From the NCBI GenBank assembly GCA_963721805.1, contig CAVRJY010000002.1, positions 320,001 to 384,000 of the forward strand: a stretch of 64,000 nt of DNA, given 5' to 3'. Positions within the stretch are counted from its first letter, which is position 1, and each line of letters begins with the position of its first letter. The translations under genes were made by a program, and so were the position numbers. This DNA comes from Nitrospirota bacterium (GTDB lineage: Bacteria; Nitrospirota; Thermodesulfovibrionia; Thermodesulfovibrionales; JdFR-86). The notes beneath the pieces were generated by a model. That model was not told the origin of the DNA and made no database searches. It saw nothing but the letters and a program-made list of their open reading frames with translations. Of this stretch, positions 1 through 64,000 are shown in pieces.

Positions 1-253
1 AGAAGATAAGGCCGTCAGAGTTTATCCGCAAGAAGCTGAAATCGTGGCTAGGATTTATGAGCTGGATGCTGACGGACAGGCAGGTAAAGCTATCGCGGAT
101 GCCCTTAATGAAAGCGGACGGGTGCGGAGAAATGGTAAACCTTGGACTCAAAGGCAAGTTTGCCGAGTCCTCAAGCATGAAAGAATATATCGGGAAGGGA
201 TGCTGCATTACGGAGATATTATGGTGAACAACAGCGCCTTTGCTGTTCTTTGA
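1..253 (+). CDS. C-terminal part of a serine recombinase (recombinase DNA-binding domain), 5' truncated by the window edge
   Basis: IADALNESG-RRNGKPW-QVCRVL motif typical of the recombinase domain of serine recombinases. Confidence 0.65.
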   Translation, partial: EDKAVRVYPQEAEIVARIYELDADGQAGKAIADALNESGRVRRNGKPWTQRQVCRVLKHERIYREGMLHYGDIMVNNSAFAVL

Positions 254-569
254 AGTTAGGTGTATATTGGCTCATCTATTTTTAGGCTTTCAATCAATAT
301 ATTGCAAATCTCTTGACAGGCCTGTCTAAATTGAAATACTATAATCCAGTTTTGAAATAAGCTCCTCTTTACAAAGCGGAGCTTAAAATAAAATGTGAGG
401 ATCACAGGTCCTCTTTTTCGTATTATACCCTCTTCCACAATTCGCTTTTTAAGGTCAGTCAGCTTGACAGTCCTTTGATTTTGTGTTTTGATTCTTCGTT
501 AAATATATTTGCCGAAATAGGCAAATTCTCCCGCCTTTTTTAAATCATTGGCTGCGATAATCTAAAACC

Positions 570-846
570 ATGCGAAAGAAATATTCCCAAGGTTCTATTA
601 ATAGTCTGCGGAAATACAGGAAAGGCAAGGGGTCTGAAACAGAAAGAGGTAGCGGAGATTCTGGAGATCAATAACAGCATGGTTTCACGCTGGGAAAAGG
701 GCTCGTGTATACCGGATTCTCTAAACCTGATGGATCTCTCCATGCTTTACCGGACGGCAACTGACGCATTATTCAGCGACTACAGAGCCATGCGCAAAGA
801 AACAATCCTGCAAAGAGAGGCGCTGGTTATAGCTAATAGAAATTAA
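570..846 (+). CDS. XRE/Cro-C1 HTH regulator, interrupted by one extra base near 620
   Basis: Manual translation: MRKKYSQGSINSLRKYRK(fs)ARGLKQKEVAEILEINNSMVSRWEKG...; span 277 nt = 3n+1; absent from the ORF track. Confidence 0.75.
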
Positions 847-857
847 TATACAAAACT

Positions 858-1265
858 ATGGAGCATATTGATCACTACCTGAAGACAAGCAAATTTAATG
901 AGGCCGGGCAATATGATCAGCCCGCGCCGGTTATCCGTAATATGGGGAATGGCGGCTGGTATTGGATAGATAAAAACATCTTAAAGGTCTACGCCAAGAG
1001 CTTAGGGCCTTCAGCTATCGCGGTCTACAATGTCCTTGCGCTGTTTTCAAACGCCAAGACGCAAGCCTGCTATCCTTCCCACAAGACCATAGGCAGAATT
1101 GCCGGGATGAACAAAAAGACAGTCAGCCAGAAGATGCGGCACTTGGAAAGGGCGGGTCTAATTTGCCGGGAATGGCAAAAAGGACAGACCATCTATTACT
1201 TGCTCGATGTCCGGCAGGCGACAATAACGACCAAGGAAGTGGAAGAAAAGCCCCCTGACGGGTGA
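858..1265 (+). CDS. HTH_36-like replication-initiator-type protein
   Basis: GPSAIAVYNVL..ACYPSHKTIGRIAGMNKKTV...LERAGLI winged-HTH pattern. Confidence 0.6.
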   Translation: MEHIDHYLKTSKFNEAGQYDQPAPVIRNMGNGGWYWIDKNILKVYAKSLGPSAIAVYNVLALFSNAKTQACYPSHKTIGRIAGMNKKTVSQKMRHLERAGLICREWQKGQTIYYLLDVRQATITTKEVEEKPPDG

Positions 1266-1342
1266 CAAAAACGGACCCTAACAATAATAAAGAACAAGAA
1301 TTAATTAACAAAAAGATAGATTAATTATTTAAAACAAAAACT

Positions 1343-1594
1343 ATGATTAAAGGATTCAAACCGCAAACCAAGGAAGAACTGTTGGCACTGTATGTCGCTA
1401 AAGCGTTGGATGATGTAAAGAGCTTGCCGTTCTATTTATCCTGCACAAAACACTTTTCGGAAGATTACGTCAGGGAAGCCCTGCATGCCGTAAGGAAGGA
1501 GGCCATTCAAAAGATAAAGAACAGACGGACCACATTTTTTAAATATTTAATGCAAATAAATGCCAAAGGAACCAAAAAGAATTCTGGCCATTAA
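1343..1594 (+). CDS. Small helical hypothetical protein (possible separated C-terminal domain of the initiator)
   Basis: 83-aa ORF in the same run of genes; overlaps the start of the next gene. Confidence 0.5.
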   Translation: MIKGFKPQTKEELLALYVAKALDDVKSLPFYLSCTKHFSEDYVREALHAVRKEAIQKIKNRRTTFFKYLMQINAKGTKKNSGH

Positions 1595-2058
1595 TCCGGG
1601 AACCAAATACATTGGCATTGCCTATTTTCAAGATGCCGATCTTAGAGATTGGGGCATCAAGATGATTGCCGGTAAATGGTCCCAAAGCAAAGCTGATAAG
1701 AATGCAGGCGCTCATTACCGACCTTATATCCCGCTATAAGCCGGACATCATGGTCATTAAGATCATCAACCCTTCCCTGCGATCCGGCAATCTGAATATG
1801 CTGATTGCCGAGATACGAAGTATCGCCAAGAGGAAAGGGATCGTTATTGAAGAATACTCGATTGAAGACTTGAGAAACTTCTACTCGCCGAATAAGCGGA
1901 TTAACAAAAGGCAGTTTGCAGAATTAGTGGCCGCCGAATATAATGCTCTTCACCATTCGCTTGATTGGGGCAAGGAGCACAAGAATACATATAGCAGCCG
2001 GATGTTTGAAGCGGTAGCATTAGGTGCATTTGTTTTCGTGTCTAGATGTCGATTATAA
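1560..2058 (+). CDS. RuvC-fold protein, apparently catalytically degenerate, with a frameshift near 1683
   Basis: ATG1560 gives MPKEPKRILAINPGTKYIGIA (RuvC motif I, D replaced by N), joined by a +1 shift to KPDIMVIK...MFEAVALG; span 499 nt = 3n+1. Confidence 0.65.
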
Positions 2059-2164
2059 AAGCTCCAAAAACATATTCCCTTTCTAATCCTATTTAGTTAT
2101 ACTCCTTGAGTGGCAAGGGCCTTCCAGACAGCATATTTCAGATAGCTAATCGGGGGATGGTAAT

Positions 2165-5011
2165 ATGGTCAAGAACATTCTCGCCTGTATAAACAGTCGA
2201 ATTGTCATAAGCCTTTTTAACCTATTTCTGCTATTCTCATTGCCCCTAATTTCTGGGTGTAGTGTTGCCCTTTCGCCACTTTCCAGCAAGGAATATCTAA
2301 TGTATTATGATGGGGATTATGAGAAAACAATACAATACTTTGACAATGGGACAAGCTTACTTTCAGCACACGAAAAGAAAAGAATCCTTGATGAAAACAT
2401 CAAAAGAATAAAAACAAATCAGGAAACAACTTTCGAATTCATCTACTACAGATTCGATCAGGAATATCTGATAAAGTCACTCTTAGCTACGGGTGAATTT
2501 GACCGAGCACTAAAACTCTGTGACGAGGGACTTAAAGAGTGCGAGATGTTCGCGGACCTCTTTAAGCGATACAAATATAGCCCCGAAAGTCCTGTTGAGA
2601 CGAATCATCAGCTTAGATTTGACCTGTTGCGGCTTAAGGGGTATGTCATATGGTTTAAAACTGGAGACGAAGACACCGCTTTCAAATATTTCAATAAGTC
2701 TATGGCGAGTGATCCATCCGACCAGCAATACATCACATTCCTTGATTCATTGGGTAAACAGAAATTAGCATTTCTTATGGACAACGCCTATTTTAATGAC
2801 AAGATTCTTGGCAAGCATCGAGAGGCTCTGGCCTATTTTCAGCAAGTTGTGGGTCTTTGCGATAAGTTAACGCTACTCGACATTGACATGCAATATGGTT
2901 TTAAGGAGATGGCCTACCTACGAATGATGACCATCAAGATGCATCTAGGCGAGCTTGAAGAAGCCAAGAAAGAACTCGACAAATGGAATGACCTGATGAA
3001 CACGTTTGTTATTCGCAGTGCCAGTCTGGTTGTGAAGAATTCTAAGTTATATCGAGGCCCCCTTGCTGAATCCTATTCTTATGCTGGGGCCTTGTATGCT
3101 CTGGAGAGAGATTTCGAAACATCAAAAATATATTTTGATAAGGCGCTTGATGTAATAAAAACGATTGAACCGGATAAGCATAATATGTTTGATCGCATAG
3201 CTTTGGGCACTTACTATACGCTTTACGGGACTTATTACTGCGGTCTGCAATCCGGAAAGCTTGAAGAGGCAATTGAAAATACGGACAAGGGCTTGAATTA
3301 CGTGCCACCCTTTTTCATGGCGGATGCATCATCTGATTTGGACATCGAAACCGCATATAGATATTCAGCCGAACTCTATTTTATAAAGAAGGACTATGCT
3401 ACAGCAAAAGGGCGTGCGCTAAAAGCCTTGGAATATGCGCTAAAGAAACAAAACAAGGTCGCTGCCGCTGCTGCGCATACAATTTTAGGACAAATTTATT
3501 ACGCGAAAAATGAAAAGTCAGCTGCACGGCAGGAATACGAGAAAGCGCTTAGAATAGCTGAACATCATGGAAACGAAAGCACAGATGACTGGAAGCTCTA
3601 TTATGGCCTCGGTCAGGTTTACGAAGACTCCGGTGACAAGACCGGCGCGCTGAAATATTACGGAGACGCAGTCCGCGAGGTTGAGAAACTTTGGAGTGGC
3701 AGATTCAAGGATACAGTCAAGCAAGTTAGCTTTATCGATGACCGGCTCATAGTTTTCGAGCCGATGATCAGAATCCTCCATGCGCAGAAAAATGATAAGG
3801 AAGCCGTTCGTTATATGGAGATGTCAAAAGCCAGAACGTTTTATGAGGCCTCGCCATTTTATCCCGCCGAGGCGGGCAAGAATATAGAAGCATGGTCTCC
3901 TGTTAAGCCCATGAGTATCAATGATCTAAGGGCCTCGGTCTCTGATACAACAGCGATATTGGAATATTATGTGGGAGCCCGTTCTGTCATGGCCGCCATT
4001 ATCACCAAGAAAGAAGTTCATATTGAAGAGCTGAAAATTGATAATTTACAGAAGAAAATAATTGCCTTTAATCTGTATATGGCAAACCCAGATTATGAGT
4101 ATCCGACTGAGAGAGGCATAGAGCTATATGCTGCTTTAGTGGCTCCATTTACAAAATATTTAGCTGGTTATGACTCACTCTGTATCATCCCACATGGGGT
4201 GCTGCATTATCTTCCGTTTCAAGCGCTCATTACCGGAAAAGATACGTCGTCATTTTTAATCGATAAATATAAAGTATTTTACGCTCCGAGTTTGACAATC
4301 CTGAACACGGTCTATAAATCTAACCGGACTAATAAGGTCAAATTGTTAGCGGTTGCGAATTCTCTTGAGGTGGATGTTAAAGACCTAAATCTTGGAAAGG
4401 ATACACTCCCTAGGCTTGCGAATGTTATCAAGGAGGCAAGGGAGGTTGGGCAGCTGTTTGACGATACCAATAAGACCATTATCGTTGACGATAAGGCGAC
4501 AAAGACTACAGTGAGCGATACCGCGAGCGCATACGACATATTATTGTTTTCAACTCATGGCCTCATGGTTAGCAATGAGCCATTAAAATCATGCATTTTT
4601 CTCTCAAAGGATAATGAGAATAACGGGCGGTTATCTGTCGATGATATTGAAAAGTTAAAGCTGAATTCAAACTTGGTAATATTAAGTGCGTGCGAAACAG
4701 GACTTGTTTCGAGCTACGCGGGCAATGGTGATGATAATAATCCTTATGACACTAGATTTCCACTTGGAGATGATCTGGCGGGACTTCAACGAGCGTTTAT
4801 GAAAGCAGGCTCAGCCTCAATTCTTTCAACACTTTGGTCAGTAAATGATACGGCAACAAAATCGTTTATTGTAGATTTTGTGAAGCATTATAAAGGTGGA
4901 GATGATAAAATCTCTGCTTTACAAACAGCTGCGCTTAATATAAAATCAACTGAAAAATGGAAGCATCCATACTACTGGGCGGCATTTATCCTGAGCGGCG
5001 ACTGGAGGTAG
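2165..5011 (+). CDS. TPR-repeat + CHAT (caspase-like) protease, probable lipoprotein
   Basis: Hydrophobic N-terminus ending LISGC; TPR helices; CHAT motifs IIPHGVLHYLPF, FSTHG, LSACETG, STLWSV, HPYYWAAF. Confidence 0.9.
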   Translation: MVKNILACINSRIVISLFNLFLLFSLPLISGCSVALSPLSSKEYLMYYDGDYEKTIQYFDNGTSLLSAHEKKRILDENIKRIKTNQETTFEFIYYRFDQEYLIKSLLATGEFDRALKLCDEGLKECEMFADLFKRYKYSPESPVETNHQLRFDLLRLKGYVIWFKTGDEDTAFKYFNKSMASDPSDQQYITFLDSLGKQKLAFLMDNAYFNDKILGKHREALAYFQQVVGLCDKLTLLDIDMQYGFKEMAYLRMMTIKMHLGELEEAKKELDKWNDLMNTFVIRSASLVVKNSKLYRGPLAESYSYAGALYALERDFETSKIYFDKALDVIKTIEPDKHNMFDRIALGTYYTLYGTYYCGLQSGKLEEAIENTDKGLNYVPPFFMADASSDLDIETAYRYSAELYFIKKDYATAKGRALKALEYALKKQNKVAAAAAHTILGQIYYAKNEKSAARQEYEKALRIAEHHGNESTDDWKLYYGLGQVYEDSGDKTGALKYYGDAVREVEKLWSGRFKDTVKQVSFIDDRLIVFEPMIRILHAQKNDKEAVRYMEMSKARTFYEASPFYPAEAGKNIEAWSPVKPMSINDLRASVSDTTAILEYYVGARSVMAAIITKKEVHIEELKIDNLQKKIIAFNLYMANPDYEYPTERGIELYAALVAPFTKYLAGYDSLCIIPHGVLHYLPFQALITGKDTSSFLIDKYKVFYAPSLTILNTVYKSNRTNKVKLLAVANSLEVDVKDLNLGKDTLPRLANVIKEAREVGQLFDDTNKTIIVDDKATKTTVSDTASAYDILLFSTHGLMVSNEPLKSCIFLSKDNENNGRLSVDDIEKLKLNSNLVILSACETGLVSSYAGNGDDNNPYDTRFPLGDDLAGLQRAFMKAGSASILSTLWSVNDTATKSFIVDFVKHYKGGDDKISALQTAALNIKSTEKWKHPYYWAAFILSGDWR

Positions 5012-5220
5012 ATTTGATAAAATTGCCCATAAGTAATCCTATAAGCAATATAGGATATATCGTGATCTTTCTATTATCGCTCCTTATTTGGATATTTTTT
5101 TATTATATGAATATGCGGCTTTATACAGGATCAACCGCTGTCGTTGTTATAATGTTAGCAATCATCGTCTTTGTTTGGGAAAAACTTTTATTAAGGAAAA
5201 AGCATGAAGAGAAACCTTAA
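4957..5220 (+). CDS. Small two-TM membrane protein (start uncertain)
   Basis: Two hydrophobic segments and a basic tail; bridges the CHAT and lipoprotein genes. Confidence 0.4.
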   Translation: MEASILLGGIYPERRLEVDLIKLPISNPISNIGYIVIFLLSLLIWIFFYYMNMRLYTGSTAVVVIMLAIIVFVWEKLLLRKKHEEKP

Positions 5221-5944
5221 GCTGTTCTCTCTGTTGTTTATTCTTGTTGGCATTATATCTGGGTGCGCCTCTGTTAATCATGAATCTGAGCCTATCCTTA
5301 ATGGAGATGATACTCGTGGTCTGTCTCGTGAGACAGGCAGGGCTTTCTTGGTTGAAGATCAAAAAGAGGCAAAAGGCTATGGCCTTTATAGCTACCTACT
5401 CTTTAGCACACCCCCCACTGACGCTAACAGTCGTGACCAATACCTGCAAGCAATAACAAATTATGTGAACATGATCTCGACCGTGCGAGACTTAGAAAAA
5501 GCCAATATTCCAAAAAAAGAGTTAAATATTGTTTATCTTCCGCTTACTCTTCCGCCGCCGCCTGCCCCATCGGCTGAGTGGCTACTCGATCATTATAATT
5601 ATGCCCGTGCGAGGGCATTGATCAGAACAATTCAAGGTGATCTTCGGGACGGCCCATATATTATATCTACCCTAAAACCTTTGGATGCTCACAACAATGA
5701 GAATAGTAAATATATTCGTCTGGACCTTTCACACGTTCCACCGCCGATTATTTCATTATGGGTAAAGGAATTTATGACTCAAGCAGCCAAAGAACACTAT
5801 TGGGAAGAGGATACGGCAAGGAGATTGGTTCTTAACGTGCGCACGACATTAGAAGCTCTTGCCGTTGGCACCAAAGAAGTTAGTACGGTATTGGCATCAA
5901 ATACGGTTATCGCCCTACTGGAAATGAAAAAGGGGTTCCAGTAG
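5204..5944 (+). CDS. Hypothetical lipoprotein
   Basis: MKR..IISGC lipobox, 246 aa. Confidence 0.7.
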   Translation: MKRNLKLFSLLFILVGIISGCASVNHESEPILNGDDTRGLSRETGRAFLVEDQKEAKGYGLYSYLLFSTPPTDANSRDQYLQAITNYVNMISTVRDLEKANIPKKELNIVYLPLTLPPPPAPSAEWLLDHYNYARARALIRTIQGDLRDGPYIISTLKPLDAHNNENSKYIRLDLSHVPPPIISLWVKEFMTQAAKEHYWEEDTARRLVLNVRTTLEALAVGTKEVSTVLASNTVIALLEMKKGFQ

Positions 5945-5980
5945 AATCAGCTCTTTCAAAGTTATGCACAGTTCAGCACT

Positions 5981-6008
5981 TTGACAGCAAGTATTGATGA
6001 GGTATTAT
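5981..6008 (+). promoter_or_regulatory. Sigma-70 promoter TTGACA-N16-TATTAT, preceded by a DnaA-box-like TTATGCACA (5962-5970)
   Basis: Direct motif match upstream of the 6045 ORF. Confidence 0.5.
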
Positions 6009-6044
6009 TAAGTCAGATTAGAATAATTAACTAGATAAACTACT

Positions 6045-6572
6045 ATGAATATTGAAGACCCCACCAAAGGAGTGGGAGCCCCGCATAAACCAGAAAGTGG
6101 CTGCGTAGAAAATCCCGAAGATTCAGATTCCAAAAAAGCAGCACCTGAAACCGGTGAGGGAATTGAAGCATCGGGTGATATAACTAAAGAGGATATCGAA
6201 GACAAAAAAGAACAAATGCGAGCGGCAGCCGAAGAATGGATTCAAGGGCAAGAAAAGCTATTGGAAGATCAGATGCGTGGTCGATTACAACAATTTGAAA
6301 ATATTGGGTCTGGGCTGGGTGTGGCTCTTTTCTTAGGTGCTGATATTTTTGTCGCTGGTGACACAAACCCTATTCGTATGCTTATTGGTTCATCAATCGC
6401 CGGCTGGATAGGGAAAGCGCTTGGGAATGTCGCTGGTGAAATTACAAATTACTTCGAGCGCAAAAAGTCGAAGCTGAATGAACAAAAAGCGGAAATCGAA
6501 AGAAAAATACAGGGCAAACCATCAACTTTTGAAGAAGTAAAAGATTCACTGGATCAAATTAATAATAAATAA
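6045..6572 (+). CDS. Hypothetical protein: acidic N-terminus, glycine-rich hydrophobic hairpin, coiled coil
   Basis: 175-aa ORF downstream of a promoter. Confidence 0.6.
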   Translation: MNIEDPTKGVGAPHKPESGCVENPEDSDSKKAAPETGEGIEASGDITKEDIEDKKEQMRAAAEEWIQGQEKLLEDQMRGRLQQFENIGSGLGVALFLGADIFVAGDTNPIRMLIGSSIAGWIGKALGNVAGEITNYFERKKSKLNEQKAEIERKIQGKPSTFEEVKDSLDQINNK

Positions 6573-6576
6573 GCCT

Positions 6577-6894
6577 ATGGACACTAAGCAACCATTAGAA
6601 AACATAAAAGATTTGAATCTATTCTTCGATGCAATCGGGTTTGACGAAAAAACAAAGGCTAATCATCTTGGACGAATCATGACAATAATATTGGCCTCCG
6701 TGTCTGAAAAACTTGATCGAGTAACTACGAGCAAAGACAGCGTAGAGCTTCCCGCAATGGAATCAATCGACGATTTTTATGATCATTATGCGCAACACGT
6801 TGATCGAGCGACAATCAATAAGATTATCGAAGAGGAAACCTATAAAGCATTCGCGGGCTACTTCGGAGCTATTGCTAATCAGCTGCCAAAATAG
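6577..6894 (+). CDS. Small acidic helical hypothetical protein
   Basis: 105-aa ORF, 4 bp after the previous gene. Confidence 0.6.
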   Translation: MDTKQPLENIKDLNLFFDAIGFDEKTKANHLGRIMTIILASVSEKLDRVTTSKDSVELPAMESIDDFYDHYAQHVDRATINKIIEEETYKAFAGYFGAIANQLPK

Positions 6895-6962
6895 AAATTA
6901 CTTGCGATAGAGTGTCATCAATATCATCATCACTCGTGATAGGGTGAGCCTGTTTTATATAT

Positions 6963-7388
6963 TTATGAAATCTCAGACAGAAAATCCTTTGCGGTCATTA
7001 CTCGCACTCTGCCTTGCACACTCTCTGCAAAAAAATGGGCATCACCGGTCAGAAAGTAATCCGGCTTGGTCTGGAGCACTGCGGCCAAGATATGGGCATC
7101 CTTCTTGTGACTTATCAGCCCTTGGGCCTCCATTAATTTATGCCTATATTTCGAGCGCGGGATAATTGCCATGTCACTCAGGGCTCGTTCAACTTCAGAT
7201 AGTGCAATTTCGAGAGTTCGGTCTTTAAGGTATTTCAGTTTCCGGCGGACGACCGCTTTCAGCTCATCGACTGCGTCTTCGCAGGTAATTAGATCAATCT
7301 CGACAAGTCCGATGATCTTCGCTTCATTGCCGTCAAAGAAGATACCGGAGAGGAGGACATTGGTATCTAAGAAAACCTTGAGCCTCAT
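6963..7388 (-). CDS. PIN-domain (VapC-like) toxin
   Basis: VFLDTNVLLS, DAHILAAV, FLTGDAHF PIN motifs; ATGA overlap with the upstream antitoxin. Confidence 0.9.
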   Translation of the reverse strand: MRLKVFLDTNVLLSGIFFDGNEAKIIGLVEIDLITCEDAVDELKAVVRRKLKYLKDRTLEIALSEVERALSDMAIIPRSKYRHKLMEAQGLISHKKDAHILAAVLQTKPDYFLTGDAHFFAESVQGRVRVMTAKDFLSEIS

Positions 7389-7600
7389 TTGCGGAGCCGG
7401 GCAAGCTCCTTAAGCATGTCCGCCTCGCCGATGCCTTCCTTAGCCGCCAGCCATCTTAGGTATGTGCGGCTCTTCTGCGCGTAGGACTTCCTGAGAGCGG
7501 ACGTGATGGCCTCGGAAGTGTCCGAGAATATGCCAAGCTTCACTTCCTCCGAGATGTTCTTGTAAACGCTGTCGGGAATCTCAGCCGTCACCTTAGCCAC
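7385..7600 (-). CDS. Putative ribbon-helix-helix antitoxin
   Basis: 71 aa, VTAEIPD..G.FSDTSEAI RHH-like pattern, AGGAGG RBS, coupled to the PIN gene. Confidence 0.75.
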   Translation of the reverse strand: MAKVTAEIPDSVYKNISEEVKLGIFSDTSEAITSALRKSYAQKSRTYLRWLAAKEGIGEADMLKELARLRK

Positions 7601-7813
7601 GAGACCACCTCCTTCAAGTTCAATGATAAATTATAACATGGCACCGGATTAAGGGGCGAAAGAGCTTTGGCGTGTTGAAATGAAACAGGCTAAATGGATG
7701 GATTTGTAGAATAATAATCAGGCAAAATATGCTGGATTATAATAATCAACTCAGATATAAACAATCCTGAAATATGTTAATTGACTTCCCACCCAGCGAA
7801 CCCACCAACGATG

Positions 7814-7919
7814 CCGGTATGATAGCCGCAACTCGCCTCAAGGTCAATCAGTGGCAGCAAGAGAATCGGGGTAACAGGAAAATCTTGACCCTGAGACTCG
7901 TAAGCGGCTATCATACCGG
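7814..7919. repeat. Nested inverted repeat: perfect 16-bp arms plus 11-bp arms with one mismatch
   Basis: CCGGTATGATAGCCGC 7814-7829 / GCGGCTATCATACCGG 7904-7919; CTCAAGGTCAA 7837-7847 / TTGACCCTGAG 7885-7895. Confidence 0.9.
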
Positions 7920-7943
7920 ACAACGTCCTATATGGAGCTGTAA

Positions 7944-8588
7944 ATGCTATACGGAGAACAATATCCAGAGCTTGAGGCGCTGGTCAAAGGGAGCAGTTAT
8001 CGCCAGTTATTCGATATGTTATATACCCTTGCCCTTGTCAGATACGCCACGCCGGAGCACATGCGGGCTGTAAACTTCAAACTCGGCACCAGTGGAAAAT
8101 TAGAGAAAATAACGGAAAAAGGCTACATCAGCTTTACAGGTGGTACATTCTACACGATAACCGATAAAGGCTTGGTATTACTAGAAAAGAACGGCTACAA
8201 CACTAAAATCATCAAGCGAAAGCTTACAGGTGAGATGAAGGAGCACCAAGCTGTAATCACATCTGTAATCCTCACTCTGATGAAGGACCCGCAGTTTTTC
8301 ACCGTCTTCTACCCGCAGTTCAAACACGAGGGTGAACAGGCTGCGTTCCTCATCCCGGATGCCGCCGTCGTCTTCAAGGACGGTAACAAAGCTAAGCTGG
8401 TGTTTCTTGAGGTCGAGCTGTCGGATAAACCAAATAACTATCTTGATAATAAACGGCGGAATTATTTAGAATTGGGTAGCTTGTATTGGTTTTACGACAA
8501 GTGGTGGAGGAGCTATGCTCAGAAGCTCGGGATTGGTCTGTGTAAACCGGAGGAGTTCTGTTTTTCAACTCAATATGTAACAGAATAA
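7944..8588 (+). CDS. Replication-relaxation (Replic_Relax-like) wHTH + PD-(D/E)xK protein
   Basis: N-terminal wHTH, HQ..IT, IPDA..VF and FLEVELS motifs; next to a VirD4-like ATPase. Confidence 0.65.
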   Translation: MLYGEQYPELEALVKGSSYRQLFDMLYTLALVRYATPEHMRAVNFKLGTSGKLEKITEKGYISFTGGTFYTITDKGLVLLEKNGYNTKIIKRKLTGEMKEHQAVITSVILTLMKDPQFFTVFYPQFKHEGEQAAFLIPDAAVVFKDGNKAKLVFLEVELSDKPNNYLDNKRRNYLELGSLYWFYDKWWRSYAQKLGIGLCKPEEFCFSTQYVTE

Positions 8589-8593
8589 CCACC

Positions 8594-9124
8594 ATGGATA
8601 AATTATGGCATACACACAGTTTAAGAGGAATAAATGAAATAGCTCGGCAACCTATTGAGAACCCTCGTGCTTTTCTGCCAATTCTTCTGCCAATTCTTCT
8701 GCCGGATTTTCTGCCGGAAAAAATAGTCAGGGATATAAAAAAAGAAGCTAAAGATCGCAGGTTAGGCATCTTTGAAGCTTATAAATATAGGCAGGGTAGG
8801 TATCATGAAGAAGAAAGGAGACTATACGAAGAATACGGAGAAAAAGTACAAGATAACTTAAAAATGCGATCAATACTTTATAATATAATTTGTCCTCAAT
8901 GTCTTAAATCAGCCCCAATAGAAAAAATTGAAGTGACATGTCCATTTTGTGAGAAGGTGCATACACAACAAGGTGACGGTGGATTTTATATGGCACAAAT
9001 GCTTTATGATCATTGCACATGTGGCAGCATGATTCGATATATTCAATGCATCCATTGCGAAACTGATATTGACTTGTTCGCTTTTTATGATTATGAAGCC
9101 TTGGAGCGGCGCAGATATGAGTAA
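8594..9124 (+). CDS. Hypothetical Zn-ribbon protein
   Basis: CPQC, CPFC, CTC, CIHC. Confidence 0.6.
   Translation: MDKLWHTHSLRGINEIARQPIENPRAFLPILLPILLPDFLPEKIVRDIKKEAKDRRLGIFEAYKYRQGRYHEEERRLYEEYGEKVQDNLKMRSILYNIICPQCLKSAPIEKIEVTCPFCEKVHTQQGDGGFYMAQMLYDHCTCGSMIRYIQCIHCETDIDLFAFYDYEALERRRYE
8672..8717 (+). repeat. 12-bp-period tandem repeat (TTCTGCC core x4) inside the CDS
   Basis: Encodes FLPILLPILLPDFLPE. Confidence 0.85.
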
Positions 9125-9932
9125 GAAATTTGTTGCAAAAACGACTAAGGTTAAGCATGAGGGTATTGTCCCGCTTGCTTCAAAGATGTCGAAGCATAAT
9201 ATCAAAGCAGCAATCGCGCCTGTTTTTAATCTGGATGAACTTAATGTAGTTGAACTGTGTAATCAGTTGAAAAATGAATTAAATGATCGCTCAGAGCCTT
9301 GGTTTCTATTTACAAGTGCAAGAAGAAATCAAAAGCTTTCGTTAAAGCGGGAACGAATTGAGATACTTCAAAGAACGGTTGAAAGCATGATAAGCGTCAA
9401 TGCATCCTTGGCAAAGGCAAGGGCGGACATGCTTCTTTCACAGGCCGTTACCGAAAGCATTATCAATAACCATTTTATTGAGCAAGCTTTATTGGATGAG
9501 CTAAGGCAGAGAGAGCATGTGGATAAGCTCCAGTCTGTTGATGACACAGCACGCGAAAGGCTTGTGCGGTTAGAATCTATTGAGATAGCTAATTTGCAGG
9601 CCAGAGCTGAAATCAATGCATTAGAAGCCAAGACAAAGGGTGAGCATGCCAAGGCTGATTTAATTAGAAATGTCGTTGATAGTATCAATCTAAAAGACTT
9701 GCCCCAGATTTTACAGACGTATGTTATTACGTCAGTTATAAATCCCAGCGGCAATGCCACAGTCGGAGACTTGGAATTGCAGTCTGAATTGCGGGAATTC
9801 GTAACGAAAGAGGCTGCTGCCAAGGCAAGATTATTAAACGCTCAGGCAGATCAGAGTCAAAGCCAAGCCGCCATAAGCAAGGCCACGGCTGTTGATACAG
9901 TTCGTAAAATGAGATCAAGAAAGCGTGATTGA
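9117..9932 (+). CDS. Coiled-coil hypothetical protein
   Basis: ATG9117 overlaps the previous gene end; A/E/K/Q-rich heptads. Confidence 0.65.
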   Translation: MSKKFVAKTTKVKHEGIVPLASKMSKHNIKAAIAPVFNLDELNVVELCNQLKNELNDRSEPWFLFTSARRNQKLSLKRERIEILQRTVESMISVNASLAKARADMLLSQAVTESIINNHFIEQALLDELRQREHVDKLQSVDDTARERLVRLESIEIANLQARAEINALEAKTKGEHAKADLIRNVVDSINLKDLPQILQTYVITSVINPSGNATVGDLELQSELREFVTKEAAAKARLLNAQADQSQSQAAISKATAVDTVRKMRSRKRD

Positions 9933-11115
9933 TCTTGGCCTTGCCTTGGTAGCCGAGCAAGGCCCATGTTTTCTCTCAATAGATGATCTCTTTAAACATA
10001 CCTATATAGTCGGGAAAACCGGCACCGGCAAGTCCACCTTCATGCTCAACCTTGCCCTGGAGGTTATACACGAGGGCTGGGCCTGCATCTTTATCGAACC
10101 CAAGGGCAGCGTTATCGCCGCGCTTAACAGCCTGACAGATAAAGATCGTGTGGTTAAAGTATCCATAGATCATCCTGTTACGATTAACCCGCTTAGAAAG
10201 AAAGGCCGTCACATTAATGACCTGATTTCCGAGTTCGGGGAAGTGCTCGACATCCTCGTGAAGCAGACAAGCTCCAACCCGGAGTTGACTGTTATGATGA
10301 AGGAAATTGTGACACAGGCGATTCTATGCTTCGATGAGAAGCAACGGAATCTCGATTACCTTTATGAATTTCTGAGAAGCCCGCATATCAGGGAAAAACA
10401 TTTTGAGAATAGGGACCGTCCGCAATACTGGAAGGATGTTGCACTTGATCCGCGCACAAGGAAGCCCAATATGGCGATGTTTCAAGAAAGCGCCACGAGA
10501 CTGGCTACCCGACTTGCGGGTATGGTTTCCGATCCAAGAATAAAGAAGATCGTGTGCGGTGAAAATGAACTGGACATAGGACAGATTGCAGAACAAAAGA
10601 AAGTCCTATTGGCCGACACATCGATGATGACTTTTGATAACAGAGTTTACATTACGTCGCTGATCGCCCATTATGTAAAAAGCTATGTTGAGTTTGAACG
10701 TAGAAAGCATCCGCTCATTGTTTTCATCGACGAATTCCAGACCGCCATCAGCCCAGTCTTCTCGCACTTATTAGCTTTGGCTAGAGGGTATAAGGTGGGG
10801 TTTGTGCTGGCACATCAGGAATTCGGACAGATAGACAAGACTGTATTGAAATCAGTCTTAGGCAATGCCAATACGATAGTGTGTTTCACTGTCGGATATG
10901 ACGAGGCTGACAGGATGCGGCACGAGTATGCCAGTGGCGTGAAGGCAGATGATTTTATTCAATTAGGTGACTATGAAGCACTGATTAAAATAAAGAACAA
11001 GGTCCATAGGGTGATGACGTTCCCGCCGCCTGATATGCCTGAGCCTGCTGAAGAGGAGTTGCCCCCTGAACGCAAAGCATGGAACTTTATGCGAGAGGGC
11101 TGGTTTCAATGTTGA
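9925..11115 (+). CDS. VirD4/TraG/HerA-like P-loop ATPase (coupling-protein-like)
   Basis: HTYIVGKTGTGKST, FIEPKG, VFIDEFQ, ARGYKVGFVLAHQ, LGNANT. Confidence 0.85.
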   Translation: MIDLGLALVAEQGPCFLSIDDLFKHTYIVGKTGTGKSTFMLNLALEVIHEGWACIFIEPKGSVIAALNSLTDKDRVVKVSIDHPVTINPLRKKGRHINDLISEFGEVLDILVKQTSSNPELTVMMKEIVTQAILCFDEKQRNLDYLYEFLRSPHIREKHFENRDRPQYWKDVALDPRTRKPNMAMFQESATRLATRLAGMVSDPRIKKIVCGENELDIGQIAEQKKVLLADTSMMTFDNRVYITSLIAHYVKSYVEFERRKHPLIVFIDEFQTAISPVFSHLLALARGYKVGFVLAHQEFGQIDKTVLKSVLGNANTIVCFTVGYDEADRMRHEYASGVKADDFIQLGDYEALIKIKNKVHRVMTFPPPDMPEPAEEELPPERKAWNFMREGWFQC

Positions 11116-11792
11116 TGCCCATACGTCTTTATCTCTCCTGTTTCGGCATCCTGTCCGATAATTTCCGACCTGCGCATAGCGGTTCCCGGCAGGTAATCGT
11201 CAATGGAATAGAGCGGTTTGAGGGAGTGCGCTGAATACTCTAGGGTCTTGAAGAGGTAGCCGAAGAAAGTCCCCGTATACCGATACCTTCGGATGCACCC
11301 CTCGATGGCCCTGTTTATCTCACTCTCGGCACCGCGCCATCGGTAAAGCAGAAAATAGCGGTCAATCCACTCGTCCACCGTGTAGCGGAGAAAATCGACA
11401 AGCCCCCGCATTGCCAGCACGTTCCCTTTTTGGGCGAGACGGACGAAGGCGACTGTCATCCTGTGTCGCACTTGCTGCTCCTTTTCGTCTGAGACGGCAA
11501 TGAACAAATAGAGCGTGTTACGGTGTTTTTCCATAATCTTCTCAAGTTCGTGTGGGTCTTCGTATTCCTTACGATATTTGCGCCGATAATGCGTCCAGCG
11601 TTTCTGGTAGCGCCGGGGGAGTGCAATCGTAACCCTATCCCAGTCGATCTGTCCGATTTCCGTCCTGACGTTCTTCCGAATAAAGCGATATGCGGCAGGC
11701 GCGTGTTTCGCAACCCATGAGCCGCCGAAAGCTTGAGGGTTTTCCGCGCGCAACTTACGTCTTAGCAGCCTCATACACGCCGAGAAGTCCAT
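11106..11792 (-). CDS. Basic hypothetical protein with a sigma-region-2-like C-terminal part
   Basis: 228 aa, R/K-rich; LAQKGNVLAM..LV and CIRRY..GTFFGY segments. Confidence 0.55.
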   Translation of the reverse strand: MDFSACMRLLRRKLRAENPQAFGGSWVAKHAPAAYRFIRKNVRTEIGQIDWDRVTIALPRRYQKRWTHYRRKYRKEYEDPHELEKIMEKHRNTLYLFIAVSDEKEQQVRHRMTVAFVRLAQKGNVLAMRGLVDFLRYTVDEWIDRYFLLYRWRGAESEINRAIEGCIRRYRYTGTFFGYLFKTLEYSAHSLKPLYSIDDYLPGTAMRRSEIIGQDAETGEIKTYGHQH

Positions 11793-11870
11793 GTCATCAT
11801 CGATAGAAGTTAATGGATTATCTCATATCGTAAATACCGGGTGTATTTTTCAAGTCGAGTAGTAAATTAG

Positions 11871-11895
11871 TCCCCTGCGTTTATCCCCTGCGTTT
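11871..11895 (+). repeat. Tandem direct repeat TCCCCTGCGTTT x2 (candidate integrase arm sites of island 1)
   Basis: Copies at 11871-11882 and 11884-11895, about 140 bp inside the tRNA-Leu fragment; IHF consensus AATCAGTAAGTTA at 11984-11996 lies between. Confidence 0.55.
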
Positions 11896-12032
11896 CTGGG
11901 GAAGATTTGGAGAAAGTTTATCGTATTTTTTGTGGAAAATCGTCTTTTTTTGGGTTTTATCTTCCACCCGTTTTATCTTTAAAAATCAGTAAGTTATTGT
12001 CTTTTTGAAAAAACTTAAAAAATGTGTTTTCC

Positions 12033-12086
12033 GACTTAAAATCCCTCGGGGGCAACCCTGTACCGGTTCGATCCCGGTCTCCGGTA
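12033..12086 (+). pseudogene. 3' fragment of tRNA-Leu(TAA), att site of island 1
   Basis: GACTTAAAATCC anticodon loop, long variable arm, ACCGG-TTCGATC-CCGGT T-arm, CTCCGGTA end; no D-arm or 5' acceptor strand upstream. Confidence 0.85.
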
Positions 12087-12121
12087 CTTTCCCTCAAACA
12101 TGCCTGAGACAGCTCATCGCC

Positions 12122-12151
12122 TTGACAAAACAGGGGGCATTCGGGTTAAAT
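12122..12151 (+). promoter_or_regulatory. Probable tRNA-Val promoter (TTGACA-N18-TTAAAT)
   Basis: Perfect -35 and weak -10, 11 bp before the tRNA. Confidence 0.4.
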
Positions 12152-12162
12152 GTTAAGCCCAA

Positions 12163-12234
12163 AGGCGCGTAGCTCAGTGGGAGAGCGCTACCTTGACACG
12201 GTAGAGGTCGGGGGTTCGATACCCCCCGCGCCTA
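12163..12234 (+). tRNA. trnV: tRNA-Val(GAC), CCA not encoded; contains attL of island 2
   Basis: AGGCGCG/CGCGCCT acceptor, GCTC/GAGC D-stem, CTACC-TTGACAC-GGTAG anticodon arm, GGGGG-TTCGATA-CCCCC T-arm. Confidence 0.95.
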
Positions 12235-12241
12235 TGTTTAA

Positions 12242-12277
12242 AATCAAGGGGTTAGCCATTAACGGCTAACCCTTTTT
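12242..12277 (+). terminator. Hairpin after tRNA-Val overlapping the IHF consensus AATCAAGGGGTTA and the integrase stop
   Basis: GGGTTAGCC-ATTAAC-GGCTAACCC followed by a T-run; WATCAANNNNTTR match at 12242-12254. Confidence 0.7.
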
Positions 12278-13331
12278 CATTGGGATTGTATAGTTTTTGT
12301 ATAGTAGGCCGCCCGTTCAAGGTATTGTCCAGCATATCAATAGCCTTGACCTTATGGGCCGGGGCGAGGTGGGAATAGCGGAGGGTCATGGTGAGGGTCT
12401 TATGTCCGAGCAGTTCCTTTACAGTCGTAAGGTCTACCCCGGACATAACGAGGTGTGATGCAAACGTATGCCTCAGGTCGTGAAAATGGAAGTCCTGAAT
12501 CTTTACCCGCTTTAAAGCCGTCTGAAAACTCCTCTTTACCGCCTGATAGGGTTTCCCGGTGTTAGGGTCGTAAAACACATAAGGAACGTCTAACCGCCTT
12601 GTGAGGCCCTGTAGCGTTGCACGGAGAGTGTCGGTTATCGGTATCTCCCGGCGATCCCCGTTTTTGGTTACATCCAGAAGAATAAACCCATGCCTGAGGT
12701 CTACCCTGTCCCATGTGAGCGAAAGGATTTCTCCGCGCCTCATGCCCGTGTTCAAGGCGGTAATGACTATCGGTTGAACATGAACGCTACATGCGCTTAT
12801 AAGCTCCCGGCATTCCTCTACCGATAGATACCTTAGCCGTCTGCTATCATCTCTGAGGAGCTTCACCTTGCGAATGCGCTTCAAGGTCTCGGCTTCAACC
12901 ATCTCCCAATCAACCGCCTTGGAAAACATATGCTTTAGGACATTCAAGACCTTGTTGTTGCTCGATGCTTTAAGGCCCCGGTTGATATTGTCCGTCTGCA
13001 ACTGTTCAACAAGCGATGTGCTGAATCTTCTAAGAGGCAGATTCCCATAAGCCTTAATCAGTTGGCCTATGATGTATCCCTTGATTTTGGCTGACTTCTG
13101 CCTGCCTTGAATCCATGCGTTATACTTCTCGGCAAGTTCGCCAAAAGCATGTTTTGCTATCCTCTTTTCTTCCGGTTGATTGCCGTCCTTTATACCTTGT
13201 TTTCTCTTTAAAAGCAGGGTTTCTGCGTCCCGGACTTTTGGAGAGCCTGAGGACTCATAAACCGTTTTACCATCAAGCCCGGCATAGCGTACCCAGAGGA
13301 CATTGCCGCGCTTATAAATTCCCTTTGCCAC
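12252..13331 (-). CDS. int: Tyrosine integrase
   Basis: TGMRRGE, TKNG, HDLRHTFASHL, LLGHK..MT.RY catalytic motifs; N-terminal arm-binding domain. Confidence 0.97.
   Translation of the reverse strand: MAKGIYKRGNVLWVRYAGLDGKTVYESSGSPKVRDAETLLLKRKQGIKDGNQPEEKRIAKHAFGELAEKYNAWIQGRQKSAKIKGYIIGQLIKAYGNLPLRRFSTSLVEQLQTDNINRGLKASSNNKVLNVLKHMFSKAVDWEMVEAETLKRIRKVKLLRDDSRRLRYLSVEECRELISACSVHVQPIVITALNTGMRRGEILSLTWDRVDLRHGFILLDVTKNGDRREIPITDTLRATLQGLTRRLDVPYVFYDPNTGKPYQAVKRSFQTALKRVKIQDFHFHDLRHTFASHLVMSGVDLTTVKELLGHKTLTMTLRYSHLAPAHKVKAIDMLDNTLNGRPTIQKLYNPNEKGLAVNG
12287..12305 (+). repeat. Integrase arm-type site TGTATAGTTTTTGTATAGT, left copy
   Basis: Identical 19-mer at 21760-21778. Confidence 0.8.
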
Positions 13332-13530
13332 CTTTTACCTTCCTTTCCTTTTCTTTTTCGCGTTCGATGTAGTCAAGCAAAAGACATAAAGTATCGCTCG
13401 GTGTCTTCACCCCCTTTTCAAGCATCCAGACGTAATTGCCAGTTACGCCTATCCGCGCCGCAAAATCTACTTGCGAGAGCCTAAGCCCTTTTCTTAGTGA
13501 TTTAATCTCTTCTGGCTTCCACGTTTCCAT
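13312..13530 (-). CDS. XRE-family HTH protein
   Basis: IKSLRKGLRLSQVDFAARIGVTGNYVWMLEKG. Confidence 0.9.
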   Translation of the reverse strand: METWKPEEIKSLRKGLRLSQVDFAARIGVTGNYVWMLEKGVKTPSDTLCLLLDYIEREKEKERKVKGGKGNL

Positions 13531-13640
13531 TGCCTTAGATTATACTCTAACTGAGTTAGAAAAGCAAATAGTATACAATTCACTATACAGGCCCTTGTAA
13601 CATGTTGATATTACAATTGTTTTCAGGGCTATCACTTCCT

Positions 13641-13928
13641 TTATACAGTAGTGGCCGGTATCTTGTAGCCGGACATCCATTTATCAATATCCTTACGGCT
13701 GAATCGTAACTGGCCCTTTATCTTGTAATGCGGTATCTCCTTGAATTGGACATGCTCATAAATCCACTTCTTTGAAACCTTGAGATACTCAGCAAGGCCC
13801 CGGACATCGAATATTGTATCCCCGGCCTCGTTCACGCCATTGCGGACAAGCGCGGGTCTAAGAATTTCGGCAACCCTTGAGGCTATGGCTTCAATGTCCT
13901 GAGGTTCAAGCTCAGTCTTCACATTCAC
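13641..13928 (-). CDS. Excisionase-like HTH_17 protein
   Basis: FDVRGLAEYLKVSKKWIY..IPHYKI..LRF..DIDKW. Confidence 0.85.
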   Translation of the reverse strand: MNVKTELEPQDIEAIASRVAEILRPALVRNGVNEAGDTIFDVRGLAEYLKVSKKWIYEHVQFKEIPHYKIKGQLRFSRKDIDKWMSGYKIPATTV

Positions 13929-14118
13929 TTGGATGCGTCCCCTCTTTGCTCACAAGAACACCTGCCCACGGTTTACCCGGAGGCATGGCTGTGACAGTCA
14001 CATACTTTTGTTTTTCGCCTCCATCGTAAGAGCCAAAATAGCGAGTAATCCTCAAATACATTAGCTCGCCGCCGATGTTGCCTTCAAGCGCTCTTAATCT
14101 TCTCTGTATACCCCTCAT
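13912..14118 (-). CDS. Small protein, tandem paralog 3
   Basis: Begins MRGIQRRLRALE. Confidence 0.7.
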   Translation of the reverse strand: MRGIQRRLRALEGNIGGELMYLRITRYFGSYDGGEKQKYVTVTAMPPGKPWAGVLVSKEGTHPSECED

Positions 14119-14123
14119 TTGAT

Positions 14124-14345
14124 TTAACATTTAAAGCTCTCAAACTCAGATTCGTTGACTATTTCAGTTCTGCCATTGCTGATAATAAGAAACTTCTTAA
14201 TCACCTCATTTGGTATTTCTTGATCTGTGGAATCTTCATTAACTCTGGCACCTCTACGAACTATGGTTCTTACTAAACATATTTTGTATTTCTTGATACC
14301 CGTTCGCTTCTCAAGCTCTTTTAATCGTTTTTCGATGCTTCTCAT
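14124..14345 (-). CDS. Small protein, tandem paralog 2
   Basis: Begins MRSIEKRLKELE; ATGA-coupled. Confidence 0.75.
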   Translation of the reverse strand: MRSIEKRLKELEKRTGIKKYKICLVRTIVRRGARVNEDSTDQEIPNEVIKKFLIISNGRTEIVNESEFESFKC

Positions 14346-14566
14346 TTGCTGTCACCTTTAGTATCCTGAAACTCAGTTTCACTGATTTGTTCACCCCTAC
14401 CTTTGCGGAAAACATACTCTTTCACAATATGTTCACTCACTTGCAAGGGTTGTCCTGCTGATCTTGCACCTCCACGTACGATTTCAAGCTCTAAAGTGAG
14501 CGTGTACTCCTTGCCGACACCTAAATGCTCCTCAACCTTTTTAAGCCGCTTTTGTATACCCCTCAT
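14342..14566 (-). CDS. Small protein, tandem paralog 1
   Basis: Begins MRGIQKRLKKVE; ATGA-coupled; shares IVRxGAR and GR.E..E.EF with paralog 2. Confidence 0.75.
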   Translation of the reverse strand: MRGIQKRLKKVEEHLGVGKEYTLTLELEIVRGGARSAGQPLQVSEHIVKEYVFRKGRGEQISETEFQDTKGDSK

Positions 14567-14937
14567 TTGCTTACCCCCTTTTCCAGCTTTAACAGCCGCT
14601 CCTCTATGTCCTCAAGCTCTTTCAGCTTCAAGGTGTTGTCGAGGATCAGCGCTATGGTCTTCAGCCGTATGCTCTCGTTCTCCGTCCCCCTGAGCAATTC
14701 TCCCAGCTTGAGCACGGCATCAGAGGACAGGCCCTTTAGCTCTTTCAGCGCGGTCTCTATTAGGTCGTTCTGTTGGGCGATAAACTCACGCCTGAAAAAG
14801 TCATCCTTCATCCAGTCATAGAAAAGGGTTTTGGAGATACCAGCCTGCTTAACCCCCTCGGTAATAGTCCGGGCAGAAATGATTGCCGGGATGCACTTTT
14901 TCTGCTTGGGAGTCAGGTTTTGTTCAGTTCCGTCCAT
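14563..14937 (-). CDS. HTH protein resembling a terminase small subunit N-terminus plus coiled coil
   Basis: LTPKQKK..TITEGVKQAGISKTLFYDWMKD..F; ends IEERLLKLE. Confidence 0.6.
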   Translation of the reverse strand: MDGTEQNLTPKQKKCIPAIISARTITEGVKQAGISKTLFYDWMKDDFFRREFIAQQNDLIETALKELKGLSSDAVLKLGELLRGTENESIRLKTIALILDNTLKLKELEDIEERLLKLEKGVSK

Positions 14938-15313
14938 TATTGGCCTCCATGGGGTAAGGATTCGTCATATCACATAGCTGCCGTGTATCGACAACCTTTG
15001 AGCCGGGGAATGCCGTCTTGGTCGCGTGTACGGCCCTCAGAGCCTCTTTTGACAGCCCCTTGAGCCTCTGCACCTCAGCCGCCGTATATATCGGGTCATC
15101 GATGTCACCAGACGCCATGAGCGCAACAGCCGCCCGGTCATCAGGCACATGCCATAGGTAATCATCAAACAGGGACGAGTATATCCGCCATGCGCCGCGC
15201 TCCGGTCTTGTCGACGTTGTCAATGCTTTTTGTGCTTTGTGAATATCAACAACAGGGGGAATTGCCTCTGTTGGTTTAAGTTCTCTGTTAAGGTATTTCT
15301 CTGCTAATCTCAT
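14924..15313 (-). CDS. Hypothetical protein downstream of the primase
   Basis: 129 aa, AGGAG RBS, in operon. Confidence 0.65.
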   Translation of the reverse strand: MRLAEKYLNRELKPTEAIPPVVDIHKAQKALTTSTRPERGAWRIYSSLFDDYLWHVPDDRAAVALMASGDIDDPIYTAAEVQRLKGLSKEALRAVHATKTAFPGSKVVDTRQLCDMTNPYPMEANNGRN

Positions 15314-15332
15314 TTTCTAACTCCTAAGATTT

Positions 15333-15389
15333 CATTGACAGCATTGACAACCCCCCATGCCTTAATTAGCTCTGTCAATGTTGTCAATG
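15333..15389. repeat. Iteron-like array CATTGACA x2 ... TGTCAATG x2 (candidate ori)
   Basis: 15333-15340 and 15342-15349, inverted copies at 15373-15380 and 15382-15389; a related pair at 15208-15225. Confidence 0.7.
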
Positions 15390-17786
15390 GTTTTCCTGAT
15401 TTCTGTATTGAGGATTCACAGCATATGCAGCCCCATCAAGAAGCGCGATATAGCTGCGCTCTGTAAGCACCTTCAATCCGGGGTCTACAGCATCCATTGT
15501 TTTGAGTGCGTTTTTATGCCGCATGACATCCCGGCCAGTGAAGCGCTCCGGCTTGTGGCGGTCTATGTATTCCAGAATCAGCCGGGCTGATTCAATGCGC
15601 GGGTCTTCGCCCATGAACCCGAAGACAGCAAGGGCATGAGCCGCGTAATAGCTTGCTATCGAAGTAGCCGCATGTACTGTTTCGGCCTCTATGGGTAAGG
15701 TTGCCCCGCTTTGCCCGTGAATTGCGAAATGCAAAAGCGCCGCTATCCTTGCCGCCGCACCCGGCAGTTTCGAGCCCCATTCCTTAATGCCCTCCATGTC
15801 GCCGCCCTCTTTAAGATCGGCTTCAGCGTCATGGTAAAACTCGGCCCATGCTTCAAGTGCTGATGGGGTTAAATTGAGGTCACAGTTCATAGGGGGTATG
15901 TCCATCAAATCCCAGAGGTGCGCGCGGTATCGGGCGGCTATTTCCGGTGCTATGGGGGTCGTTTGCAGCTTGCGGTGTCCGATGCGGCCCCCATTCATCG
16001 AAAACAAGAACCGTGCGAGGAGTCCGCGTCCTTTGAATTGTCTGTTCTCGCCTATCTCGCGGATTACATCACTCTGGACAGACACGCAAAGGGTTAGCGC
16101 CGGAGCCTCCATATAGCAGGCACCTCGGCTCATTCTGTGCGCGCTCCATGAGTCTCCGGCGTGGGCTTTCAGGAGTATGTCGAAGTTTGCGCCGCCCTTG
16201 CTGTAGAGCCCGGCCATGATTCCGAATATCCCGCCCTCCGCGCTGATAATACTCATGCGTTCCCCGTGGACTGTCATCGTATCGCCTAATTTCTCAGGTG
16301 TTACGTCATCCATTATGAATAGGGGGTATGGAGGGACAGGGTTATCCGTAATCTCCTTCTGTATATCGGCAATCTCTCGTATCAGTCGCTCACGGTCATT
16401 AAGCTCCTTTGCTTTAGATGCCTCTTTTTCCTTTGCCCCCAACTGAGCTTGCCGCACTTTATCTGCCGCTATTGCCTCGCAGATTACGGCCTTCATGCGC
16501 TCGGCTTTATCGTTCTGGTAATCGTATAAGGGGCGGGTCATAACGGATAACGTGGAACTCTTGCGCTCGCCGCTATCGAGGATCGGACAGACATAGATGG
16601 ATAGGGGCTCGCGGTGTGAGGCAAGCGACACCCCGGCCTTGCGTTGCATGGCTGTTGCTAGTGCCGCAAGATACACCCCTGCCGGGAATCCCGCATCTAC
16701 CTGATAGACCTCTGTGACGGCTTTAACCATTTCGCGGCCTATTCCCGGTAACACATCAACTGGAAACTGAGGAAGGTTAGTAAGGCTGTTAAGCGGAATG
16801 ATCGAAGGCCATTCAGCAGAAGCAACGTTTGCAATGTTGCTGGTTACAGCTTTTGCCGCCTTGATACAGTGCTGGACAGCTTCTATGCCCTCTAATTGGT
16901 GAAGATCATTAAAGTCGGTGGGGCCTTTCTTTTCAGCCTTAAACTTAGCAATCTCATTCTCAGACAAATTGAACTCCGGGACTGCAAGGAGCGCCCCGGC
17001 CTCTCGCGCCGCCTCAGTCGCGTTCGTAATGCCGGGGTTTCCGTCTGTCCATTGGTCATTATCGGAACAGACTATCAGACCCGATCCGGTTTCTTCTCGC
17101 GAAGTAGCTTTGTTACTGCGCCGCAGATTTCCGGCATCAAAAGCAACCACTATGGAATGCCCTGTGGCTTCATGCAGGCTTGCCCCTGTAGCGTATCCCT
17201 CGCATATCAGGATAGGGCCTGTCTTGTCTCCGGGTATCCGGCAGAAGTGTCCGACCTTAGCAGTTCCGGTTTTGAACTTCTTGCTTCCATCCCCCGAAAT
17301 GAACTGTAGGCCATGAAGCACCCCGGCGAAGTCCTGTACCGGAATAATGAGAGCGTCCCCTGATTGCTTTATTGCGAAAGGTTTAATCCCTTTGACAGTT
17401 AGATACTGATGTCTCTCATCAGCCTTCAGGCCCTTATCCCAAATTGCTTTAGACTTGGTTCTGCACTCTTCACGTCCCCGCGCCTGCTCCTCGTCGGCCT
17501 GTTTACGGATTCGCTCCATAGTGGCCTTGTATCGTGCGCGCTCTTCTACTGTCATGCTCTGGCTATCTCTTGAGCGCCACTTCTCCTTTATCTGCCGTTT
17601 GTGGCATCCAAAGGCCCCTGCGGCAAAATCTTCGGCTTCATGCAACACATACCAGCCGTTCTTCTTGTGCGGCTTATCTCCGTCTACATGGAAGCGGTGG
17701 AGCTTCCCGTTTGCTATGACTTGCTCATGTGGTTCGATTCCGGCACTTGCAAGTGCTTGTCTAAATTTATCGGTGCTGGTATCCAC
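15384..17786 (-). CDS. Toprim primase fused to a DUF3987/YfjI-like helicase domain
   Basis: ICEGYATG, AFDAGNL, SDND, TDFND (Toprim); SGERKSS, DVTPEKL, GLLARFL (DUF3987); GTG17786 with GGAGG RBS. Confidence 0.85.
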   Translation of the reverse strand: MDTSTDKFRQALASAGIEPHEQVIANGKLHRFHVDGDKPHKKNGWYVLHEAEDFAAGAFGCHKRQIKEKWRSRDSQSMTVEERARYKATMERIRKQADEEQARGREECRTKSKAIWDKGLKADERHQYLTVKGIKPFAIKQSGDALIIPVQDFAGVLHGLQFISGDGSKKFKTGTAKVGHFCRIPGDKTGPILICEGYATGASLHEATGHSIVVAFDAGNLRRSNKATSREETGSGLIVCSDNDQWTDGNPGITNATEAAREAGALLAVPEFNLSENEIAKFKAEKKGPTDFNDLHQLEGIEAVQHCIKAAKAVTSNIANVASAEWPSIIPLNSLTNLPQFPVDVLPGIGREMVKAVTEVYQVDAGFPAGVYLAALATAMQRKAGVSLASHREPLSIYVCPILDSGERKSSTLSVMTRPLYDYQNDKAERMKAVICEAIAADKVRQAQLGAKEKEASKAKELNDRERLIREIADIQKEITDNPVPPYPLFIMDDVTPEKLGDTMTVHGERMSIISAEGGIFGIMAGLYSKGGANFDILLKAHAGDSWSAHRMSRGACYMEAPALTLCVSVQSDVIREIGENRQFKGRGLLARFLFSMNGGRIGHRKLQTTPIAPEIAARYRAHLWDLMDIPPMNCDLNLTPSALEAWAEFYHDAEADLKEGGDMEGIKEWGSKLPGAAARIAALLHFAIHGQSGATLPIEAETVHAATSIASYYAAHALAVFGFMGEDPRIESARLILEYIDRHKPERFTGRDVMRHKNALKTMDAVDPGLKVLTERSYIALLDGAAYAVNPQYRNQENH

Positions 17787-17891
17787 GTTATACCCCCTCC
17801 AGCTTGAATACTCTGAAGAGAACGTGAACAATTGATTCTGGCAGCAACCCCCAACAAGCGAGGCCGACAATGATAACCTTCAATGTTGCTC

Positions 17892-18137
17892 TCAACCCTT
17901 AACCCTCTCGCGGGCAATACCGACCGCACTTCTTAGTGATTCAAAAGCCATAAGGTACGACTGAACGGGGACATGGGCATTTGCAAAGAAGCTTTCCATT
18001 GCTGCATTTAGCCCGCCCCCGGAAAGCTCAATCTTAATTGTTCCCCCATCGGATACAGCGCGGAAACTAAACCCCATTGCTATTAGGAATGCTGCCAGTT
18101 GGTTACTTGTGGTAAGTACACTCTCGGCCTTCTTCAC
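17892..18137 (-). CDS. Small DUF5659-like protein, first gene of the leftward operon
   Basis: GTG18137 with AAAGGAGG RBS; TTSNQLAAFLIAMGF motif. Confidence 0.7.
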   Translation of the reverse strand: MKKAESVLTTSNQLAAFLIAMGFSFRAVSDGGTIKIELSGGGLNAAMESFFANAHVPVQSYLMAFESLRSAVGIARERVKG

Positions 18138-18168
18138 GGGGCCTCCTTTCTTTTCTTGCCCCATGAAA

Positions 18169-18184
18169 TGCAATGCTTGTGCCA
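18169..18184 (-). promoter_or_regulatory. Sigma-54 (-24/-12) promoter TGGCACAAGCATTGCA
   Basis: Exact match to TGGCAC-N5-TTGCW, 31 bp upstream of GTG18137. Confidence 0.9.
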
Positions 18185-18200
18185 GATTTGAGCCGTGAGT

Positions 18201-18213
18201 TAACCTATTGATA
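18201..18213 (-). promoter_or_regulatory. IHF site TATCAATAGGTTA
   Basis: Exact WATCAANNNNTTR match immediately upstream of the -24 box. Confidence 0.75.
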
Positions 18214-18246
18214 ACAAAGCAAAACAAGTGATTTGAATACCCTTGT

Positions 18247-18275
18247 TTGACATGCAAATCAATATTAATTATCAT
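18247..18275 (+). promoter_or_regulatory. Sigma-70 promoter TTGACA-N17-TATCAT for the bEBP gene
   Basis: Direct motif match; AAGGAG RBS before ATG18322. Confidence 0.75.
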
Positions 18276-18321
18276 AAGTAATAATCAAAACTGAAACTGA
18301 ACAAGAAAAGGAGCCGCTCAA

Positions 18322-19722
18322 ATGTCTGACTTGCCCACCATTCTTAAAATGATGGAGCATCGTCCTACCCCAAACCCTAATGATTTCAACGACCCGGAAA
18401 TATGGAAGAGTGTGTGGGCTGAGCATTTAAGTGAAGAATCAGCGACAAGAAGGTTTAATGAACTCACTGCCGGTCTAAATGCCTACAGGGGCACTATTCC
18501 TGCTGATGACATTGATGGTAGTTTTACTTCCTATTTTATGCGTGCCAGCCAAGAGTTAGATAGGGAAACCAATTGGGACAACTTTAAGAAATTTAAGTTT
18601 AAAAAAAGAACCACCTCGATTGCCAACGCGGCACTTCTAATAGAGGGCATACATGATTTGGTCTTGATTGGGTTATTAGAGAATGCGCGCCACTATGAAA
18701 GTCTGAGGTATATAGCAGCGCATTATAATCCATTTGTTAATGACATACAGCTTAAAGCGGAATTAAACGCCCCTCTGCTAATCACAGGGAATTCAGGTAC
18801 AGGAAAAGAAGCTATGGCATATTGCATCCATATGATAAGTGGTAGGCGTAAGGAGCCATTCAAAAGCATCGACTGTTCAGCATTTTCAGGTGATTTAATA
18901 GCCTCGGAATTATTCGGCACAGTAAAAGGGGCCTTTACTGGTGCAATAGATAAACCCGGACTTCTTGAGTCAGCGAATGGCGGGACAGTATTTCTTGACG
19001 AAATAGCAAATATGCCAAAGCCTCAACAGGCCATGTTACTAAGGGTTATTGAATCTGGGAAGCTTAGGCGTGTTGGGGCGAATGAGGACATAAAGAAGAA
19101 GCTTGACGTTAGATACATTGCGGCAGTACAGCCGAGCAAAGAAAACGAGTTGCTGCCTGATTTGCTTTATAGATTGACCTATCCGTTTTGTATAAGGCTT
19201 CCATCGCTGAAGGAACGGTTTGCAGCATTAGATGACGACCAACAAAAAAGGATAATTAATCATTCATTAAAGCGTCTGACAAGGAGAGAATCGAGCATCC
19301 CATCCGAGGTTGCTTTTACTGTGTCTGCAATTAACCGACTTGTTGCACACGACTATCCCGGCAACTATCGAGAGCTTGAAAACACATTGCTCATAGCAAT
19401 AATAAACGCTCAGAATAAACATAGCTATAACGCTAAGAAACAGTTACGCATTGACACAGAACACCTTCCTACTATAGCGCAACACACAACAGCTAACCCG
19501 GCAGAAAACCTGATAGATATTAGCTCTTGGTCGCTTATGGATTTGGCCATCCCTGATAAAAAGCTCGCCCCGTTCCTCGCGGAGCGAGTTATGGGAATAT
19601 ATAAGGACGGCAGTACTCCAAGCTATGAGCTTTCAAAAGAGGGGGGCAATGATGCGAAATTCGGACGGCACTTTGAGAAAATGGTAGGGGTAAGCCTAAC
19701 GGAATTTAAACGCAACATGTAG
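18322..19722 (+). CDS. Sigma-54 enhancer-binding AAA+ activator (bEBP) with unrecognised N-terminal domain
   Basis: GNSGTGKE, SELFG..KGAFTGA, VFLDEI, LLRVIE, DLLYRL, YPGNYRELEN. Confidence 0.92.
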   Translation: MSDLPTILKMMEHRPTPNPNDFNDPEIWKSVWAEHLSEESATRRFNELTAGLNAYRGTIPADDIDGSFTSYFMRASQELDRETNWDNFKKFKFKKRTTSIANAALLIEGIHDLVLIGLLENARHYESLRYIAAHYNPFVNDIQLKAELNAPLLITGNSGTGKEAMAYCIHMISGRRKEPFKSIDCSAFSGDLIASELFGTVKGAFTGAIDKPGLLESANGGTVFLDEIANMPKPQQAMLLRVIESGKLRRVGANEDIKKKLDVRYIAAVQPSKENELLPDLLYRLTYPFCIRLPSLKERFAALDDDQQKRIINHSLKRLTRRESSIPSEVAFTVSAINRLVAHDYPGNYRELENTLLIAIINAQNKHSYNAKKQLRIDTEHLPTIAQHTTANPAENLIDISSWSLMDLAIPDKKLAPFLAERVMGIYKDGSTPSYELSKEGGNDAKFGRHFEKMVGVSLTEFKRNM

Positions 19723-19734
19723 AGTACGGTTAAA

Positions 19735-20097
19735 CTATTCTGGGCAGTCGTATGGTTCAAACGATCCTTCTTTGAGTTCGCCGGTTAGGTTCTCGATCAG
19801 ATACACTTTGGGTTTCTTATCTTGACCTACAGCTATGAATCCTCGGCAAAAGAAACTGCAAGGTAAATCGGTAGAAAAGCATATTTCTTTTTGTTTCGCC
19901 TGCAACAATTCAATTGGCCATTTATGACAATCATACTTGCCATATTTAGGGCAAATAAGCACTTCAAATTCGCCGCCGTAAATAATAGTTTTCCCCTCCA
20001 TTTTCCCTATCGCATCAAACAGCGAAGCAGCATAGGCATCATTAAATGTAATGGCTATCTGTAGTACGATTATGAATAAAAGAGTTTTTGCCATCAT
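19735..20097 (-). CDS. Secreted Cys-rich hypothetical protein
   Basis: Signal peptide ending AYA-A; six Cys. Confidence 0.65.
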   Translation of the reverse strand: MMAKTLLFIIVLQIAITFNDAYAASLFDAIGKMEGKTIIYGGEFEVLICPKYGKYDCHKWPIELLQAKQKEICFSTDLPCSFFCRGFIAVGQDKKPKVYLIENLTGELKEGSFEPYDCPE

Positions 20098-20102
20098 CGA
20101 TT

Positions 20103-20717
20103 CTATTTGCCGACTGGCTCTCCCTTTACACGCCTTACCACATCACCATTTTGGGTAACATGCTCATAATCACTCTCCTTTAATTCTTTTCCAAGAAAAG
20201 GGATTGCACCGGCTACCAGATAAGGGAAAACGTCTCGCATTGAATCCCCAAATTGTTCATCGCTTCTAATGACAGTTTTCCATAATTCGCCTTCTTGTTT
20301 CTCAAGGTAGGTTTTTCTGTCAAAGGCATCAAATGATACATAATACAGCCCCGCGTTTATTCCCGTGACGCTCATGCTCTCAGTATTTCCAGCCGCTTTA
20401 TCTGTAACTGGGATTGTTACATTGCGTGTTTCAGCAGAATACGATAAAACGCTTCCATACGAAACGAGAATTAATATGTCGGCTTTATCTGGATTCGCGG
20501 CTGGTTCAAATCCGGCGAGTTTAAGCCCTCTATCTAAATATGCTCTGTACTCCTTAAACTCTAGCGACGATTCTTTCACCCATGGCTGCGCCGGGCGAAG
20601 CTCATACTTCTTCATAGAATCGTCGGCCATCATCGCATCGATCTTAACACTATAATGCGATGGGCAACCAGCGAGAGCTATCACTATAAGCAGTCCTAAC
20701 ACTATCTTCTTTATCAT
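20103..20717 (-). CDS. Lipoprotein (DUF4136-like)
   Basis: MIKK..LAGC lipobox; GAGGGGAG RBS. Confidence 0.7.
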   Translation of the reverse strand: MIKKIVLGLLIVIALAGCPSHYSVKIDAMMADDSMKKYELRPAQPWVKESSLEFKEYRAYLDRGLKLAGFEPAANPDKADILILVSYGSVLSYSAETRNVTIPVTDKAAGNTESMSVTGINAGLYYVSFDAFDRKTYLEKQEGELWKTVIRSDEQFGDSMRDVFPYLVAGAIPFLGKELKESDYEHVTQNGDVVRRVKGEPVGK

Positions 20718-20863
20718 CCTCTCCCCCTCAATAAAGTTGTATTGCAATAGCTTAGCCCCCAACTGATCTAAAGTCAATATAACAACAAGGAAACTTCGTG
20801 ACATTTACCTTAAAACTCTTTATACTTCAAGTTATCAATAGAATCTCAAACGGGGGTAGCCAT

Positions 20864-21169
20864 ATGAAAAGAATAATGCTCTGTCTCGTTATACTCTGTG
20901 CGTTTAGCGGTATCGCTCTTGCCGGGGATGTCAACGTGAACGGCTACTGGCGGGATTCAAACCACGATGGGGTTAAGGATACCTATGTCAGCCCCTATAC
21001 ACGCACCGCGCCTGATGATAGCCGCCTGAATAACTATAGCACTCAAGGGAATACCAACCCTTACACCGGACGGCAGGGAACCGAAAGCCCATACAGCAAT
21101 CCCAGCACCCCGCTTGGCGGCTCGAACTATGGGAGTGGCAGCAATGGAAAATCGCTCTTAGGACAGTAA
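20864..21169 (+). CDS. Small secreted protein (VxGYxR..GT.V.PY.RTAPD..NNYST.GN.NPYTG type)
   Basis: Signal peptide ending ALA-G; recurrent accessory-gene motif. Confidence 0.75.
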   Translation: MKRIMLCLVILCAFSGIALAGDVNVNGYWRDSNHDGVKDTYVSPYTRTAPDDSRLNNYSTQGNTNPYTGRQGTESPYSNPSTPLGGSNYGSGSNGKSLLGQ

Positions 21170-21207
21170 GCGCTGGGGCATCGTGTGGCGTGGAAAGAAA
21201 TCAACGA

Positions 21208-21678
21208 ATGAAAACATTAAGCCTTAAAACTAAAAAAGTGATAGCCCGCGAAGGATTGATACTTTTGGGCATTTTGATACTGATTGCGGCAGCGATAAGC
21301 TTCGAATTGATTAACGCAGCCTATTACAAGCATATGACATCAATATTTATAGCCGAGCGTGGCCCATGGAAGGATTACGCTCCTACTAATCCGGATATTG
21401 TCCCGACTTCTGTTCTTCCTGATGAGGTTGTAGCAAAAGAGAGGCGTAGGCTAATTAATGCAGGATTCACACCACAAGAAATAGCTCAATACCAGAGGGT
21501 AGAGCCACCTTCTATATTTAAAACTGGAATAAATCCTCAGGATACCAAAGTAGCGAAGTTTTTTATAATAGCTGCGTATTGCTTATATTTATTTGTCAGA
21601 ATATTTATTGTGGCAATTGGCTACTCCATTAAGTTTACCAAGTGGGCTCGCGCAATCCTCAAACAACAGGAGCCATAA
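21208..21678 (+). CDS. Two-TM membrane protein
   Basis: Two hydrophobic helices flanking a soluble loop; start uncertain (21190 or 21208). Confidence 0.65.
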   Translation: MKTLSLKTKKVIAREGLILLGILILIAAAISFELINAAYYKHMTSIFIAERGPWKDYAPTNPDIVPTSVLPDEVVAKERRRLINAGFTPQEIAQYQRVEPPSIFKTGINPQDTKVAKFFIIAAYCLYLFVRIFIVAIGYSIKFTKWARAILKQQEP

Positions 21679-21759
21679 AATCATTTCCACTTATCTATTC
21701 ACTTCGCATCCTCTATTGTCTGCCATTGCATATTCTCAGGCTAATCAGGGCAGCGTCAC

Positions 21760-21778
21760 TGTATAGTTTTTGTATAGT
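21760..21778 (+). repeat. Integrase arm-type site, right copy
   Basis: Identical to 12287-12305. Confidence 0.8.
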
Positions 21779-21897
21779 GAATGCTCGGTACGATAGGGCA
21801 CAATAGGGGAAAGCCGAAGGGCTTCCCCTGATGCAAAGGGCACGATTTAGCACGAAAAAGCACGATCTGCTAAACCCGGAGAGCAATAGGCATTGCA

Positions 21898-21942
21898 TTG
21901 ACACGGTAGAGGTCAGGGGTTCGATACCCCTCGCGCCTACCA
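21898..21942 (+). pseudogene. attR: displaced 3' half of tRNA-Val ending in ACCA
   Basis: TTGACACGGTAGAGGTCAGGGGTTCGATACCCCTCGCGCCTACCA; no 5' half. Confidence 0.92.
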
Positions 21943-21950
21943 TTAAAAAC

Positions 21951-21983
21951 AAGGGGCTGGCCATTTATGGCTGGCCCCTTATT
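21951..21983 (+). terminator. Hairpin terminator after attR
   Basis: AAGGGGCTGGCCAT-TT-ATGGCTGGCCCCTT-ATT with two G-U pairs. Confidence 0.65.
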
Positions 21984-22130
21984 CTTGCGGATTCAGCAGG
22001 CGGGTAAGCTGTGTTGGGAACAATGGCATAATAACCTTGACTTACAAAGTCCTACCAATTACTCTAACAGGCATAGAGCTAGTTTTTCGGGCTTGCGCGA
22101 AATCCCTTAAAAGGTCGATACCGGAATTAT

Positions 22131-23255
22131 ATGTCAACAGATACATTTTTCAGCCGAGCTTATACGGATACGATCAAAGGGTTCGCTATTACCGGTATTT
22201 TTCTTTGCCACTATTTCGAAAAGGTTTACGGGTCGCAAAGCCTCATACAGTGGACATTTGCCCCAAACGCCATACGGGATTTCTTCTATGCAGTAAACAT
22301 CTCCAAGGTCGATCCTGCTACTCTGTTTTTCCTGTATTTCGGATACGTAGGCGTCTCTATGTTTTTTGTTCTCAGCGGTTATGGCCTGGCCTCTTCGCGT
22401 TTAGGCAATGAGCCACAGCTGTGGAAGGCTTTCTTTATAAGGCGGTGCGTGCGATTAATGCCTCTTTATTATCTTTCAATAGCGGTTTTTTCCCCGATAG
22501 TGGCATTATCGGCCGGCCTGCCAACAGACAAGGTATGGAATGCCGTGATATCTAAGGTGCTGTTTATCCATACATTCAACATAAATACGATGTTTTATAT
22601 TAATTCTTCGCTTTGGTTTGTTGGGGTCATCGTTTGGCTGTACGCATGTTTCCCTTTGATTTTTTCATTTGCCAGAAAAAACGCCAGCCTGACGTTTCTC
22701 ATTTGTTTTGCGGTGTCGTACCTGTCCTCTGCCTGGATAGCTTCCTCGGATTTGGCCAGAGTGCACAGTGCGTTTGCTATGGGAGGGTTTCCGCTGTCCA
22801 GGCTTGGGGAGTTTTCGTTTGGAATCTGTTTTGCGGTCGTAGTGCGGGCTCAGCCTCGCAAGGCGGAGGCGGCCCTCCGCCATCCATTGCTGATCATGTG
22901 TTCGGCAATAATGTTTTCGGCAGGAGTGGGGGGGCTAATTTACCGTCCGTTATATCCATGCCACCAGTTATTCCTCTCGGTGCCGTTAATGCATGTTATT
23001 ACGCTGAGCTACCGTGTAATGGGCAAAGGGGCGGCGACGTTATTCTATCCGTTTAGCTTTGCGGGCAGGCACTCTTACGCGCTATTTGTAATCCACGAGC
23101 CGCTGTTGCTGTTATCTACGTCATTAATGAAATCGTCCTCTTTGTCTTTCATTGCCGTGGCTGGAATTGTATTGCCTCTTTTTGCGGTTTTTTCGGCCGG
23201 GGTAGGGTTGACGGTAGACAGGCTTATGCGCTCAAGGACTTTCGCCAGCCAATGA
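22131..23255 (+). CDS. Acyltransferase-3 (OafA-like) membrane protein
   Basis: D.IKGFAI..I..CH, GVSMFFVLSGY, RRCVRLMPLY, SLWF, GRHSYALFVIH. Confidence 0.9.
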   Translation: MSTDTFFSRAYTDTIKGFAITGIFLCHYFEKVYGSQSLIQWTFAPNAIRDFFYAVNISKVDPATLFFLYFGYVGVSMFFVLSGYGLASSRLGNEPQLWKAFFIRRCVRLMPLYYLSIAVFSPIVALSAGLPTDKVWNAVISKVLFIHTFNINTMFYINSSLWFVGVIVWLYACFPLIFSFARKNASLTFLICFAVSYLSSAWIASSDLARVHSAFAMGGFPLSRLGEFSFGICFAVVVRAQPRKAEAALRHPLLIMCSAIMFSAGVGGLIYRPLYPCHQLFLSVPLMHVITLSYRVMGKGAATLFYPFSFAGRHSYALFVIHEPLLLLSTSLMKSSSLSFIAVAGIVLPLFAVFSAGVGLTVDRLMRSRTFASQ

Positions 23256-23376
23256 CGCGTTTTCGTATGCTTGAGAATATTGCGTAATCCGTCTGTTGTA
23301 TATGCCTCACAATCCTAATCCCTCTGACATTGCTGATAAGTTGCGCTTGTCTGTGCCGAGGCATCAGGCGGCTGCA

Positions 23377-23901
23377 TTAATGTAATGATGCCATCAGCGC
23401 CGAGCGCGAACATGTCTCGGTCTTGCATAGGATATGCTTGACATGCTGTTTGACCGTCAGCTCGCTGATAAAGAGCTTCTCCGCGATCACCCTGTTTTTG
23501 CAGCCCTCACAGACCAGCCTTAGGACATCGCATTCCCTGTTGGATAACTGAAAAATGTTCCTGACGACCTGGATGTCCACCGACCGCATCTCAACGGCCT
23601 TTTCAAGGAGGACAGTAATGTGTCTGTCCGCCCCAGGGGCATCGGCCTTTCGCAGCGTACACAGCCTGATCGCGATGGCTTGGCGAGGGTCGCCGTCCTG
23701 AAATACGGATGTGTGCTGCACTCCATCAAAGCGTGAGGCAATGGCAACGAGGCTGAGTACCAGATCGTGAAGCGCGGGCATCGAGCCTATCAGCTCCGAG
23801 GCCACATCATTAGAGTAAGTCAAGGAAGAATCCAGGCCGAATATAAGGATTCCGGGTAAGGTGCGTCGTCCTGCCAGGTCATTCATCCGGTTCATGTACA
23901 A
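23377..23901 (-). CDS. LuxR-family C-terminal HTH regulator
   Basis: LSNRECDVL..GCKNRVIAEKLFISELTVKQHVKHI. Confidence 0.88.
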   Translation of the reverse strand: MYMNRMNDLAGRRTLPGILIFGLDSSLTYSNDVASELIGSMPALHDLVLSLVAIASRFDGVQHTSVFQDGDPRQAIAIRLCTLRKADAPGADRHITVLLEKAVEMRSVDIQVVRNIFQLSNRECDVLRLVCEGCKNRVIAEKLFISELTVKQHVKHILCKTETCSRSALMASLH

Positions 23902-24221
23902 ATTATATCACCTGATCTCTGTTTCACATAATTGGCCTGAAACGGTGAATGCTACTTTGGGGGTATTTACCGCGGGTCAAAGACCCGCTATGCTTTTATT
24001 AGATATAGCTTCAAGCCAGCTATAAACCGTGGCTTTAGTTTGGCTGTGCGCACGACGGACGCATGGCCGGGTGTCTCGGCGCAGGCTGGGGCGGGACGAG
24101 GGTATCCGGTAAGAACACGGAATGATCAAGGAGGCGATCAAATGGCGGATACGCAAAGGAGAACAGGCGTCATGGCGGAATAGCAAGCAGTCCTGAACCT
24201 TAATAGTTACCGGGGGTAAAT

Positions 24222-27200
24222 ATGAAACACACAGGAATCAAAGGAAGCCGAGGAATCCTTTATCTCATCGGGGGGCTATTGGTAATCTGTTGCGCGGTCA
24301 TGGCCGGTCCGGCGCCCGCAATGGCACAAAATGTGCTCACAGGCATCTTCGAGCTCGACGGCAACTCCTATGACGACCCGGCGGTTGCCGGCGAGGACTT
24401 CGACACGATCTGGAACGCGTATAACGGCACGGGGACGACGGATGCCCTGAAGTACGTCTTCATCCCGGACTTTAACACGCCTGACTCAAGCTATTTCGCC
24501 TCGGGGCCCAAGGACACCGACCTGATCAACCCGGTCGCTCCGGCCACGGGGACCCCGCTGCAGTGCGTAACCATAAATAACCCGCTCAACAAAGACGACG
24601 TACTGAGCGCCTATGCGGCCGCATATACAAACACGGGCGGCGACGAGATGGTCGCCTTCGGGGCCGACCGGGGAACGAATAATGGCGACGCCAATTTCGG
24701 GTTCTGGTTTTTCCAGCGGCCCATATCTTGCGACTCATCGGTCAATAACGGCTACTTTAACGGCCACAAGACGGGCGGAGACCTCTTCATCGTAAGCACC
24801 TTCACCCAGGGCGGAGGCGTCTCGACGGTCAGCGTCTATGAATGGACCGACCCCGACGGCATCGCAGAAAACGGGGACGAATGCCTCGCTGACGGGGTCG
24901 ACTGCACGGCGGCCCATAACGGGGTTCCGCTCATCACTGGCAACGACTGCGTGCAATCGGTCGAGACGAGCCAGTACATCTGCGCCACGGTCAATTCACA
25001 GGTTATACAGACCGCATGGCGGCCGAACGTCCTGACCAACATCTTCTACGAAGGGGGGGTGAACCTCACACACCTGATCGGCAATCTGGGATGCTACGCC
25101 TCGTTCATGTCCGAGACGCGCTCTTCGCAGTCCCTGACCGCTACGATCAAGGATTATGCGCTGGGCAAGCTCAGCACGTGCGGCAGCATAACGGCGGTGA
25201 AGACGACGGTCCCTTCCGGTTCGACGCAGGCATTTAACTTCTCCCTGAACCCGGACCCGTATTCCGCTGGCACCCAGTCCCTCTCCGATACACAGCAGTA
25301 CACCTGGGATTCGCTCAAGAAAGGGACATATACCCTTAGTGAGGCTGCGGCTACCGGCTGGGACCTGACCGCTATAGATTGCGGCGACAAGGTTGCCACG
25401 ACCGACCTGACCGCGGGGACCGCGGCCCTGGACCTCGCTCCGAACGAAGACATCGTCTGTACCTTCACCAATACGAAGCGCGGCCAGATCATTATCGAGA
25501 AGAAGACCGTGGGCGCGGACGGAGACTTCGACTTCACAAGCGCAAAGCTCGGAGACTTCAACCTCTCGACGAACAGCAACGATGCGACGCGGACCTTCGG
25601 CAACCTCCTGCCCGGCTCATACGCGGTTGCTGAAAGCGTTCCGGCAGGGTGGGACCTCGCCAACGCGACATGCAGCGACGGCGACGACCCCGGCTCGATT
25701 ACCCTCGTAGCCGGGCAATCCGTCACCTGCACCTTTACGAACGTCAAGAAGCCGCAGATAACCATTACACCGTCCGCGTACAACGAGGTGGGCACTTCGC
25801 ACACCTTCACCGTGACGGTATCGCAGGGGGCAAACGGCCTATCCGGCATCAAGCCGGCCGTCGCCTTCAGCCCTTCGAACCCCGGCTCGGTGACCGACAA
25901 CTGCGCCTCCACCGGCACCAACTCGAGCGGGCAGTGCACCGTCCTGATCAACAGCACGACGGCGGGGACGTTCAGCGCCTCTGCCTCGGCCTCGTTCAGC
26001 ATCAGCGGCGTCAGCTATAGTATCTCCACTAACGGCACCGGCTCCAACAGCGGCCCTGCGGTGAAGACATACGTGGACGGCGGCATCGCGCTGAGCCCGC
26101 TAACGGCCACGAACGCCGTGGGCCGCGTCCATACGATCACCGCTGAGACGTTCATCAACAACGGCACGACCGCTGAAACGCCGGCGGCCGGTGTCACGGT
26201 GAACTTCAGCCTCTCGAACAACACGGCGGGTGCGACCTTTACCGGCAACAACTACTGCGTCTCTAACGCCACCGGCTATTGCTCGGTACAGATCACCTCT
26301 TCTAACCCCGGCACCGTGACGATCAACGCATCCACGACATTAAACGTAGGAGGCGTTACGTTTACCCGCGCGACCAACGGGAATGCCGGGCCCAACGGCA
26401 CCGGGCCGGCAGTGAAGAATTACGTCAATGCGCGTATCAGCATCGGCAACACGGCCACGAACCTGGCGGGCACTCAGCATACCTTCACCGTTACGGTTGA
26501 GGAGGATAACGGCAGCGGGTTTGCGGGCCTCTCCGGCGTTAACCCGGCCGTCGCCTTCAGCCCAACCAACCCGGGCTCGGTGACCGACAACTGCGCCGCG
26601 ACCGGCACGAATTCAAGCGGTCAGTGCACGGTCGTGATAAACAATACGCTGGCCGGGACGTTTTCGGCCTCCGCCTCGCTGACAATCAGCGGCATTAACC
26701 TCACGATCTCCACCAACGGCATCGCGCCCAACAGCGGTCCGGCGGTGAAGACATACGTGGACGGCGGCATAGCGCTCAGCCCGCTTACGGCCACGGACCC
26801 TGTTGGACATGCACATACGATCACGGCCGAGGTCTATGCTGACAACGGCACGACGGTTGAAACGCCGGCGGCTGGCGTCACCGTGACCTTCAGCCTCTCC
26901 AGCAACACTGCTGGCGCCAGCTTTGTCGGCGGCAACAACACCTGCATATCCAACACCAGCGGGTTTTGCTCGGTACAGATCAACTCCACGGCCCCCGGCG
27001 GCGTTGTGATCAACGCCTCGGCGACGCTTACCGTAGGCGGCGTCACGTTCACGCGTGCGACCAACGGCAACGCCGGGCCTAACGGCACCGGACCGGCCTC
27101 GAAGACCTACGTTGCGGGCCAGATCGTCATCCAGAAGGTGACCAACCCGTCCGGCGACCCTCAGCTCTTCACCTTCACGCCGAGCTACGGGAGCCAGTTC

Positions 27201-28184
27201 ACCCTGACGGGCGGAACTTCCGCCAACAGCGGCTATATCGCACCCGGAACCTACTCGGTCAGCGAAACCGCGGTTACGGGCTGGGACCTGACGGGCGCGA
27301 CCTGCGACAACGGAAACAGTCCGGCGTCGATCACCGTCAGCTCGGGCAGCGTCATTACGTGCACCTTCACCAATACCAAGCGCGGTACGGTGAGCGTGAC
27401 CAAAACCCTGTCGGGGACGACGCCCGGTCAGGGGTTCACCTTCGAGATCAGGACCGGGGCGTCTGTTTCATCGCTGGGGACGATACTCGTCTCTGACGTG
27501 ACCGACGCAAGCGGGCTTGCGGATTTCGGCGGCACGCTGTTCGTTCCCGGGACGTATCAGTTCTGTGAAGACAACATGGCGGCCGGCTTCCACTCGTCCC
27601 TCTCGGACGACACCTCGTCGTTCGTACCTGGCGGCACGGACAATAGCGCGGTATGCGTGAACTTCACCCTTGACCCAGGAGAGGCCCAGACCTTTACGGT
27701 CAACGACACGCCGCCTCCTGGCGGGGACGCCCGCACTATCGGATACTGGAAGAACTGGGGCTCGTGCAGCAGCGGAGGGAAGCGCACGACGCTTGACGGC
27801 ACGCTGAGCGGCTTCCCGATCGCGGCCGGACAGACCACGAACGGGGTCTTCGTCGGCAAGCTCTACGTCGATACGTGCCTGGAAGCCGTCGACATCCTGG
27901 CCAAGTCCACCGTGACTTCGCCGCCCAAGAACATGGCCTCGGACGCCGCCTACAACCTCGCAGCACAGCTGCTTGCGGCGGACCTGAACATCCAGGCCGG
28001 GGCGGGCTCGTGCGCTGCCGCGACATCCGCGATCACTCAGGGGCAGGCGCTTCTGACGAGCATCAACTTCAGGGGCACGACGGGTTACCTGCCCGCGAAG
28101 GCGAAGAACAAGGCCGTGCGGAACCATGCGCTGTCGCTTGCAAACACGCTGGATCTGTATAACAACAACGAGCTCTGCCAGTAA
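24222..28184 (+). CDS. Large secreted/surface protein with repeated Ig-like (SpaA/prealbumin-like and Big-like) domains
   Basis: Signal peptide ending AMA-Q; T/S/G/N-rich; repeated GWDL..C..CTFTN.K units; internal duplication. Confidence 0.85.
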   Translation: MKHTGIKGSRGILYLIGGLLVICCAVMAGPAPAMAQNVLTGIFELDGNSYDDPAVAGEDFDTIWNAYNGTGTTDALKYVFIPDFNTPDSSYFASGPKDTDLINPVAPATGTPLQCVTINNPLNKDDVLSAYAAAYTNTGGDEMVAFGADRGTNNGDANFGFWFFQRPISCDSSVNNGYFNGHKTGGDLFIVSTFTQGGGVSTVSVYEWTDPDGIAENGDECLADGVDCTAAHNGVPLITGNDCVQSVETSQYICATVNSQVIQTAWRPNVLTNIFYEGGVNLTHLIGNLGCYASFMSETRSSQSLTATIKDYALGKLSTCGSITAVKTTVPSGSTQAFNFSLNPDPYSAGTQSLSDTQQYTWDSLKKGTYTLSEAAATGWDLTAIDCGDKVATTDLTAGTAALDLAPNEDIVCTFTNTKRGQIIIEKKTVGADGDFDFTSAKLGDFNLSTNSNDATRTFGNLLPGSYAVAESVPAGWDLANATCSDGDDPGSITLVAGQSVTCTFTNVKKPQITITPSAYNEVGTSHTFTVTVSQGANGLSGIKPAVAFSPSNPGSVTDNCASTGTNSSGQCTVLINSTTAGTFSASASASFSISGVSYSISTNGTGSNSGPAVKTYVDGGIALSPLTATNAVGRVHTITAETFINNGTTAETPAAGVTVNFSLSNNTAGATFTGNNYCVSNATGYCSVQITSSNPGTVTINASTTLNVGGVTFTRATNGNAGPNGTGPAVKNYVNARISIGNTATNLAGTQHTFTVTVEEDNGSGFAGLSGVNPAVAFSPTNPGSVTDNCAATGTNSSGQCTVVINNTLAGTFSASASLTISGINLTISTNGIAPNSGPAVKTYVDGGIALSPLTATDPVGHAHTITAEVYADNGTTVETPAAGVTVTFSLSSNTAGASFVGGNNTCISNTSGFCSVQINSTAPGGVVINASATLTVGGVTFTRATNGNAGPNGTGPASKTYVAGQIVIQKVTNPSGDPQLFTFTPSYGSQFTLTGGTSANSGYIAPGTYSVSETAVTGWDLTGATCDNGNSPASITVSSGSVITCTFTNTKRGTVSVTKTLSGTTPGQGFTFEIRTGASVSSLGTILVSDVTDASGLADFGGTLFVPGTYQFCEDNMAAGFHSSLSDDTSSFVPGGTDNSAVCVNFTLDPGEAQTFTVNDTPPPGGDARTIGYWKNWGSCSSGGKRTTLDGTLSGFPIAAGQTTNGVFVGKLYVDTCLEAVDILAKSTVTSPPKNMASDAAYNLAAQLLAADLNIQAGAGSCAAATSAITQGQALLTSINFRGTTGYLPAKAKNKAVRNHALSLANTLDLYNNNELCQ
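25760..27112 (+). repeat. Intragenic tandem duplication of a two-domain unit (period about 685 bp; boundaries approximate)
   Basis: CCCGGCTCGGTGACCGACAACTGCGCC and GGTGAAGACATACGTGGACGGCGGCAT each occur twice. Confidence 0.8.
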
Positions 28185-28205
28185 GGGGTTCGGACAGCTT
28201 CAGGG

Positions 28206-28238
28206 AAAGGGGGCCAACGCCGTTGGCCCCCTTTTTTT
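28206..28238 (+). terminator. Rho-independent, probably bidirectional terminator
   Basis: AAAGGGGGCCAAC-GCC-GTTGGCCCCCTTTTTTT between convergent genes. Confidence 0.9.
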
Positions 28239-28272
28239 GTAGCGTTTGGCTGTCAGGCGTTTCAGGCCTGCG

Positions 28273-29519
28273 TCAGTTTCTGCTGTTGGTACTTTCGCCC
28301 TCGTATTGGAGGAGCCCTTTGTACCGCGTTCCGTCCTCATATTTTGCGAATACCCTGATGCTTCCGGGGCTTATCACGGCATCGCCTTCGAACCGGTCGG
28401 CGACCTTGCGCAAATGAATTTCTCTCCCCCGCTTTCCACGACTATATCCTTCGCACCCGGCGCCCTGAGCTCGAATCTCGTCGCTATGGAAGCCGGGAGA
28501 CCGTAGCTCATGGGGCTGAACAGCCGCACCCTCATCGGAGCGAAGGCGCCAAAGGTCTTCGGCAGGCCATCGCCCGTCCCGGCGTTGCCATCTGACTCGA
28601 TCCGGTACTCGAGCGCCTCGGCGTAGCTGGCGGCCTCGCCGGATTGCTTGGCGAATACGCGCAATGTATATTCGCCCTTAGCGGGCGCAAGGGCGTATAC
28701 GCGCACGACCCCCGCCTCCCGCTGTATGAAGATATCGGACCCCTTTACGGGGCGCCCGCCATCCTGTAAAAGGTCCGCTGTCATGATCGTGCCTTCCGGG
28801 GCGGAAAAATCGACCTTGACCAGACCGTCCGTCCGGATAACGGCCTCGCCGCTGCCCATCACCCGGAGCCCGTTTTTAAAATATGCAGGCAATAGGTTCA
28901 CGAGCTTGCAGAACTCGGCCTTTGAAACTGGCGTTGCAAGGAGCTGCCACTTCGGGTCGTCCGGCAGATGGTCGAAGATAAACTCCTCCGGCGGGGTGAG
29001 GAAGTAATGCTCTTCATAGGCCCTTACGAAGTTCAAGCCGCCGTCCAGATACCCGGCCCCCCATGTCGTATCGAGCAGCATCCACCTGCCATCGATCTTC
29101 ACGGCGTTCCACGCGTGGTTGGGCTTGCTGATGTTGCTTTTGCCAGGGACGTACTCGTAGCCTCTTGAGTACCCCCGGATCCGCACCGCTTCAAGGCCGG
29201 CGGCGTTTGCCATCGCACAAAAGAGACCCGCATACCCTGAGCATACCGCCTGGCGGCCCTGCAGTACACGCCCGGGCGGGAGGTCGCAATACCTGCCGGA
29301 TCTGAGGCCGTCGGCATCATAGTCAATGTTCGCCGTTATCCAGCGGTAGATGGCCAGCGCCTTGGCCCTGTCCCCGTCTAATCCCGCGACGAGGCTCTTT
29401 GCCAGGGCGTCAACCTGCGGATCGTCCGCCGATAGAGCCGTGGACGGTGTCGCCGATATCATGCAGGCGCAAATTATGGCGGTTGCCAGCAATGCCCTGA
29501 GCCGAAACGGTTTCGTCAT
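28273..29519 (-). CDS. Secreted transglutaminase-like (KY/CYK3-type) protein with a frameshift near 28415
   Basis: AVCSGYA, NHAWNAV, LLDTTWGAG Cys-His-Asp motifs; signal peptide from ATG29519; the shifted frame continues LRKVADRFEGD..YKGLLQY to TGA28273. Confidence 0.8.
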
Positions 29520-29752
29520 ATGCGTTCGATATGCTTCAGATGATCGTCCTCCCCAGGAAAATCCATCAGGCAATTGTGCCTTATTTATTGTAAGCGTAGG
29601 GACCGGCCCTAATGCAAATAGGGAAAACTTATAGGCGGGCGTCGAGCTATGGGATTTGCCTGTGTCAGAGCGGCAGGAGACAGATTGCGGCGGCCTGCCT
29701 TGCAAGCGCGCGGTCTATGCATTTTCCCCATCATGCTGTAAAATAACCGAAT

Positions 29753-31141
29753 ATGCCAAAGCCGACTCCAAGCAAAAGGGGTTTGAAGGCCCCTCTCACT
29801 CATGATGCGCCCTCGCGCGCCAAGGCCCCGGCGGAAGACAGCGATAATGCTCTGGGGCCGCAGGCGAGGCTGGCGCGCCTGACGCGGTTTTATTCCGTCT
29901 TAAGCGGGGTCAACGAGGCTATAGTCCGGGTCCGCGATCCCCAGCAGCTCTATACAAAGGTCTGCCGCATCATAGTGGAGCAGGGCGCGTTTACCCTCGC
30001 CTGGATCGGGCTTCTGGAGCCGGAGTCGCGCGAAGTCAGGCAGGCGGCGAGTTACGGCAGGACGGATTATCTCGACGGCATCAGGATCGTAGCAGCGGAC
30101 GTCCCTGAGGGCCGGGGGCCGACCGGCCGCGCCGTCGCCGAGGCCCGGGAGTTCATCTGCAGCGATATCATGGAAGACCCGCTTATGCTGCCCTGGCGGC
30201 AGCGCGCCATTTCCCACGGGCTCCGTTCCTCGGCGTCCTTCCCCCTGCGCATCGGTTCCGAGGCGGTCGGCGCACTGACCATATATTCCGCGATGCCATG
30301 CTTCTTCAGCGACGAGGAGATGGCGCTCCTTTTCTCGCTGGCCGAGGACATCTCCCTGGCGATAGCGTTCATCGAGACCGAGCGCAAGCGCAAGGAGGCG
30401 GAAGACGGCCTCAGGCAGCTAAACGAAGAACTTGAGCGGCGGGTGCTGCAAAGGACGGTCGAGCTTGAGTCCGTCAACAGGGAGCTCGACGCCTTCAGCC
30501 AGTCCGTCGCGCATGACTTGCGCGCACCCCTCCGTTTCATCGACGGCTTCTCGAATATATTGCTGGAAGATCACTCCACGGCCCTGAACGAGGATGGCAG
30601 GAAGCTGCTCTCGTCGATTCGCGGCCATGCCGGCAGGATGGATGAACTCATAAGCGCGCTGCTGTCGCTTGCGCGAGCGGGCCGCCAGGCAATCTCCCTT
30701 TCCCCTCTTGATATGAAATGGCTGGCGGAGTGCGCCTTCGATGAACTGAAGGCTGTTGATCCCTCGAGGGAGGTCCGGTTTATCGCCAAGGCCGTTCCGT
30801 CCGTCAAGGGCGACCTGGTCCTGATCCGGCAGGTTCTTTTCAACCTCATGGGCAATGCCTGGAAGTTCACCTCCAAGCTAAAGGACGCCGTCATAGAATT
30901 CGGGGCCCTTCAGAAGGGCGGCCTGCCCGCCTATTACGTCAGGGACAACGGGGCGGGATTCGACCCCGCGCACGCCGACAGGCTGTTTAAGCCCTTCCAG
31001 CGGTGTCACTCTGACATTGAGTTTGAGGGCACCGGCATAGGCCTGGCTATCGTCGAGCGGATCGTATTGCGTCACGGCGGCAGGGTATGGGCCGAGGGCG
31101 AGACGGGCAGAGGGGCGACCTTCTTTTTCTCATTAGGCTGA
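29753..31141 (+). CDS. GAF-domain sensor histidine kinase
   Basis: GAF; VAHDLRAPL H-box; NLMGNAWKF, DNGAGF, GTGIGL. Confidence 0.93.
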   Translation: MPKPTPSKRGLKAPLTHDAPSRAKAPAEDSDNALGPQARLARLTRFYSVLSGVNEAIVRVRDPQQLYTKVCRIIVEQGAFTLAWIGLLEPESREVRQAASYGRTDYLDGIRIVAADVPEGRGPTGRAVAEAREFICSDIMEDPLMLPWRQRAISHGLRSSASFPLRIGSEAVGALTIYSAMPCFFSDEEMALLFSLAEDISLAIAFIETERKRKEAEDGLRQLNEELERRVLQRTVELESVNRELDAFSQSVAHDLRAPLRFIDGFSNILLEDHSTALNEDGRKLLSSIRGHAGRMDELISALLSLARAGRQAISLSPLDMKWLAECAFDELKAVDPSREVRFIAKAVPSVKGDLVLIRQVLFNLMGNAWKFTSKLKDAVIEFGALQKGGLPAYYVRDNGAGFDPAHADRLFKPFQRCHSDIEFEGTGIGLAIVERIVLRHGGRVWAEGETGRGATFFFSLG

Positions 31142-31389
31142 TAAATACCGGATACCGCGGAATCGGCCGCGTTTGACCGTGGCTTGCCCGCAGGCCGCCT
31201 TACCGCCCCCCGATCCAGCTGTTTTCCCTCTGATTTCGGCTTTTCCTGGTAACCCTAAATTTAGCTATTATATTTTTTTATCTTATGATTTATAATAAGG
31301 AGGTTTTGCCACGGCACGGGGAGGCATCTGAGAGACGGCCCCATGCGGCATTGTATACTAAAATATACGATCTCCATTAAGGAGGAACG

Positions 31390-32274
31390 ATGGGCGGCAA
31401 GGTGCTTGTGGTGGACGACGACGCGGTCGTCTTAAGGAGCTGCGAGAAGATCTTAAAGACCGAGGGCTACGAGGTCCGCCTGACCTCCTCGCCCAAAGAG
31501 GGTCTTGCGATACTGGGCGCTGAGTCCTTCGACGCCCTGATAACCGACATCAAGATGCCCGAGATGGACGGCATAGAGCTGATCCGCAAGGTGCGCTCCC
31601 AGCCGGGCTCCTCGGACGTGGGCATCATCCTCATCACCGGCTTCCCGTCACAGGAAAACATCCGCGAGGCCCTGAAGCTCGGCATCGTGGACTACCTGCC
31701 CAAGCCGTTCTCCCCAGCCCTCCTGCTTGAGGTCGCGGCGCGCGCCATCAAGGGCGCGTCCGCCCAGCCCGAGGAGCCGCAGGAGCAGGACAAGGCCGAG
31801 GCCATGATGGGCGAGATCTCAAAGATCATCCAGCAGTACAAGGGCAGGCCCGGAAGCCTCCTGCCGGTGCTCCATGCGGTCAAGACCCTCGTAGGTGACC
31901 TCACTCCGGTGGTCCAGCGCTACATAGCGCGCGGGATGAACCTGCCGGTGAGCGAGGTCTACGGCGTCGTGTCTTTCTACCCCTCGTTCTCGGGCAAGCG
32001 CAGCGCGCGAGATAGCAAGCCCAAGGGCAAAAACCACGTCAAGGTCTGCATCGGCCCCGCGTGCGTGGTCAAGCGCTCCGAGGAGATAGTAGAGCGGATC
32101 AAGGACATCCTCGGCATAGACCTGGGCGAGATCACGCCGGATAAGTCCTTCTCTCTGGAGGCGGTCAAGTGCCTCGGGATGTGCGGCCTGGCCCCGGTGG
32201 TCGTAGTCGGCAAGGAGACCCACGGCGGCATAACCGCGGCGGACGCCGAGGCCGTGATCGGGCAGTACCGCTGA
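31390..32274 (+). CDS. Receiver domain fused to a NuoE/HoxE-like [2Fe-2S] subunit
   Basis: VVDDD, ITDIKMP, ITG, KPF followed by VYGVVSFY, CIGPAC, CLGMC. Confidence 0.9.
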   Translation: MGGKVLVVDDDAVVLRSCEKILKTEGYEVRLTSSPKEGLAILGAESFDALITDIKMPEMDGIELIRKVRSQPGSSDVGIILITGFPSQENIREALKLGIVDYLPKPFSPALLLEVAARAIKGASAQPEEPQEQDKAEAMMGEISKIIQQYKGRPGSLLPVLHAVKTLVGDLTPVVQRYIARGMNLPVSEVYGVVSFYPSFSGKRSARDSKPKGKNHVKVCIGPACVVKRSEEIVERIKDILGIDLGEITPDKSFSLEAVKCLGMCGLAPVVVVGKETHGGITAADAEAVIGQYR

Positions 32275-32310
32275 TATGCGATCCCTAACATTTAATATGG
32301 AGGTCCTTTG

Positions 32311-34221
32311 ATGGCTGAAGGCTACCGTGCGGAACTGATGGTCTGCGGGGGTACGGGCTGTATCTCCGGCGGAGGTCACAAGATAAAGGAAGCCTTTGAC
32401 GCCGAGTTCGCCAAGCGCGGCCTCTCCTCTGACTACCGCGTAGTGCTCTCCGGATGCATCGGCATATGCGGAGACGGCCCGGTCGTGCTCGTCCAGCCCG
32501 AGGGCGTGCTCTATGAGAACGTAAAGCCCGAGGACGCCACTTTGATAGTCGAGGAGCACTTCGTGGGCGGCAAGCCTGTGGAGAAGCTCATGTTCAAGGA
32601 CCCCTCAAAGGCCGGGGCCAAGATACCGCTTATAAAGGATATACCGTACTTCAACCTCCAGACGCCGATGACGCTCCGCAACAGGGGCCATATCGACCCC
32701 GAGAGCATAGACGACTACATCGCCAGAGACGGCTACAAGGCCGTAAAGCGCGCCCTGACAGAGATGGCCCCCCAGGAGATCATCAAGATGATGAAGAACT
32801 CCGGGATGCGCGGCCGCGGCGGCATAGGATATCCCACCGGGCTTAAGTGGGAGATCTGCGGCATGGTCAAGGCCGACCAGAAATATATTATCTGCAACGG
32901 CGACGAGGGCGACCCAGGCGCATACATGGACCGCGGCATCATGGAGAGCGACCCCCACGCGATCATCGAGGGCATGATAATCGGCGGGCGCGCCGTAGGG
33001 GCCACGAAAGGCTATTTCTACGTCAAGGCCGAGCATACTAATCCTATCGAGCGCGTGACCAAGGCGGTAGAGCAGGCGCGCGAGAGGGGATTCCTGGGCA
33101 AGGACATCCTCGGCAGCGGGTTTGATTTCGATATCGAGATATTTCTCGGGGCCGGGGCATCGGTATGCTCGGAGTACACCGCGCTGCTGCGCGCGATTGA
33201 GGGCAAGCGCGGGATGCCGCGCCCGGTCCCGCCGCTGTCTATCTTCAAGGGCCTCTGGGACAAGCCCACGATGCTCGATAACGTCGAGACCTTCGCGCAC
33301 ATACCGCTCGTGGTGCAAAACGGGCCTGACTGGTTCAGGGAGATGGGGACGATGAAGTCCCCCGGCACGAAGGTCCTGGCGCTCGCCGGATCGCTCGTGA
33401 ACACCGGGCTCGTCGAGGTCCCGATGGGGACACCGCTAAGGAAGATCATCTTCGACATCGGCGGCGGGGTGAAGAAGGGCCGCAAATTTAAAGCAGTCCA
33501 GATGGGCGGCCCGGCCGGGGGGTGCATCCCCGAGAGCCTGCTCGACACGCCTCTCACTTATGAGGACATCCCGACAACCGGCGCTGTAATCGGGGCCGGG
33601 GGCATGGTCGTGATGGACGACCTCAACTGCATGGTCTCGATAGCCAAGTCGTTTATCGAGTTCATTACTGACGAGTCCTGCGGCAAGTGCCCGCCGTGCA
33701 GGATCGGGACGATGGTGATGTATGAGATCTTGCAGGACATCGTCGACGGCAAGGGCAAGCCAGAGGACATATTAAACCTGATAGACCTGGGGGAGGACAT
33801 CTCCGAGACCTCGCTCTGCGGGCTCGGGCAAGCCGCGCCGAACCCGGTGCTCACGACCATACGCCACTTCCGCGAGGAGTACGACGAGCACGTCAACCAG
33901 AAATACTGCCGCGCCGGGGTGTGCAAGGACCTCATAACGTTCTATATAGACGATACCGCGTGCAAGGGCTGCGGCGTATGCGCCCGCGCATGCCCGGTCA
34001 AGGCCATCTCGGGCGAGAAAAAGCAGCCCCACCGAATAGACCAGTCGGTCTGCGCGCGCTGCCGCGGCTGCTACGAGGCCTGCAAGTTCGGGGCGGTGCG
34101 CATAGGGCCGGCCTCGATGAAGGCCGAGCTCATGAAGAAACAGGCCGAGCTGGCCGAGGTCGCAGCGGCCGTCGGGGCCACGGCTGAGCCGGAGAAGCCG
34201 TCAGGGCCGGCGGAGGCATAG
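32311..34221 (+). CDS. NuoF/HydB-like flavoprotein with N-terminal thioredoxin-like 2Fe-2S and C-terminal 2x[4Fe-4S]
   Basis: RGRGG.G.PTG.KW, DEGDPGA, ESCGKCPPCR, SLCGLG, CKGCGVC..CP, CARCRGC..C. Confidence 0.92.
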   Translation: MAEGYRAELMVCGGTGCISGGGHKIKEAFDAEFAKRGLSSDYRVVLSGCIGICGDGPVVLVQPEGVLYENVKPEDATLIVEEHFVGGKPVEKLMFKDPSKAGAKIPLIKDIPYFNLQTPMTLRNRGHIDPESIDDYIARDGYKAVKRALTEMAPQEIIKMMKNSGMRGRGGIGYPTGLKWEICGMVKADQKYIICNGDEGDPGAYMDRGIMESDPHAIIEGMIIGGRAVGATKGYFYVKAEHTNPIERVTKAVEQARERGFLGKDILGSGFDFDIEIFLGAGASVCSEYTALLRAIEGKRGMPRPVPPLSIFKGLWDKPTMLDNVETFAHIPLVVQNGPDWFREMGTMKSPGTKVLALAGSLVNTGLVEVPMGTPLRKIIFDIGGGVKKGRKFKAVQMGGPAGGCIPESLLDTPLTYEDIPTTGAVIGAGGMVVMDDLNCMVSIAKSFIEFITDESCGKCPPCRIGTMVMYEILQDIVDGKGKPEDILNLIDLGEDISETSLCGLGQAAPNPVLTTIRHFREEYDEHVNQKYCRAGVCKDLITFYIDDTACKGCGVCARACPVKAISGEKKQPHRIDQSVCARCRGCYEACKFGAVRIGPASMKAELMKKQAELAEVAAAVGATAEPEKPSGPAEA

Positions 34222-34267
34222 CGGACATTGAGAAAAGTCATTCCGAGCAAGGAGAGAGACACCCGAT

Positions 34268-36769
34268 ATGCCGGATAAGATAGAGATAACGATAGACGGC
34301 AGGAAGCTTAAGGTCAGGCCCCGTTCCACGATCCTCAACGCCGCACTGGAGCACGGCATCTACATACCGCACCTCTGCTACGACCGCAGGCTGAAGCCCT
34401 TTGGCGGCTGCCGGCTCTGCATCGTCGAGGTCAAGGGCATAAGGAAGCCCCGCACCGCCTGCACCGCCCCGGTCGAGCCTGGCATGGTCATATACACCGA
34501 CACGCCCAAGCTCCAGAAGGCCCGGCGCACCGTGGTCGAACTCCTCCTGCTGCACCACCCGCTGGAGTGCCCCTATTGCGACAAGGCCGGCGAGTGCCTG
34601 CTTCAGGACATGGCATACAAGTACGGCCCGGTACAGAGCCGGTTCAAGGCCGAGAAGCGCAGCGGCCCGGCGCTGACCGAGGCCCCGCTTGTCGAGCGCA
34701 ACCCCAAGCGCTGCATACTGTGCGGCAAGTGCGTGCGCGTATGCGGCGAGCACCAGGGCGTTGGCGCGATTGACTTCATCGACCGTGGCTTTATCACAAA
34801 GATCAGCCCCCCGTTTGAAGAGACGCTGGACTGCGAGTTCTGCGGCCAGTGCATAGACGTATGCCCGGTGGGCGCGCTAGGGAGCAAGACCTACCGCTCG
34901 CTCTCTCGCGTCTGGTACCTCGAGGAGAGGCAGAACATCTGCCCGCACTGCGGCGTGGGCTGCACCGTTACGCTCGGGATACAGGACGGCAAGATCATGC
35001 GCTCGGTGGGCAAGGACGGCGTCGGGATGAACCTCGGCGACCTCTGCGGCCGCGGGCGGTTCGGGCTCGATTACGTTGGCTCTGAGAAGCGCCTGACCAA
35101 GCCCCTCATCCGCGACGGCGAGGGCGTCCTGCGCGAGGCCACCTGGGCCGAGGCGATAGGCGTCATCAAAAAGCGCCTCGGAGAGGTCATCGCGGCCCAC
35201 GGGCCGCAGGCGGTTGGCGCGATAGGCTCGCAGCGCTGCACGATAGAGGACAACTTCATGCTCCAGCGCTTCATGCGAAGCGTCGTGGGCAGCGGCAATA
35301 TCGACTCTCTCGCGAGGTTCGGCACGGCGATGGCGCAGGGCGCTGTGAAGCGCTCGATGGGGCTTGAGGTGCCGCTTGCGGACTTCGACGCTCCGATGGA
35401 CGCGGACCTGATACTGACGGTCGAGAGCGACATCACCGCGACGCACCCGGTATTCGGTCTGAAGCTGCTGGCCGCAGCGCGCGACCAGAAGGCCAAGCTC
35501 ATCGTGCTCGACTCGCGCATGAACAAGCTCTCGCGGCACGCCACCAGCTGGCTCAGGCTCCGCCCCGGCACCTCCGTGGCGCTCCTAAACGGGATAATGA
35601 AGTGCATGATAGACGAGGGGCTCGCCGCGCCTTCGGCCTCCGGCATCCCTCAGTTTGAGGCCTTAAAGAAATCCCTCGAGGACTATACGCCCGAGCGCGC
35701 CGAGACAGTTTGCGGCGTCTCGGCCGATGCGATACGCGATGCGGCGCGCGCGATAGGAGCCTCAAAGCGCAAGCTCGTATGCATCACCACCGGTTCGGCC
35801 GAAAACAACAAGGGCGCAAACGCGGTGCTCGCGGCCGGAAACCTCGTGCTGCTAAGCGGCGGCGGGGCCGAGGCCCTGCAGATCCCTGGCAGCTACTGCA
35901 ACACTATCGGGATGCTCGAGGCGGGCGTCAGGCCCGATGCCGGACCCGGCCACACCCCCATCGAGAACCCCGGGCTCGACGCGGCCTCGATGCTCTGCAC
36001 CGAGGCCAGCCCGATGCGCGCGATGTACGTCATGGGCGAAAACCCTGTGATCACGTTTCCCGAGTCGAAGACCGTCGAGCAGACGCTTAAGGCCATGGAG
36101 TTTCTGGTCGTGCAGGACATCATGCTCACCGACACGGCGAAGCTCGCCCACGTCGTCCTGCCGGCCTCGAGCTGGGCCGAGAAGGACGGCACGTTTGTAG
36201 GCATGACCGGCATACCGCAGAAGATAGTACCGTGCGTCCCACCGACCGGGGAGTCGCTCCCGGACTGGCGGATATTCCACGACATCGCCTCGGCGATGGG
36301 ACGGGACATCGACGCCGGGGATTTCAAGGAGCTCACGGCCGAGGTATGCAAGGCAGTGCCGCTTAATTATGACCTCACCTCCTCGAGCCCGGCCTTCGTG
36401 CCCGTGGCCCAGTCCGGCGGCGTCGAGCCCTCGGCCGACTATCCGTTTACGATGGTAACCGGCATCCTGATGCAGCACTCCGGGAGCCTGACGACGCTGT
36501 CTAAGGGGCTCGAAAGCGTAGTGTCCGACGCTTACCTTCAGATCAACGCAGAGGACGCCGCTGCCTCCGGAATAGCTGATGAGAAATTCGTGCGCGTCTC
36601 ATCCCCCAAGGGCGAGATATTCCTCAAGGCCCGCGTCACCGACGAGGTCCCGGCCGGGATGCTCTTCGTGCCGGCCCACTTCCCCCATGCGAGGGTCAAT
36701 ACGCTGCGCACGCTGCCGCCCGCGGACGGCGGCCACAGCCTGGTCGCCGTGAAGGTGGAGCCTGCGTAA
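34268..36769 (+). CDS. NuoG/FdhA-like Fe-S and molybdopterin-family subunit lacking the Cys/Sec metal ligand
   Basis: Five Fe-S motifs; NIDSLARFG at the position of NVDNCARV(U/C)H. Confidence 0.88.
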   Translation: MPDKIEITIDGRKLKVRPRSTILNAALEHGIYIPHLCYDRRLKPFGGCRLCIVEVKGIRKPRTACTAPVEPGMVIYTDTPKLQKARRTVVELLLLHHPLECPYCDKAGECLLQDMAYKYGPVQSRFKAEKRSGPALTEAPLVERNPKRCILCGKCVRVCGEHQGVGAIDFIDRGFITKISPPFEETLDCEFCGQCIDVCPVGALGSKTYRSLSRVWYLEERQNICPHCGVGCTVTLGIQDGKIMRSVGKDGVGMNLGDLCGRGRFGLDYVGSEKRLTKPLIRDGEGVLREATWAEAIGVIKKRLGEVIAAHGPQAVGAIGSQRCTIEDNFMLQRFMRSVVGSGNIDSLARFGTAMAQGAVKRSMGLEVPLADFDAPMDADLILTVESDITATHPVFGLKLLAAARDQKAKLIVLDSRMNKLSRHATSWLRLRPGTSVALLNGIMKCMIDEGLAAPSASGIPQFEALKKSLEDYTPERAETVCGVSADAIRDAARAIGASKRKLVCITTGSAENNKGANAVLAAGNLVLLSGGGAEALQIPGSYCNTIGMLEAGVRPDAGPGHTPIENPGLDAASMLCTEASPMRAMYVMGENPVITFPESKTVEQTLKAMEFLVVQDIMLTDTAKLAHVVLPASSWAEKDGTFVGMTGIPQKIVPCVPPTGESLPDWRIFHDIASAMGRDIDAGDFKELTAEVCKAVPLNYDLTSSSPAFVPVAQSGGVEPSADYPFTMVTGILMQHSGSLTTLSKGLESVVSDAYLQINAEDAAASGIADEKFVRVSSPKGEIFLKARVTDEVPAGMLFVPAHFPHARVNTLRTLPPADGGHSLVAVKVEPA

Positions 36770-36861
36770 GGGTTCCCAGCGGCTTGCTGGCCGTGTCCAG
36801 GGTACGGCGGCCAGTCGCGTCCGGCATGCGGTGTCTCCGGGGAGGTTAGCTCAGCTGTAAT

Positions 36862-39300
36862 ATGAAACCGCGCATCTCGATCCACGCCAAGCTCTTCGCG
36901 GTCACGATCGTGGTGCTTAGCGTCGTGCTCGCGGGCGGATTTTATTTCATCCTCAGGTTCCAGTCCGAGCGCGTCCGCGACACGCTCGCGCGCAACACCG
37001 CATCGCTCTCGGAGGTCCTGGCCAGCACGGCAGGAAACGTGGTCGCTAAGATGGCCGACGCCCGCCGGGTGTTAGACGCGGTGTCCGCGGGCCTTATCAA
37101 TTCCGGCGATCTCCTGGGCGTCGAGGTCCACTCGCCCATAATCGGAATCATCAGCAACGCCACGAGTCCGGGGTTTGGGTTCGCGGCCCCCGAGCTTCTG
37201 GCCGCCGGGATATCCAGCGCTTACAGGGACGGACGCATAGCCTCGATGCGTGACGGCGGCGTCTATTACCGCTTCGTGCCTATCAGCGGTGACGGCGCAC
37301 CGGAGGGGGTCGCGGTATTCGCATCGGCCTCGGTCATCCGCGACGGCGCGCTTACCGCGATGGTGGGCGAAGGGCTTGGCCACATATACTCCGCCGAGGT
37401 CCACGGCGGCCTGCTCTACCTCCAGAGGCTCGCAAGCGAGATCGGGACTCTCGAGGGCGTGCGCGGCGTGCTGATATGCGATTCCGGCGGAAACGTGCTT
37501 GCCGCCTCAAAGGGCATGCGCCGTGATGTCGTGGAGTTCGACCCCATGCCCTACATCAGGGAGGCCTTATCCAATCGCCGCGCGATCGCGGTGGAAGCCC
37601 CTGCGGGGGACTTGATCTTCAGGCCGATCCCGGCCGCGGCCGGCCCCGGCATCGACGGCGTGATCGGGCTTCAGTCTGACCTGAGCGCCGCAAGGCGCGA
37701 CACCGCGTATCTGCGCTATGACATGCTGGCCGCCTGGGCCGTGACCCTCGCGGCGCTCTCAGCGATCATAGGGCTGATGGTGCGCAAGCTCATACTTCAG
37801 CCTGTCAAGGGGCTCGTGAAGCTGACTGAAGCGGTGGCCTCGGGCGACCTCAGAGGCCGGGCGGCGCTCAACACCGGGGACGAGTTCGAGGTTCTCGGGG
37901 ACTCGTTTAACCGCATGCTGGGCGACATCGAACGCTCACATGACGAACTGACCGCGTCGCGCGATTTCCTGGAGCGCATCCTAGCGCATATGAACGAGGC
38001 CGTCCTGGTCTTCACTTCGGGGGGGATCGTCTGGGCCTCGAACGCATCGGCGCAATCCATAAGCGGCTACGGCAAGGAAGAGCTCGATTCTCTGGGGTTC
38101 AGGGAGATTTTCAGCGGATTTCCGGGGGATGGCGGCAAGGACATCGCGGAGCTCTGCGACGGCAGGGAGATGACGCTTAAGCGCAGAGACGGCGTATTAG
38201 TGCCGGTTGCGGTCTCCTGCGCATCGATGGAAGACGATGGGCAGGTCTTCGTCTTGCAGGACATAAGCGGGCGCAAAAAGGCCGAGGAGGCGCTAAGGGC
38301 CTCGGAGGAGAAGTTTTCGAAGGCCTTCCTGGCCTCACCGGACCTGATCCTGATAAGCAGGCTCAGCGACGGGAGGATCATCGACTGCAACGAGTCGGTC
38401 CTGAACTCATTGGGCTACGAAAAAGGCGAGGTCTTGGGCAGGACGACCGAGGAAGCCGGGTTCTGGAAGGGCCAGAGCGCATCGCGCGACGAGTTCGTGG
38501 GCCGCATAGTGCACGAGGGCCGGGCAAGGGAATTCGAGATGCTCTTTGACGTCCGCGGGGAGCCCAGGACGCTGCTGGTCTCATCGGAGCCGATCTCGGT
38601 AGGCGGCGAGGACTGCCTCCTGAGCGTCGCACACGACGTCACAGAGCGCAAACGCGCGGAGGCGCGCCTCAGGGCCGCTATCTCCGAGAAGGAGGTCCTG
38701 CTCCGCGAGGTCCACCACCGCGTCAAGAACAACCTGCAGGTCATCCAGAGCATGCTCTCGATGCAGGCGATGCACATCAAGGACACAGCAACGGAGCGCG
38801 CGTTCCGCGAGAGCCAGGGCAGGGTGCGCTCGATGGCCCTGATACACGAGCGGTTCTACCGCTCCGGGGACCTCTCGCGTATAGACTTCGGCGAGTACAC
38901 AACATCGCTGCTGCGCCAGCTGTTTTCGATCTACGGGGCTGACCCCGGCCGGATCGCGACGCGGGTCGAGGCCGGGGGCGTCAGCCTCCCGATTGACTAC
39001 GCGATACCCTGCGGCATTATCATCAACGAGATAGTCTCGAACTCGCTGAAATACGCCTTCCCGGACGGACGGCCGGGCGAGATCTTCGTAGTGCTGCAGC
39101 GGCCGGCGGAGGGGAGGGTCAGCCTCAGCATCGGAGATGACGGCGCGGGCATCCCCGGAGGCCCTGACCTCTCGGGGATGAAGAGCCTCGGGCTCCACCT
39201 GGTGCGCATACTGGCCGAGGACCAGCTCGAGGGCGCCCTGAGCGTATCGGCGGGCGGGGAAAATGGTGTTGTTTTTAGGGTGGAGTTTGCTGTAACCTGA
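36862..39300 (+). CDS. Membrane HAMP-PAS-PAS HisKA_2-type histidine kinase
   Basis: Two TMs, HAMP (DEFEVLGDSFNRM), EVHHRVKNNLQ, DDGAG. Confidence 0.92.
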   Translation: MKPRISIHAKLFAVTIVVLSVVLAGGFYFILRFQSERVRDTLARNTASLSEVLASTAGNVVAKMADARRVLDAVSAGLINSGDLLGVEVHSPIIGIISNATSPGFGFAAPELLAAGISSAYRDGRIASMRDGGVYYRFVPISGDGAPEGVAVFASASVIRDGALTAMVGEGLGHIYSAEVHGGLLYLQRLASEIGTLEGVRGVLICDSGGNVLAASKGMRRDVVEFDPMPYIREALSNRRAIAVEAPAGDLIFRPIPAAAGPGIDGVIGLQSDLSAARRDTAYLRYDMLAAWAVTLAALSAIIGLMVRKLILQPVKGLVKLTEAVASGDLRGRAALNTGDEFEVLGDSFNRMLGDIERSHDELTASRDFLERILAHMNEAVLVFTSGGIVWASNASAQSISGYGKEELDSLGFREIFSGFPGDGGKDIAELCDGREMTLKRRDGVLVPVAVSCASMEDDGQVFVLQDISGRKKAEEALRASEEKFSKAFLASPDLILISRLSDGRIIDCNESVLNSLGYEKGEVLGRTTEEAGFWKGQSASRDEFVGRIVHEGRAREFEMLFDVRGEPRTLLVSSEPISVGGEDCLLSVAHDVTERKRAEARLRAAISEKEVLLREVHHRVKNNLQVIQSMLSMQAMHIKDTATERAFRESQGRVRSMALIHERFYRSGDLSRIDFGEYTTSLLRQLFSIYGADPGRIATRVEAGGVSLPIDYAIPCGIIINEIVSNSLKYAFPDGRPGEIFVVLQRPAEGRVSLSIGDDGAGIPGGPDLSGMKSLGLHLVRILAEDQLEGALSVSAGGENGVVFRVEFAVT

Positions 39301-39341
39301 TAGCTGGGAGAACGGGGTGCGATGGGCATAGGGGAACGAGC

Positions 39342-41036
39342 TTGACCAAGAAAAGGATCCTCATAGTCGAGGACGAGAAGATCATATCCGAGGACATCCG
39401 CTCCTCGCTCGTCTCGCTAGGCTACGAGGTCGCTGACATAGCATCCTCAGGCGAGGAGGCGATCAAGAAGGCCGTCGACCTGAGGCCGAACCTCGTCCTT
39501 ATGGACATCATCCTCAAGGGCCAGGTCGACGGGATCAAGGCCGCGGCCCATATACGGAGCAACTACGGCATACCCGTCGTATACCTCACGTCGCACTCCG
39601 ACGAGCCCACGCTGCGCCGCGCAAGGGAGTCCGGGCCTTTCGGGTACATACTCAAGCCCTTCGACGTCCGGGACCTCCGCACCACGATCGAGATGGCGTT
39701 TCACAGCGCGCAGGTCGAAAAGGCGCTTAAAGACAGCGAGCGCTGGCTCTCGGTCACGCTCAGGAGCATCGGAGACGCGGTAGTCGTGATCGACGCCGCC
39801 GGAAGTGTCGAGTTCGTTAACCCGGCTGCCGAGGCGCTCACCGGCTGGGCGCTGCAGGACATCGTCGGCCGGCCGCTGGAGGAGGCGATCAAGCTCCTGG
39901 ACGCGACCTCCGGCGCGGTGCTGCACGACATCAGCTCGCTGGTCATCGCGGGCGGCGGCAACCCGGTCAGGTCCGCCGAGGGCGCGGTGCTCGTGGCGCG
40001 CGACGGCAGGAGGATACACGTCGACGTCAACGCCTCCCCGATCCGCGACAGGGACAACGCCATATCTGGCGTGGTCACGATTTTCCACGACATAACGGAG
40101 CGGATCGAGGCCGAGGGCGCGGTGAGGAAGTCCGAGCGGTTCCTGAGCACGGTCTTTGAGAGCATCCACGACCCGTTTTGCATCCTCGACCGCGACTACC
40201 GCATCGTGCGCGTAAACTCCGCCTACGCGAGGTTCCGCGGCCAGCCGGCCGAGGCCCTGCTGGGCAGGGTCTGCTACGAGACCTACAGCTCCGAAGGCAC
40301 GCCGAACCCGTGCGTGGAGTGCCCGGTGACCAAGACCCTCTCGACCGGAGAGCCGTGCGTCATAGAGCGTTACCACCCCGGCAAGGACGGGGCCGAGGTC
40401 TGGCTCGAGACCTACACCTATCCGGTGCTCGGCGAGAAGGGCGAGGTCTCGCGCGTCGTCGAATACACGCGCGACATCACCGAGCGCAAGCGCGGCGAGA
40501 TCGAGCGCTCCAGGCTGATCAAGGAGCTTGAATACCTCTCGCGCACCGACCGCCTGACGAAGCTGTTTAACCGCGGGGCGCTGATCGAGCGGCTCGAGTC
40601 CGAGGTCGAGAGGGTCAACCGCTACGGCTCGAGCCTGTCTCTGCTTCTGTGCGACATAGACAACTTCAAGCCGATCAACGACACCTACGGCCACGCCGAG
40701 GGCGACAGGGCGCTGGAGCTGATATCGAGCATCCTGAGCGCCGAGGTCCGCGCCACGGACATAGTCGGCCGCCACGGGGGCGACGAGTTCATGATCATCC
40801 TGCCGGAGACGAACATCCCGAGCGGCCGCGAGATAGCCGATCGCATAAGGAAGGCGGTCGAGGGCGCGAATTTCGCGGTCACGACCGGCGAGAAGCTCCG
40901 CCTGAGCCTCAGCATGGGGCTCACGGCTTATATCCCGGGGGATGTGGACTTCAACCCGATGATGAAGCGCGCCGACGACGCCCTTTACCTCTCTAAGCGC
41001 GGCGGCAGAAACCGCATCTCAGTGCTTACCGCATAG
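39342..41036 (+). CDS. REC-PAS-PAS-GGDEF diguanylate cyclase
   Basis: IVEDE/LMDI/KPF; D.LT.LFNR, DIDNFK.IND.YGH, RHGGDEF. Confidence 0.93.
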   Translation: MTKKRILIVEDEKIISEDIRSSLVSLGYEVADIASSGEEAIKKAVDLRPNLVLMDIILKGQVDGIKAAAHIRSNYGIPVVYLTSHSDEPTLRRARESGPFGYILKPFDVRDLRTTIEMAFHSAQVEKALKDSERWLSVTLRSIGDAVVVIDAAGSVEFVNPAAEALTGWALQDIVGRPLEEAIKLLDATSGAVLHDISSLVIAGGGNPVRSAEGAVLVARDGRRIHVDVNASPIRDRDNAISGVVTIFHDITERIEAEGAVRKSERFLSTVFESIHDPFCILDRDYRIVRVNSAYARFRGQPAEALLGRVCYETYSSEGTPNPCVECPVTKTLSTGEPCVIERYHPGKDGAEVWLETYTYPVLGEKGEVSRVVEYTRDITERKRGEIERSRLIKELEYLSRTDRLTKLFNRGALIERLESEVERVNRYGSSLSLLLCDIDNFKPINDTYGHAEGDRALELISSILSAEVRATDIVGRHGGDEFMIILPETNIPSGREIADRIRKAVEGANFAVTTGEKLRLSLSMGLTAYIPGDVDFNPMMKRADDALYLSKRGGRNRISVLTA

Positions 41037-41052
41037 CGCCGCGTAATCACCC

Positions 41053-42718
41053 ATGCAAAAGATCCGCGTACTGCCAGATATCGTCCGAAGCCAGATTGCG
41101 GCCGGAGAGGTCGTCGAGCGCCCGGCATCGGTCCTAAGAGAGCTGATCGAAAACTCGATAGACGCCGGGGCCGGCGTCGGTCGAGGTCGCGGTCGAGCGC
41201 GCCGGGGTCAAGCTGATGCACGTCTCTGACGACGGAGCGGGCATGGGCCGCGAGGACGCGCTTTTGTGCATCGAGCGCCATGCGACCAGCAAGCTCCGGG
41301 CCGAGGAGGACCTGCATGAGATACGCAGCATGGGCTTTCGGGGCGAGGCGCTGCCCTCGATAGCCTCGGTCTCGCGGCTGACGCTCACGACCGCCTTGAA
41401 AGGCTCGCCGTCCGGGACGCGGGTCACGGTCGAGGGAGGCGAGATCAAGGATGTCCGGGACGCCGCGTCCTCCGGCACTACCGTGGAGGTCAGGGACCTG
41501 TTTTTCAATACCCCCGCCCGCAGGAAGTTCCTCAAGAGCCCCGCGACAGAGCTTACGCATATCATCGATACCGCGACGAGGCTCGCGCTGTCGCACCCGG
41601 CGGTCGGCCTCAGTCTCACGGTGGACGGGCAGCTCACGGTCGAGCTTCCGCGCGCGGCATCGCTGGCCGAGCGGTTAAGCCAGGTCTACGGGGGCGAGTT
41701 TATGGACGGTCTCGTGGAACTCGGCTGCGGGGATGAATCCCTCGGCTGCGTGGCGTTCGTCTCCAGGCCCGACAGCCTCCGGGACCGGCGCACGCACCAG
41801 TTCGTGTTCGTCAACCAGCGCCCTGTGCGCGACCCCTCGATAGCCCATGCGGTATACAGCGGGTTTGAGGGCATGCTCCCGCGCGACAAGCACCCGGTCT
41901 TCTTCCTGTTTCTTTCGCTGCACCCGCGGGGAGTGGACTTCAACGTCCACCCGGCCAAGCGCGAGGTGCGGTTCGCGGACAAGGACGCGGTCTACCGAAT
42001 GGTCGCCAGATGCGTGCGGGGCTCGTTCATACCTACAGAGGCCGCGCAGGACCCGCATGCTGTACGCGAGCCGTTAGCGGGTTTTCAGGCTGCGGCTGGG
42101 ATGTTCGCATCAGGGCCGGTCACGGCATCGATCCCGTTTGAGGCGCTAACGAGTGAGCCGGGCCGCGAGTTCATGTACCTCGGCGAGATGTTCGTCGCAT
42201 ACGTCACGGAAGGCGGGGGGCTTACGATAATGGACCACCACGCCGCGCACGAGCGCGTGCTCTACGAGCGGCTGCTCGAGGGCGTGAGCCTCGAGAACCG
42301 GAGGCTCCTGTTCCCGCGTCAGCTGAGGCTCAGCGCGCAGGAATACATGGTCGTGCTTAATCACCGCGAGGTGCTGGCTGAAATGGGCCTTGAGGTAGAG
42401 GACTTCGGCAGGGACACGGTGCTAGTGCGCGGTCTGCCGGGATTCATGGAGCATGCCGACATCAGGGGGATACTCTCGGAGGCCGCCTCGGCGATGGCAG
42501 AGGGCGAGCGCCCGGGCCGGAGCGTGCGCGAGGCCGTGGCGATGCGCATGGCCTGCCACGGCTCGGTGCGGGGCTCGGCGGTGCTCGGCCGCGAGGCCCT
42601 AAACGCCCTGCTTCGGGACTTGCGCGCCTGCCGCCAGCCGGAGTACTGCCCGCACGGCAGGCCTACGACGATCAGCTATACCATAGACGAACTCAAGAAG
42701 CTCTTTAAGAGGAAGTGA
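41053..42718 (+). CDS. mutL: DNA mismatch repair protein MutL, frameshift near 41173
   Basis: ATG41053 gives [25 protein letters not shown]; the next frame gives [25 protein letters not shown]; span 3n+1. Confidence 0.93.
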
Positions 42719-42770
42719 TCCGGCTTTAAGACTTGACCACCCGCGCGGCAAAGTTCTATCCTTAACGACT

Positions 42771-44154
42771 ATGAAAAAGCCCTGGTCCGGACGATTTAAG
42801 GAATCCACCGCGCCCGCGGTCGAGGAGTTCACGGAATCCGTCTCATTCGATAGCCGGCTCTGGCCCTTTGACATACAGGGCAGCATCGCGCACGCGGGCA
42901 TGCTCGCAAGGCAGGGCATAATCTCGAAGCCCGAGGCCGCGAAGATCGTGCGCGGGCTTTCGGACATCGCCCACGACATAGACGCCGGCAAGTTCAAGTT
43001 CGACCCGGGCCTCGAGGACGTGCACATGAACATCGAGGCCGAACTCACTAGGCGCATCGGCGCGGCCGGGGGCAAGCTCCATACCGCGCGCAGCCGCAAC
43101 GATCAGGTCTGCCTCGACATGCGCCTGTATCTGCGCCACGAATGCCGCGAGATCACCTCGGCGCTAACCTCGCTGATGACGGTGCTCGTGCGCTGCTGCG
43201 GAGGCCGGGATAGATACGGTCATGCCCGGCTATACGCATACGCAGCGCGCGCAGCCGGTGCTGCTCGCCCACCACCTGCTGGCGTACGTCGAGATGTTCC
43301 TTAGAGACCGCGACAGGATTGAGGACGGCCTTAAGCGCATAAACGTCATGCCCTTGGGCGCCTGCGCGCTTGCCGGGACGAGCCTGCCTATCGACCGCAG
43401 ATATGTAGCGAAGGCGCTCGGGTTCGGCTCGGTCAGCCAAAACAGCATGGATGCGGTCTCGGACCGCGACTTCATGGTAGAGTTCCTCTCGGTCGCGAGC
43501 ATCATAATGATGCACCTCTCGCGCCTGAGCGAGGAGATGGTGCTCTGGAACTCCGAGGAGTTCGGGTTCGTAACGCTTCCCGACGCCTTTGCGACCGGAT
43601 CGAGCATCATGCCCCAAAAGAAAAACCCGGACGTCCCGGAGCTCGTGCGCGGCAAGACAGGCCGGGTATACGGCGACCTCGTGGCGCTCCTTACGATCAT
43701 GAAGGCCCTGCCGCTGGCTTATAACCGCGACATGCAGGAGGACAAGCCCCCCGTATTCGACGCCGTCGATACCGTGAAGGCATCGCTGCGCGTGATGGCC
43801 GAGATGCTCGCACGCGTGAGGTTCAACCGCGCTCGCATGGCCGATACCGCGTCCAAGGGATACTCGACCGCGACCGACGTGGCGGAGTACCTCGTGCGCA
43901 AGGGCATGCCATTCAGGGACGCCCACGAGGTCACGGGGAAGATCGTGGCGCATGCCATCGCCTCTGGCAAGGAGCTTGCCGGGCTTACGCTTAAGGATTA
44001 CCAGGGGTTTTCGCGCCTGTTTAAAAAAGACGTGCTTCAGGCCGTGAGCGTCGCGGCCTCGGTCGATTCGAGGGCATCGGAGGGCGGCACCTCGCCCCGA
44101 GCGGTCACGAAGCGCCTGGCCGAGATCAAGACCGTGCTGGGCATCAGGAAATGA
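42771..44154 (+). CDS. argH: Argininosuccinate lyase, frameshift near 43190
   Basis: [18 protein letters not shown] in one frame; [22 protein letters not shown] in the next. Confidence 0.95.
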
Positions 44155-45107
44155 ACCGACGCCTGCTATGGGCGCTGCTGCTGTGCGCGGCGCTCGCGTT
44201 TACGTCATGCGGGAAAAAATCAGCGCCCCGCTTAGTGGTGCCGATCAAGCCCGGCCCGCCCGCGAACCTCACCGCGATCCGCCGTACGGGCGAGGTGATG
44301 CTGTTTTGGGACAAGAGGGGCAGCGCCGCGAGCTTTGAGATATACCGCATGGCGGCCGACGGAAGCGTGAAGACCGGCCTGACCAACGCGACGCGCTACA
44401 CGGATTCGACCCCGGAGGACGCCGGCGGATTCGTATACACCGTGCTGGCGATATCCGGCGAGGGCGTGAACTCGGAGCTCTCCGCCCCGCTTGAGGTAGG
44501 CCCGCTGCCGCCTATGTACGCGCCCGATCCGTTTAACGCCGAGATCACGAACGAGGGCGTGAGGCTGCAATGGGGCTATGGCGGCCCGGCCTCGTTCAAC
44601 CTCTACCGCGAGCTGATCAACTCTCCGTTCGATACCGACCCCTATGCCGAGGGGATCGCAAACACCGTCTATGACGACCGGCCGAACCCGGCCGAGACCG
44701 TGAAATACGAGGTCCGCGCGGCATCATACGGCGCGGCCAACACGGTGCGCTACGAGGGCCCGTCCTCGTCCGATATATTCATCGCGCCCTCGGCCTACCG
44801 TCCGTCCGTGGCAAAAGATTTAAAGGCGCTCCGCAAGGACGGCGAGGTAGTGCTGCTATGGGACGAGAACCCCGAGCAGTGGATAACGGGCTACGAGATC
44901 CTGCGCGAGGGGAAGGGCTGGGCCGAGGACTTCGAGGTGATCGGCAGCTCATGGCCGCCCGCATTCACCGACCATACGCCGCCGCCGGGTGAGACCGCCT
45001 ACAGGGTCCGCGCTATCGGCCCGGGCGGGGCTGGTCCTCTCTCGGACATAGCCCGCGCGGAGGCAGCTCCGCCGCCGGACGCCACGCCTCCTGCGCCTGC
45101 TAAATAG
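44151..45107 (+). CDS. Fibronectin type III-repeat lipoprotein
   Basis: FTSC-GKK lipobox; three L.W...Y.IYR...Y.V.A units. Confidence 0.8.
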
Positions 45108-45765
45108 CCTTGCCGAGGGACTTCTCCCTCGCGGCCAATAGCCAGTCCACCCATGCCCCGATGCCGTCTCCGGTCTTGGCCGAGACCTCGAATATCGCAA
45201 GGGCGGGATTCAGCGAGAGCGAGTCTTTCCTTATCACCGCCGGATCGGCGTCAACGTAAGGCCTGAGGTCCATCTTGTTGATCACTAGAGCCGAGGACTC
45301 CTGAAACATCAGCGGGTACTTAAGCGGCTTGTCGTGCCCTTCGGTCAGGCTCAGGAGCATCGCCTTGACGTGCTCGCCCACATTGAATTCGGCCGGGCAG
45401 ACGAGGTTGCCGACGTTCTCGATTATCAGCAGGTCGATCTCGTCAAGCGGGATGTCGCGCGCCGCGTCGCTGATCATATTGGCGTCGAGGTGACATGCCC
45501 CGCCGGTGTTGATCTGCACGACCGGCACCCCGAGGGCCTCGATCACCTCGGCGTCGTGAGTGCCCTGGATGTCGCCCTCGATCACGCCGACGCGGAGCCT
45601 GCCCTTGAGCGCGGCTATCGTGCGGCCGAGAAGCGTGGTCTTGCCCGCTCCGGGCGCGGACATCAGGTTGATTACGAACACACCCGCGTCCTCGAACGCC
45701 TTCTTGTTGTCTGCCGCGAGGCGGTCATTGGCCTGCAATATCTTCGATGCCACGCTGATCTTCAC
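45100..45765 (-). CDS. hypB: Hydrogenase nickel incorporation GTPase HypB
   Basis: PGAGKTT, IEGD, CHLDA, ENVGNLVCP, DKPLKYP, NKMD. Confidence 0.97.
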   Translation of the reverse strand: MKISVASKILQANDRLAADNKKAFEDAGVFVINLMSAPGAGKTTLLGRTIAALKGRLRVGVIEGDIQGTHDAEVIEALGVPVVQINTGGACHLDANMISDAARDIPLDEIDLLIIENVGNLVCPAEFNVGEHVKAMLLSLTEGHDKPLKYPLMFQESSALVINKMDLRPYVDADPAVIRKDSLSLNPALAIFEVSAKTGDGIGAWVDWLLAAREKSLGKAI

Positions 45766-46110
45766 CTAATCCACCTCTATCTCGGAGACGTCGAGTTCGC
45801 GCCCGGTCTCGAACATGAAATTCCCGCCGCCGCACGCGGGGCAGGCCAGTATGAACTGCTCATCCGTGGTAAACGCGCCGCCGCAGTCGCGACAGGTGCC
45901 GCCCAGCGGGACCTCGATGATCGTGAGCACGGCCTCGCTCGCCGGGGTCTCGAGCTTCGCTATGTCGAATGCCATCCTGAGGGCCTCCGGCATCACGCCG
46001 CTTGCGGCCCCGACGCGGACCTCGACAGAACGAATCGCCGAGAACCCGGCCTTGCGGCAGTGGTCCCCGGCGATATCAAGGATGCTCATTGCGATTGAGG
46101 CCTCGTGCAT
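45766..46110 (-). CDS. hypA: Hydrogenase maturation nickel chaperone HypA
   Basis: MHE N-terminus, CRDC, CPAC, GREL. Confidence 0.95.
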   Translation of the reverse strand: MHEASIAMSILDIAGDHCRKAGFSAIRSVEVRVGAASGVMPEALRMAFDIAKLETPASEAVLTIIEVPLGGTCRDCGGAFTTDEQFILACPACGGGNFMFETGRELDVSEIEVD

Positions 46111-46403
46111 CAGGCCTGGGTTTCTTTGGGTCCCTCGGACTTTTCGACCTCTCTCTTGTAGGCCTCCACGCCGGCCTCGACCGCAGAGGATATCGCGGAC
46201 TTGCGGTTGCCGACGTAGCACTTGCCGCGGTCATAGTACTCGGCCGCGCCGTCCTTCAGGTCGCCGCCCATCTCGCGTATGCGGGCGCGCGTCTCGGCAC
46301 CCGAGCTTGGCGCGTACAGGAGCGCTAAACCAGCCCCCACGAGCCCTCCTACCAGCATACCCACCATGAACGACCCGCCACTGCATCTCTCGCCGTTAGG
46401 CAT
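46110..46403 (-). CDS. YtxH-domain protein
   Basis: F..G.LVG..VGA..ALLYAP.SG.ETR. Confidence 0.88.
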   Translation of the reverse strand: MPNGERCSGGSFMVGMLVGGLVGAGLALLYAPSSGAETRARIREMGGDLKDGAAEYYDRGKCYVGNRKSAISSAVEAGVEAYKREVEKSEGPKETQA

Positions 46404-46803
46404 TTTTATTTCCTCCTTTTCGGAATGCGATAATGGTCTTGATTACGTCGAATACCGCCAGTAGCCCGCTCTTAAATCCTCCGCCTCGCGACTCGAAACT
46501 CGATCCCAAGCTCCGAACCGAGTCCGTCACGTGTTTGATGTTCGATGCGGCGGCCGAGAGCGTTGAGGAAAGCGCGCGCGCGTCCTCGGTCACGGCGTTT
46601 ACCTTTTCGGTCACCTGCCGTATGTTGCGCAACGTGGTCTCGGCCTCGCTGAGCACGGACTTCGCGGCAGGCCCGGTCGTGTCGAGAAACTTCGAGACGT
46701 CCATCAGGGTCATCTTAAGCTGCATCAGGGCCGATACCGCATAGCCCACCAGCAGGGCCAGCAGCACGCACGATATCAGGGATACTATCTCTATAACGCT
46801 CAT
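46396..46803 (-). CDS. DUF948/YoxC-like protein
   Basis: N-terminal TM plus coiled coil, directly upstream of ytxH. Confidence 0.7.
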   Translation of the reverse strand: MSVIEIVSLISCVLLALLVGYAVSALMQLKMTLMDVSKFLDTTGPAAKSVLSEAETTLRNIRQVTEKVNAVTEDARALSSTLSAAASNIKHVTDSVRSLGSSFESRGGGFKSGLLAVFDVIKTIIAFRKGGNKNA

Positions 46804-46874
46804 CAGCAAACTATACCATAAGAAAGCCCGTTAGGCAACAGGTTAACGCTTCTTCTGCTGGCGGGATCTTTTTC

Positions 46875-46997
46875 AAAGCGCTCCAAATCGCTTGATACTG
46901 CGTTGGGCTTCAAAGACTCGCCCTCTATGTACGTCACAATACACCATCGGGCGGTCTTCTTGCCCTGCCTTGTCTGAAGACGATTTGGGCGCGCTTT
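46875..46997 (-). repeat. 123-bp structured MITE/REP-like repeat, copy A (with a GC-rich extension to about 47056)
   Basis: Terminal IR AAAGCGC..CCAAATCG / CGATTTGG..GCGCTTT; near reverse complement of copy D. Confidence 0.88.
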
Positions 46998-47113
46998 CGG
47001 GGGGAAGAAGAAGGTGCCCATGGCACCGCCCCCCGCGCCCCACGAGGTCAACGGCATGATTAGCACCCCGCCCATGAAAGCGAGCGATATTGCGGCAGAC
47101 AAGGAACGCCCGC

Positions 47114-48202
47114 GGATTGTAATGTGAAGTGCAACACCTGTGAAAGAAAAAGCCCATCGTCATCCTGTTCTGTTAGAGTCAAGTACCAACCAGACGAAAC
47201 AGAGAGGGAGGGACGATGGGCTACAGTCATTTTAGCATTGATGAGCGGGAGGGCATCGCAAGGATGCGTTATGCGGGGGTGAGCATACGTGAGATCGGGC
47301 GCCAGCTTGGCCGCTCGCCATCGAGCGTGAGCCGGGAGCTGCGGCGCAACACGAAGAAGTCTTTCTATGGCGCGCACGCCGCAACCGTGCTCTATGTCCG
47401 CCGAAGGCATTTTGCGAGCAGACGCCTGAAGCGCTGGCCGGACGGCCTGATCGGCTATGCGATGGCGGGACTTTGCAGGCGTTGGTCGCCGGAGCAGGTG
47501 TCGGGCCGCCTTAAGCTTGACCATCCACATAGCACAGAGATGCGGATATCCTTTGCCACGCTATACAGATGGATACGGCAGGACAGGGCGATGGGGGGCT
47601 CGATGCATCGCATGCTGAGGCGTAAGGGAAGGAGCTACAGAAAAGCCCGGGGGCCTGAGACCAGGGGCCGGTTCAATGGGGCGTTGAGCATCAGGCAGCG
47701 CCCCGAGATCGTGGTCCGGAAGGGACGCTTCGGGGATTGGGAGGCGGATACCGTCTACGGGTTCGACGGGAAAACGTGCATCGCAACGTTTAACGAGCGC
47801 AAGAGCCTCTACCTTATATCGAGGAAGATGCCGAGGCCCGGCTCGGAGGCGTTGAGGGAGGCCGCCGTATCGGCGCTGGGAGGCCTGCGGCAGGGCATGC
47901 GTATGACCATGACCGTGGACAGGGGCAGCGAGTTTGCATGCTACAGGGACTTAAAATACATGATGGGGATCGACGTATACTTCGCCGACCCCTATTGCTC
48001 ATGGCAGCGCGGCCAGAACGAAAACCTCAACGGGCTGCTGCGGCAGTACTTTCCGAAGGGGATCGACTTCAACACAGTAACGCAGGAGCAGCTGGATCGC
48101 GTCGTTGATGAGATTAACAACAGACCAAGAAAAACGCTGGACTACAGGGCACCCGCCGAGGTTGCGGCAAATGCGCGCCTGTTGCACTTGGCTTGACAAT
48201 CC
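47114..48202 (+). mobile_element. IS30-family insertion sequence (about 1.09 kb)
   Basis: Inverted ends GGATTGTAATGTGAAGTGCAACA / TGTTGCACTTGGCTTGACAATCC around one transposase gene. Confidence 0.92.
47216..48196 (+). CDS. IS30-family transposase
   Basis: LGRSPSSVSRELRRN HTH, WSPEQ, GDWEADT, DRGSEF, WQRGQNEN.NGLLRQYFPK. Confidence 0.96.
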   Translation: MGYSHFSIDEREGIARMRYAGVSIREIGRQLGRSPSSVSRELRRNTKKSFYGAHAATVLYVRRRHFASRRLKRWPDGLIGYAMAGLCRRWSPEQVSGRLKLDHPHSTEMRISFATLYRWIRQDRAMGGSMHRMLRRKGRSYRKARGPETRGRFNGALSIRQRPEIVVRKGRFGDWEADTVYGFDGKTCIATFNERKSLYLISRKMPRPGSEALREAAVSALGGLRQGMRMTMTVDRGSEFACYRDLKYMMGIDVYFADPYCSWQRGQNENLNGLLRQYFPKGIDFNTVTQEQLDRVVDEINNRPRKTLDYRAPAEVAANARLLHLA

Positions 48203-48759
48203 ACTGCGAGAAAAATGACCGGAGGCGTACTGAACGTACGTCGAGGACATTTTTCGAGGCAGAGACGCAGTATCCCGCAATTGCAGCCGCTTTCAGTTAT
48301 ATACATAGTTATCGCGCGTGCCCGCGCGCGCGCTTTTTTTTAGAGCGTTCAAATGAACAAACAAAACATGTTCTAACCCAGCGGAATTCATCGCTTTTTT
48401 CGGGCCTCCGTGTTCATGCGTTCAGAAACGTTTTTCGCGCGTACCACCGCCTCCGGCATCGCCTTCTGCATCTTCAAAATGAGCATATCAGCCTCATCAC
48501 ATATTGAAGCACATCGAAATGAAAAAAGCGATAACCTACTGTTTATATATAAACCGAAGTTGATAGAAAAAATTGATCGCCGTGCGTTTTCTACTAACTT
48601 TCGATTAACTATAGTTACTGACAGGAAAAATTATGGGAGTTACGCACTCCCACTAATGAACTAAAGCTGGTCGTCCCTTCGCTGGAGCGGCCCGTTTTGC
48701 AATTAAAGCCGTTGACCTTGGGGTGCGGGGTCCAGCGGCTGGGCCGCGTCTAACCCCGC

Positions 48760-48882
48760 AAAGCGCAGCCAAATCGTCTTCAGACTAGGAGCGGAGAGGA
48801 AAACGTCCGACGGTGTACTTGGGCGTACATCGAGGACGGATTTCCGAGCAGTGACGACGTATCAAGCGATTTGGGGCGCTTT
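48760..48882 (+). repeat. 123-bp structured repeat, copy C (upstream extension from about 48687)
   Basis: Same terminal IR and central TGTAC-TTGGGC-GTACA hairpin. Confidence 0.88.
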
Positions 48883-48900
48883 CAAAAAAACTACCGGTAG

Positions 48901-49398
48901 CTACCGTTTAACTTCCTCCTCAAGCTTGTCCAGGCTCGAGTTCCAACCTGCTTCCATCCCGCTTTCCTCCATGGCTATGCGCGCGGCGGGCGATTCCGGA
49001 AGCTCGTATATGATCGAGAGCTTCGTCTTGTGGCCGTGGGCCTCGAACGTCACGGTTACGTGCATCTCGGCGGGGAAGTCAGGGCTTAACCCGTAGTCGG
49101 AGGCCCTCATCTTGTTGCCCTGGGCGTCCTTGAACATGTCCGTGACCTCTATCCGTTCGCCCGGGACGATTTCCCTGAAAAACCCACCGCTCCAGTATTC
49201 CTTGCCGTCAGGGCCGCGCATGGCGTAGAGGTATTCGCCGCCGACTCGCAGGTCGACCTTGGCTACAGGGCATGTAAACCCCTCGGGGCCCCACCAGTTC
49301 TTCAGGTGCTCGGGCTTGGTCCACGTGTCCCAGACCTTCTCGCGCGGCGCGTGTATGATCCTTTCGATAACGAACTCTTTCGCCTCGGTCGGCAGCAT
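48901..49398 (-). CDS. SRPBCC/AHSA1-like domain protein
   Basis: IERIIHAPREKVW..WT, WWGP, DLRVGG.Y, GW.SSLDKL; AAGGAG RBS. Confidence 0.9.
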   Translation of the reverse strand: MLPTEAKEFVIERIIHAPREKVWDTWTKPEHLKNWWGPEGFTCPVAKVDLRVGGEYLYAMRGPDGKEYWSGGFFREIVPGERIEVTDMFKDAQGNKMRASDYGLSPDFPAEMHVTVTFEAHGHKTKLSIIYELPESPAARIAMEESGMEAGWNSSLDKLEEEVKR

Positions 49399-49577
49399 CG
49401 GGATTCTCCTTTTCGGGTGGGTTGATATTGCTCTATGACCGATTATCTCACGGTAAGTTGCCGCGTGCAACCGCGATATTAAACAAAACGGGCCACCCCA
49501 TCGCCGGGGCGGCCCGTTCTGCAATTACTGCCTTTGACCTTGTGGGGCGCGGGGGGCTCTTTTATTCTCTCCCCCCG

Positions 49578-49700
49578 AAAGCGCGTCCAAATCGTCTTCA
49601 GACAAGGCAGGGCGAGAAGACCGCCCGATGGTGTACTTGGGCGTACATAGAGGGCGAGTCTTCGATGCCCAACGCAGTATCAAGCGATTTGGAGCGCTTT
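49578..49700 (+). repeat. 123-bp structured repeat, copy D (upstream extension from about 49509); overlaps the aconitase stop
   Basis: Same terminal IR and hairpin. Confidence 0.88.
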
Positions 49701-51627
49701 AACTAACATTCTTGCGGGTATACGGCAGCAGCCCGCCCGCCTCAACGAGTGCGGCCTCGCGCTCGTTCAGGCCCGACGTCACCTCGAACGAAAATCCCTT
49801 TGTCACGTCCTCGACCTTGCACGTGCCGCTCAGGCATCCCTTCGCGTCCGCGATGCGCAGCGTGTCTCCCTGCTCGATGCGGTCATAGTCGGCCGGGTTT
49901 TTAAACACGAGCGGAAGGACGCCGAAGTTGATGAGGTTGCTCCTATGTATGCGCGCGAAGGCCTTGGCTATCACGGCCTGAAGGCCGAGGTACATCGGGG
50001 CCATCGCGGCGTGCTCGCGCGATGAGCCCTGCCCGTAGTTGTCGCCGCCGACCACGAAGAAGCCATTGAGCCCTTTCGCCCGCTGGTCGAACCTGTCCTC
50101 GACCGTTCCGAAGACATAGGCCGAGATCGCCGGGATGTTCGAGCGCAGCGGGAGCACCTTCGATCCCGCGGGCATGATGTCGTCAGTCGTGATGTTGTCT
50201 CCAAGCTTTAGCGCGACGGTCGCCTCAACCGATCCCTGAAGCTCGGCCTTCACCGGGACTTCCTTTATGTTCGGGCCCTTGACGACCGGCACCGATGCGG
50301 CATCCGGGCGCGGCGGTATGAGCATGTTGTCGTTTATGAGGAATTTCTTTATATCCTTGAACTCGCCCACTGTGAGGTCGGTCTTGAACGGGTCGACGAA
50401 CTCGCCCTTGAGCGCGAATAGCGCGCACAAAAGCGGGTTCATCAGGTATACCGAGGCGGTCTTGTTGCCGCTTCTGCCGTGGAAGTTGCGGTTATACGAG
50501 CGCACGGATACCTGGTTCGTACCCGGCGTGCCGCCCATGCCTATGCACGGCCCGCACGATGCCTCGTACATCCGCGCGCCGGCCGAGACCATGTCAGCGA
50601 GCGAGCCGTCGCGGCCGAGCATCTCGTATACCTGCTTAGATCCGGGGTTTATAAGCAGGCTCACGCCCTTTGCAAGCGTGTGGCCCTTCAGAAGCGAGGC
50701 GACCTGCCTCATGCCCTGGTACGACGAGTTCGTGCAGCTCCCGATGCATGCCTGATGGATCTTCGTGCCGACGAGCGAGCTGATCGTGGCGACGTTGTCA
50801 GGGCTGTGGGGCTGCGCGGTGAGTGGCTCGACCGTCGAGAGGTCTATCTCTATAGTCTCTGCGTACTTCGCGCTTTTATCGGCTGAGAGCTTCGTCCAGT
50901 CGGCCTCGCGGCCCTGGGCCTTCAGGAAGGCGCGAGTGACCTTGTCAGACGGGAATACCGAGGTCGTCGCACCGAGTTCCGCGCCCATATTTGTAATGGT
51001 CGCGCGCTCGGTGAGGCTCAGGTCGAGGACGCCCTCGCCGGTGTACTCGAATATCTTCCCGACCCCGCCCTTTACGGTCAGGCGCCTGAGGAGCTCCAGT
51101 ATCACGTCCATCCCCGTGACCCAAGGCCTGCGGAGCTTTCCGGTTAATCTCACCTCGACTATCGCGGGCATCTTGAGTTCAAACGGCGCGCCGGCCATAA
51201 CGGTCGCGGCATCGAGGCCGCCCACACCGATAGCGAGCATCGCCATGCCGCCATTGGTGGGGGTGTGGCTGTCGGTGCCGAGCGCGATCATGCCGGGCTT
51301 GGCGAAGCGCTCCAGATTGATCTGGTGCGAGATGCCGTTTCCGGGACGCGAGAACCACGCCCCGAACCTCGCTGCGACTGACTCCAGGAATGCGTGGTCG
51401 TCAGCGTTCATGAAATCGGTCTGGAGCGTGTTGTGGTCTACGTATGAGACCGCAAGCGGGACCTTCACGCTGTCTACGCCTATAGCCTCGAACTGGAGCC
51501 ACGCCATCGTGCCGGTGGCGTCCTGCGTATAGACCTCGTCTATGCGGACGCCGATGGTCTCGCCTGCCTTTAATTTGCCGTATGCCCTGTGGGCCTCAAG
51601 TATCTTCTCGGCTACGTTTCTTCCCAT
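49699..51627 (-). CDS. Aconitate hydratase (short, about 640-aa type)
   Basis: QDATG, DHN, DSHT, IGSCTN, CGPCIG, NRNF, TTDDI, GSSREHA. Confidence 0.93.
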   Translation of the reverse strand: MGRNVAEKILEAHRAYGKLKAGETIGVRIDEVYTQDATGTMAWLQFEAIGVDSVKVPLAVSYVDHNTLQTDFMNADDHAFLESVAARFGAWFSRPGNGISHQINLERFAKPGMIALGTDSHTPTNGGMAMLAIGVGGLDAATVMAGAPFELKMPAIVEVRLTGKLRRPWVTGMDVILELLRRLTVKGGVGKIFEYTGEGVLDLSLTERATITNMGAELGATTSVFPSDKVTRAFLKAQGREADWTKLSADKSAKYAETIEIDLSTVEPLTAQPHSPDNVATISSLVGTKIHQACIGSCTNSSYQGMRQVASLLKGHTLAKGVSLLINPGSKQVYEMLGRDGSLADMVSAGARMYEASCGPCIGMGGTPGTNQVSVRSYNRNFHGRSGNKTASVYLMNPLLCALFALKGEFVDPFKTDLTVGEFKDIKKFLINDNMLIPPRPDAASVPVVKGPNIKEVPVKAELQGSVEATVALKLGDNITTDDIMPAGSKVLPLRSNIPAISAYVFGTVEDRFDQRAKGLNGFFVVGGDNYGQGSSREHAAMAPMYLGLQAVIAKAFARIHRSNLINFGVLPLVFKNPADYDRIEQGDTLRIADAKGCLSGTCKVEDVTKGFSFEVTSGLNEREAALVEAGGLLPYTRKNVS

Positions 51628-51695
51628 TATCAAATCTCCTTTGTAGGTCTGAGCGTCTAATTTACCACAAGGCCGCATGCACAGTGCAAATAAGT

Positions 51696-51724
51696 AAAGG
51701 GTGCGAGGCTTGCGCCCCGCACCC
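51696..51724 (-). terminator. Terminator of the fdhA gene
   Basis: Minus strand GGGTGCGGGGC-GCAA-GCCTCGCACCC-TTT. Confidence 0.75.
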
Positions 51725-51747
51725 CCCTTAGATTCGGATTATATGGG

Positions 51748-54453
51748 TTAGGCCTTCTCGACCTTGACGGCGCAGCTCTTGTACTCCGGCGTCCCGGTGA
51801 TCGGGTCGCGCACCCCCGAGGTCAGCAGGTTCGTGAGGCACTTGTCGAAATGGAACGTCATGAAAACGCTCCCCGGCTGCATCCGCCCGCTGATGTTGGC
51901 CTTAACCTTCACCTCACCGCGCCTTGAAGAAACCTTCGCCCACGAGCCGTCCTCGATCCCGAGCGCCGCCGCGTCCTCCGCGCTGATCTCCAGGAGCTCC
52001 TCGGGCACGAGCGCCATTATTCCAGGCACTCGGCGCGTAAACGAGCCGTTACAGTAGTGTTCGCGGATGCGGCCCGTAATCAGCGCCAGCGGGTATTCGC
52101 TGTCTGGCGGCTCCCCCGAGCCCTTATGGTCGAGCGCTACGAACCTGGCGAGCCCGCCGGGCCGCGCGAAGATATCGGTATAGAGCGTCGTGGTGCCGGG
52201 ATGGTCCTTGGTCGGGCAGGGCCACTGTATGCCGCGCTCCTCGATCCGGGCATAGCTTATGCCGCCGTATATAGGAGACAGCGAAGCGAGTTCGTCCATG
52301 ATCTCAGACGGATGGCTGTACTTCATCGGATAGCCCATGCGGGTAGAGAGCTCGCACAGCACCTCCCAGTCCGGCTTGCCGCAAAGCGGCTCGATGGCCT
52401 TGCGCACGCGCTGCACGCGGCGCTCGCCGTTCGTAAACGTCCCGTCCTTCTCGGCGAAGCTCGCGCCGGGCAGCACTACATGCGCGAATCTGGTCGTCTC
52501 ACAATGGAACAGGTCCATGACGACAAGGAATTCGAGCGACGCGAGCGCCTTCCAGACGTGGTTGAGATTCGGGTCGGTCTGGCCTATGTCATAGCCCATC
52601 ACGAAAAGGCCCTTGAAGTTGCCCTTAACGCATTCATCCAGCATCTCGACCGACTTGAGCCCGGCCTTCGGGTGCAGCTTCACCCCCCATGCGGCCTCGA
52701 ACTTCTCTCTCACCTTCGGGTCGAGCACCGACTGGTAGCCCGGTAATGATGCCGGGTAGGGCCCTACGTCCGATGCGCCCTGCACGTTGTTCTGGCCGCG
52801 AAGGGCCATGATCCCTGTAGACGGACGTCCGATGTGGCCGGTCACGAGCGCGAGGTTGGCGATGGCTATCGCGTTTTCCGTCCCGGTCTGGTGCTCGGTT
52901 ATGCCGAGGCCGTAGACGATCATGCCGTTGCGCGTGTGCGAATACATCCGCGCGGCCTCGACGATCTTGTCCTTTGATACGCCGGTGAGCTTCTCGACGC
53001 GGTCGAGGTCGTATTCCTTGACCTTCGAGCGCAGTTCCTCGATCCCCTCCGTGCGCTTGGCGATGAACTCCTTGTTCTCCCAGCCATTTTCAAGTATTAC
53101 GTTTACTATTCCGTTTAGCAGCGCGATGTTGCTTCCGGGCTTGAGGTTAAGCCATACGTCCGCGCGCCTGGCCATCCATGTCAGCCTCGGGTCGCCGACG
53201 ATGAGCTTCGCGCCGTTTCTGAGCGCGGCCTTCAGCCAGATCGAGACGATCGGGTGGCCCTCGTTCGGGTTTGAGCCGAAGAGGAAGAGCGTGTCGATGT
53301 CCGGCATCTGCGCCAGAGAGTTAGTAGCTGCCCCCGCCCCTAAGCTTGTGGCCAGACCGGCCACAGTGGGAGCGTGTCAGACTCGAGCGCAGTTGTCCAC
53401 GTTATTGGACCCCACTGCGCAGCGTACCAACTTCGATACCAGGTAGTTCTCTTCGTTTGTGCAGCGGGCCGATGAAAACGCGCCGACCTTCTCCGGGCCG
53501 TGCTTGGCGATCAGTTCCTTAAACTTGCTCGCGACCAGGGTTAACGCCTCGTCCCACGATGCCTCGCGGAACGTCCCGTCCTCCTTGCGGATCAACGGAG
53601 TGGTGATGCGGTCGGGGCTGTGGATGAAGTCATACCCGTACCTGCCCTTGATGCAGAGGTTGCCCTGGTTGACCGGGGCGTCTAGGTCGGATGAGACCTT
53701 CACGACCTTGCCGTCGCGGACGTTTAGAAAGAAGTTACAGCCCGTGCCGCAGTATGAGCAGGTGGTCTTGACCTTCTTGAGGTCCGCCGCGCGGCCCTTG
53801 CCCCGGCCCTTGGTGTCCGTGAGCGCGCCGGTCGGGCAGGTCGAGACGCACTGGCCGCAGAACTCGCAGTTCTCCAGCGAACGCGGGCGTGCGTATGCGG
53901 TGTCCGGCATCGAGTTGAACCCGCGGCCGGTCATGTCTATCGTGCCCGCCATCACGACGTCGTTGCAGATGCGGGTGCAGCGGCCGCATAAGATACATTT
54001 GTTCGGCTCGTACGTTATGAAGGGGTTGTCCTGCCTGATCGGGAGCGCCCATTTCTCGCCCTCGTACTTGCCGAACTGGACCCCGTAGTGGTAAGCCATG
54101 TTCTGGAGCGAGCAGTCGCCGCAGGCCTCGCAGGTCATGCACTCGTTGGGATGATTGGAAAGAAGGAGCGCCAGGACCTCCTTGCGGATCTTGGTGAGGC
54201 GCTCGTTTTCGGTCGTGATCTCCATGCCCTCGTCGGCCGGGGTGGTGCAGGCCGGCAGGAGCTTTCTGACGCCCTTGATCTCGATGAGGCAGAGCCTGCA
54301 GCCGCCGTATGGTTCGAGGCGGTCGTCGTGGCAGAGGGTCGGGACGAATATCCCGGCGCCCTTGCAGACCTCCAACACGGTCTTGCCGCGCTCAAAGGCG
54401 ATCTCTATTCCGTTGATCTTCATCTTCAGCCCAACCGCAGCGTCAGTGCCCAA
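51748..54453 (-). CDS. fdhA: Selenocysteine-containing formate dehydrogenase alpha subunit (in-frame UGA at 53377-53379)
   Basis: Two ORFs join in frame as NVDNCARV-UGA-HAPTVAGL; RGQNNVQG; N-terminal Fe-S motifs. Confidence 0.95.
53347..53365 (-). promoter_or_regulatory. Bacterial SECIS hairpin
   Basis: UGUGGCC-GGUCU-GGCCACA starts 11 nt after the UGA. Confidence 0.88.
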
Positions 54454-54517
54454 TTTCTATCTCCCCTTGGTATATGGATATCCCTGACAATAAACTGTTA
54501 ATTATACCTGTCCGTTT

Positions 54518-54546
54518 ATGATAAGTGGTCGATCCCATTCTGTCAA
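54518..54546 (-). promoter_or_regulatory. Sigma-70 promoter of fdhA, TTGACA-N17-TATCAT
   Basis: Direct motif match. Confidence 0.65.
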
Positions 54547-54576
54547 GTCGCGGTGCGGGTTTGGGGCTCATGAAGT

Positions 54577-54606
54577 TTGACAATCTTTCCGATAAGACAG
54601 TAGAAT
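54577..54606 (+). promoter_or_regulatory. Sigma-70 promoter of clpC, TTGACA-N18-TAGAAT
   Basis: Direct motif match; GAGGTG RBS follows. Confidence 0.65.
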
Positions 54607-54626
54607 TAAATTAAGAGGTGAACGAT

Positions 54627-57065
54627 ATGTTTGAAAAGTTTACTGAGCGCGGTAGAAAAGTAATAATCTACGCGAAGGAAGAGGCCGAGCGCAGGCAGAA
54701 CGACTACCTCGGCACCGAGCACCTCCTCCTGGCCATCCTCCGGGACGAGGACTCCCTCCCAATATCCATTCTCAAGAAGATGGGTCTCTCGATCGAGGAC
54801 CTTAAAATGGAAATCGACCGCAACCTGCCCCTTGGGAGCAACATCCTGACGTTCGGGGACATCCCCTTCACGCCCAGGGCCAAAAAGGTCCTGGAACTCG
54901 CGGTAGAGGAGGCCCGGCTCCTGGGCCACAACTACATAGGCAGCGAGCACCTGCTGCTGGGCATCATCCGCGAAGACGAGGGCATAGCCGGAAAAATCCT
55001 TAGAAACTACGGCGCAAGCCTCCTTGGGGCCCGCCAGCTCGCTATCAACCTCTCGATGCGCGCCACTCCCTTTGTTAAGGAGAAAAAGAGCGCGACCCCG
55101 GCGTTGGACGAGTTCGGCCGGGACATCACGAGGCTCGCCAAGGACAAGGCCCTGGACCCCGTGATCGGGCGCGACTCGGAGATCGAGCGCGTGATGCAGA
55201 TCCTGGGCAGGAGGCTCAAGAACAACCCGGCCCTGATAGGCGAGCCCGGCGTGGGCAAGACCGCTATTGTGGAGGGCCTGGCCCAGAAGATAGTCGCGGG
55301 CGACGTGCCCGAAAACCTGCTTGGCAAGCGCATAGTCTCGCTGGATTTGGGCGGGCTGATAGCAGGGACGAAGTACCGCGGCCAGTTCGAGGAGCGGCTT
55401 AAGGTCGTTATGAAAGAAGTGGTAGCGGCCGACAACGTGATACTCTTCATCGACGAGTTTCACACCCTCGTCGGCGCGGGTGCGGCCGAGGGCTCGGTAG
55501 ACGCCTCGAGCATGCTGAAGCCCGCGCTCTCGCGCGGCGAGATCCAGTGCATCGGGACCTCGACCCCGAACGAGTACCGCAAGTACATCGAGAAGGACGG
55601 CGCGCTGGAGCGCAGGTTCCAGTCCGTCATGGTGCAGCCGCCGCAGAGCGACGTCGCGGTCGAGATACTGCTCGGCCTCAAGAGCAGGTACGAAAACCAC
55701 CACAAGGTGAAGTACACCGAGGACGCCCTAACGGGCGCGGTCAAGCTCGCAGAACGCTACATCCCGGACCGTTTCCTCCCGGATAAGGCCATAGACGTCA
55801 TCGACGAGACCGGCTCGCGCCTTAGGCTCAAGACCCATATGCAGCCGACCGAGATACGCGAGATGGAGCAGGACATGCAGCGGCTCGTGAAGGAGCGCAA
55901 CCTCTACGCCAAGCTCCACGACGTCGAGCGCTCGGCCTCCGTCCGCGACGAGGAGGAGCGCATCCGCCGCATCTACGACCAGCGCCTCTCGGAGTGGCGC
56001 GAGAACCTCTACAGGGAGGTCCCGGTCGTCTCGGAAGAGGACATAGCCTATACCGTGGCCAAGATGACCGGCATCCCGATCTTCAAGATCGAGGAGAAGG
56101 AGTCCGAGAAGCTCCTGCGCATGCACGAGTTCCTGCACAAGCGCATAGTCGGGCAGGACGAGGGCGTGATGGCCGTCGCCCGCGCGATCAAGCGCTCGCG
56201 CGCCGGGCTCAAGGGCAGAAAGCGCCCGATAGGGTCGTTCTTCTTCCTCGGCCCCACCGGGGTCGGGAAGACCGAGCTTGCGCGCGCGCTGGCGGAGTTC
56301 CTCTTTGACGACGAAAACGCGCTCATCAAGGTCGACATGTCGGAGTACATGGAGCGCTTCAACGTATCGAAGCTCACCGGCGCGCCTCCCGGCTACGTCG
56401 GGTACGAGGAGGGCGGGCAGCTCACCGAGAAGATCAGGAAGAAGCCTTACTCGGTCGTCCTGTTCGACGAGATAGAGAAGGCGCACCCGGACGTCTTCAA
56501 CATCCTCCTGCAAGTGCTGGACGAGGGAGTGCTGACCGATACCTACGGCCGCAAGGTCGACTTCAAAAACACGGTCATCATCATGACCTCGAATTTGGGC
56601 GCGAGGATCATCGACAAGTCCACGCCCCTGGGGTTCCAGAAGTCCTCGGACAATACGGTGTACACCCAGATCAAGGAAAACGTGCTCTCGGAGCTCAGGA
56701 AGACCTTCAACCCCGAGTTTTTAAACCGCGTGGACGATATCGTCGTGTTCCACCCGCTCGTCAAGGAGCACCTGATGAAGATCGTCGACCTGCTCGTGGA
56801 GGAGACGAACCGCCAGCTCATCGAGCAGGAGATCGTGCTCGAGCTGGACGTCGATGCGAAGGAATGGCTGATAAACAAGTACTTCCAGCCGGTCTACGGC
56901 GCGCGGCCGATGCGCAGGGCCGTGCAGAAAGAGATCGAGGACAAGCTCTCGGAGGAGATCCTCAAGGGCAAATTCAGGGGCGCAAACAAGATACGCATCG
57001 TCTTGGAGGGCAACGAACTGGGGTTCGTGCCCGTAGAGGTCCCGGTCCTTACCGGAGTAAATTGA
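54627..57065 (+). CDS. clpC: ATP-dependent Clp protease ATP-binding subunit ClpC
   Basis: MFEKFTE, Clp_N repeats, [26 protein letters not shown] loop, short middle domain. Confidence 0.95.
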
Positions 57066-57628
57066 CCGCCCGCTTGACAGCAACCAGGGCCGGGGGCGCC
57101 GCATGGCGCCTCCGGCTTTTATTTGCGCTCGCCGCCCTCGCGCTCGTGCTGGGGGCCTGCAAGCCGACAGCCCCCAAGCCCGCAGCCCCGCTCGTTGAGG
57201 GCAGGCCGGCCCCGGTCTTCGCGACCAAGGACTTCAGCGGGCAGACCGTGGATATCGCGAGCTTCAGGGGCAAGGTCGTGCTCATTAACTTCTGGGCCAC
57301 GTGGTGCCCGCCGTGCAGGGGCGAGATACCCTCGCTCCAAAGGCTCTATGATACGCTCAAAGGAGACCCCTCGTTCGTGATGTACGGAGTGCTCTATAAG
57401 GACGACATCTCCGCGGCCAAGCGGTTCATGGCGCAGGGCGGGATAACGTTTCCGATGCTCAGCGACCCGGACTTTGTCGCGTCCTCGATATATGGCCTGA
57501 CCGGCGTGCCCGAGACCTACATCATCGACAAAAAAGGCATTCTCCGGAAGAAGATAATCGGCCCGGCGGAGTTCGACTCGCCCGCTGCTATCGCGTTCTT
57601 TAAGTCCCTTCTGTCCGAAGCCCCCTGA
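57062..57628 (+). CDS. TlpA/ResA-like thiol-disulfide oxidoreductase lipoprotein (start uncertain)
   Basis: LGAC lipobox, NFWATWCPPC, GVPETY. Confidence 0.88.
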   Translation: MTARLTATRAGGAAWRLRLLFALAALALVLGACKPTAPKPAAPLVEGRPAPVFATKDFSGQTVDIASFRGKVVLINFWATWCPPCRGEIPSLQRLYDTLKGDPSFVMYGVLYKDDISAAKRFMAQGGITFPMLSDPDFVASSIYGLTGVPETYIIDKKGILRKKIIGPAEFDSPAAIAFFKSLLSEAP

Positions 57629-57637
57629 CAGACGGCT

Positions 57638-59026
57638 CTAACCCAGCCGCTTCAGTATCTCTCTCGCCGCGACCACGCCTGACGCGGATGCCTGAATCAG
57701 CCCCCGGCTCACGCCCGCGCCGTCCCCGGCCGCGAAGAGGTTTCCGACCGGCGTCTCGAGATTCTCGGTCAGCCTCAGCTGCATCGAGTAGAACTTGACC
57801 TCTACGCCGTACAAAAGCGTATGGCGCGAGTTCACGCCCGGAGCTATGCGGTCGAGGGCCTCGAGCATTTCCAATATGTCCGCGAGGTAGCGGTAGGGTA
57901 TTACGAAGCTCAGGTCCCCGGGCGTGGCGTCTTTGAGCGTCGGGTGGACATGGCCCTTGGCGATGCGCTCGGGGGTCGAGCGGCGTCCGGCCCTCAGGTC
58001 GCCCAATCTTTGCACTATCACGCCCTTGCCGATGAAGTTCGCGAGGCCCGCGATGAAGCGGCCGTACTCTATCGGCTCGTTGAAGGGCTCGGTGAAGGTC
58101 GTGCTCACGAGCAGGGCGAAGTTCGTGTTGTTCGTGGTATGGTCCTCGTTGCTGTGGCCGTTGACGGTCCATGCGCCCTTGATGTGCTCCTTTACTACCT
58201 CGCCGTATGGGTTTACGCAGAACGTCCGCACGCGGTCGTCAAATAGTCTGGTGCTGTACAGGAGCTTCGGCTCGTACGCGGCCGAGGTCAGGTGTTCCAT
58301 CACCGAGGCCGGCAGTTCGACCCTCACCCCGATGTCGACCGGGTTTTGAAGCGTGGGGAGCTTGAGCCTCCGGCTTTCGCCTTCGAGCCATTTGGAGCCC
58401 TCGCGGCCCGGCGCTAGTATGACGTAATCGGCCCGGTGCTCCGCGCCGCCTGAGAGCCTCACGCCCGCGGCCCGGCCGTGCTCGGTCAGGACGCGCTCGG
58501 CCTGGGTATCGAAGAGCACCCGGACCCTGGCCTTATCGAGCCAGAGCTGCATCTTTTTGAGCACCTTGAGGCAGCGGTCGGTGCCAATATGGCGTATGCG
58601 CGTGGGGACGAACTCGAGGTCGTTCTTCGATGCCAGCCGGATGAACTCAGCGGTGCGCTCCGGGTCGCCGCCGAAGACTTTGTTCGGGGCGCCGAACCTT
58701 ACGTATGCCGCGTCGACGTACGCGATCATCTCCTCGAGGCGGGCGCGGTCCATGTAGCTTAAAAGGTGGCCGCCTATATCGGGGGATAGCGTGAGCTTGC
58801 CGTCGCTGAACGCCCCGGCCCCGCCCCATCCGCTGATGATCGAGCACTCAGGGCACGAGGCGCACGGGACGTTGTGAGCCTTCATCGGGCAGACCCGTTT
58901 ATCGAGGTCGCGGCCCTTCTCGACCATAAGTATCTTTAGATCTTTCCTGGCTGACGCAAGCTCCATCGCCGCGAATATCCCGGCCGGGCCGGTGCCAACT
59001 ATTATGACGTCGAAATCTTTTTTCAT
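57638..59026 (-). CDS. FAD-dependent oxidoreductase (COG2509-like)
   Basis: IVGTGPAG, GWGGAGAFSDGKL, RHIGTD, VRTFC.NP, GDGAG. Confidence 0.88.
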   Translation of the reverse strand: MKKDFDVIIVGTGPAGIFAAMELASARKDLKILMVEKGRDLDKRVCPMKAHNVPCASCPECSIISGWGGAGAFSDGKLTLSPDIGGHLLSYMDRARLEEMIAYVDAAYVRFGAPNKVFGGDPERTAEFIRLASKNDLEFVPTRIRHIGTDRCLKVLKKMQLWLDKARVRVLFDTQAERVLTEHGRAAGVRLSGGAEHRADYVILAPGREGSKWLEGESRRLKLPTLQNPVDIGVRVELPASVMEHLTSAAYEPKLLYSTRLFDDRVRTFCVNPYGEVVKEHIKGAWTVNGHSNEDHTTNNTNFALLVSTTFTEPFNEPIEYGRFIAGLANFIGKGVIVQRLGDLRAGRRSTPERIAKGHVHPTLKDATPGDLSFVIPYRYLADILEMLEALDRIAPGVNSRHTLLYGVEVKFYSMQLRLTENLETPVGNLFAAGDGAGVSRGLIQASASGVVAAREILKRLG

Positions 59027-59030
59027 CGGG

Positions 59031-59429
59031 TCAGTCCGCCATGAGCTTGATTGTTGCGCGCCGGCTGCGCGGTCCGTCGAACTCGCAGAAATATACCGCC
59101 TGCCACGTGCCGAGGCCGAGCCTGCCGCCCTCTACCGGGATCGTGCAGCTTGATCCCATGAGCGAGGCCTTGATGTGGGCGTCGGAGTTGCCCTCGGCGT
59201 GTCTGAAGCCGTGCTCGTGCGGGACGAGGTGGGTCAGGTGGGCGTTGACGTCGCGCTGCACCTCCGGGTCCGCGCCTTCGTTGATCGTAACCCCGGCGGT
59301 CGTATGCGGCACATATACCACGCAGATGCCGTCTTCGATCCCGGATTCACCGAGCGTAGCGGCCACCTGCGAGGTTATGTCGATGAACTCTATCCTCTGC
59401 CTGCTATTGATGCCTATGTGCTTGATCAT
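59031..59429 (-). CDS. yjbQ: YjbQ/UPF0047 family protein
   Basis: PHTTAGVTINE, H.EGNSDAHIK, LGTWQ..FCEFDGPR. Confidence 0.92.
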   Translation of the reverse strand: MIKHIGINSRQRIEFIDITSQVAATLGESGIEDGICVVYVPHTTAGVTINEGADPEVQRDVNAHLTHLVPHEHGFRHAEGNSDAHIKASLMGSSCTIPVEGGRLGLGTWQAVYFCEFDGPRSRRATIKLMAD

Positions 59430-60429
59430 CCGGGCCTCCAAGCAGCAGGTCGTAAAACCCCGCGTCGACTACGAAATCCATGAGCACCCAGCAGAGGTTG
59501 GAGGACAGCTCCATATTTCCAGGCAGCTTGCCGCCGGGCAGCCTCATTATATCCTTTTCTGTCGTGATCGTCCACGAGGCGTTCAGGCGGGCCGCCTCGG
59601 CCGCGATATGGCGGATATCAGCCTCTGTGTATGCGTGGTGGTCGGCGTATTGCGCGTGGCCCGCGACCTCCACCCCGACGGACTTAAGCGTGGCCATGAA
59701 CGAGTCCGGGTCTCCGATGCCGCTGAAGGCATAGGCCGTTTTACCGCTCAGCGCGTCCGGGGCCATCGTCTCGCCCGAAGCGGTGCGTATGCCGGTTACC
59801 GCATGCGAGGCACGGTATATCGGGACGTCCGGGCTCCGGTGGAGAACCTCGCGCTGCAGCACCGAGGTATCGACGCCCTCGCTCTTCGTGAGCACGACCG
59901 CGTCGGCGCGAGTGATGGCCGAGAGCGGCTCGCGCAGCAGGCCCATCGGCAGCAGCCGCTCGTTGTCAAAGGGGTCGGTAGAGTTAATCAGCAGGACGTC
60001 GATGTCGCGCATAAGCTCGCGGTGCTGGAACCCGTCGTCTAATATGAAGAGATCCGGCGGCGGAGCGAGCTTGTCCAACGCAAAAAGCCCGGAGCGGTAT
60101 CTGTTGCGCCCAGCCACTACCGGTATCTCGAATCGGAGCCTCCCGGCCATCAGGAGCGGCTCGTCGCCGACATCCGCCGCGCGCATTCCTTCTTTGATGA
60201 TCACGGCGTCCCTGACGCCTGCCTTGTACCCCCGCGTGAGGATGCAGGGCCGAAGCCCGCGCCTGCGGGCCTCCGTGGCGAGCGCGACGGTGCAGGGCGT
60301 CTTCCCGGTGCCCCCGGTCGTGATGTTGCCGATGCTGATGACCTTGACCGGGAGCGCCTTTCTCAGAATGCGCTTTCTGAGCGCGTCGAGTCTGAGGCCC
60401 AGGTAGTATATGAACTCGAAAAGTCCCAT
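59404..60429 (-). CDS. lpxK: Tetraacyldisaccharide 4'-kinase
   Basis: GNITTGGTGKTP, RGY, GDEP, LDDGFQH, TTEKD. Confidence 0.96.
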   Translation of the reverse strand: MGLFEFIYYLGLRLDALRKRILRKALPVKVISIGNITTGGTGKTPCTVALATEARRRGLRPCILTRGYKAGVRDAVIIKEGMRAADVGDEPLLMAGRLRFEIPVVAGRNRYRSGLFALDKLAPPPDLFILDDGFQHRELMRDIDVLLINSTDPFDNERLLPMGLLREPLSAITRADAVVLTKSEGVDTSVLQREVLHRSPDVPIYRASHAVTGIRTASGETMAPDALSGKTAYAFSGIGDPDSFMATLKSVGVEVAGHAQYADHHAYTEADIRHIAAEAARLNASWTITTEKDIMRLPGGKLPGNMELSSNLCWVLMDFVVDAGFYDLLLGGPDDQAHRHQ

Positions 60430-61691
60430 CAGACCCCCACGCGCCTTTCGATCTCGTTAAGCGCCCTTGCGGTCGCGCCCTGGTTTTTCATCATCAGCTC
60501 GCGCGCGCGGCTGCCTATGGCCTCGCGCCTTTCGGGGTCTTTTAATAACGAGAGCAGGGCCTCACGGAGGCCCTCACCGGTAGTAGCTATTACAGCCCCG
60601 CGCTCGATGAACTCCTTCACGAACGGGAAGTTCCACATGTTCGGGCCGCAGAGGACTGTCTTGCCCCAGTATGCGGGCTCAAGCGGGTTTTGCCCGCCGT
60701 GCGGGATGAAGCTCCCGCCGATTATCACGAGGCCGGCCGACTTGTACACGGACGATAGCTCGCCCACGGTATCGAGCAGCACTACGGCCGCATCGATCGC
60801 GGTGGCGCCGTCCGCGATCGCGGAGCGCCTGACGAAAGGTATGCCCCTGAGCTTCAGCATCGCGGCCACCGCATCACATCGCTCCGGGTGGCGCGGGGCC
60901 AGCACGAGGCGCAGTCCCACTACCTCCGGGACAAGCCGCATGTAAGCGTCCGCGACCAGTTCCTCCTCGCCGCGGTGCGTGCTGCCCGCGACGATCATAG
61001 GCCCGTTGCCCGCTATCAGCCCGGGCCAGGTCAGGGCCCTCTCGACAGGCTTTTTCATGTCGAATTTCAGGCTCCCGGTCACGGTTACGCGGCCCTCATC
61101 GGCGCCCATCCCGATTATCCTCCGGGCGTAGAGCTCGTCCTGCATACAATAGAGCGCCACGCGGCCCAGAAGCCCGCGCAGCAGCGGCCTGATCCTCATA
61201 TAGCCCTTGAATGATTTGTCCGATATCCGGCCGTTTAGGAGCACTATAGGCACCCCGGCCCTGTCGAGGGATCTAAACATGTTGGGCCAGAGTTCGGTCT
61301 CCATGTTAACGAACAGGGTGGGGCGGTGGAGGCGCACCGCGCGGCTGAAGATGATGCCCAGGTCCAGCGGGAGGTATATGACCTTCGCGATGCCGCCGAG
61401 CCGTTCGCGCGCGACCGCCTGCCCGGTGTCGGTCACGGTCGATATAATTACTCTGTATCCGGGGTGGCGATCCCTGAATGCGGCGATGAAGTCAGATGCG
61501 GCTATCGCCTCGCCTACCGATACCGCATGGACCCAGAGCGTCTTGCCGGCGGGCTCTGGAGATGGGGCCTCCGGCCCCCCCAGCTTCTCCCTGAGCCAGC
61601 GGCCCCGCGCCTCGGCCGGGCGCTTCAGATACTCCCTGGGCAGGATTATGATGTGCGCCAGCAGATATACGAGGCTATAGATCAACCGCAT
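60429..61691 (-). CDS. waaA: Kdo transferase
   Basis: WVHAVSVGE, ETELWPN, GSTH.GEE, PRHPER, GGQNPLEPA. Confidence 0.96.
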   Translation of the reverse strand: MRLIYSLVYLLAHIIILPREYLKRPAEARGRWLREKLGGPEAPSPEPAGKTLWVHAVSVGEAIAASDFIAAFRDRHPGYRVIISTVTDTGQAVARERLGGIAKVIYLPLDLGIIFSRAVRLHRPTLFVNMETELWPNMFRSLDRAGVPIVLLNGRISDKSFKGYMRIRPLLRGLLGRVALYCMQDELYARRIIGMGADEGRVTVTGSLKFDMKKPVERALTWPGLIAGNGPMIVAGSTHRGEEELVADAYMRLVPEVVGLRLVLAPRHPERCDAVAAMLKLRGIPFVRRSAIADGATAIDAAVVLLDTVGELSSVYKSAGLVIIGGSFIPHGGQNPLEPAYWGKTVLCGPNMWNFPFVKEFIERGAVIATTGEGLREALLSLLKDPERREAIGSRARELMMKNQGATARALNEIERRVGV

Positions 61692-63444
61692 CGATATCGA
61701 CGAAGACCGCGCCGCCGAACTGCAGGTCGTGGAGCCGCCTGTACATCCCGCCCAGCTCTATGAGCTCGGCGTGCGTGCCGGTCTCGACGATCCTGCCGTG
61801 GTCGAGCACGACGATGCGGTCGGCCATCTTGATGGTCGAAAGCCTGTGGGCGATGATGAAGATCGTCTTCTTCTCGGTTGTCCGGCCGCCCTCGAGTATG
61901 AGCCTGTCGAGGGCCTTCTGCACCATCATCTCGCTCTCGGTGTCGAGGGCGGAGGTCGCCTCGTCCAGTATCAGGATCTGCGGGTCGTTGAGTATCGCGC
62001 GCGCTATCGAGAGCCTCTGGCGCTGGCCGCCCGAGAGCATCACGCCGCCTTCGCCGATCATCGTGTCGTAGCCGTTGGGGAGCGTGATTATGAACTCGTG
62101 CGCATATGCCGCCTTGGAGGCGCTGAGCATCTCTTCCTCGCTGGCGTCGCCGCGCCCGTATACGATGTTGGCGCGCAGGGTGTCGTTAAACAGCAGCACC
62201 TGCTGGCTGACTATCCCGATCTGCGAGCGCAGGGAGCGCAGCGTCATCTCGTTGATGTCGACGCCGTCGATCTTGATCCTGCCCTCCTGCGGGAGGTAGA
62301 ACTTCGCCAACAGGTCGACCATCGTCGTCTTGCCCGAGCCGCTGCGGCCGACCAGCGCGATCACCTCGCCCTTTTTTACCTTGAGGTTGATGTGTTCCAG
62401 AGCGTCCACCTGGCGGCTCTTGTACCGGAACGATACGTCCTGAAACTCGATGGACTCCCTGACCGGCGGCGCCTCGAACCCGCCTTCGGGCTCCGGGGCT
62501 TGCGACAGGACCTGCTCGATGCGGGCCATATAGGCATCCGCGCGCTTAAATGCGTTGCTGGCCTCCGCGAGCTTCTTGGCGGGCGCATAGATCATCATCA
62601 CCGCCGCGATGAGCGACAGGAAATCCCCGGTCGTGATGGCGTGGTCGTTTATGAGCTTCCCGCCGTAGAGGACTATGATCGCGACCCCTATGCCGGAGAT
62701 GAAGTCCATGGCAAACGACGTGGCCTCATCGAGCCTCGTCCCGCGCATCTGCTGGCGGTAGTACTCGTGGCTCTTGTGCCAGAAGCGGTCGCTCTCGGCC
62801 TGCTCCATCGAAAAGGACTTTATGACCCTGAGGGCGATCAGCCCCTCAGAGAGTATCTCGGTCAGGCGCGCCACGTGCCTTTGCGTGCGCTCCGAAACTA
62901 TCCTGAGCTTGTTGCCGATATTCCTCACCACGTAAAACGAAAACGGCAGGACCGTCAGGGCCAGCAGCGTGAGGTCCCACCTGCGGTACATTGCGACTGT
63001 GATGAGCACGACGATCGTCCCCCCGCTTACGAAGACGTCCTTGATCTTGTCGACCAGCAGGCGCTGGAGCATGCCGGCGTCGTTTAATATCCTCGATACC
63101 ATCTTGCCGGAGGAGTTTGTGCCGTAATGGCCCATCGGCAGGCGGAGCATGTGGGCGAACAGCTTGTTGCGCATGTCGCGGACCAGCTTGTTTCCGATGG
63201 ACCGCATCAGGTAGTTCTGGATGAAGCCGAACGCGCCCTTGGTGAAGAACAGCGCCACGATGCCCATTGCGATATAGAAAAGGAACATCGTGTCGTGCGC
63301 CACGAATACGTTGTCGATCATCGGCTTTACGAGCCATGCCATCGCGCCGTTGATCCCCGATAGCAGCAGGCCGCAGAGCGCCGCCGCTATCATCGGGACC
63401 CAGTAGGCCCGCACCATCAAGATGAATTTCTTTAACCTAGCCAT
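61675..63444 (-). CDS. msbA: Lipid A ABC flippase MsbA
   Basis: TM domain plus GRSGSGKT, LSGGQRQR, DEATS; lpx gene context. Confidence 0.9.
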   Translation of the reverse strand: MARLKKFILMVRAYWVPMIAAALCGLLLSGINGAMAWLVKPMIDNVFVAHDTMFLFYIAMGIVALFFTKGAFGFIQNYLMRSIGNKLVRDMRNKLFAHMLRLPMGHYGTNSSGKMVSRILNDAGMLQRLLVDKIKDVFVSGGTIVVLITVAMYRRWDLTLLALTVLPFSFYVVRNIGNKLRIVSERTQRHVARLTEILSEGLIALRVIKSFSMEQAESDRFWHKSHEYYRQQMRGTRLDEATSFAMDFISGIGVAIIVLYGGKLINDHAITTGDFLSLIAAVMMIYAPAKKLAEASNAFKRADAYMARIEQVLSQAPEPEGGFEAPPVRESIEFQDVSFRYKSRQVDALEHINLKVKKGEVIALVGRSGSGKTTMVDLLAKFYLPQEGRIKIDGVDINEMTLRSLRSQIGIVSQQVLLFNDTLRANIVYGRGDASEEEMLSASKAAYAHEFIITLPNGYDTMIGEGGVMLSGGQRQRLSIARAILNDPQILILDEATSALDTESEMMVQKALDRLILEGGRTTEKKTIFIIAHRLSTIKMADRIVVLDHGRIVETGTHAELIELGGMYRRLHDLQFGGAVFVDIDAVDL

Positions 63445-64000
63445 CCGGCCATCTCCCCGACTATCGCGGCCACCCGGGCCGACGGATGTTTTCCCTCGAA
63501 TATCCCGCGCACCGTGCGCAGGTCCTTGAGCATATTGTCCCGGTATGCGGCGTCCCCGAGCAGCCTGCCGATCTCGGCCATCACCCCGGCCTCGCCGGCT
63601 TTGTCCTGTATGAGCTCAACGACGGCAGACCGGCCGAGCACGAGGTTCGTGATCGTTATGTGTTTTATCTTGAGTATCAGCCTGGCTATCCAGTACGTTA
63701 CCGGGGCCACCCGGTATACAATGACCATCGGCGTGCCGGTGAGCGTGGCCTGAAGCGAAGAAGTCCCCGAGGTTATCACCGCGGCCTCGGAGGCGGCGAG
63801 CGCGACGACCGCGTTTACGCCCCTGAGCACGAGGACGCCCTCGCGCTCGAACTCCCCCAGCCCGGCCTCATACCGCGCCGCGTCGAGGTTCGGCGCAAGC
63901 GGCATGAGCAGGCGGTACCCCGGGTAGTCAGTTTTCAAGCGCCGGGCCACCTGAAGAAACAGCGGGAGCATGTATTTAAGCTCCGTAGGCCGGCTGCCGG
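63432..64000 (-). CDS. lpxB: Lipid-A-disaccharide synthase, 5' truncated by the window edge
   Basis: GSR.TEL, SGT.SL, PMVIVY, ELIQ; upstream of msbA. Confidence 0.9.
   Translation of the reverse strand, partial: GSRPTELKYMLPLFLQVARRLKTDYPGYRLLMPLAPNLDAARYEAGLGEFEREGVLVLRGVNAVVALAASEAAVITSGTSSLQATLTGTPMVIVYRVAPVTYWIARLILKIKHITITNLVLGRSAVVELIQDKAGEAGVMAEIGRLLGDAAYRDNMLKDLRTVRGIFEGKHPSARVAAIVGEMAGWLG

Follow-up and report, generated by a model that had tools for sequence, protein, structure and literature searches.

A predicted sigma-54 promoter and a divergent activator gene in the control region of a satellite-like element integrated in a tRNA-Val gene

PICI-type satellites, which include the SaPIs and the AlpA-controlled islands of Gram-negative bacteria, are switched either by an Stl repressor or by AlpA activation from sigma-70 promoters, so that the master regulator in known islands is Stl or AlpA. 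Islands are classed as PICI-like by the presence of an integrase, an excisionase or AlpA-type protein and a primase-replicase within about 7-18 kb. More generally, control of all the satellites and integrative islands known to us rests with repressors or with small sigma-70 activators. Because a sigma-54-based switch cannot fire without its ATPase, it would be essentially silent when off and all-or-none when it turns on; the bEBPs that provide this ATPase classically sense metabolites or stress. Here we describe an integrative element of 9.7 kb, inserted in a tRNA-Val gene, in whose control region a self-encoded bEBP would drive the sigma-54 promoter of an operon for replication, packaging and excision, a reading of the sequence to which we give a probability of about 0.7.

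The element lies within the window, by which we mean the whole 64-kb stretch of DNA analysed here, and is bounded at about 12235-21939 by tRNA-Val repeats (Table 1), which form part of a direct repeat (D5) that is 82% identical between 12193-12282 and 21898-21987. The local drop in G+C continues slightly past attR, ending near 24 kb. At the left end, the hairpin downstream of the integrase gene is likely to mark the end of leftward transcription, and the adjacent copies of TGTATAGT are candidate arm-type or operator sites; five copies of this sequence are found in the window, every one within the island, against 0.61 expected. The ORFs of the right arm had no match in Pfam or PADLOC, and PADLOC likewise returned nothing for the small island ORFs. 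However, the 123-aa protein of the right arm matches phrog_29674 (5.7e-10) and has a counterpart, 45% identical, in one of the related elements discussed below (L121).

Table 1. Features of the tRNA-Val element and of its control region, in window coordinates
Feature	Position	Strand	Basis or remark
tRNA-Val (GAC)	12163..12234	+	ARAGORN; left attachment repeat (attL, 12193-12234) formed by 3' half
Terminator-like hairpin 3' of the integrase gene	12249..12272	-	Consensus scan: 10-pair stem, then T-run
Tyrosine integrase	12252..13331	-	Phage_integrase 1.7e-31; phrog_1 1.6e-63
Two TGTATAGT copies, left end	12287..12305	+	Exact 19-nt repeat D13
Cro/cI-type HTH_3 protein, 72 aa; gene overlaps integrase start	13312..13530	-	HTH_3 9.8e-07
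Spacer with TGTATAGT site (13582-13589) and TTGCTT-17-TATAAT	13531..13640	-	Read from sequence
Excisionase / AlpA-type HTH_17 protein	13641..13928	-	HTH_17 1.7e-12; phrog_66, phrog_1840
Three overlapping small ORFs (72, 73, 74 aa), partly paralogous	13912..14566	-	Pairwise comparison
Small-terminase-like (TerS-like) protein, 124 aa	14563..14937	-	phrog_2538 3.7e-08 and three more TerS PHROGs; HTH_Tnp_1_2 8e-07
129-aa protein, function not assigned, kept in related elements	14924..15313	-	tblastn 38-40% identity in L027, L032, L034
Primase-helicase (Toprim + DUF3987), 828 aa	15384..17870	-	DUF3987 5.8e-89, Toprim_3 1e-10; primase and helicase PHROGs
First operon gene, 81 aa	17892..18137	-	GTG start preceded by AAGGAGG
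Sigma-54 promoter (predicted) TGGCACAAGCATTGCA	18169..18184	-	Exact consensus; conserved across family
IHF consensus TATCAATAGGTTA	18201..18213	-	Ends 16 nt upstream of TGG
Pair of interleaved 7-bp inverted repeats, candidate activator sites with weak support	18222..18261	.	Read from sequence
Sigma-70-type promoter of activator gene, TTGACA-17-TATCAT	18247..18275	+	11 of 12; island's best site
bEBP, 466 aa	18322..19722	+	Divergent from leftward operon
Right arm, four ORFs, function not assigned	19735..21678	120, 233 aa on -; 123, 162 aa on +	ORFs
Two TGTATAGT copies, right end	21760..21778	+	Repeat and motif scans
attR, displaced copy of tRNA-Val 3' half	21898..21939	+	Repeat D5

The tightly packed leftward genes follow the order given in a preliminary description of this DNA, with Pfam and PHROGs identifying in turn a small protein, a Toprim+DUF3987 primase, a TerS-like protein, three small ORFs and an HTH_17 excisionase, and then the HTH_3 protein and the integrase. 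Judged from the sequence, the first gene most likely starts at the GTG at 18137 rather than at the ATG at 18275 of the mechanical ORF, which places the -24/-12 box described below between genes. The likeness of its product to DUF5659 proteins had also been proposed, and it holds marginally: the 81-aa protein matches a profile of its DUF5659-type counterparts with E 0.0018 and 8.7 bits, and the counterparts in five elements (L117, L125, L128, L142 and L144) pass Pfam DUF5659 themselves. Similarly, two of the three supposed paralogs are related to each other (37% identical, E 5e-12), whereas the third has only an N-terminal motif in common with them; none of the three matched a family in Pfam or PHROGs. 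The 124-aa TerS-like protein is 46% identical to its counterpart in L121. Homologues of the HTH_3 protein occupy the same position in L030, L034, L041 and L120. The HTH_3 and integrase genes probably share a separate, weak sigma-70-type promoter in the spacer that precedes them, and with such a promoter for the integrase, excision would be gated via the excisionase and not via the integrase.

This gene content bears on the kind of element concerned. The integrase, excisionase and primase-replicase by which PICI-like islands are recognised all lie between the tRNA-Val repeats, 9.7 kb apart, together with a protein that matches the TerS PHROGs (3.7e-08, a weak match), and no capsid, portal or tail family was found among the 16 island ORFs scanned with Pfam and PHROGs. 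The ORFs scanned in related elements likewise had no match to these families. The regulator departs from the PICI pattern in that the divergent gene encodes a bEBP instead of an Stl-type repressor or AlpA, and the HTH_17 protein is encoded inside the operon. Comparison of the 16 island ORFs with the PHROG and Pfam libraries only gave no match to the P4-like Sid/Psu, Delta/Ogr or alpha primase proteins. TerS-like genes are present in the window element and in L041, L121, L130, L138 and L144, and L041 carries TerL in addition to TerS. Because TerS-like genes occur in six elements and no recognised structural gene occurs in any, 'satellite-like' is a reasonable term. Of the earlier label of a phage-satellite-like element, then, the part concerning gene content (integrase, excisionase, replicase, TerS-like gene, no structural genes, 9.7 kb) stands; in gene content, the element fits a PICI-like phage satellite.

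The best-surviving alternative retains the same switch but places it in an integrative self-replicating island, tycheposon-like or cryptic, whose activator would answer a host stress, nutrient or envelope signal rather than a helper phage. The sensing of such metabolite or stress cues is the classical role of bEBPs, no structural or helper-interference gene was recognised, no helper was identified, and the TerS-like gene is found in only 6 of about 17 elements in which the operon is of sufficient length. In addition, the host carries a prophage-like head and tail cluster on another contig, at about 133-147 kb of G000 contig 1, that has nothing in common with the island; a search of the host genome (94% complete) for the HK97-type capsid (PF05065) and TerL_ATPase (PF03354) families found neither. 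However, the TerS-like genes do recur and have no obvious role other than packaging, L041 with its TerS and TerL pair is filed as viral in IMG/VR, and the size and gene order of the element match those of PICI-type islands. We regard an island of this kind as a genuine, if minority, possibility.

The control region itself spans the spacer between the first operon gene and the bEBP gene. An exact -24/-12 box had been reported on the minus strand ahead of the leftward operon, and the reverse complement of 18169-18184 does read TGGCACAAGCATTGCA, an exact TGGCAC-N5-TTGCW in which GG and GC are spaced ten bases. The box lies upstream of the operon on the same strand, 32 nt from its GTG start, with a predicted transcription start near 18158. 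The reported IHF site is equally exact, the reverse complement of 18201-18213 being TATCAATAGGTTA, a perfect fit to WATCAANNNNTTR; when the 184-bp spacer was simulated with a Markov model, 2.4% of the runs contained such a site. The promoter proposed for the divergent bEBP gene was also recovered, with TTGACA at 18247-18252, a 17-nt spacer and TATCAT at 18270-18275, and is the best sigma-70-like site in the island (11 of 12). The inverted repeats fared less well. Both are present (AAACAAG/CTTGTTT at 18222-18228 and 18242-18248; TGATTTG/CAAATCA at 18229-18235 and 18255-18261), but two perfect 7-bp inverted repeats arose in 15% of the spacer simulations, so that by themselves they are no evidence, and as an enhancer they do not rise above chance. 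No other enhancer site was identified in the region, and no motif common to the elements was seen.

The divergent gene had been taken for an intact bEBP, which its sequence supports. Its sigma-54 AAA+ core (residues 136-366) matches Sigma54_activat (PF00158, 9.1e-44, residues 138-286) and AAA_lid_14 and contains Walker A GxxGxGK (156-162), GAFTGA (203-208) and Walker B DE (226-227). In line with this, the structure model (pLDDT 84) has NtrC1, FleQ, FlrC and PspF as its top Foldseek matches, at E about 1e-16. The flanking regions are less usual. Pfam finds neither the customary receiver domain nor a Fis-type domain in the protein, and HTH_8 (PF02954), the C-terminal Fis-type HTH, has no match; its place is taken by a conserved helical C-terminal domain (400-466) that belongs to no Pfam family. 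This domain weakly resembles AraC-type HTH domains (best Z 4.7), and a Foldseek search with it returned nothing at E <= 0.001. The helical N-terminal region (1-135), also unnamed, is poorly conserved, and its best Protein Atlas score was 0.85, to tiny unnamed clusters. The element's activator thereby adds a new bEBP architecture, that of an unnamed family with N- and C-terminal domains of its own and a GNYREL motif, whose C-terminal domain is common to at least 100 family representatives; a cluster look-up with ten members returned no names.

A single-protein scan of genome contigs with the activator gave 42 pattern matches, none of which was confirmed, and all the matches obtained when it was searched against 60 relatives were restricted to the AAA+ core, without recovering the element's activator. 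The phage collection likewise yielded core matches only, mostly to bacterial contigs filed as phage. In the viral-contig search, a C-terminal alignment headed by the window protein gave no confirmed match, and one headed by a typical family member did give matches.

Comparison with related elements carries the argument for the box. In 22 distinct elements with this bEBP family, the activator gene is always divergent from a small protein gene, a replicase gene and further genes, an arrangement seen in L041, in L117-L121 and in metagenome loci and holding across hosts of different phyla. In all 22, each with upstream DNA available, the operon strand carries TGGCAY, exact or slightly varied. The fuller pattern TGGYAY-N7-GC, which was fixed after the first seven elements had been seen, occurs on that strand in 17 of the 22, against a background of 20 matches among 472,522 strand-nt, which gives an expectation of 0.036 for each region; since the elements are mutually related, these counts are not independent events. 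The remaining five either retain the -24 half next to a degenerate -12 (TTGT, TTGG, GTGA) or have AGGCAT at -24. By contrast, none of 11 primase-related loci without this bEBP has the box core in the 1.5 kb that precede the primase gene, and these loci include relatives whose integrases are 47-75% identical to that of the window element. The conservation of the box in homologous elements, on which the preliminary description had staked its proposal, is thus borne out. An IHF-like site 14-18 nt from TGG is present in 7 of the 22 (shuffle mean 0.3). The layout of activator, box and operon is found, moreover, in some twenty further elements with differing replicases, and at least six types of replicase are represented among the elements that exchange this module.

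Sigma-54 is available to the element: the proposal would have fallen with a host devoid of rpoN, and the host has this gene (Sigma54_DBD 4.9e-56, in a 489-aa frame, G000:C1:829168-829638). It is also present in four of five other host genomes, the fifth, without a match, being a metagenome-assembled genome of which the completeness is not given. The host has four IHF/HU-type genes, the best scoring 117.9 bits against a himA cut-off of 120.25. It would be conceivable that the box is real but served by one of the host's own bEBPs, of which there are 12 bEBP-like matches, with the divergent bEBP regulating host or right-arm genes or mainly repressing its own promoter. Besides the lack of an identified enhancer site, this is favoured by the GAFTGA motif: among 40 family members it is intact in 22, a near variant in 11 and lost in 7, and the elements whose activators lack it (L118, L125, L128 and L150) keep the box. 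The idea that loss of GAFTGA goes with loss of the box is therefore not borne out, and the box is not strictly tied to an intact sigma-54 contact loop. Against a host activator stand the tight co-occurrence of box and bEBP family (17-22 of 22 with it, 0 of 11 without), the invariable divergence of bEBP gene and operon as neighbours in hosts of different phyla, and a relaxed scan of the island that found one other well-formed GG-N10-GC (20908, plus strand, inside the 123-aa ORF) and no second exact consensus. We consider service by a host bEBP improbable. Finally, we regard it as extremely improbable that the A+T-rich spacer matches the consensus by chance and that the operon is read from an unrecognised sigma-70 promoter, because, although the consensus with one mismatch allowed matches twice in the window where 1.79 matches are expected, the exact consensus is unique in the 64 kb, its position and strand are conserved among elements whose DNA no longer aligns, the opposite strand has the pattern in 0 of 22 elements, and a consensus scan found no sigma-70-like site on the operon strand of the spacer.

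Taken together, these data favour control of the operon by the element's own bEBP. We propose that the activator would be made from its own sigma-70 promoter, while sigma-54 holoenzyme would sit on the -24/-12 box as a closed, silent complex. A signal reaching the N-terminal region of the activator would then lead to assembly of the AAA+ ring, which would probably bind the spacer by the unnamed C-terminal helical domain, assisted by an IHF-induced bend 16 nt upstream of the box. The ring would touch sigma-54 via GAFTGA and the promoter would open, so that replication, TerS-type packaging functions and excisionase would start together. In the PICI-like reading, the bEBP would fill the place of the master regulator, and a cue from a helper phage is one possible signal. 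The earlier inference that replication and excision are gated positively by this bEBP accordingly stands in its core, given a box kept with the bEBP family and a host with rpoN, but is narrowed by an integrase gene that probably has a promoter of its own. The further suggestions that the bEBP may sense helper-phage infection and repress its own gene are conjectural.

A bolder extension of this proposal is that the elements form an undescribed, widespread class of satellites with the bEBP as master switch, the N-terminal region directly sensing a helper-phage protein or infection signal and an xYPG(F/L) loop working with sigma-54. We think this unlikely as a whole. If it were true, the hosts would be sigma-54-rich anaerobes (Nitrospirota, Desulfobacterota), the switch would be positive and near leak-proof, the fast-evolving N-terminal region would be a sensor comparable to Stl of the SaPIs but opposite in sign, and one subclade would use the xYPG(F/L) loop in place of GAFTGA. 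Should the input indeed be a phage cue, this would be a novel form of helper detection by a satellite. Independently of this, the bEBP with GNYREL and the new C-terminal domain, the -24/-12 box, the IHF site and the DUF5659-type first gene make up a recognisable module; its exchange between elements of different replicase types makes it useful for tracing such elements in anaerobes that have been little studied.

Several described systems share individual parts of this arrangement. The marine cyanobacterial tycheposons are also integrated at tRNA genes and encode a tyrosine recombinase, an excisionase and a primase-helicase, and some of them have genes for packaging and are regarded as satellites. 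Their hosts are different, however, the likeness is one of gene content and integration site, and we are not aware of any that is under sigma-54 control. Mobile elements and islands can also carry an activator along with the sigma-54 promoter that it serves, as with XylR on TOL, DmpR and HrpR/HrpS, but those activators control catabolic or secretion cargo, and here the targets would be the genes by which the element itself replicates, is packaged and excises. The comparison also points to bEBP genes of lytic-type marine phages that adjoin consensus sigma-54 promoters. Among viruses of bacteria, Mosigvirus AV110, a lytic T4-like phage, encodes Htm (Gp204), a protein with a bEBP-like structure that alters transcription; it is reported to bind ssDNA and to shift the expression of over 700 genes of the host, and the abstract names neither an integrative element nor a sigma-54 promoter carried by the phage (bioRxiv 10.64898/2026.10.06.757011). 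In the literature searched, we found no satellite or other element gated by a self-encoded bEBP and a sigma-54 promoter, which agrees with the novelty claimed for the locus beforehand.

In its layout, the control region is closest to E. coli pspF-pspA, where the bEBP gene is likewise divergent, has a sigma-70 promoter to itself and is separated from its target by a short spacer, and an IHF site lies between the sigma-70 and -24/-12 promoters, all within about 180 bp. PspF differs from the element's bEBP in that it has no N-terminal regulatory region but does have a Fis-type HTH, and its target is a host stress operon instead of a mobile element. In its gene content, the element is closest to the PICI-type satellites, with which it shares integration at a tRNA gene or conserved site, an integrase, an excisionase or AlpA-type HTH_17 protein, a primase-helicase, a small-terminase homologue, the absence of structural genes, a size near 10 kb and a master regulator gene that is divergent from the replication and packaging operon. 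It differs from them in that this divergent regulator is an AAA+ bEBP and the promoter of the operon is of the sigma-54 type.

Comparison across related elements gives good support to the earlier proposal that the leftward operon would be gated by the element's own bEBP, acting on a sigma-54 promoter. The control region contains what the preliminary description had reported there, namely an exact -24/-12 box on the minus strand, an exact IHF consensus and a TTGACA-17-TATCAT promoter for the activator gene (see table). The box is an exact TGGCAC-N5-TTGCW and is the only such occurrence in the whole 64-kb window, while the sigma-70-like site is the highest-scoring of the entire island (11/12). 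When the 184-bp spacer was simulated with a Markov model, 2.4% of runs contained an exact IHF site by chance and 15% a pair of perfect 7-bp inverted repeats, so that the two inverted repeats described previously, although both present, carry no weight by themselves. The mechanical ORF 17892-18275 covers the sigma-54 box; the true start of the operon's first gene is most likely the GTG at 18137, 4 bases past AAGGAGG, which would place the box 32 nt upstream of the gene and the predicted transcription start near 18158.

DNA around members of the activator family was then fetched by alignment of the C-terminal domain, giving five good loci from species genomes (metagenome-assembled genomes titled Syntrophaceae, Nitrospirota, Deltaproteobacteria, Magnetobacteriaceae and Nitrospirae), 39 from metagenomes and a 9.6-kb IMG/VR contig (L041). 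Once duplicates and loci without upstream DNA had been removed, 22 distinct elements remained, the window included. In every element examined, the activator gene and a leftward operon are transcribed divergently, the operon beginning with genes for a small protein and for a replicase. Conservation of the box in these homologous elements, which the preliminary description had suggested looking for, is evident: TGGYAY-N7-GC, a pattern chosen after the first seven elements had been seen, occurs within an 850-nt region (placed by distance from the C-terminal match) on the operon strand in 17 of 22 elements and on the other strand in none, these being related elements rather than independent events. 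The background in the rest of the loci, 20 matches in 472,522 strand-nt, predicts 0.036 per region, and a stricter pattern, applied ahead of any inspection of the metagenome loci, agreed with this and had no match on the other strand. The remaining five elements keep the -24 half with a weakened -12 (TTGT in L120 and L130, TTGG in L153, GTGA in L125, and ATGC with AGGCAT in L145). IHF-like sites carrying no more than one mismatch are found in seven of the 22 elements (three of them exact) with their end 14-18 nt upstream of the TGG, compared with an average of 0.3 elements in shuffles, and in five more with their end 4-5 nt upstream.

The operons behind this control region are diverse, with at least six kinds of replicase beside the activator (Toprim+DUF3987; PriCT_1+AAA_25; Prim-Pol; RepB_primase+AAA_25; DnaG zinc ribbon+AAA_25; DUF3854 with a large ORF), followed, where the contig is long enough, by HTH_17 excisionases and integrases. 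The L041 replicase, of the Toprim+DUF3987 kind, is split between two overlapping frames (frameshift or sequencing error). L117, L125, L128, L142 and L144 have a DUF5659 first gene, and a profile made from these also marks the first gene of L130, L138 and L149 as DUF5659-like; the window's own first protein, previously called DUF5659-like, is marginal against this profile. Related elements that lack this activator, with kinship seen in the integrase (47-75% identity), the excisionase, TerS and the primase, carry other divergent genes, among them, in the same phylum, a 263-aa zf-CGNR (CGNR zinc finger) protein and two unnamed proteins at the activator's place. None of the 11 primase-related loci without this activator contains the box core in the 1.5 kb that precede the primase gene, which indicates that box and activator travel jointly as one module. 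This regulator module seems, from the loci compared, to be exchangeable between elements.

The activator itself, a protein of 466 aa, has the Walker A and B motifs and GAFTGA with which it had been credited, in a Sigma54_activat core (9e-44); no receiver domain and no Fis-type HTH were detected. Its closest relatives among 5.8 billion proteins share 35-36% identity across about 72% of its length, and a profile run against 1.84 billion representatives returned well over 100 proteins of 400-520 aa that align from about profile position 70-130 through the C-terminus. The family bears a GNYREL motif, the usual bEBP version being GNVREL. In an alignment of 40 members, the core averages 47% pairwise identity, the C-terminal 67 residues 36% and the N-terminal 135 residues 19%, a value that would fit a diversifying sensor and proves nothing. 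GAFTGA is absent from seven of the 40; the activators of L118, L125, L128 and L150 are without it, and their elements still have a -24/-12-type box in the usual place. One subclade has the loop xYPG(F/L) or GAHSxA instead. The AlphaFold model of the activator (pLDDT 84) has a helical N-terminus of low confidence, a core resembling NtrC1, FleQ, FlrC and PspF, and a confident C-terminal domain of four to five helices. This domain has no Pfam family and, folded alone, no Foldseek match; the matches from a wide structural aligner were weak (Z 4.7 at best), and many were AraC-type HTH domains (Rns, ToxT, AdpA, SoxS, AraC, Rob, MarA); DNA binding by the modelled domain is plausible.

Coordinates and components of the element, and features of other loci
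Feature	Position	Strand	Remarks
Sigma-54 promoter box	18169-18184	minus	TGGCACAAGCATTGCA
IHF site	18201-18213	minus	TATCAATAGGTTA
Sigma-70-like TTGACA-17-TATCAT	18247-18275
tRNA-Val	12163-12234
Copies of tRNA-Val 3' half	12193-12234; 21898-21939		second copy, repeat D5
Leftward gene 1			81-aa protein
Leftward gene 2			828-aa Toprim+DUF3987 primase-helicase
Leftward gene 3			129-aa protein
Leftward gene 4			124-aa small-terminase-like protein (phrog_2538, 3.7e-08)
Leftward genes 5-7			three small ORFs
Leftward gene 8			HTH_17 excisionase
Leftward genes 9-10			past 110-nt gap; 72-aa HTH_3 protein, then integrase
Weak hairpin before integrase end	15189-15174	operon strand	5 pairs
Terminator-like hairpin 3' of integrase gene	12272-12249
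TGTATAGT copies	12287-12305; 13582-13589; 21760-21778		two, one and two copies
Right arm	19735-21678		four ORFs
Low-G+C stretch left of tRNA-Val	1-12000
Gene of 1320-aa protein	24222-28184
One-mismatch sigma-54-like match	24322-24337		within 5' end of 1320-aa protein gene
zf-CGNR gene at activator's place	L030 7099-7890
Unnamed genes at activator's place	L035 10770-11447; L034 10867-11583
L041 replicase frames	3756-4319; 4312-6255
Minimal bEBP genes	L089 7890-8681; L058 7791-8859
Host prophage-like cluster (L174, L175)	G000 contig 1, about 133000-147000		host genome

The repeated 3' half of tRNA-Val bounds a 9.7-kb island whose G+C is 43-53%, compared with about 62% for the host DNA on its right. 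The two copies show two mutually compensating T-stem differences (GGGGG/CCCCC versus AGGGG/CCCCT), and since their likeness runs on into the downstream hairpin, the element seems to carry its own version of the tRNA-Val end. Between the 129-aa gene and the excisionase gene, both included, successive reading frames overlap or abut, and a terminator scan of the operon strand found a single weak hairpin before the integrase end, the one 3' of the integrase gene being much stronger. The three small ORFs described as paralogs are present, two of them 37% identical to each other. In the 110-nt gap ahead of the HTH_3 gene, TTGCTT-17-TATAAT lies behind a TGTATAGT site; the integrase thus probably has a separate promoter, with the sigma-54 promoter gating replication, packaging and the excisionase. 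This octamer has five copies in the window, all within the island, versus 0.61 expected, and these copies, two per island end and one upstream of TTGCTT-17-TATAAT, could serve as arm sites for the integrase or as operators. The four right-arm ORFs have no Pfam or PADLOC match. Left of tRNA-Val, a second stretch of 40-50% G+C encodes a 948-aa TPR-CHAT protein, a PIN protein, a weak Replic_Relax match and a HerA/mad8-like ATPase, and could represent a further island or a locus for defence. Elsewhere in the window, a gene whose 1320-aa product has SpaA-type and Big_1 domains contains internal repeats, each about 685 nt long and 78-82% identical.

The host genome, whose possible lack of rpoN had been raised, encodes it, as do four of five other host genomes, the fifth being a metagenome-assembled genome with completeness not given. 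Four IHF/HU-type genes are present in the host, the top one slightly below the himA cut-off, and there are 12 bEBP matches in the host and 6-25 in its relatives.

The satellite-like label given to the element is plausible, and we put the chance that it is a phage satellite at about one in two. Its size and its integrase, excisionase and replicase set speak for this reading, as do TerS-like genes in six elements (L041 has TerS and TerL); none of the ORFs scanned across elements was recognisable as a capsid, portal or tail gene. Most elements, however, are without a recognisable packaging gene, and the host's prophage-like cluster on another contig, which has host-like G+C and encodes TerL, portal, head protease, major head protein, minor tail protein and tail chaperone, shows no similarity to island proteins.

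Many IMG/VR contigs carry a minimal bEBP of 257-280 aa that consists of the AAA+ core alone (phrog_7998, annotated ‘unknown function’; L089 and L058, also L053, L055, L066, L074-L077, L080, L085, L088 and others), with a box of TGGCAyGrwTCTTGCT-type consensus directly after the gene on the same strand. Both L089 and L058 also have genes for DNA polymerase, helicase, ligase and exonuclease as well as Sak4-type genes, and thus resemble lytic-type phages; the adjoining box suggests that phages may drive their own sigma-54 promoters.

To our knowledge, the closest likeness to the control-region layout is pspF-pspA. In agreement with the novelty proposed earlier, a search of the full-text literature, subscription-only papers aside, found no satellite or integrative element under its own bEBP. 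Htm, according to its preprint (bioRxiv 10.64898/2026.10.06.757011), is a bEBP-like protein of a lytic phage whose targets are host genes.

Follow-up and report, generated by a model that had tools for sequence, protein, structure and literature searches.

A Bfu module with a receiver fused to BfuC and a rebuilt NAD pocket in a Nitrospirota bacterium: a candidate kinase-switched input to complex I

The three-gene operon described here, from a 64,000-nucleotide stretch of a Nitrospirota contig (the window), encodes, as judged from its sequence, an electron-transfer module of the known Bfu type (BfuCBA, HydCBA/NuoEFG-like), with a phospho-receiver on BfuC and a rebuilt NAD pocket in BfuB, and trees and gene order trace it to a complex I head, the predicted Nuo-Bfu. 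In the model that we tentatively favor, although as a whole it falls somewhat short of an even chance, BfuCBA would be a kinase-switched, NAD-independent head feeding a headless complex I. The module would derive from a bifurcating-type complex I head (predicted Nuo-Bfu), and its receiver would be phosphorylated at Asp53 of REC-BfuC by a membrane kinase whose sensor is periplasmic and of a Cys/His (heme-c-like) type. This kinase is an orphan encoded elsewhere, on contig C4, and is distinct from the kinases that flank the operon. Phosphorylation would switch the module at the protein level, conjecturally and most likely through its oligomeric state, a movement of the C1-domain, or docking. The NAD(H) site would have been rebuilt and then fixed in this lineage with retention of the FMN ligands, the clusters, and the ferredoxin-type C-terminal arm, NAD-linked bifurcation would most likely have been lost, and ferredoxin, or a different non-NAD donor, would supply the electrons that pass through the A clusters to the organism’s own headless complex I. 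That an NAD-free bifurcating core serves as a ferredoxin-only head of complex I, switched through Asp-phosphorylation by a periplasmic redox-sensing kinase, is rather doubtful.

Table 1. Features of the BfuCBA operon and its neighbors (window coordinates)
Feature	Position	Strand	Basis
GAF-HisKA-HATPase kinase (neighbor)	29753..31141	+	Pfam
Intergenic region, 248 bp, AT-rich stretch and ribosome site	31142..31389	+	sequence
REC-BfuC (REC-NuoE/HydC) fusion, 294 aa	31390..32274	+	Pfam, alignments, AlphaFold model, Foldseek
Asp53 codon (predicted phospho-acceptor)	31546..31548	+	sequence
BfuB/HydB-type flavoprotein, 636 aa from ATG at 32311	32311..34221	+	Pfam, PDB matches, alignments, start context
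BfuA of NuoG type, 833 aa	34268..36769	+	Pfam, PDB alignments, tree
HAMP-PAS-HisKA_2 kinase (neighbor)	36862-39300	+	Pfam
REC-PAS-PAS-GGDEF gene (neighbor)	39342-41036	+	Pfam

The region directly ahead of the operon is its probable promoter region; no sigma-70 or sigma-54 consensus was found in it, and promoter scans gave nothing above shuffled sequences. Pfam confirmed the flanking genes named in the initial annotation, i.e. a GAF kinase on one side and a HisKA_2 kinase with a REC-PAS-GGDEF gene on the other. The last two genes, which follow gaps of 92 and 41 bp, respectively, may be co-transcribed and are probably a pair of their own, and the GAF kinase probably lies outside the REC-BfuC system. 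The further claim that no membrane Nuo or hydrogenase genes are nearby holds for the ORFs adjoining the operon. On the same contig, about 50 kb beyond the BfuCBA operon and outside the window, there is a nuoABCD-HIJKLM operon without EFG; nuoN is encoded on another contig. A search of sequencing runs listed no RNA run and two DNA runs, with small shares.

The open reading frame of REC-BfuC, with an AGGAGG ribosome site preceding its ATG, combines Response_reg (aa 5-115) and 2Fe-2S_thioredx (aa 143-293) in a single frame, which bears out the earlier description of a receiver with an acidic pocket, phosphoacceptor Asp, Thr, and Lys joined to a four-Cys NuoE domain. The receiver spans aa 1-122 (D9, D10, D53, T83, and K105) and is followed by a helical linker and by a thioredoxin-like [2Fe-2S] C1-domain (aa 143-293; C220, C225, C261, and C265) that carries, near aa 203-209, 7 inserted residues specific to the lineage. 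Both Pfam domains and all of these receiver and cysteine residues are present in 120/120 homologues listed, three of the homologues are independent sequences at 81-88% identity, and of 60 related genomes of the order, 45 have a match across both domains; these homologues and genomes rule out an assembly artifact. The features of two-component receivers, namely, the acidic pocket, phospho-Asp, switch Thr, Lys, and the (beta/alpha)5 fold, are seen in both alignment and model, and in this lineage only 1 of 34 invariant receiver sites is changed vs 13 of 66 in the NuoE part, placing the receiver, on the alignments, under strong constraint. The AlphaFold model (mean pLDDT 86.5, pTM 0.49), the top Foldseek matches of which are FdsG/HydC/NuoE chains, predicts two well-folded domains with an unfixed relative orientation. 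Asp53 is very probably phosphorylated in vivo.

As for the kinase, a HAMP kinase with heme motifs closely follows the fusion in its distribution: among the 60 relatives, 45 have both, 13 (spanning 7 families) have neither, 2 have only the kinase, and 0 have only the fusion; of 52 loci with the fusion, 16 have this kinase within the cluster, on the upstream side. Its orthologue in the genome studied here is the orphan on contig C4 (301743-300166, minus strand), which has no adjacent receiver, scores 560 bits vs 248 for the runner-up, and nests within the family clade of cassette kinases (support 99). In 6 of the 7 other kinases fetched from that clade a signature-bearing receiver is located directly downstream, and REC-NuoE, with S17-C18 in helix 1, is the sole receiver with the matching signature among 85 in the genome; the receiver of the neighboring GGDEF gene does not have the S-C pair. 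The tree rules out an identity of the C4 kinase with the 600-aa paralogue, and a loss of the first CxxCH specific to its lineage is ruled out by the absence of this motif throughout the family subclade (8 rows). In the genome, searches found neither HndB nor the DRTGG/HATPase/PHP cassette, and also no single-receiver or REC-GcvH genes of the cassette. The initial annotation had instead named the two flanking kinases as phosphate donors. The GAF kinase has no counterpart over its full length in any of the 52 fusion loci, and a HisKA_2/GGDEF pair follows the fusion in only 2 of them, both from the same family; the flanking kinases are thus probably not the partners of the fusion, and the C4 kinase, as the better candidate, is likely to be the donor to REC-NuoE. 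The proposed direct two-component control draws indirect support from the constraint on the receiver and its co-occurrence with one kinase family. Such co-occurrence could also stem from shared operon loss instead of direct phosphotransfer.

BfuB, the residues of which are numbered here from TTG at 32308 (637 aa) and not from ATG at 32311, consists of an N-terminal thioredoxin Fe-S domain, the FMN domain, SLBB, the B1 cluster, the B2 ligands (C441/H528/C534/C539 in alignments), and a C-terminal 2x[4Fe-4S] domain. The ligands of the N-terminal B5 site (C13, C18, C50, and C54) are present, as are all 23 family-consensus cysteines (a tally that excludes the variable site 543). Its best PDB matches are the HydB chains 7t2r_B and 7q4v_B, and in Pfam BfuB, BfuC, and BfuA all have the domains of the BfuABC family. 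BfuB scores 457 bits against NCBIfam nuoF_fam, the cutoff of which is 559, and its length and its thioredoxin and ferredoxin domains set it apart from canonical NuoF, which has ~420 aa and neither terminal domain.

The pocket of BfuB carries the substitutions A173I, F175Y, F285S, G288S, E290Y, R307V, F310L, P311S, N324D, S403A, and S430A, which fall on NAD contacts of solved structures and replace both the ribose Glu (Y290) and an adenine-stacking Phe (L310). The first reading had overlooked that most NAD-contact residues of this NuoF-like subunit differ from those of its family. The combination S-S-Y at 285/288/290 is present in 3 of 245 sequences, i.e. this copy and two close relatives, both without genomic context, and in none of the 10 other genomes of the same family searched. 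Invariant sites are changed at 9 of 14 positions in the NAD pocket, 53 of 320 elsewhere, and 0 of 26 in the ferredoxin arm; the Fisher p = 1.4e-4 for pocket enrichment is post hoc, as the 14 sites, drawn from papers, were picked once the motif changes had been seen. The rebuilt domain is 87% identical among the three variant sequences (85% overall), and their lineage has kept the FMN ligands, all Fe-S cysteines, and the receiver. BfuB also retains K180, N197, D199, E200, E289, and every cluster of the bifurcating core.

Of the bifurcation marks of Losey 2020, A/E-x-M is present as A205-Y206-M207 with Tyr in place of the middle Phe, the GAGAF-loop Phe is S285 (F in 117/117 other top homologues), and the SLBB motif GGPSG reads GGPAG (S in 117/117 others). 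The fusion family generally keeps AFM, Phe, and GGPSG, so that the possibly bifurcating diaphorase of the initial annotation suits the family; it does not suit this copy, in which two of the three marks fail and the ribose-binding Glu and one adenine-stacking Phe are lost. Glu290 is replaced by Ser, Ala, or Gly in 41 of 245 relatives, and dinucleotide binding may thus survive a change at this position. N324D lies within the motif NNVET, which we take to be FMN-contacting, and FMN may therefore be affected as well. The rebuilt pocket makes ordinary NAD-linked bifurcation unlikely in this lineage, and there is a fair likelihood that NADH is no longer the substrate of the module. The AlphaFold model of BfuB (mean pLDDT 76.7), with low confidence in the pocket loops, was excluded from the pocket analysis.

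BfuA has a [2Fe-2S] cluster motif, a His-ligated [4Fe-4S] cluster motif, and two more [4Fe-4S] motifs, followed by a molybdopterin-fold domain without the Cys/Sec-His metal ligand (NIDSLARFG vs ARVCH of formate dehydrogenases). An identity as the alpha subunit of a Mo/W formate dehydrogenase is ruled out by SLARFG standing where Cys/Sec and His are expected. The BfuA tree joins it to NuoG of complex I (support 96), separate from the formate dehydrogenase of its own genome, and the BfuB tree (60 of 109 rows, with about one in three outgroups) unites fused and nuo-embedded forms in one clade (support 98), both groupings pointing to descent from the nuo-embedded Bfu clade; the trees are quick ones with SH-aLRT support only, in which sister relations within clades are unresolved. 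Gene order in relatives is consistent with that: an unfused E-HndB-F-G set follows nuoABCD in 9 Nitrospirota loci (L010-L017, L019), 6 of which reach nuoH, and the fused form lies within the nuo operon in two loci of relatives (L117 and L123), being in L117 its sole head.

The genome studied here, which is 94% complete, encodes each of the 11 remaining Nuo subunits, yielded no canonical NuoEFG, and has its bfuCBA detached from the nuo operon. In the 34 fusion-bearing genomes with readable nuo operons, this one included, 25 have canonical NuoEFG, 8 are headless, and 1 has the fused module only; the two nearest relatives carry canonical NuoEFG in the nuo operon besides having the fusion. A rule that the module always replaces missing NuoEFG is ruled out by the presence of both in 25 of the 34. 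Several of the headless genomes have a second NuoD locus outside the operons read. In 5 genomes that lack the fusion the nuo operon is headless too, and a headless complex I can thus do without the BfuCBA module. The module or its kinase lies next to nuo genes in ~13 of 45 genomes, the rest being unlinked or cut by contig ends, and a complex prediction of BfuA (1-700) with NuoI, run with no controls folded, scored 0.13 (mark 0.32). We regard the docking of the module on complex I as evenly balanced.

Several other explanations draw on the same observations. A phospho-switched module in which the pocket has changed its specificity, e.g. to NADP(H), and which still bifurcates, either as a complex I head or free, would agree with the retained residues K180, N197, D199, E200, and E289 and bifurcating-core clusters and with replacement of the ribose Glu in the 41 relatives; in E. 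coli NuoF, replacement of this Glu reportedly favors NADPH. However, F285 and G288 are retained in the Ser/Ala variants, as is, in most of them, a basic residue at 307, whereas this lineage has lost all three and has the bulky Tyr290, and given also the two failed bifurcation marks we hold this explanation to be unlikely. A similarly low probability is assigned to the main reading of the initial annotation, a soluble kinase-regulated electron hub without a tie to complex I and with its partner encoded elsewhere. BfuA lacking a catalytic ligand and grouping with NuoG, the L117 operon, and the lack of a recurrent alternative catalytic partner beside the operon in the 52 loci (vs a chosen reference set) all speak against such a hub, even though the operon stands alone in its own genome and many relatives, a canonical head is already present in 25 of 34 genomes, and nuo adjacency is limited to ~13 of 45.

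It is distinctly improbable that the module is a redox sensor, in which the Fe-S/flavin state would alter phosphate gain or loss by the receiver and feed back on the kinase. No second signature receiver for relaying the signal was found in the genome (1 of 85), nor were the single-receiver and REC-GcvH cassette genes, and the full 833-aa wire of BfuA is not obviously needed for sensing; what favors the idea is a rebuilt catalytic pocket beside a conserved receiver and a family (f3) that independently damaged its flavin-side loop yet kept the receiver and clusters. That the module is a relic of its ancestor, decaying as selection relaxed, would account for the 50 of 267 family-invariant BfuB sites that differ (0-22 in 50 other members), the cassette genes and HndB not found, and the long branches of BfuB, BfuA, and the kinase, but this is very improbable in view of the open reading frames, the retention of every cluster cysteine, a stem that is long (0.45) and leads to tips that are short (0.04-0.10), and a rebuilt domain that is among the best-conserved parts of the three variants.

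Response regulators mostly work via gene expression. With a receiver within the gating subunit of a Bfu/complex I input module, a sensor kinase could throttle electron flow directly, and, if the kinase-switched model is true, a respiratory entry point would be gated post-translationally by a two-component system. The one candidate kinase and one matching receiver retained in the genome make the kinase switch testable. No description of a receiver-NuoE-bifurcating combination was found in the literature searched, the coverage of which excludes most subscription papers. The Bfu mechanism is still debated; one proposal is that the conformational cycle is set off when NAD binds (PMC11829005). A BfuB with FMN ligands and every cluster but a rebuilt NAD site could test this proposal directly, with ordinary fusion-family members as controls; it would be, if the model is true, a natural NAD-blind Bfu.

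Among known systems, Nuo-Bfu is a predicted complex I with a BfuABC head, and its BfuB clades 38/39 include Nitrospirae (Schut et al. 2022, PMC9304861); the word “kinase” is absent from the main text of that paper. The module resembles Nuo-Bfu in its BfuC, its BfuB with five cluster sites, and its BfuA with His-ligated A3 and no catalytic center, and in having relatives in the middle of nuo operons, and differs in the receiver, the nuo-detached operon, and the rebuilt pocket. The best structural relatives of BfuB are the cores of A. mobile NiFe-HydABCSL (7T2R, PMC8880783) and C. saccharolyticus NfnABC (PMC11829005). The FMN ligands K177/N194/E197 of A. mobile HydB correspond to K180/N197/E200 of BfuB and the B2 ligands are kept, whereas E287, F307, F282, and GGPSG correspond to Y290, L310, S285, and GGPAG (PMC8880783); in contrast to these systems, the module has no hydrogenase or Nfn module and carries the receiver fusion. 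Mycobacterial complex I carries the orphan response regulator MSMEG_2064/Rv3143, likewise a receiver protein acting on complex I through protein contact, but as a separate subunit on NuoB/A/C/I with a buried Asp and an unknown kinase (PMC10068793, PMC9274095), whereas here the receiver is part of a NuoE-type fusion protein for which there is a candidate kinase. A functional analogue of the favored model is the NADH-independent complex I, in which a low-potential carrier feeds the enzyme, proposed to be flavodoxin for the 12-subunit Campylobacter complex and ferredoxin for 11-subunit enzymes (PMC3144371, PMC11238625); those enzymes lost NuoEF or NuoEFG, whereas this module keeps the trimer with the nucleotide site alone rebuilt. 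The NAD-dependent formate dehydrogenase FdsABG and Fdh-Bfu share the three-subunit layout, and FdsA chains are the best PDB matches of BfuA, which differs from them in having no Cys/Sec-His ligand. The true selenocysteine enzyme of the genome is encoded by a gene separate from BfuA.

The receiver and the NuoE-like domain are joined in a single ORF that heads a three-ORF set, as the initial annotation had described, and the fusion is real and old; as far as sequence comparison can tell, the module that it heads is likewise real and conserved. The acidic pocket, phosphoacceptor aspartate, threonine and lysine ascribed to the receiver (D9, D10, D53, T83, and K105) and the four cysteines of the NuoE domain are kept in all 120 homologues among the matches listed, every one of which carries both Pfam domains, consistent with the proposed pairing of a receiver with 2Fe-2S_thioredx; the named ones belong to the Nitrospirota, chiefly Thermodesulfovibrionales. 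A match spanning both domains is present in 45 of 60 related genomes and in 11 of 13 families, and more distant fusions are known, with both domains carried by 15 of 26 cluster representatives of our own selection, which were then scanned for domains. The predicted model of the fusion shows two confident domains with their relative orientation unfixed (pTM 0.49). Among distant fusions there is one Zixibacteria locus (L038:5023-10103), where a REC-NuoE of 32% identity is accompanied by BfuB, an HdrA-like FAD/Fe-S gene, and a BfuA that is short; this fusion is possibly of independent origin, because its BfuB branches away from the Nitrospirota clade.

Genes of the receiver-NuoE module and their coordinates in the window
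Feature	Coordinates	Description
REC-NuoE fusion ORF	31390-32274	receiver aa 5-115 and thioredoxin-like [2Fe-2S] domain aa 143-293
NuoF-like protein (BfuB)	32308/32311-34221	extra N- and C-terminal Fe-S domains
NuoG/FdhA-like protein (BfuA)	34268-36769	

The NuoF-like subunit is nearest to HydB of the bifurcating hydrogenases (PDB matches 7t2r_B and 7q4v_B) and has the domains that define BfuB in the available text of PMC9304861. BfuA retains the N-terminal cluster motifs and has SLARFG in place of the ARVCH of formate dehydrogenases, and therefore lacks a Mo/W ligand; in a quick tree of 41 rows it clusters (96) with the canonical NuoG of nuo operons and with nuo-embedded BfuA, the selenocysteine formate dehydrogenase of the same genome standing apart. 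The BfuB tree, a quick one built from 60 of 109 rows with SH-aLRT as its only support measure, unites the fusion-linked Nitrospirota proteins in a single clade (96), which lies within a 98-supported clade that includes the nuo-embedded ones. In architecture and descent the module belongs to the Bfu family; under a strict definition it is not counted as Nuo-Bfu, since it lies outside the nuo operon.

Nine Nitrospirota loci have an unfused E-HndB-F-G set after nuoABCD and a DRTGG/CBS/PHP/HATPase cassette, six of them continuing into nuoH, which is the arrangement predicted for Nitrospirae in the available text of PMC9304861 (Nuo-Bfu). The fused form occurs within the nuo operon as the sole head in L117 and beside a canonical head in L123, and head-to-head with nuoA at seven loci (L032, L118, L120, L130, L131, L134, and L140). 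In the window's own genome, a multi-copy insertion sequence comes after nuoABCD-HIJKLM (C2:415709-407286), an intact nuoN lies on a different contig (C1:1255238-1253805, L142), and no canonical NuoEFG was found. Among the 34 fusion-bearing genomes whose nuo operon could be read (this one included; G027 was excluded, its fetched locus not being a standard operon), 25 have canonical NuoEFG, the closest relatives, G003 and G005, among them, eight are headless, and one has the fused module only; ten fusion-less genomes examined gave five headless operons, three canonical, and two cut short. Because canonical NuoEFG coexists in 25/34 and headless operons occur in 5/10 fusion-less genomes, the module can be no more than an alternative head across most of the order, and the same counts speak against a simple reading as the missing head.

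As to the kinase, the flanking genes to which the initial annotation had looked find no support as partners: across 52 fusion loci, many of which stop at contig ends, the GAF kinase has no full-length counterpart and the HisKA_2 kinase with its GGDEF gene recurs in only two, both of the same family. In 16 of the 52 the upstream region carries another kinase of ~530 aa, which combines a periplasmic domain with HAMP, HisKA, and HATPase domains, together with further receiver genes. Receiver helix 1 determines kinase specificity, and the receivers of this cassette share a helix-1 signature, [S/A/T]-C-x-[R/K] (33/34, 8/8, and 18/21 in three classes); among the top 120 fusion homologues S17 is present in 119 and C18 in all, and the pattern was scored in just 34/51 fusion loci, partly owing to misregistered starts and S-A variants. 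In a plain genome-by-genome count of 60 relatives, whose shared ancestry makes them non-independent, 45 have the kinase together with the fusion, neither was found in 13 (seven families), the kinase is alone in two (one at a contig end), and the fusion is never alone. The single orthologue in the window's genome (C4:301743-300166; 560 bits vs 248 for the next) adjoins no receiver and nests at 99 in the family clade, its nearest relative being G003, as for BfuB; REC-NuoE is the sole bearer of the signature among 85 receiver domains of this genome (three unreadable). The sensor domain of the cassette kinases contains CxxCH in 14/15 and a second motif, C-x4-8-CH, in 15/15, of which the C4 kinase and its family subclade retain only the second, and it weakly resembles Pfam Mcp40H-20_sensor, a family that we take to bind heme c.

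The window BfuB departs from 50 of 267 family-invariant sites, vs 0-22 in 50 other members. FMN ligands K177, N194, and E197 (A. mobile HydB numbers) and the B2 ligands are retained, and the ribose-binding E287 has become Tyr, the adenine-stacking F307 Leu, F282 Ser, and GGPSG GGPAG; each of the five named loops around FMN/NAD is altered, at sites that are NAD contacts also in A. aeolicus NuoF and C. saccharolyticus NfnB. Changed sites make up 9/14 of the NAD pocket vs 53/320 elsewhere (p 1.4e-4, post hoc), 0/26 of the ferredoxin arm, 1/34 of the receiver, and 13/66 of the NuoE domain. The bifurcating diaphorase suggested initially therefore does not fit the window copy, which lacks two bifurcation marks and the NAD contacts examined and is not filed with the electron-bifurcating NAD enzymes. 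The changes are common to two proteins from other assemblies, ~85% identical to the window BfuB and to each other, and S-S-Y at 285/288/290 (HydB numbers plus 3) is found in these 3/245 distinct sequences. A relic is very improbable: the three have a stem of 0.45 and tips of 0.04-0.10 in the BfuB tree, and the rebuilt domain is 87% identical among them, a pattern that argues for a shift followed by conservation and not for decay. A changed nucleotide specificity of the rebuilt pocket is unlikely.

The reading preferred, if tentatively, is a ferredoxin-fed head of the headless complex I, switched by the C4 kinase. In the most likely scheme this kinase would respond to a redox or ligand signal from the periplasm by phosphorylating Asp53, and the phosphorylated receiver would alter assembly or the C1-domain movement that gates electron flow in Bfu cores. 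Electrons from ferredoxin, several small forms of which the genome encodes, would enter at B3/B4, pass via C1, FMN, and B1 to the A clusters, and exit through the His-ligated cluster to NuoI. That the module is instead a soluble hub with another partner is improbable, and a redox sensor, also offered in the initial annotation, is more doubtful still.

Among receivers that act on complex I, the closest precedent is mycobacterial MSMEG_2064/Rv3143, which differs in being a subunit of its own and in having no known kinase, according to the available text of PMC10068793 and PMC9274095; Campylobacter and 11-subunit complex I enzymes are functional analogues for NADH-independent input in the text available (PMC3144371, PMC11238625). 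No description of the fusion was found in the literature searched; the papers compared, in the text available, also include PMC9304861, PMC6560083, PMC9299107, PMC11829005, PMC7311640, and PMC8880783.

Several related loci deserve mention. At L123:7331-8179 the same receiver type is joined to the cassette's HATPase gene, with an N-terminus near-identical to that of the L123 REC-NuoE, and L009:6698-7468 and 33 similar genes, usually directly upstream of the fusion, join a receiver to a domain that resembles glycine-cleavage H (Pfam GCV_H, E 2.9e-06); no full-length counterpart of these genes was found in the window's genome. A DRTGG/HATPase/DRTGG/PHP/HATPase cassette (L009:1781-4204 and many loci) accompanies fused and unfused modules, deltaproteobacterial loci included; HndB and the accessory DRTGG cassette were not found in the window's genome, which is 94% complete. 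Family f3 (L121, L122, L126, L127, and L128) has receiver-fused BfuB without the NxDEGD flavin-side loop (NAGP and a six-residue gap) and with GGPTG for GGPSG, the ribose Glu and clusters being retained, apparently a second, independent remodelling of the same site. Ser or Ala replaces the ribose Glu in 27/117 top BfuB homologues, with linked changes at 310-311 (L107, P0141, P0146, and others), candidates for an NADP-type variant.

Two other BfuCB sets of the window's genome, each with its own gene context, have neighbors that, from their sequences, are taken to be a formate-tetrahydrofolate ligase and a CO dehydrogenase. The latter set (C1:1378153-1370961, L144) comprises BfuC, BfuB, a short BfuA, and an Fe-S gene, and resembles the predicted Codh-Bfu, Ser standing in place of the ribose Glu in its BfuB; the former (C2:62195-59858) is without BfuA and may pair with the formate dehydrogenase alpha gene at window 51748-54453 (minus strand), which has N-terminal Fe-S domains. 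ORF lists show this alpha gene in pieces, since an in-frame TGA occupies the catalytic position (ARV*H), and its product is therefore predicted to be a selenocysteine enzyme of ~900 aa. On contig C2, an insertion sequence of 1.2 kb, of which there are several 100%-identical copies, ends the nuo operon behind nuoM (region C2:407286-405800). Within the window, the presumed argininosuccinate-lyase-like gene at 42771-44154 is represented by two ORFs that overlap (42771-43304 and 43222-44154), which points to a frameshift or an error in the sequence, and positions 1-24000 are suggested to be acquired DNA because GC falls to 40-52% vs ~62% in the remainder, the low-GC stretch stopping shortly ahead of a pilin/Ig-like surface protein of 1320 aa (24222-28184).
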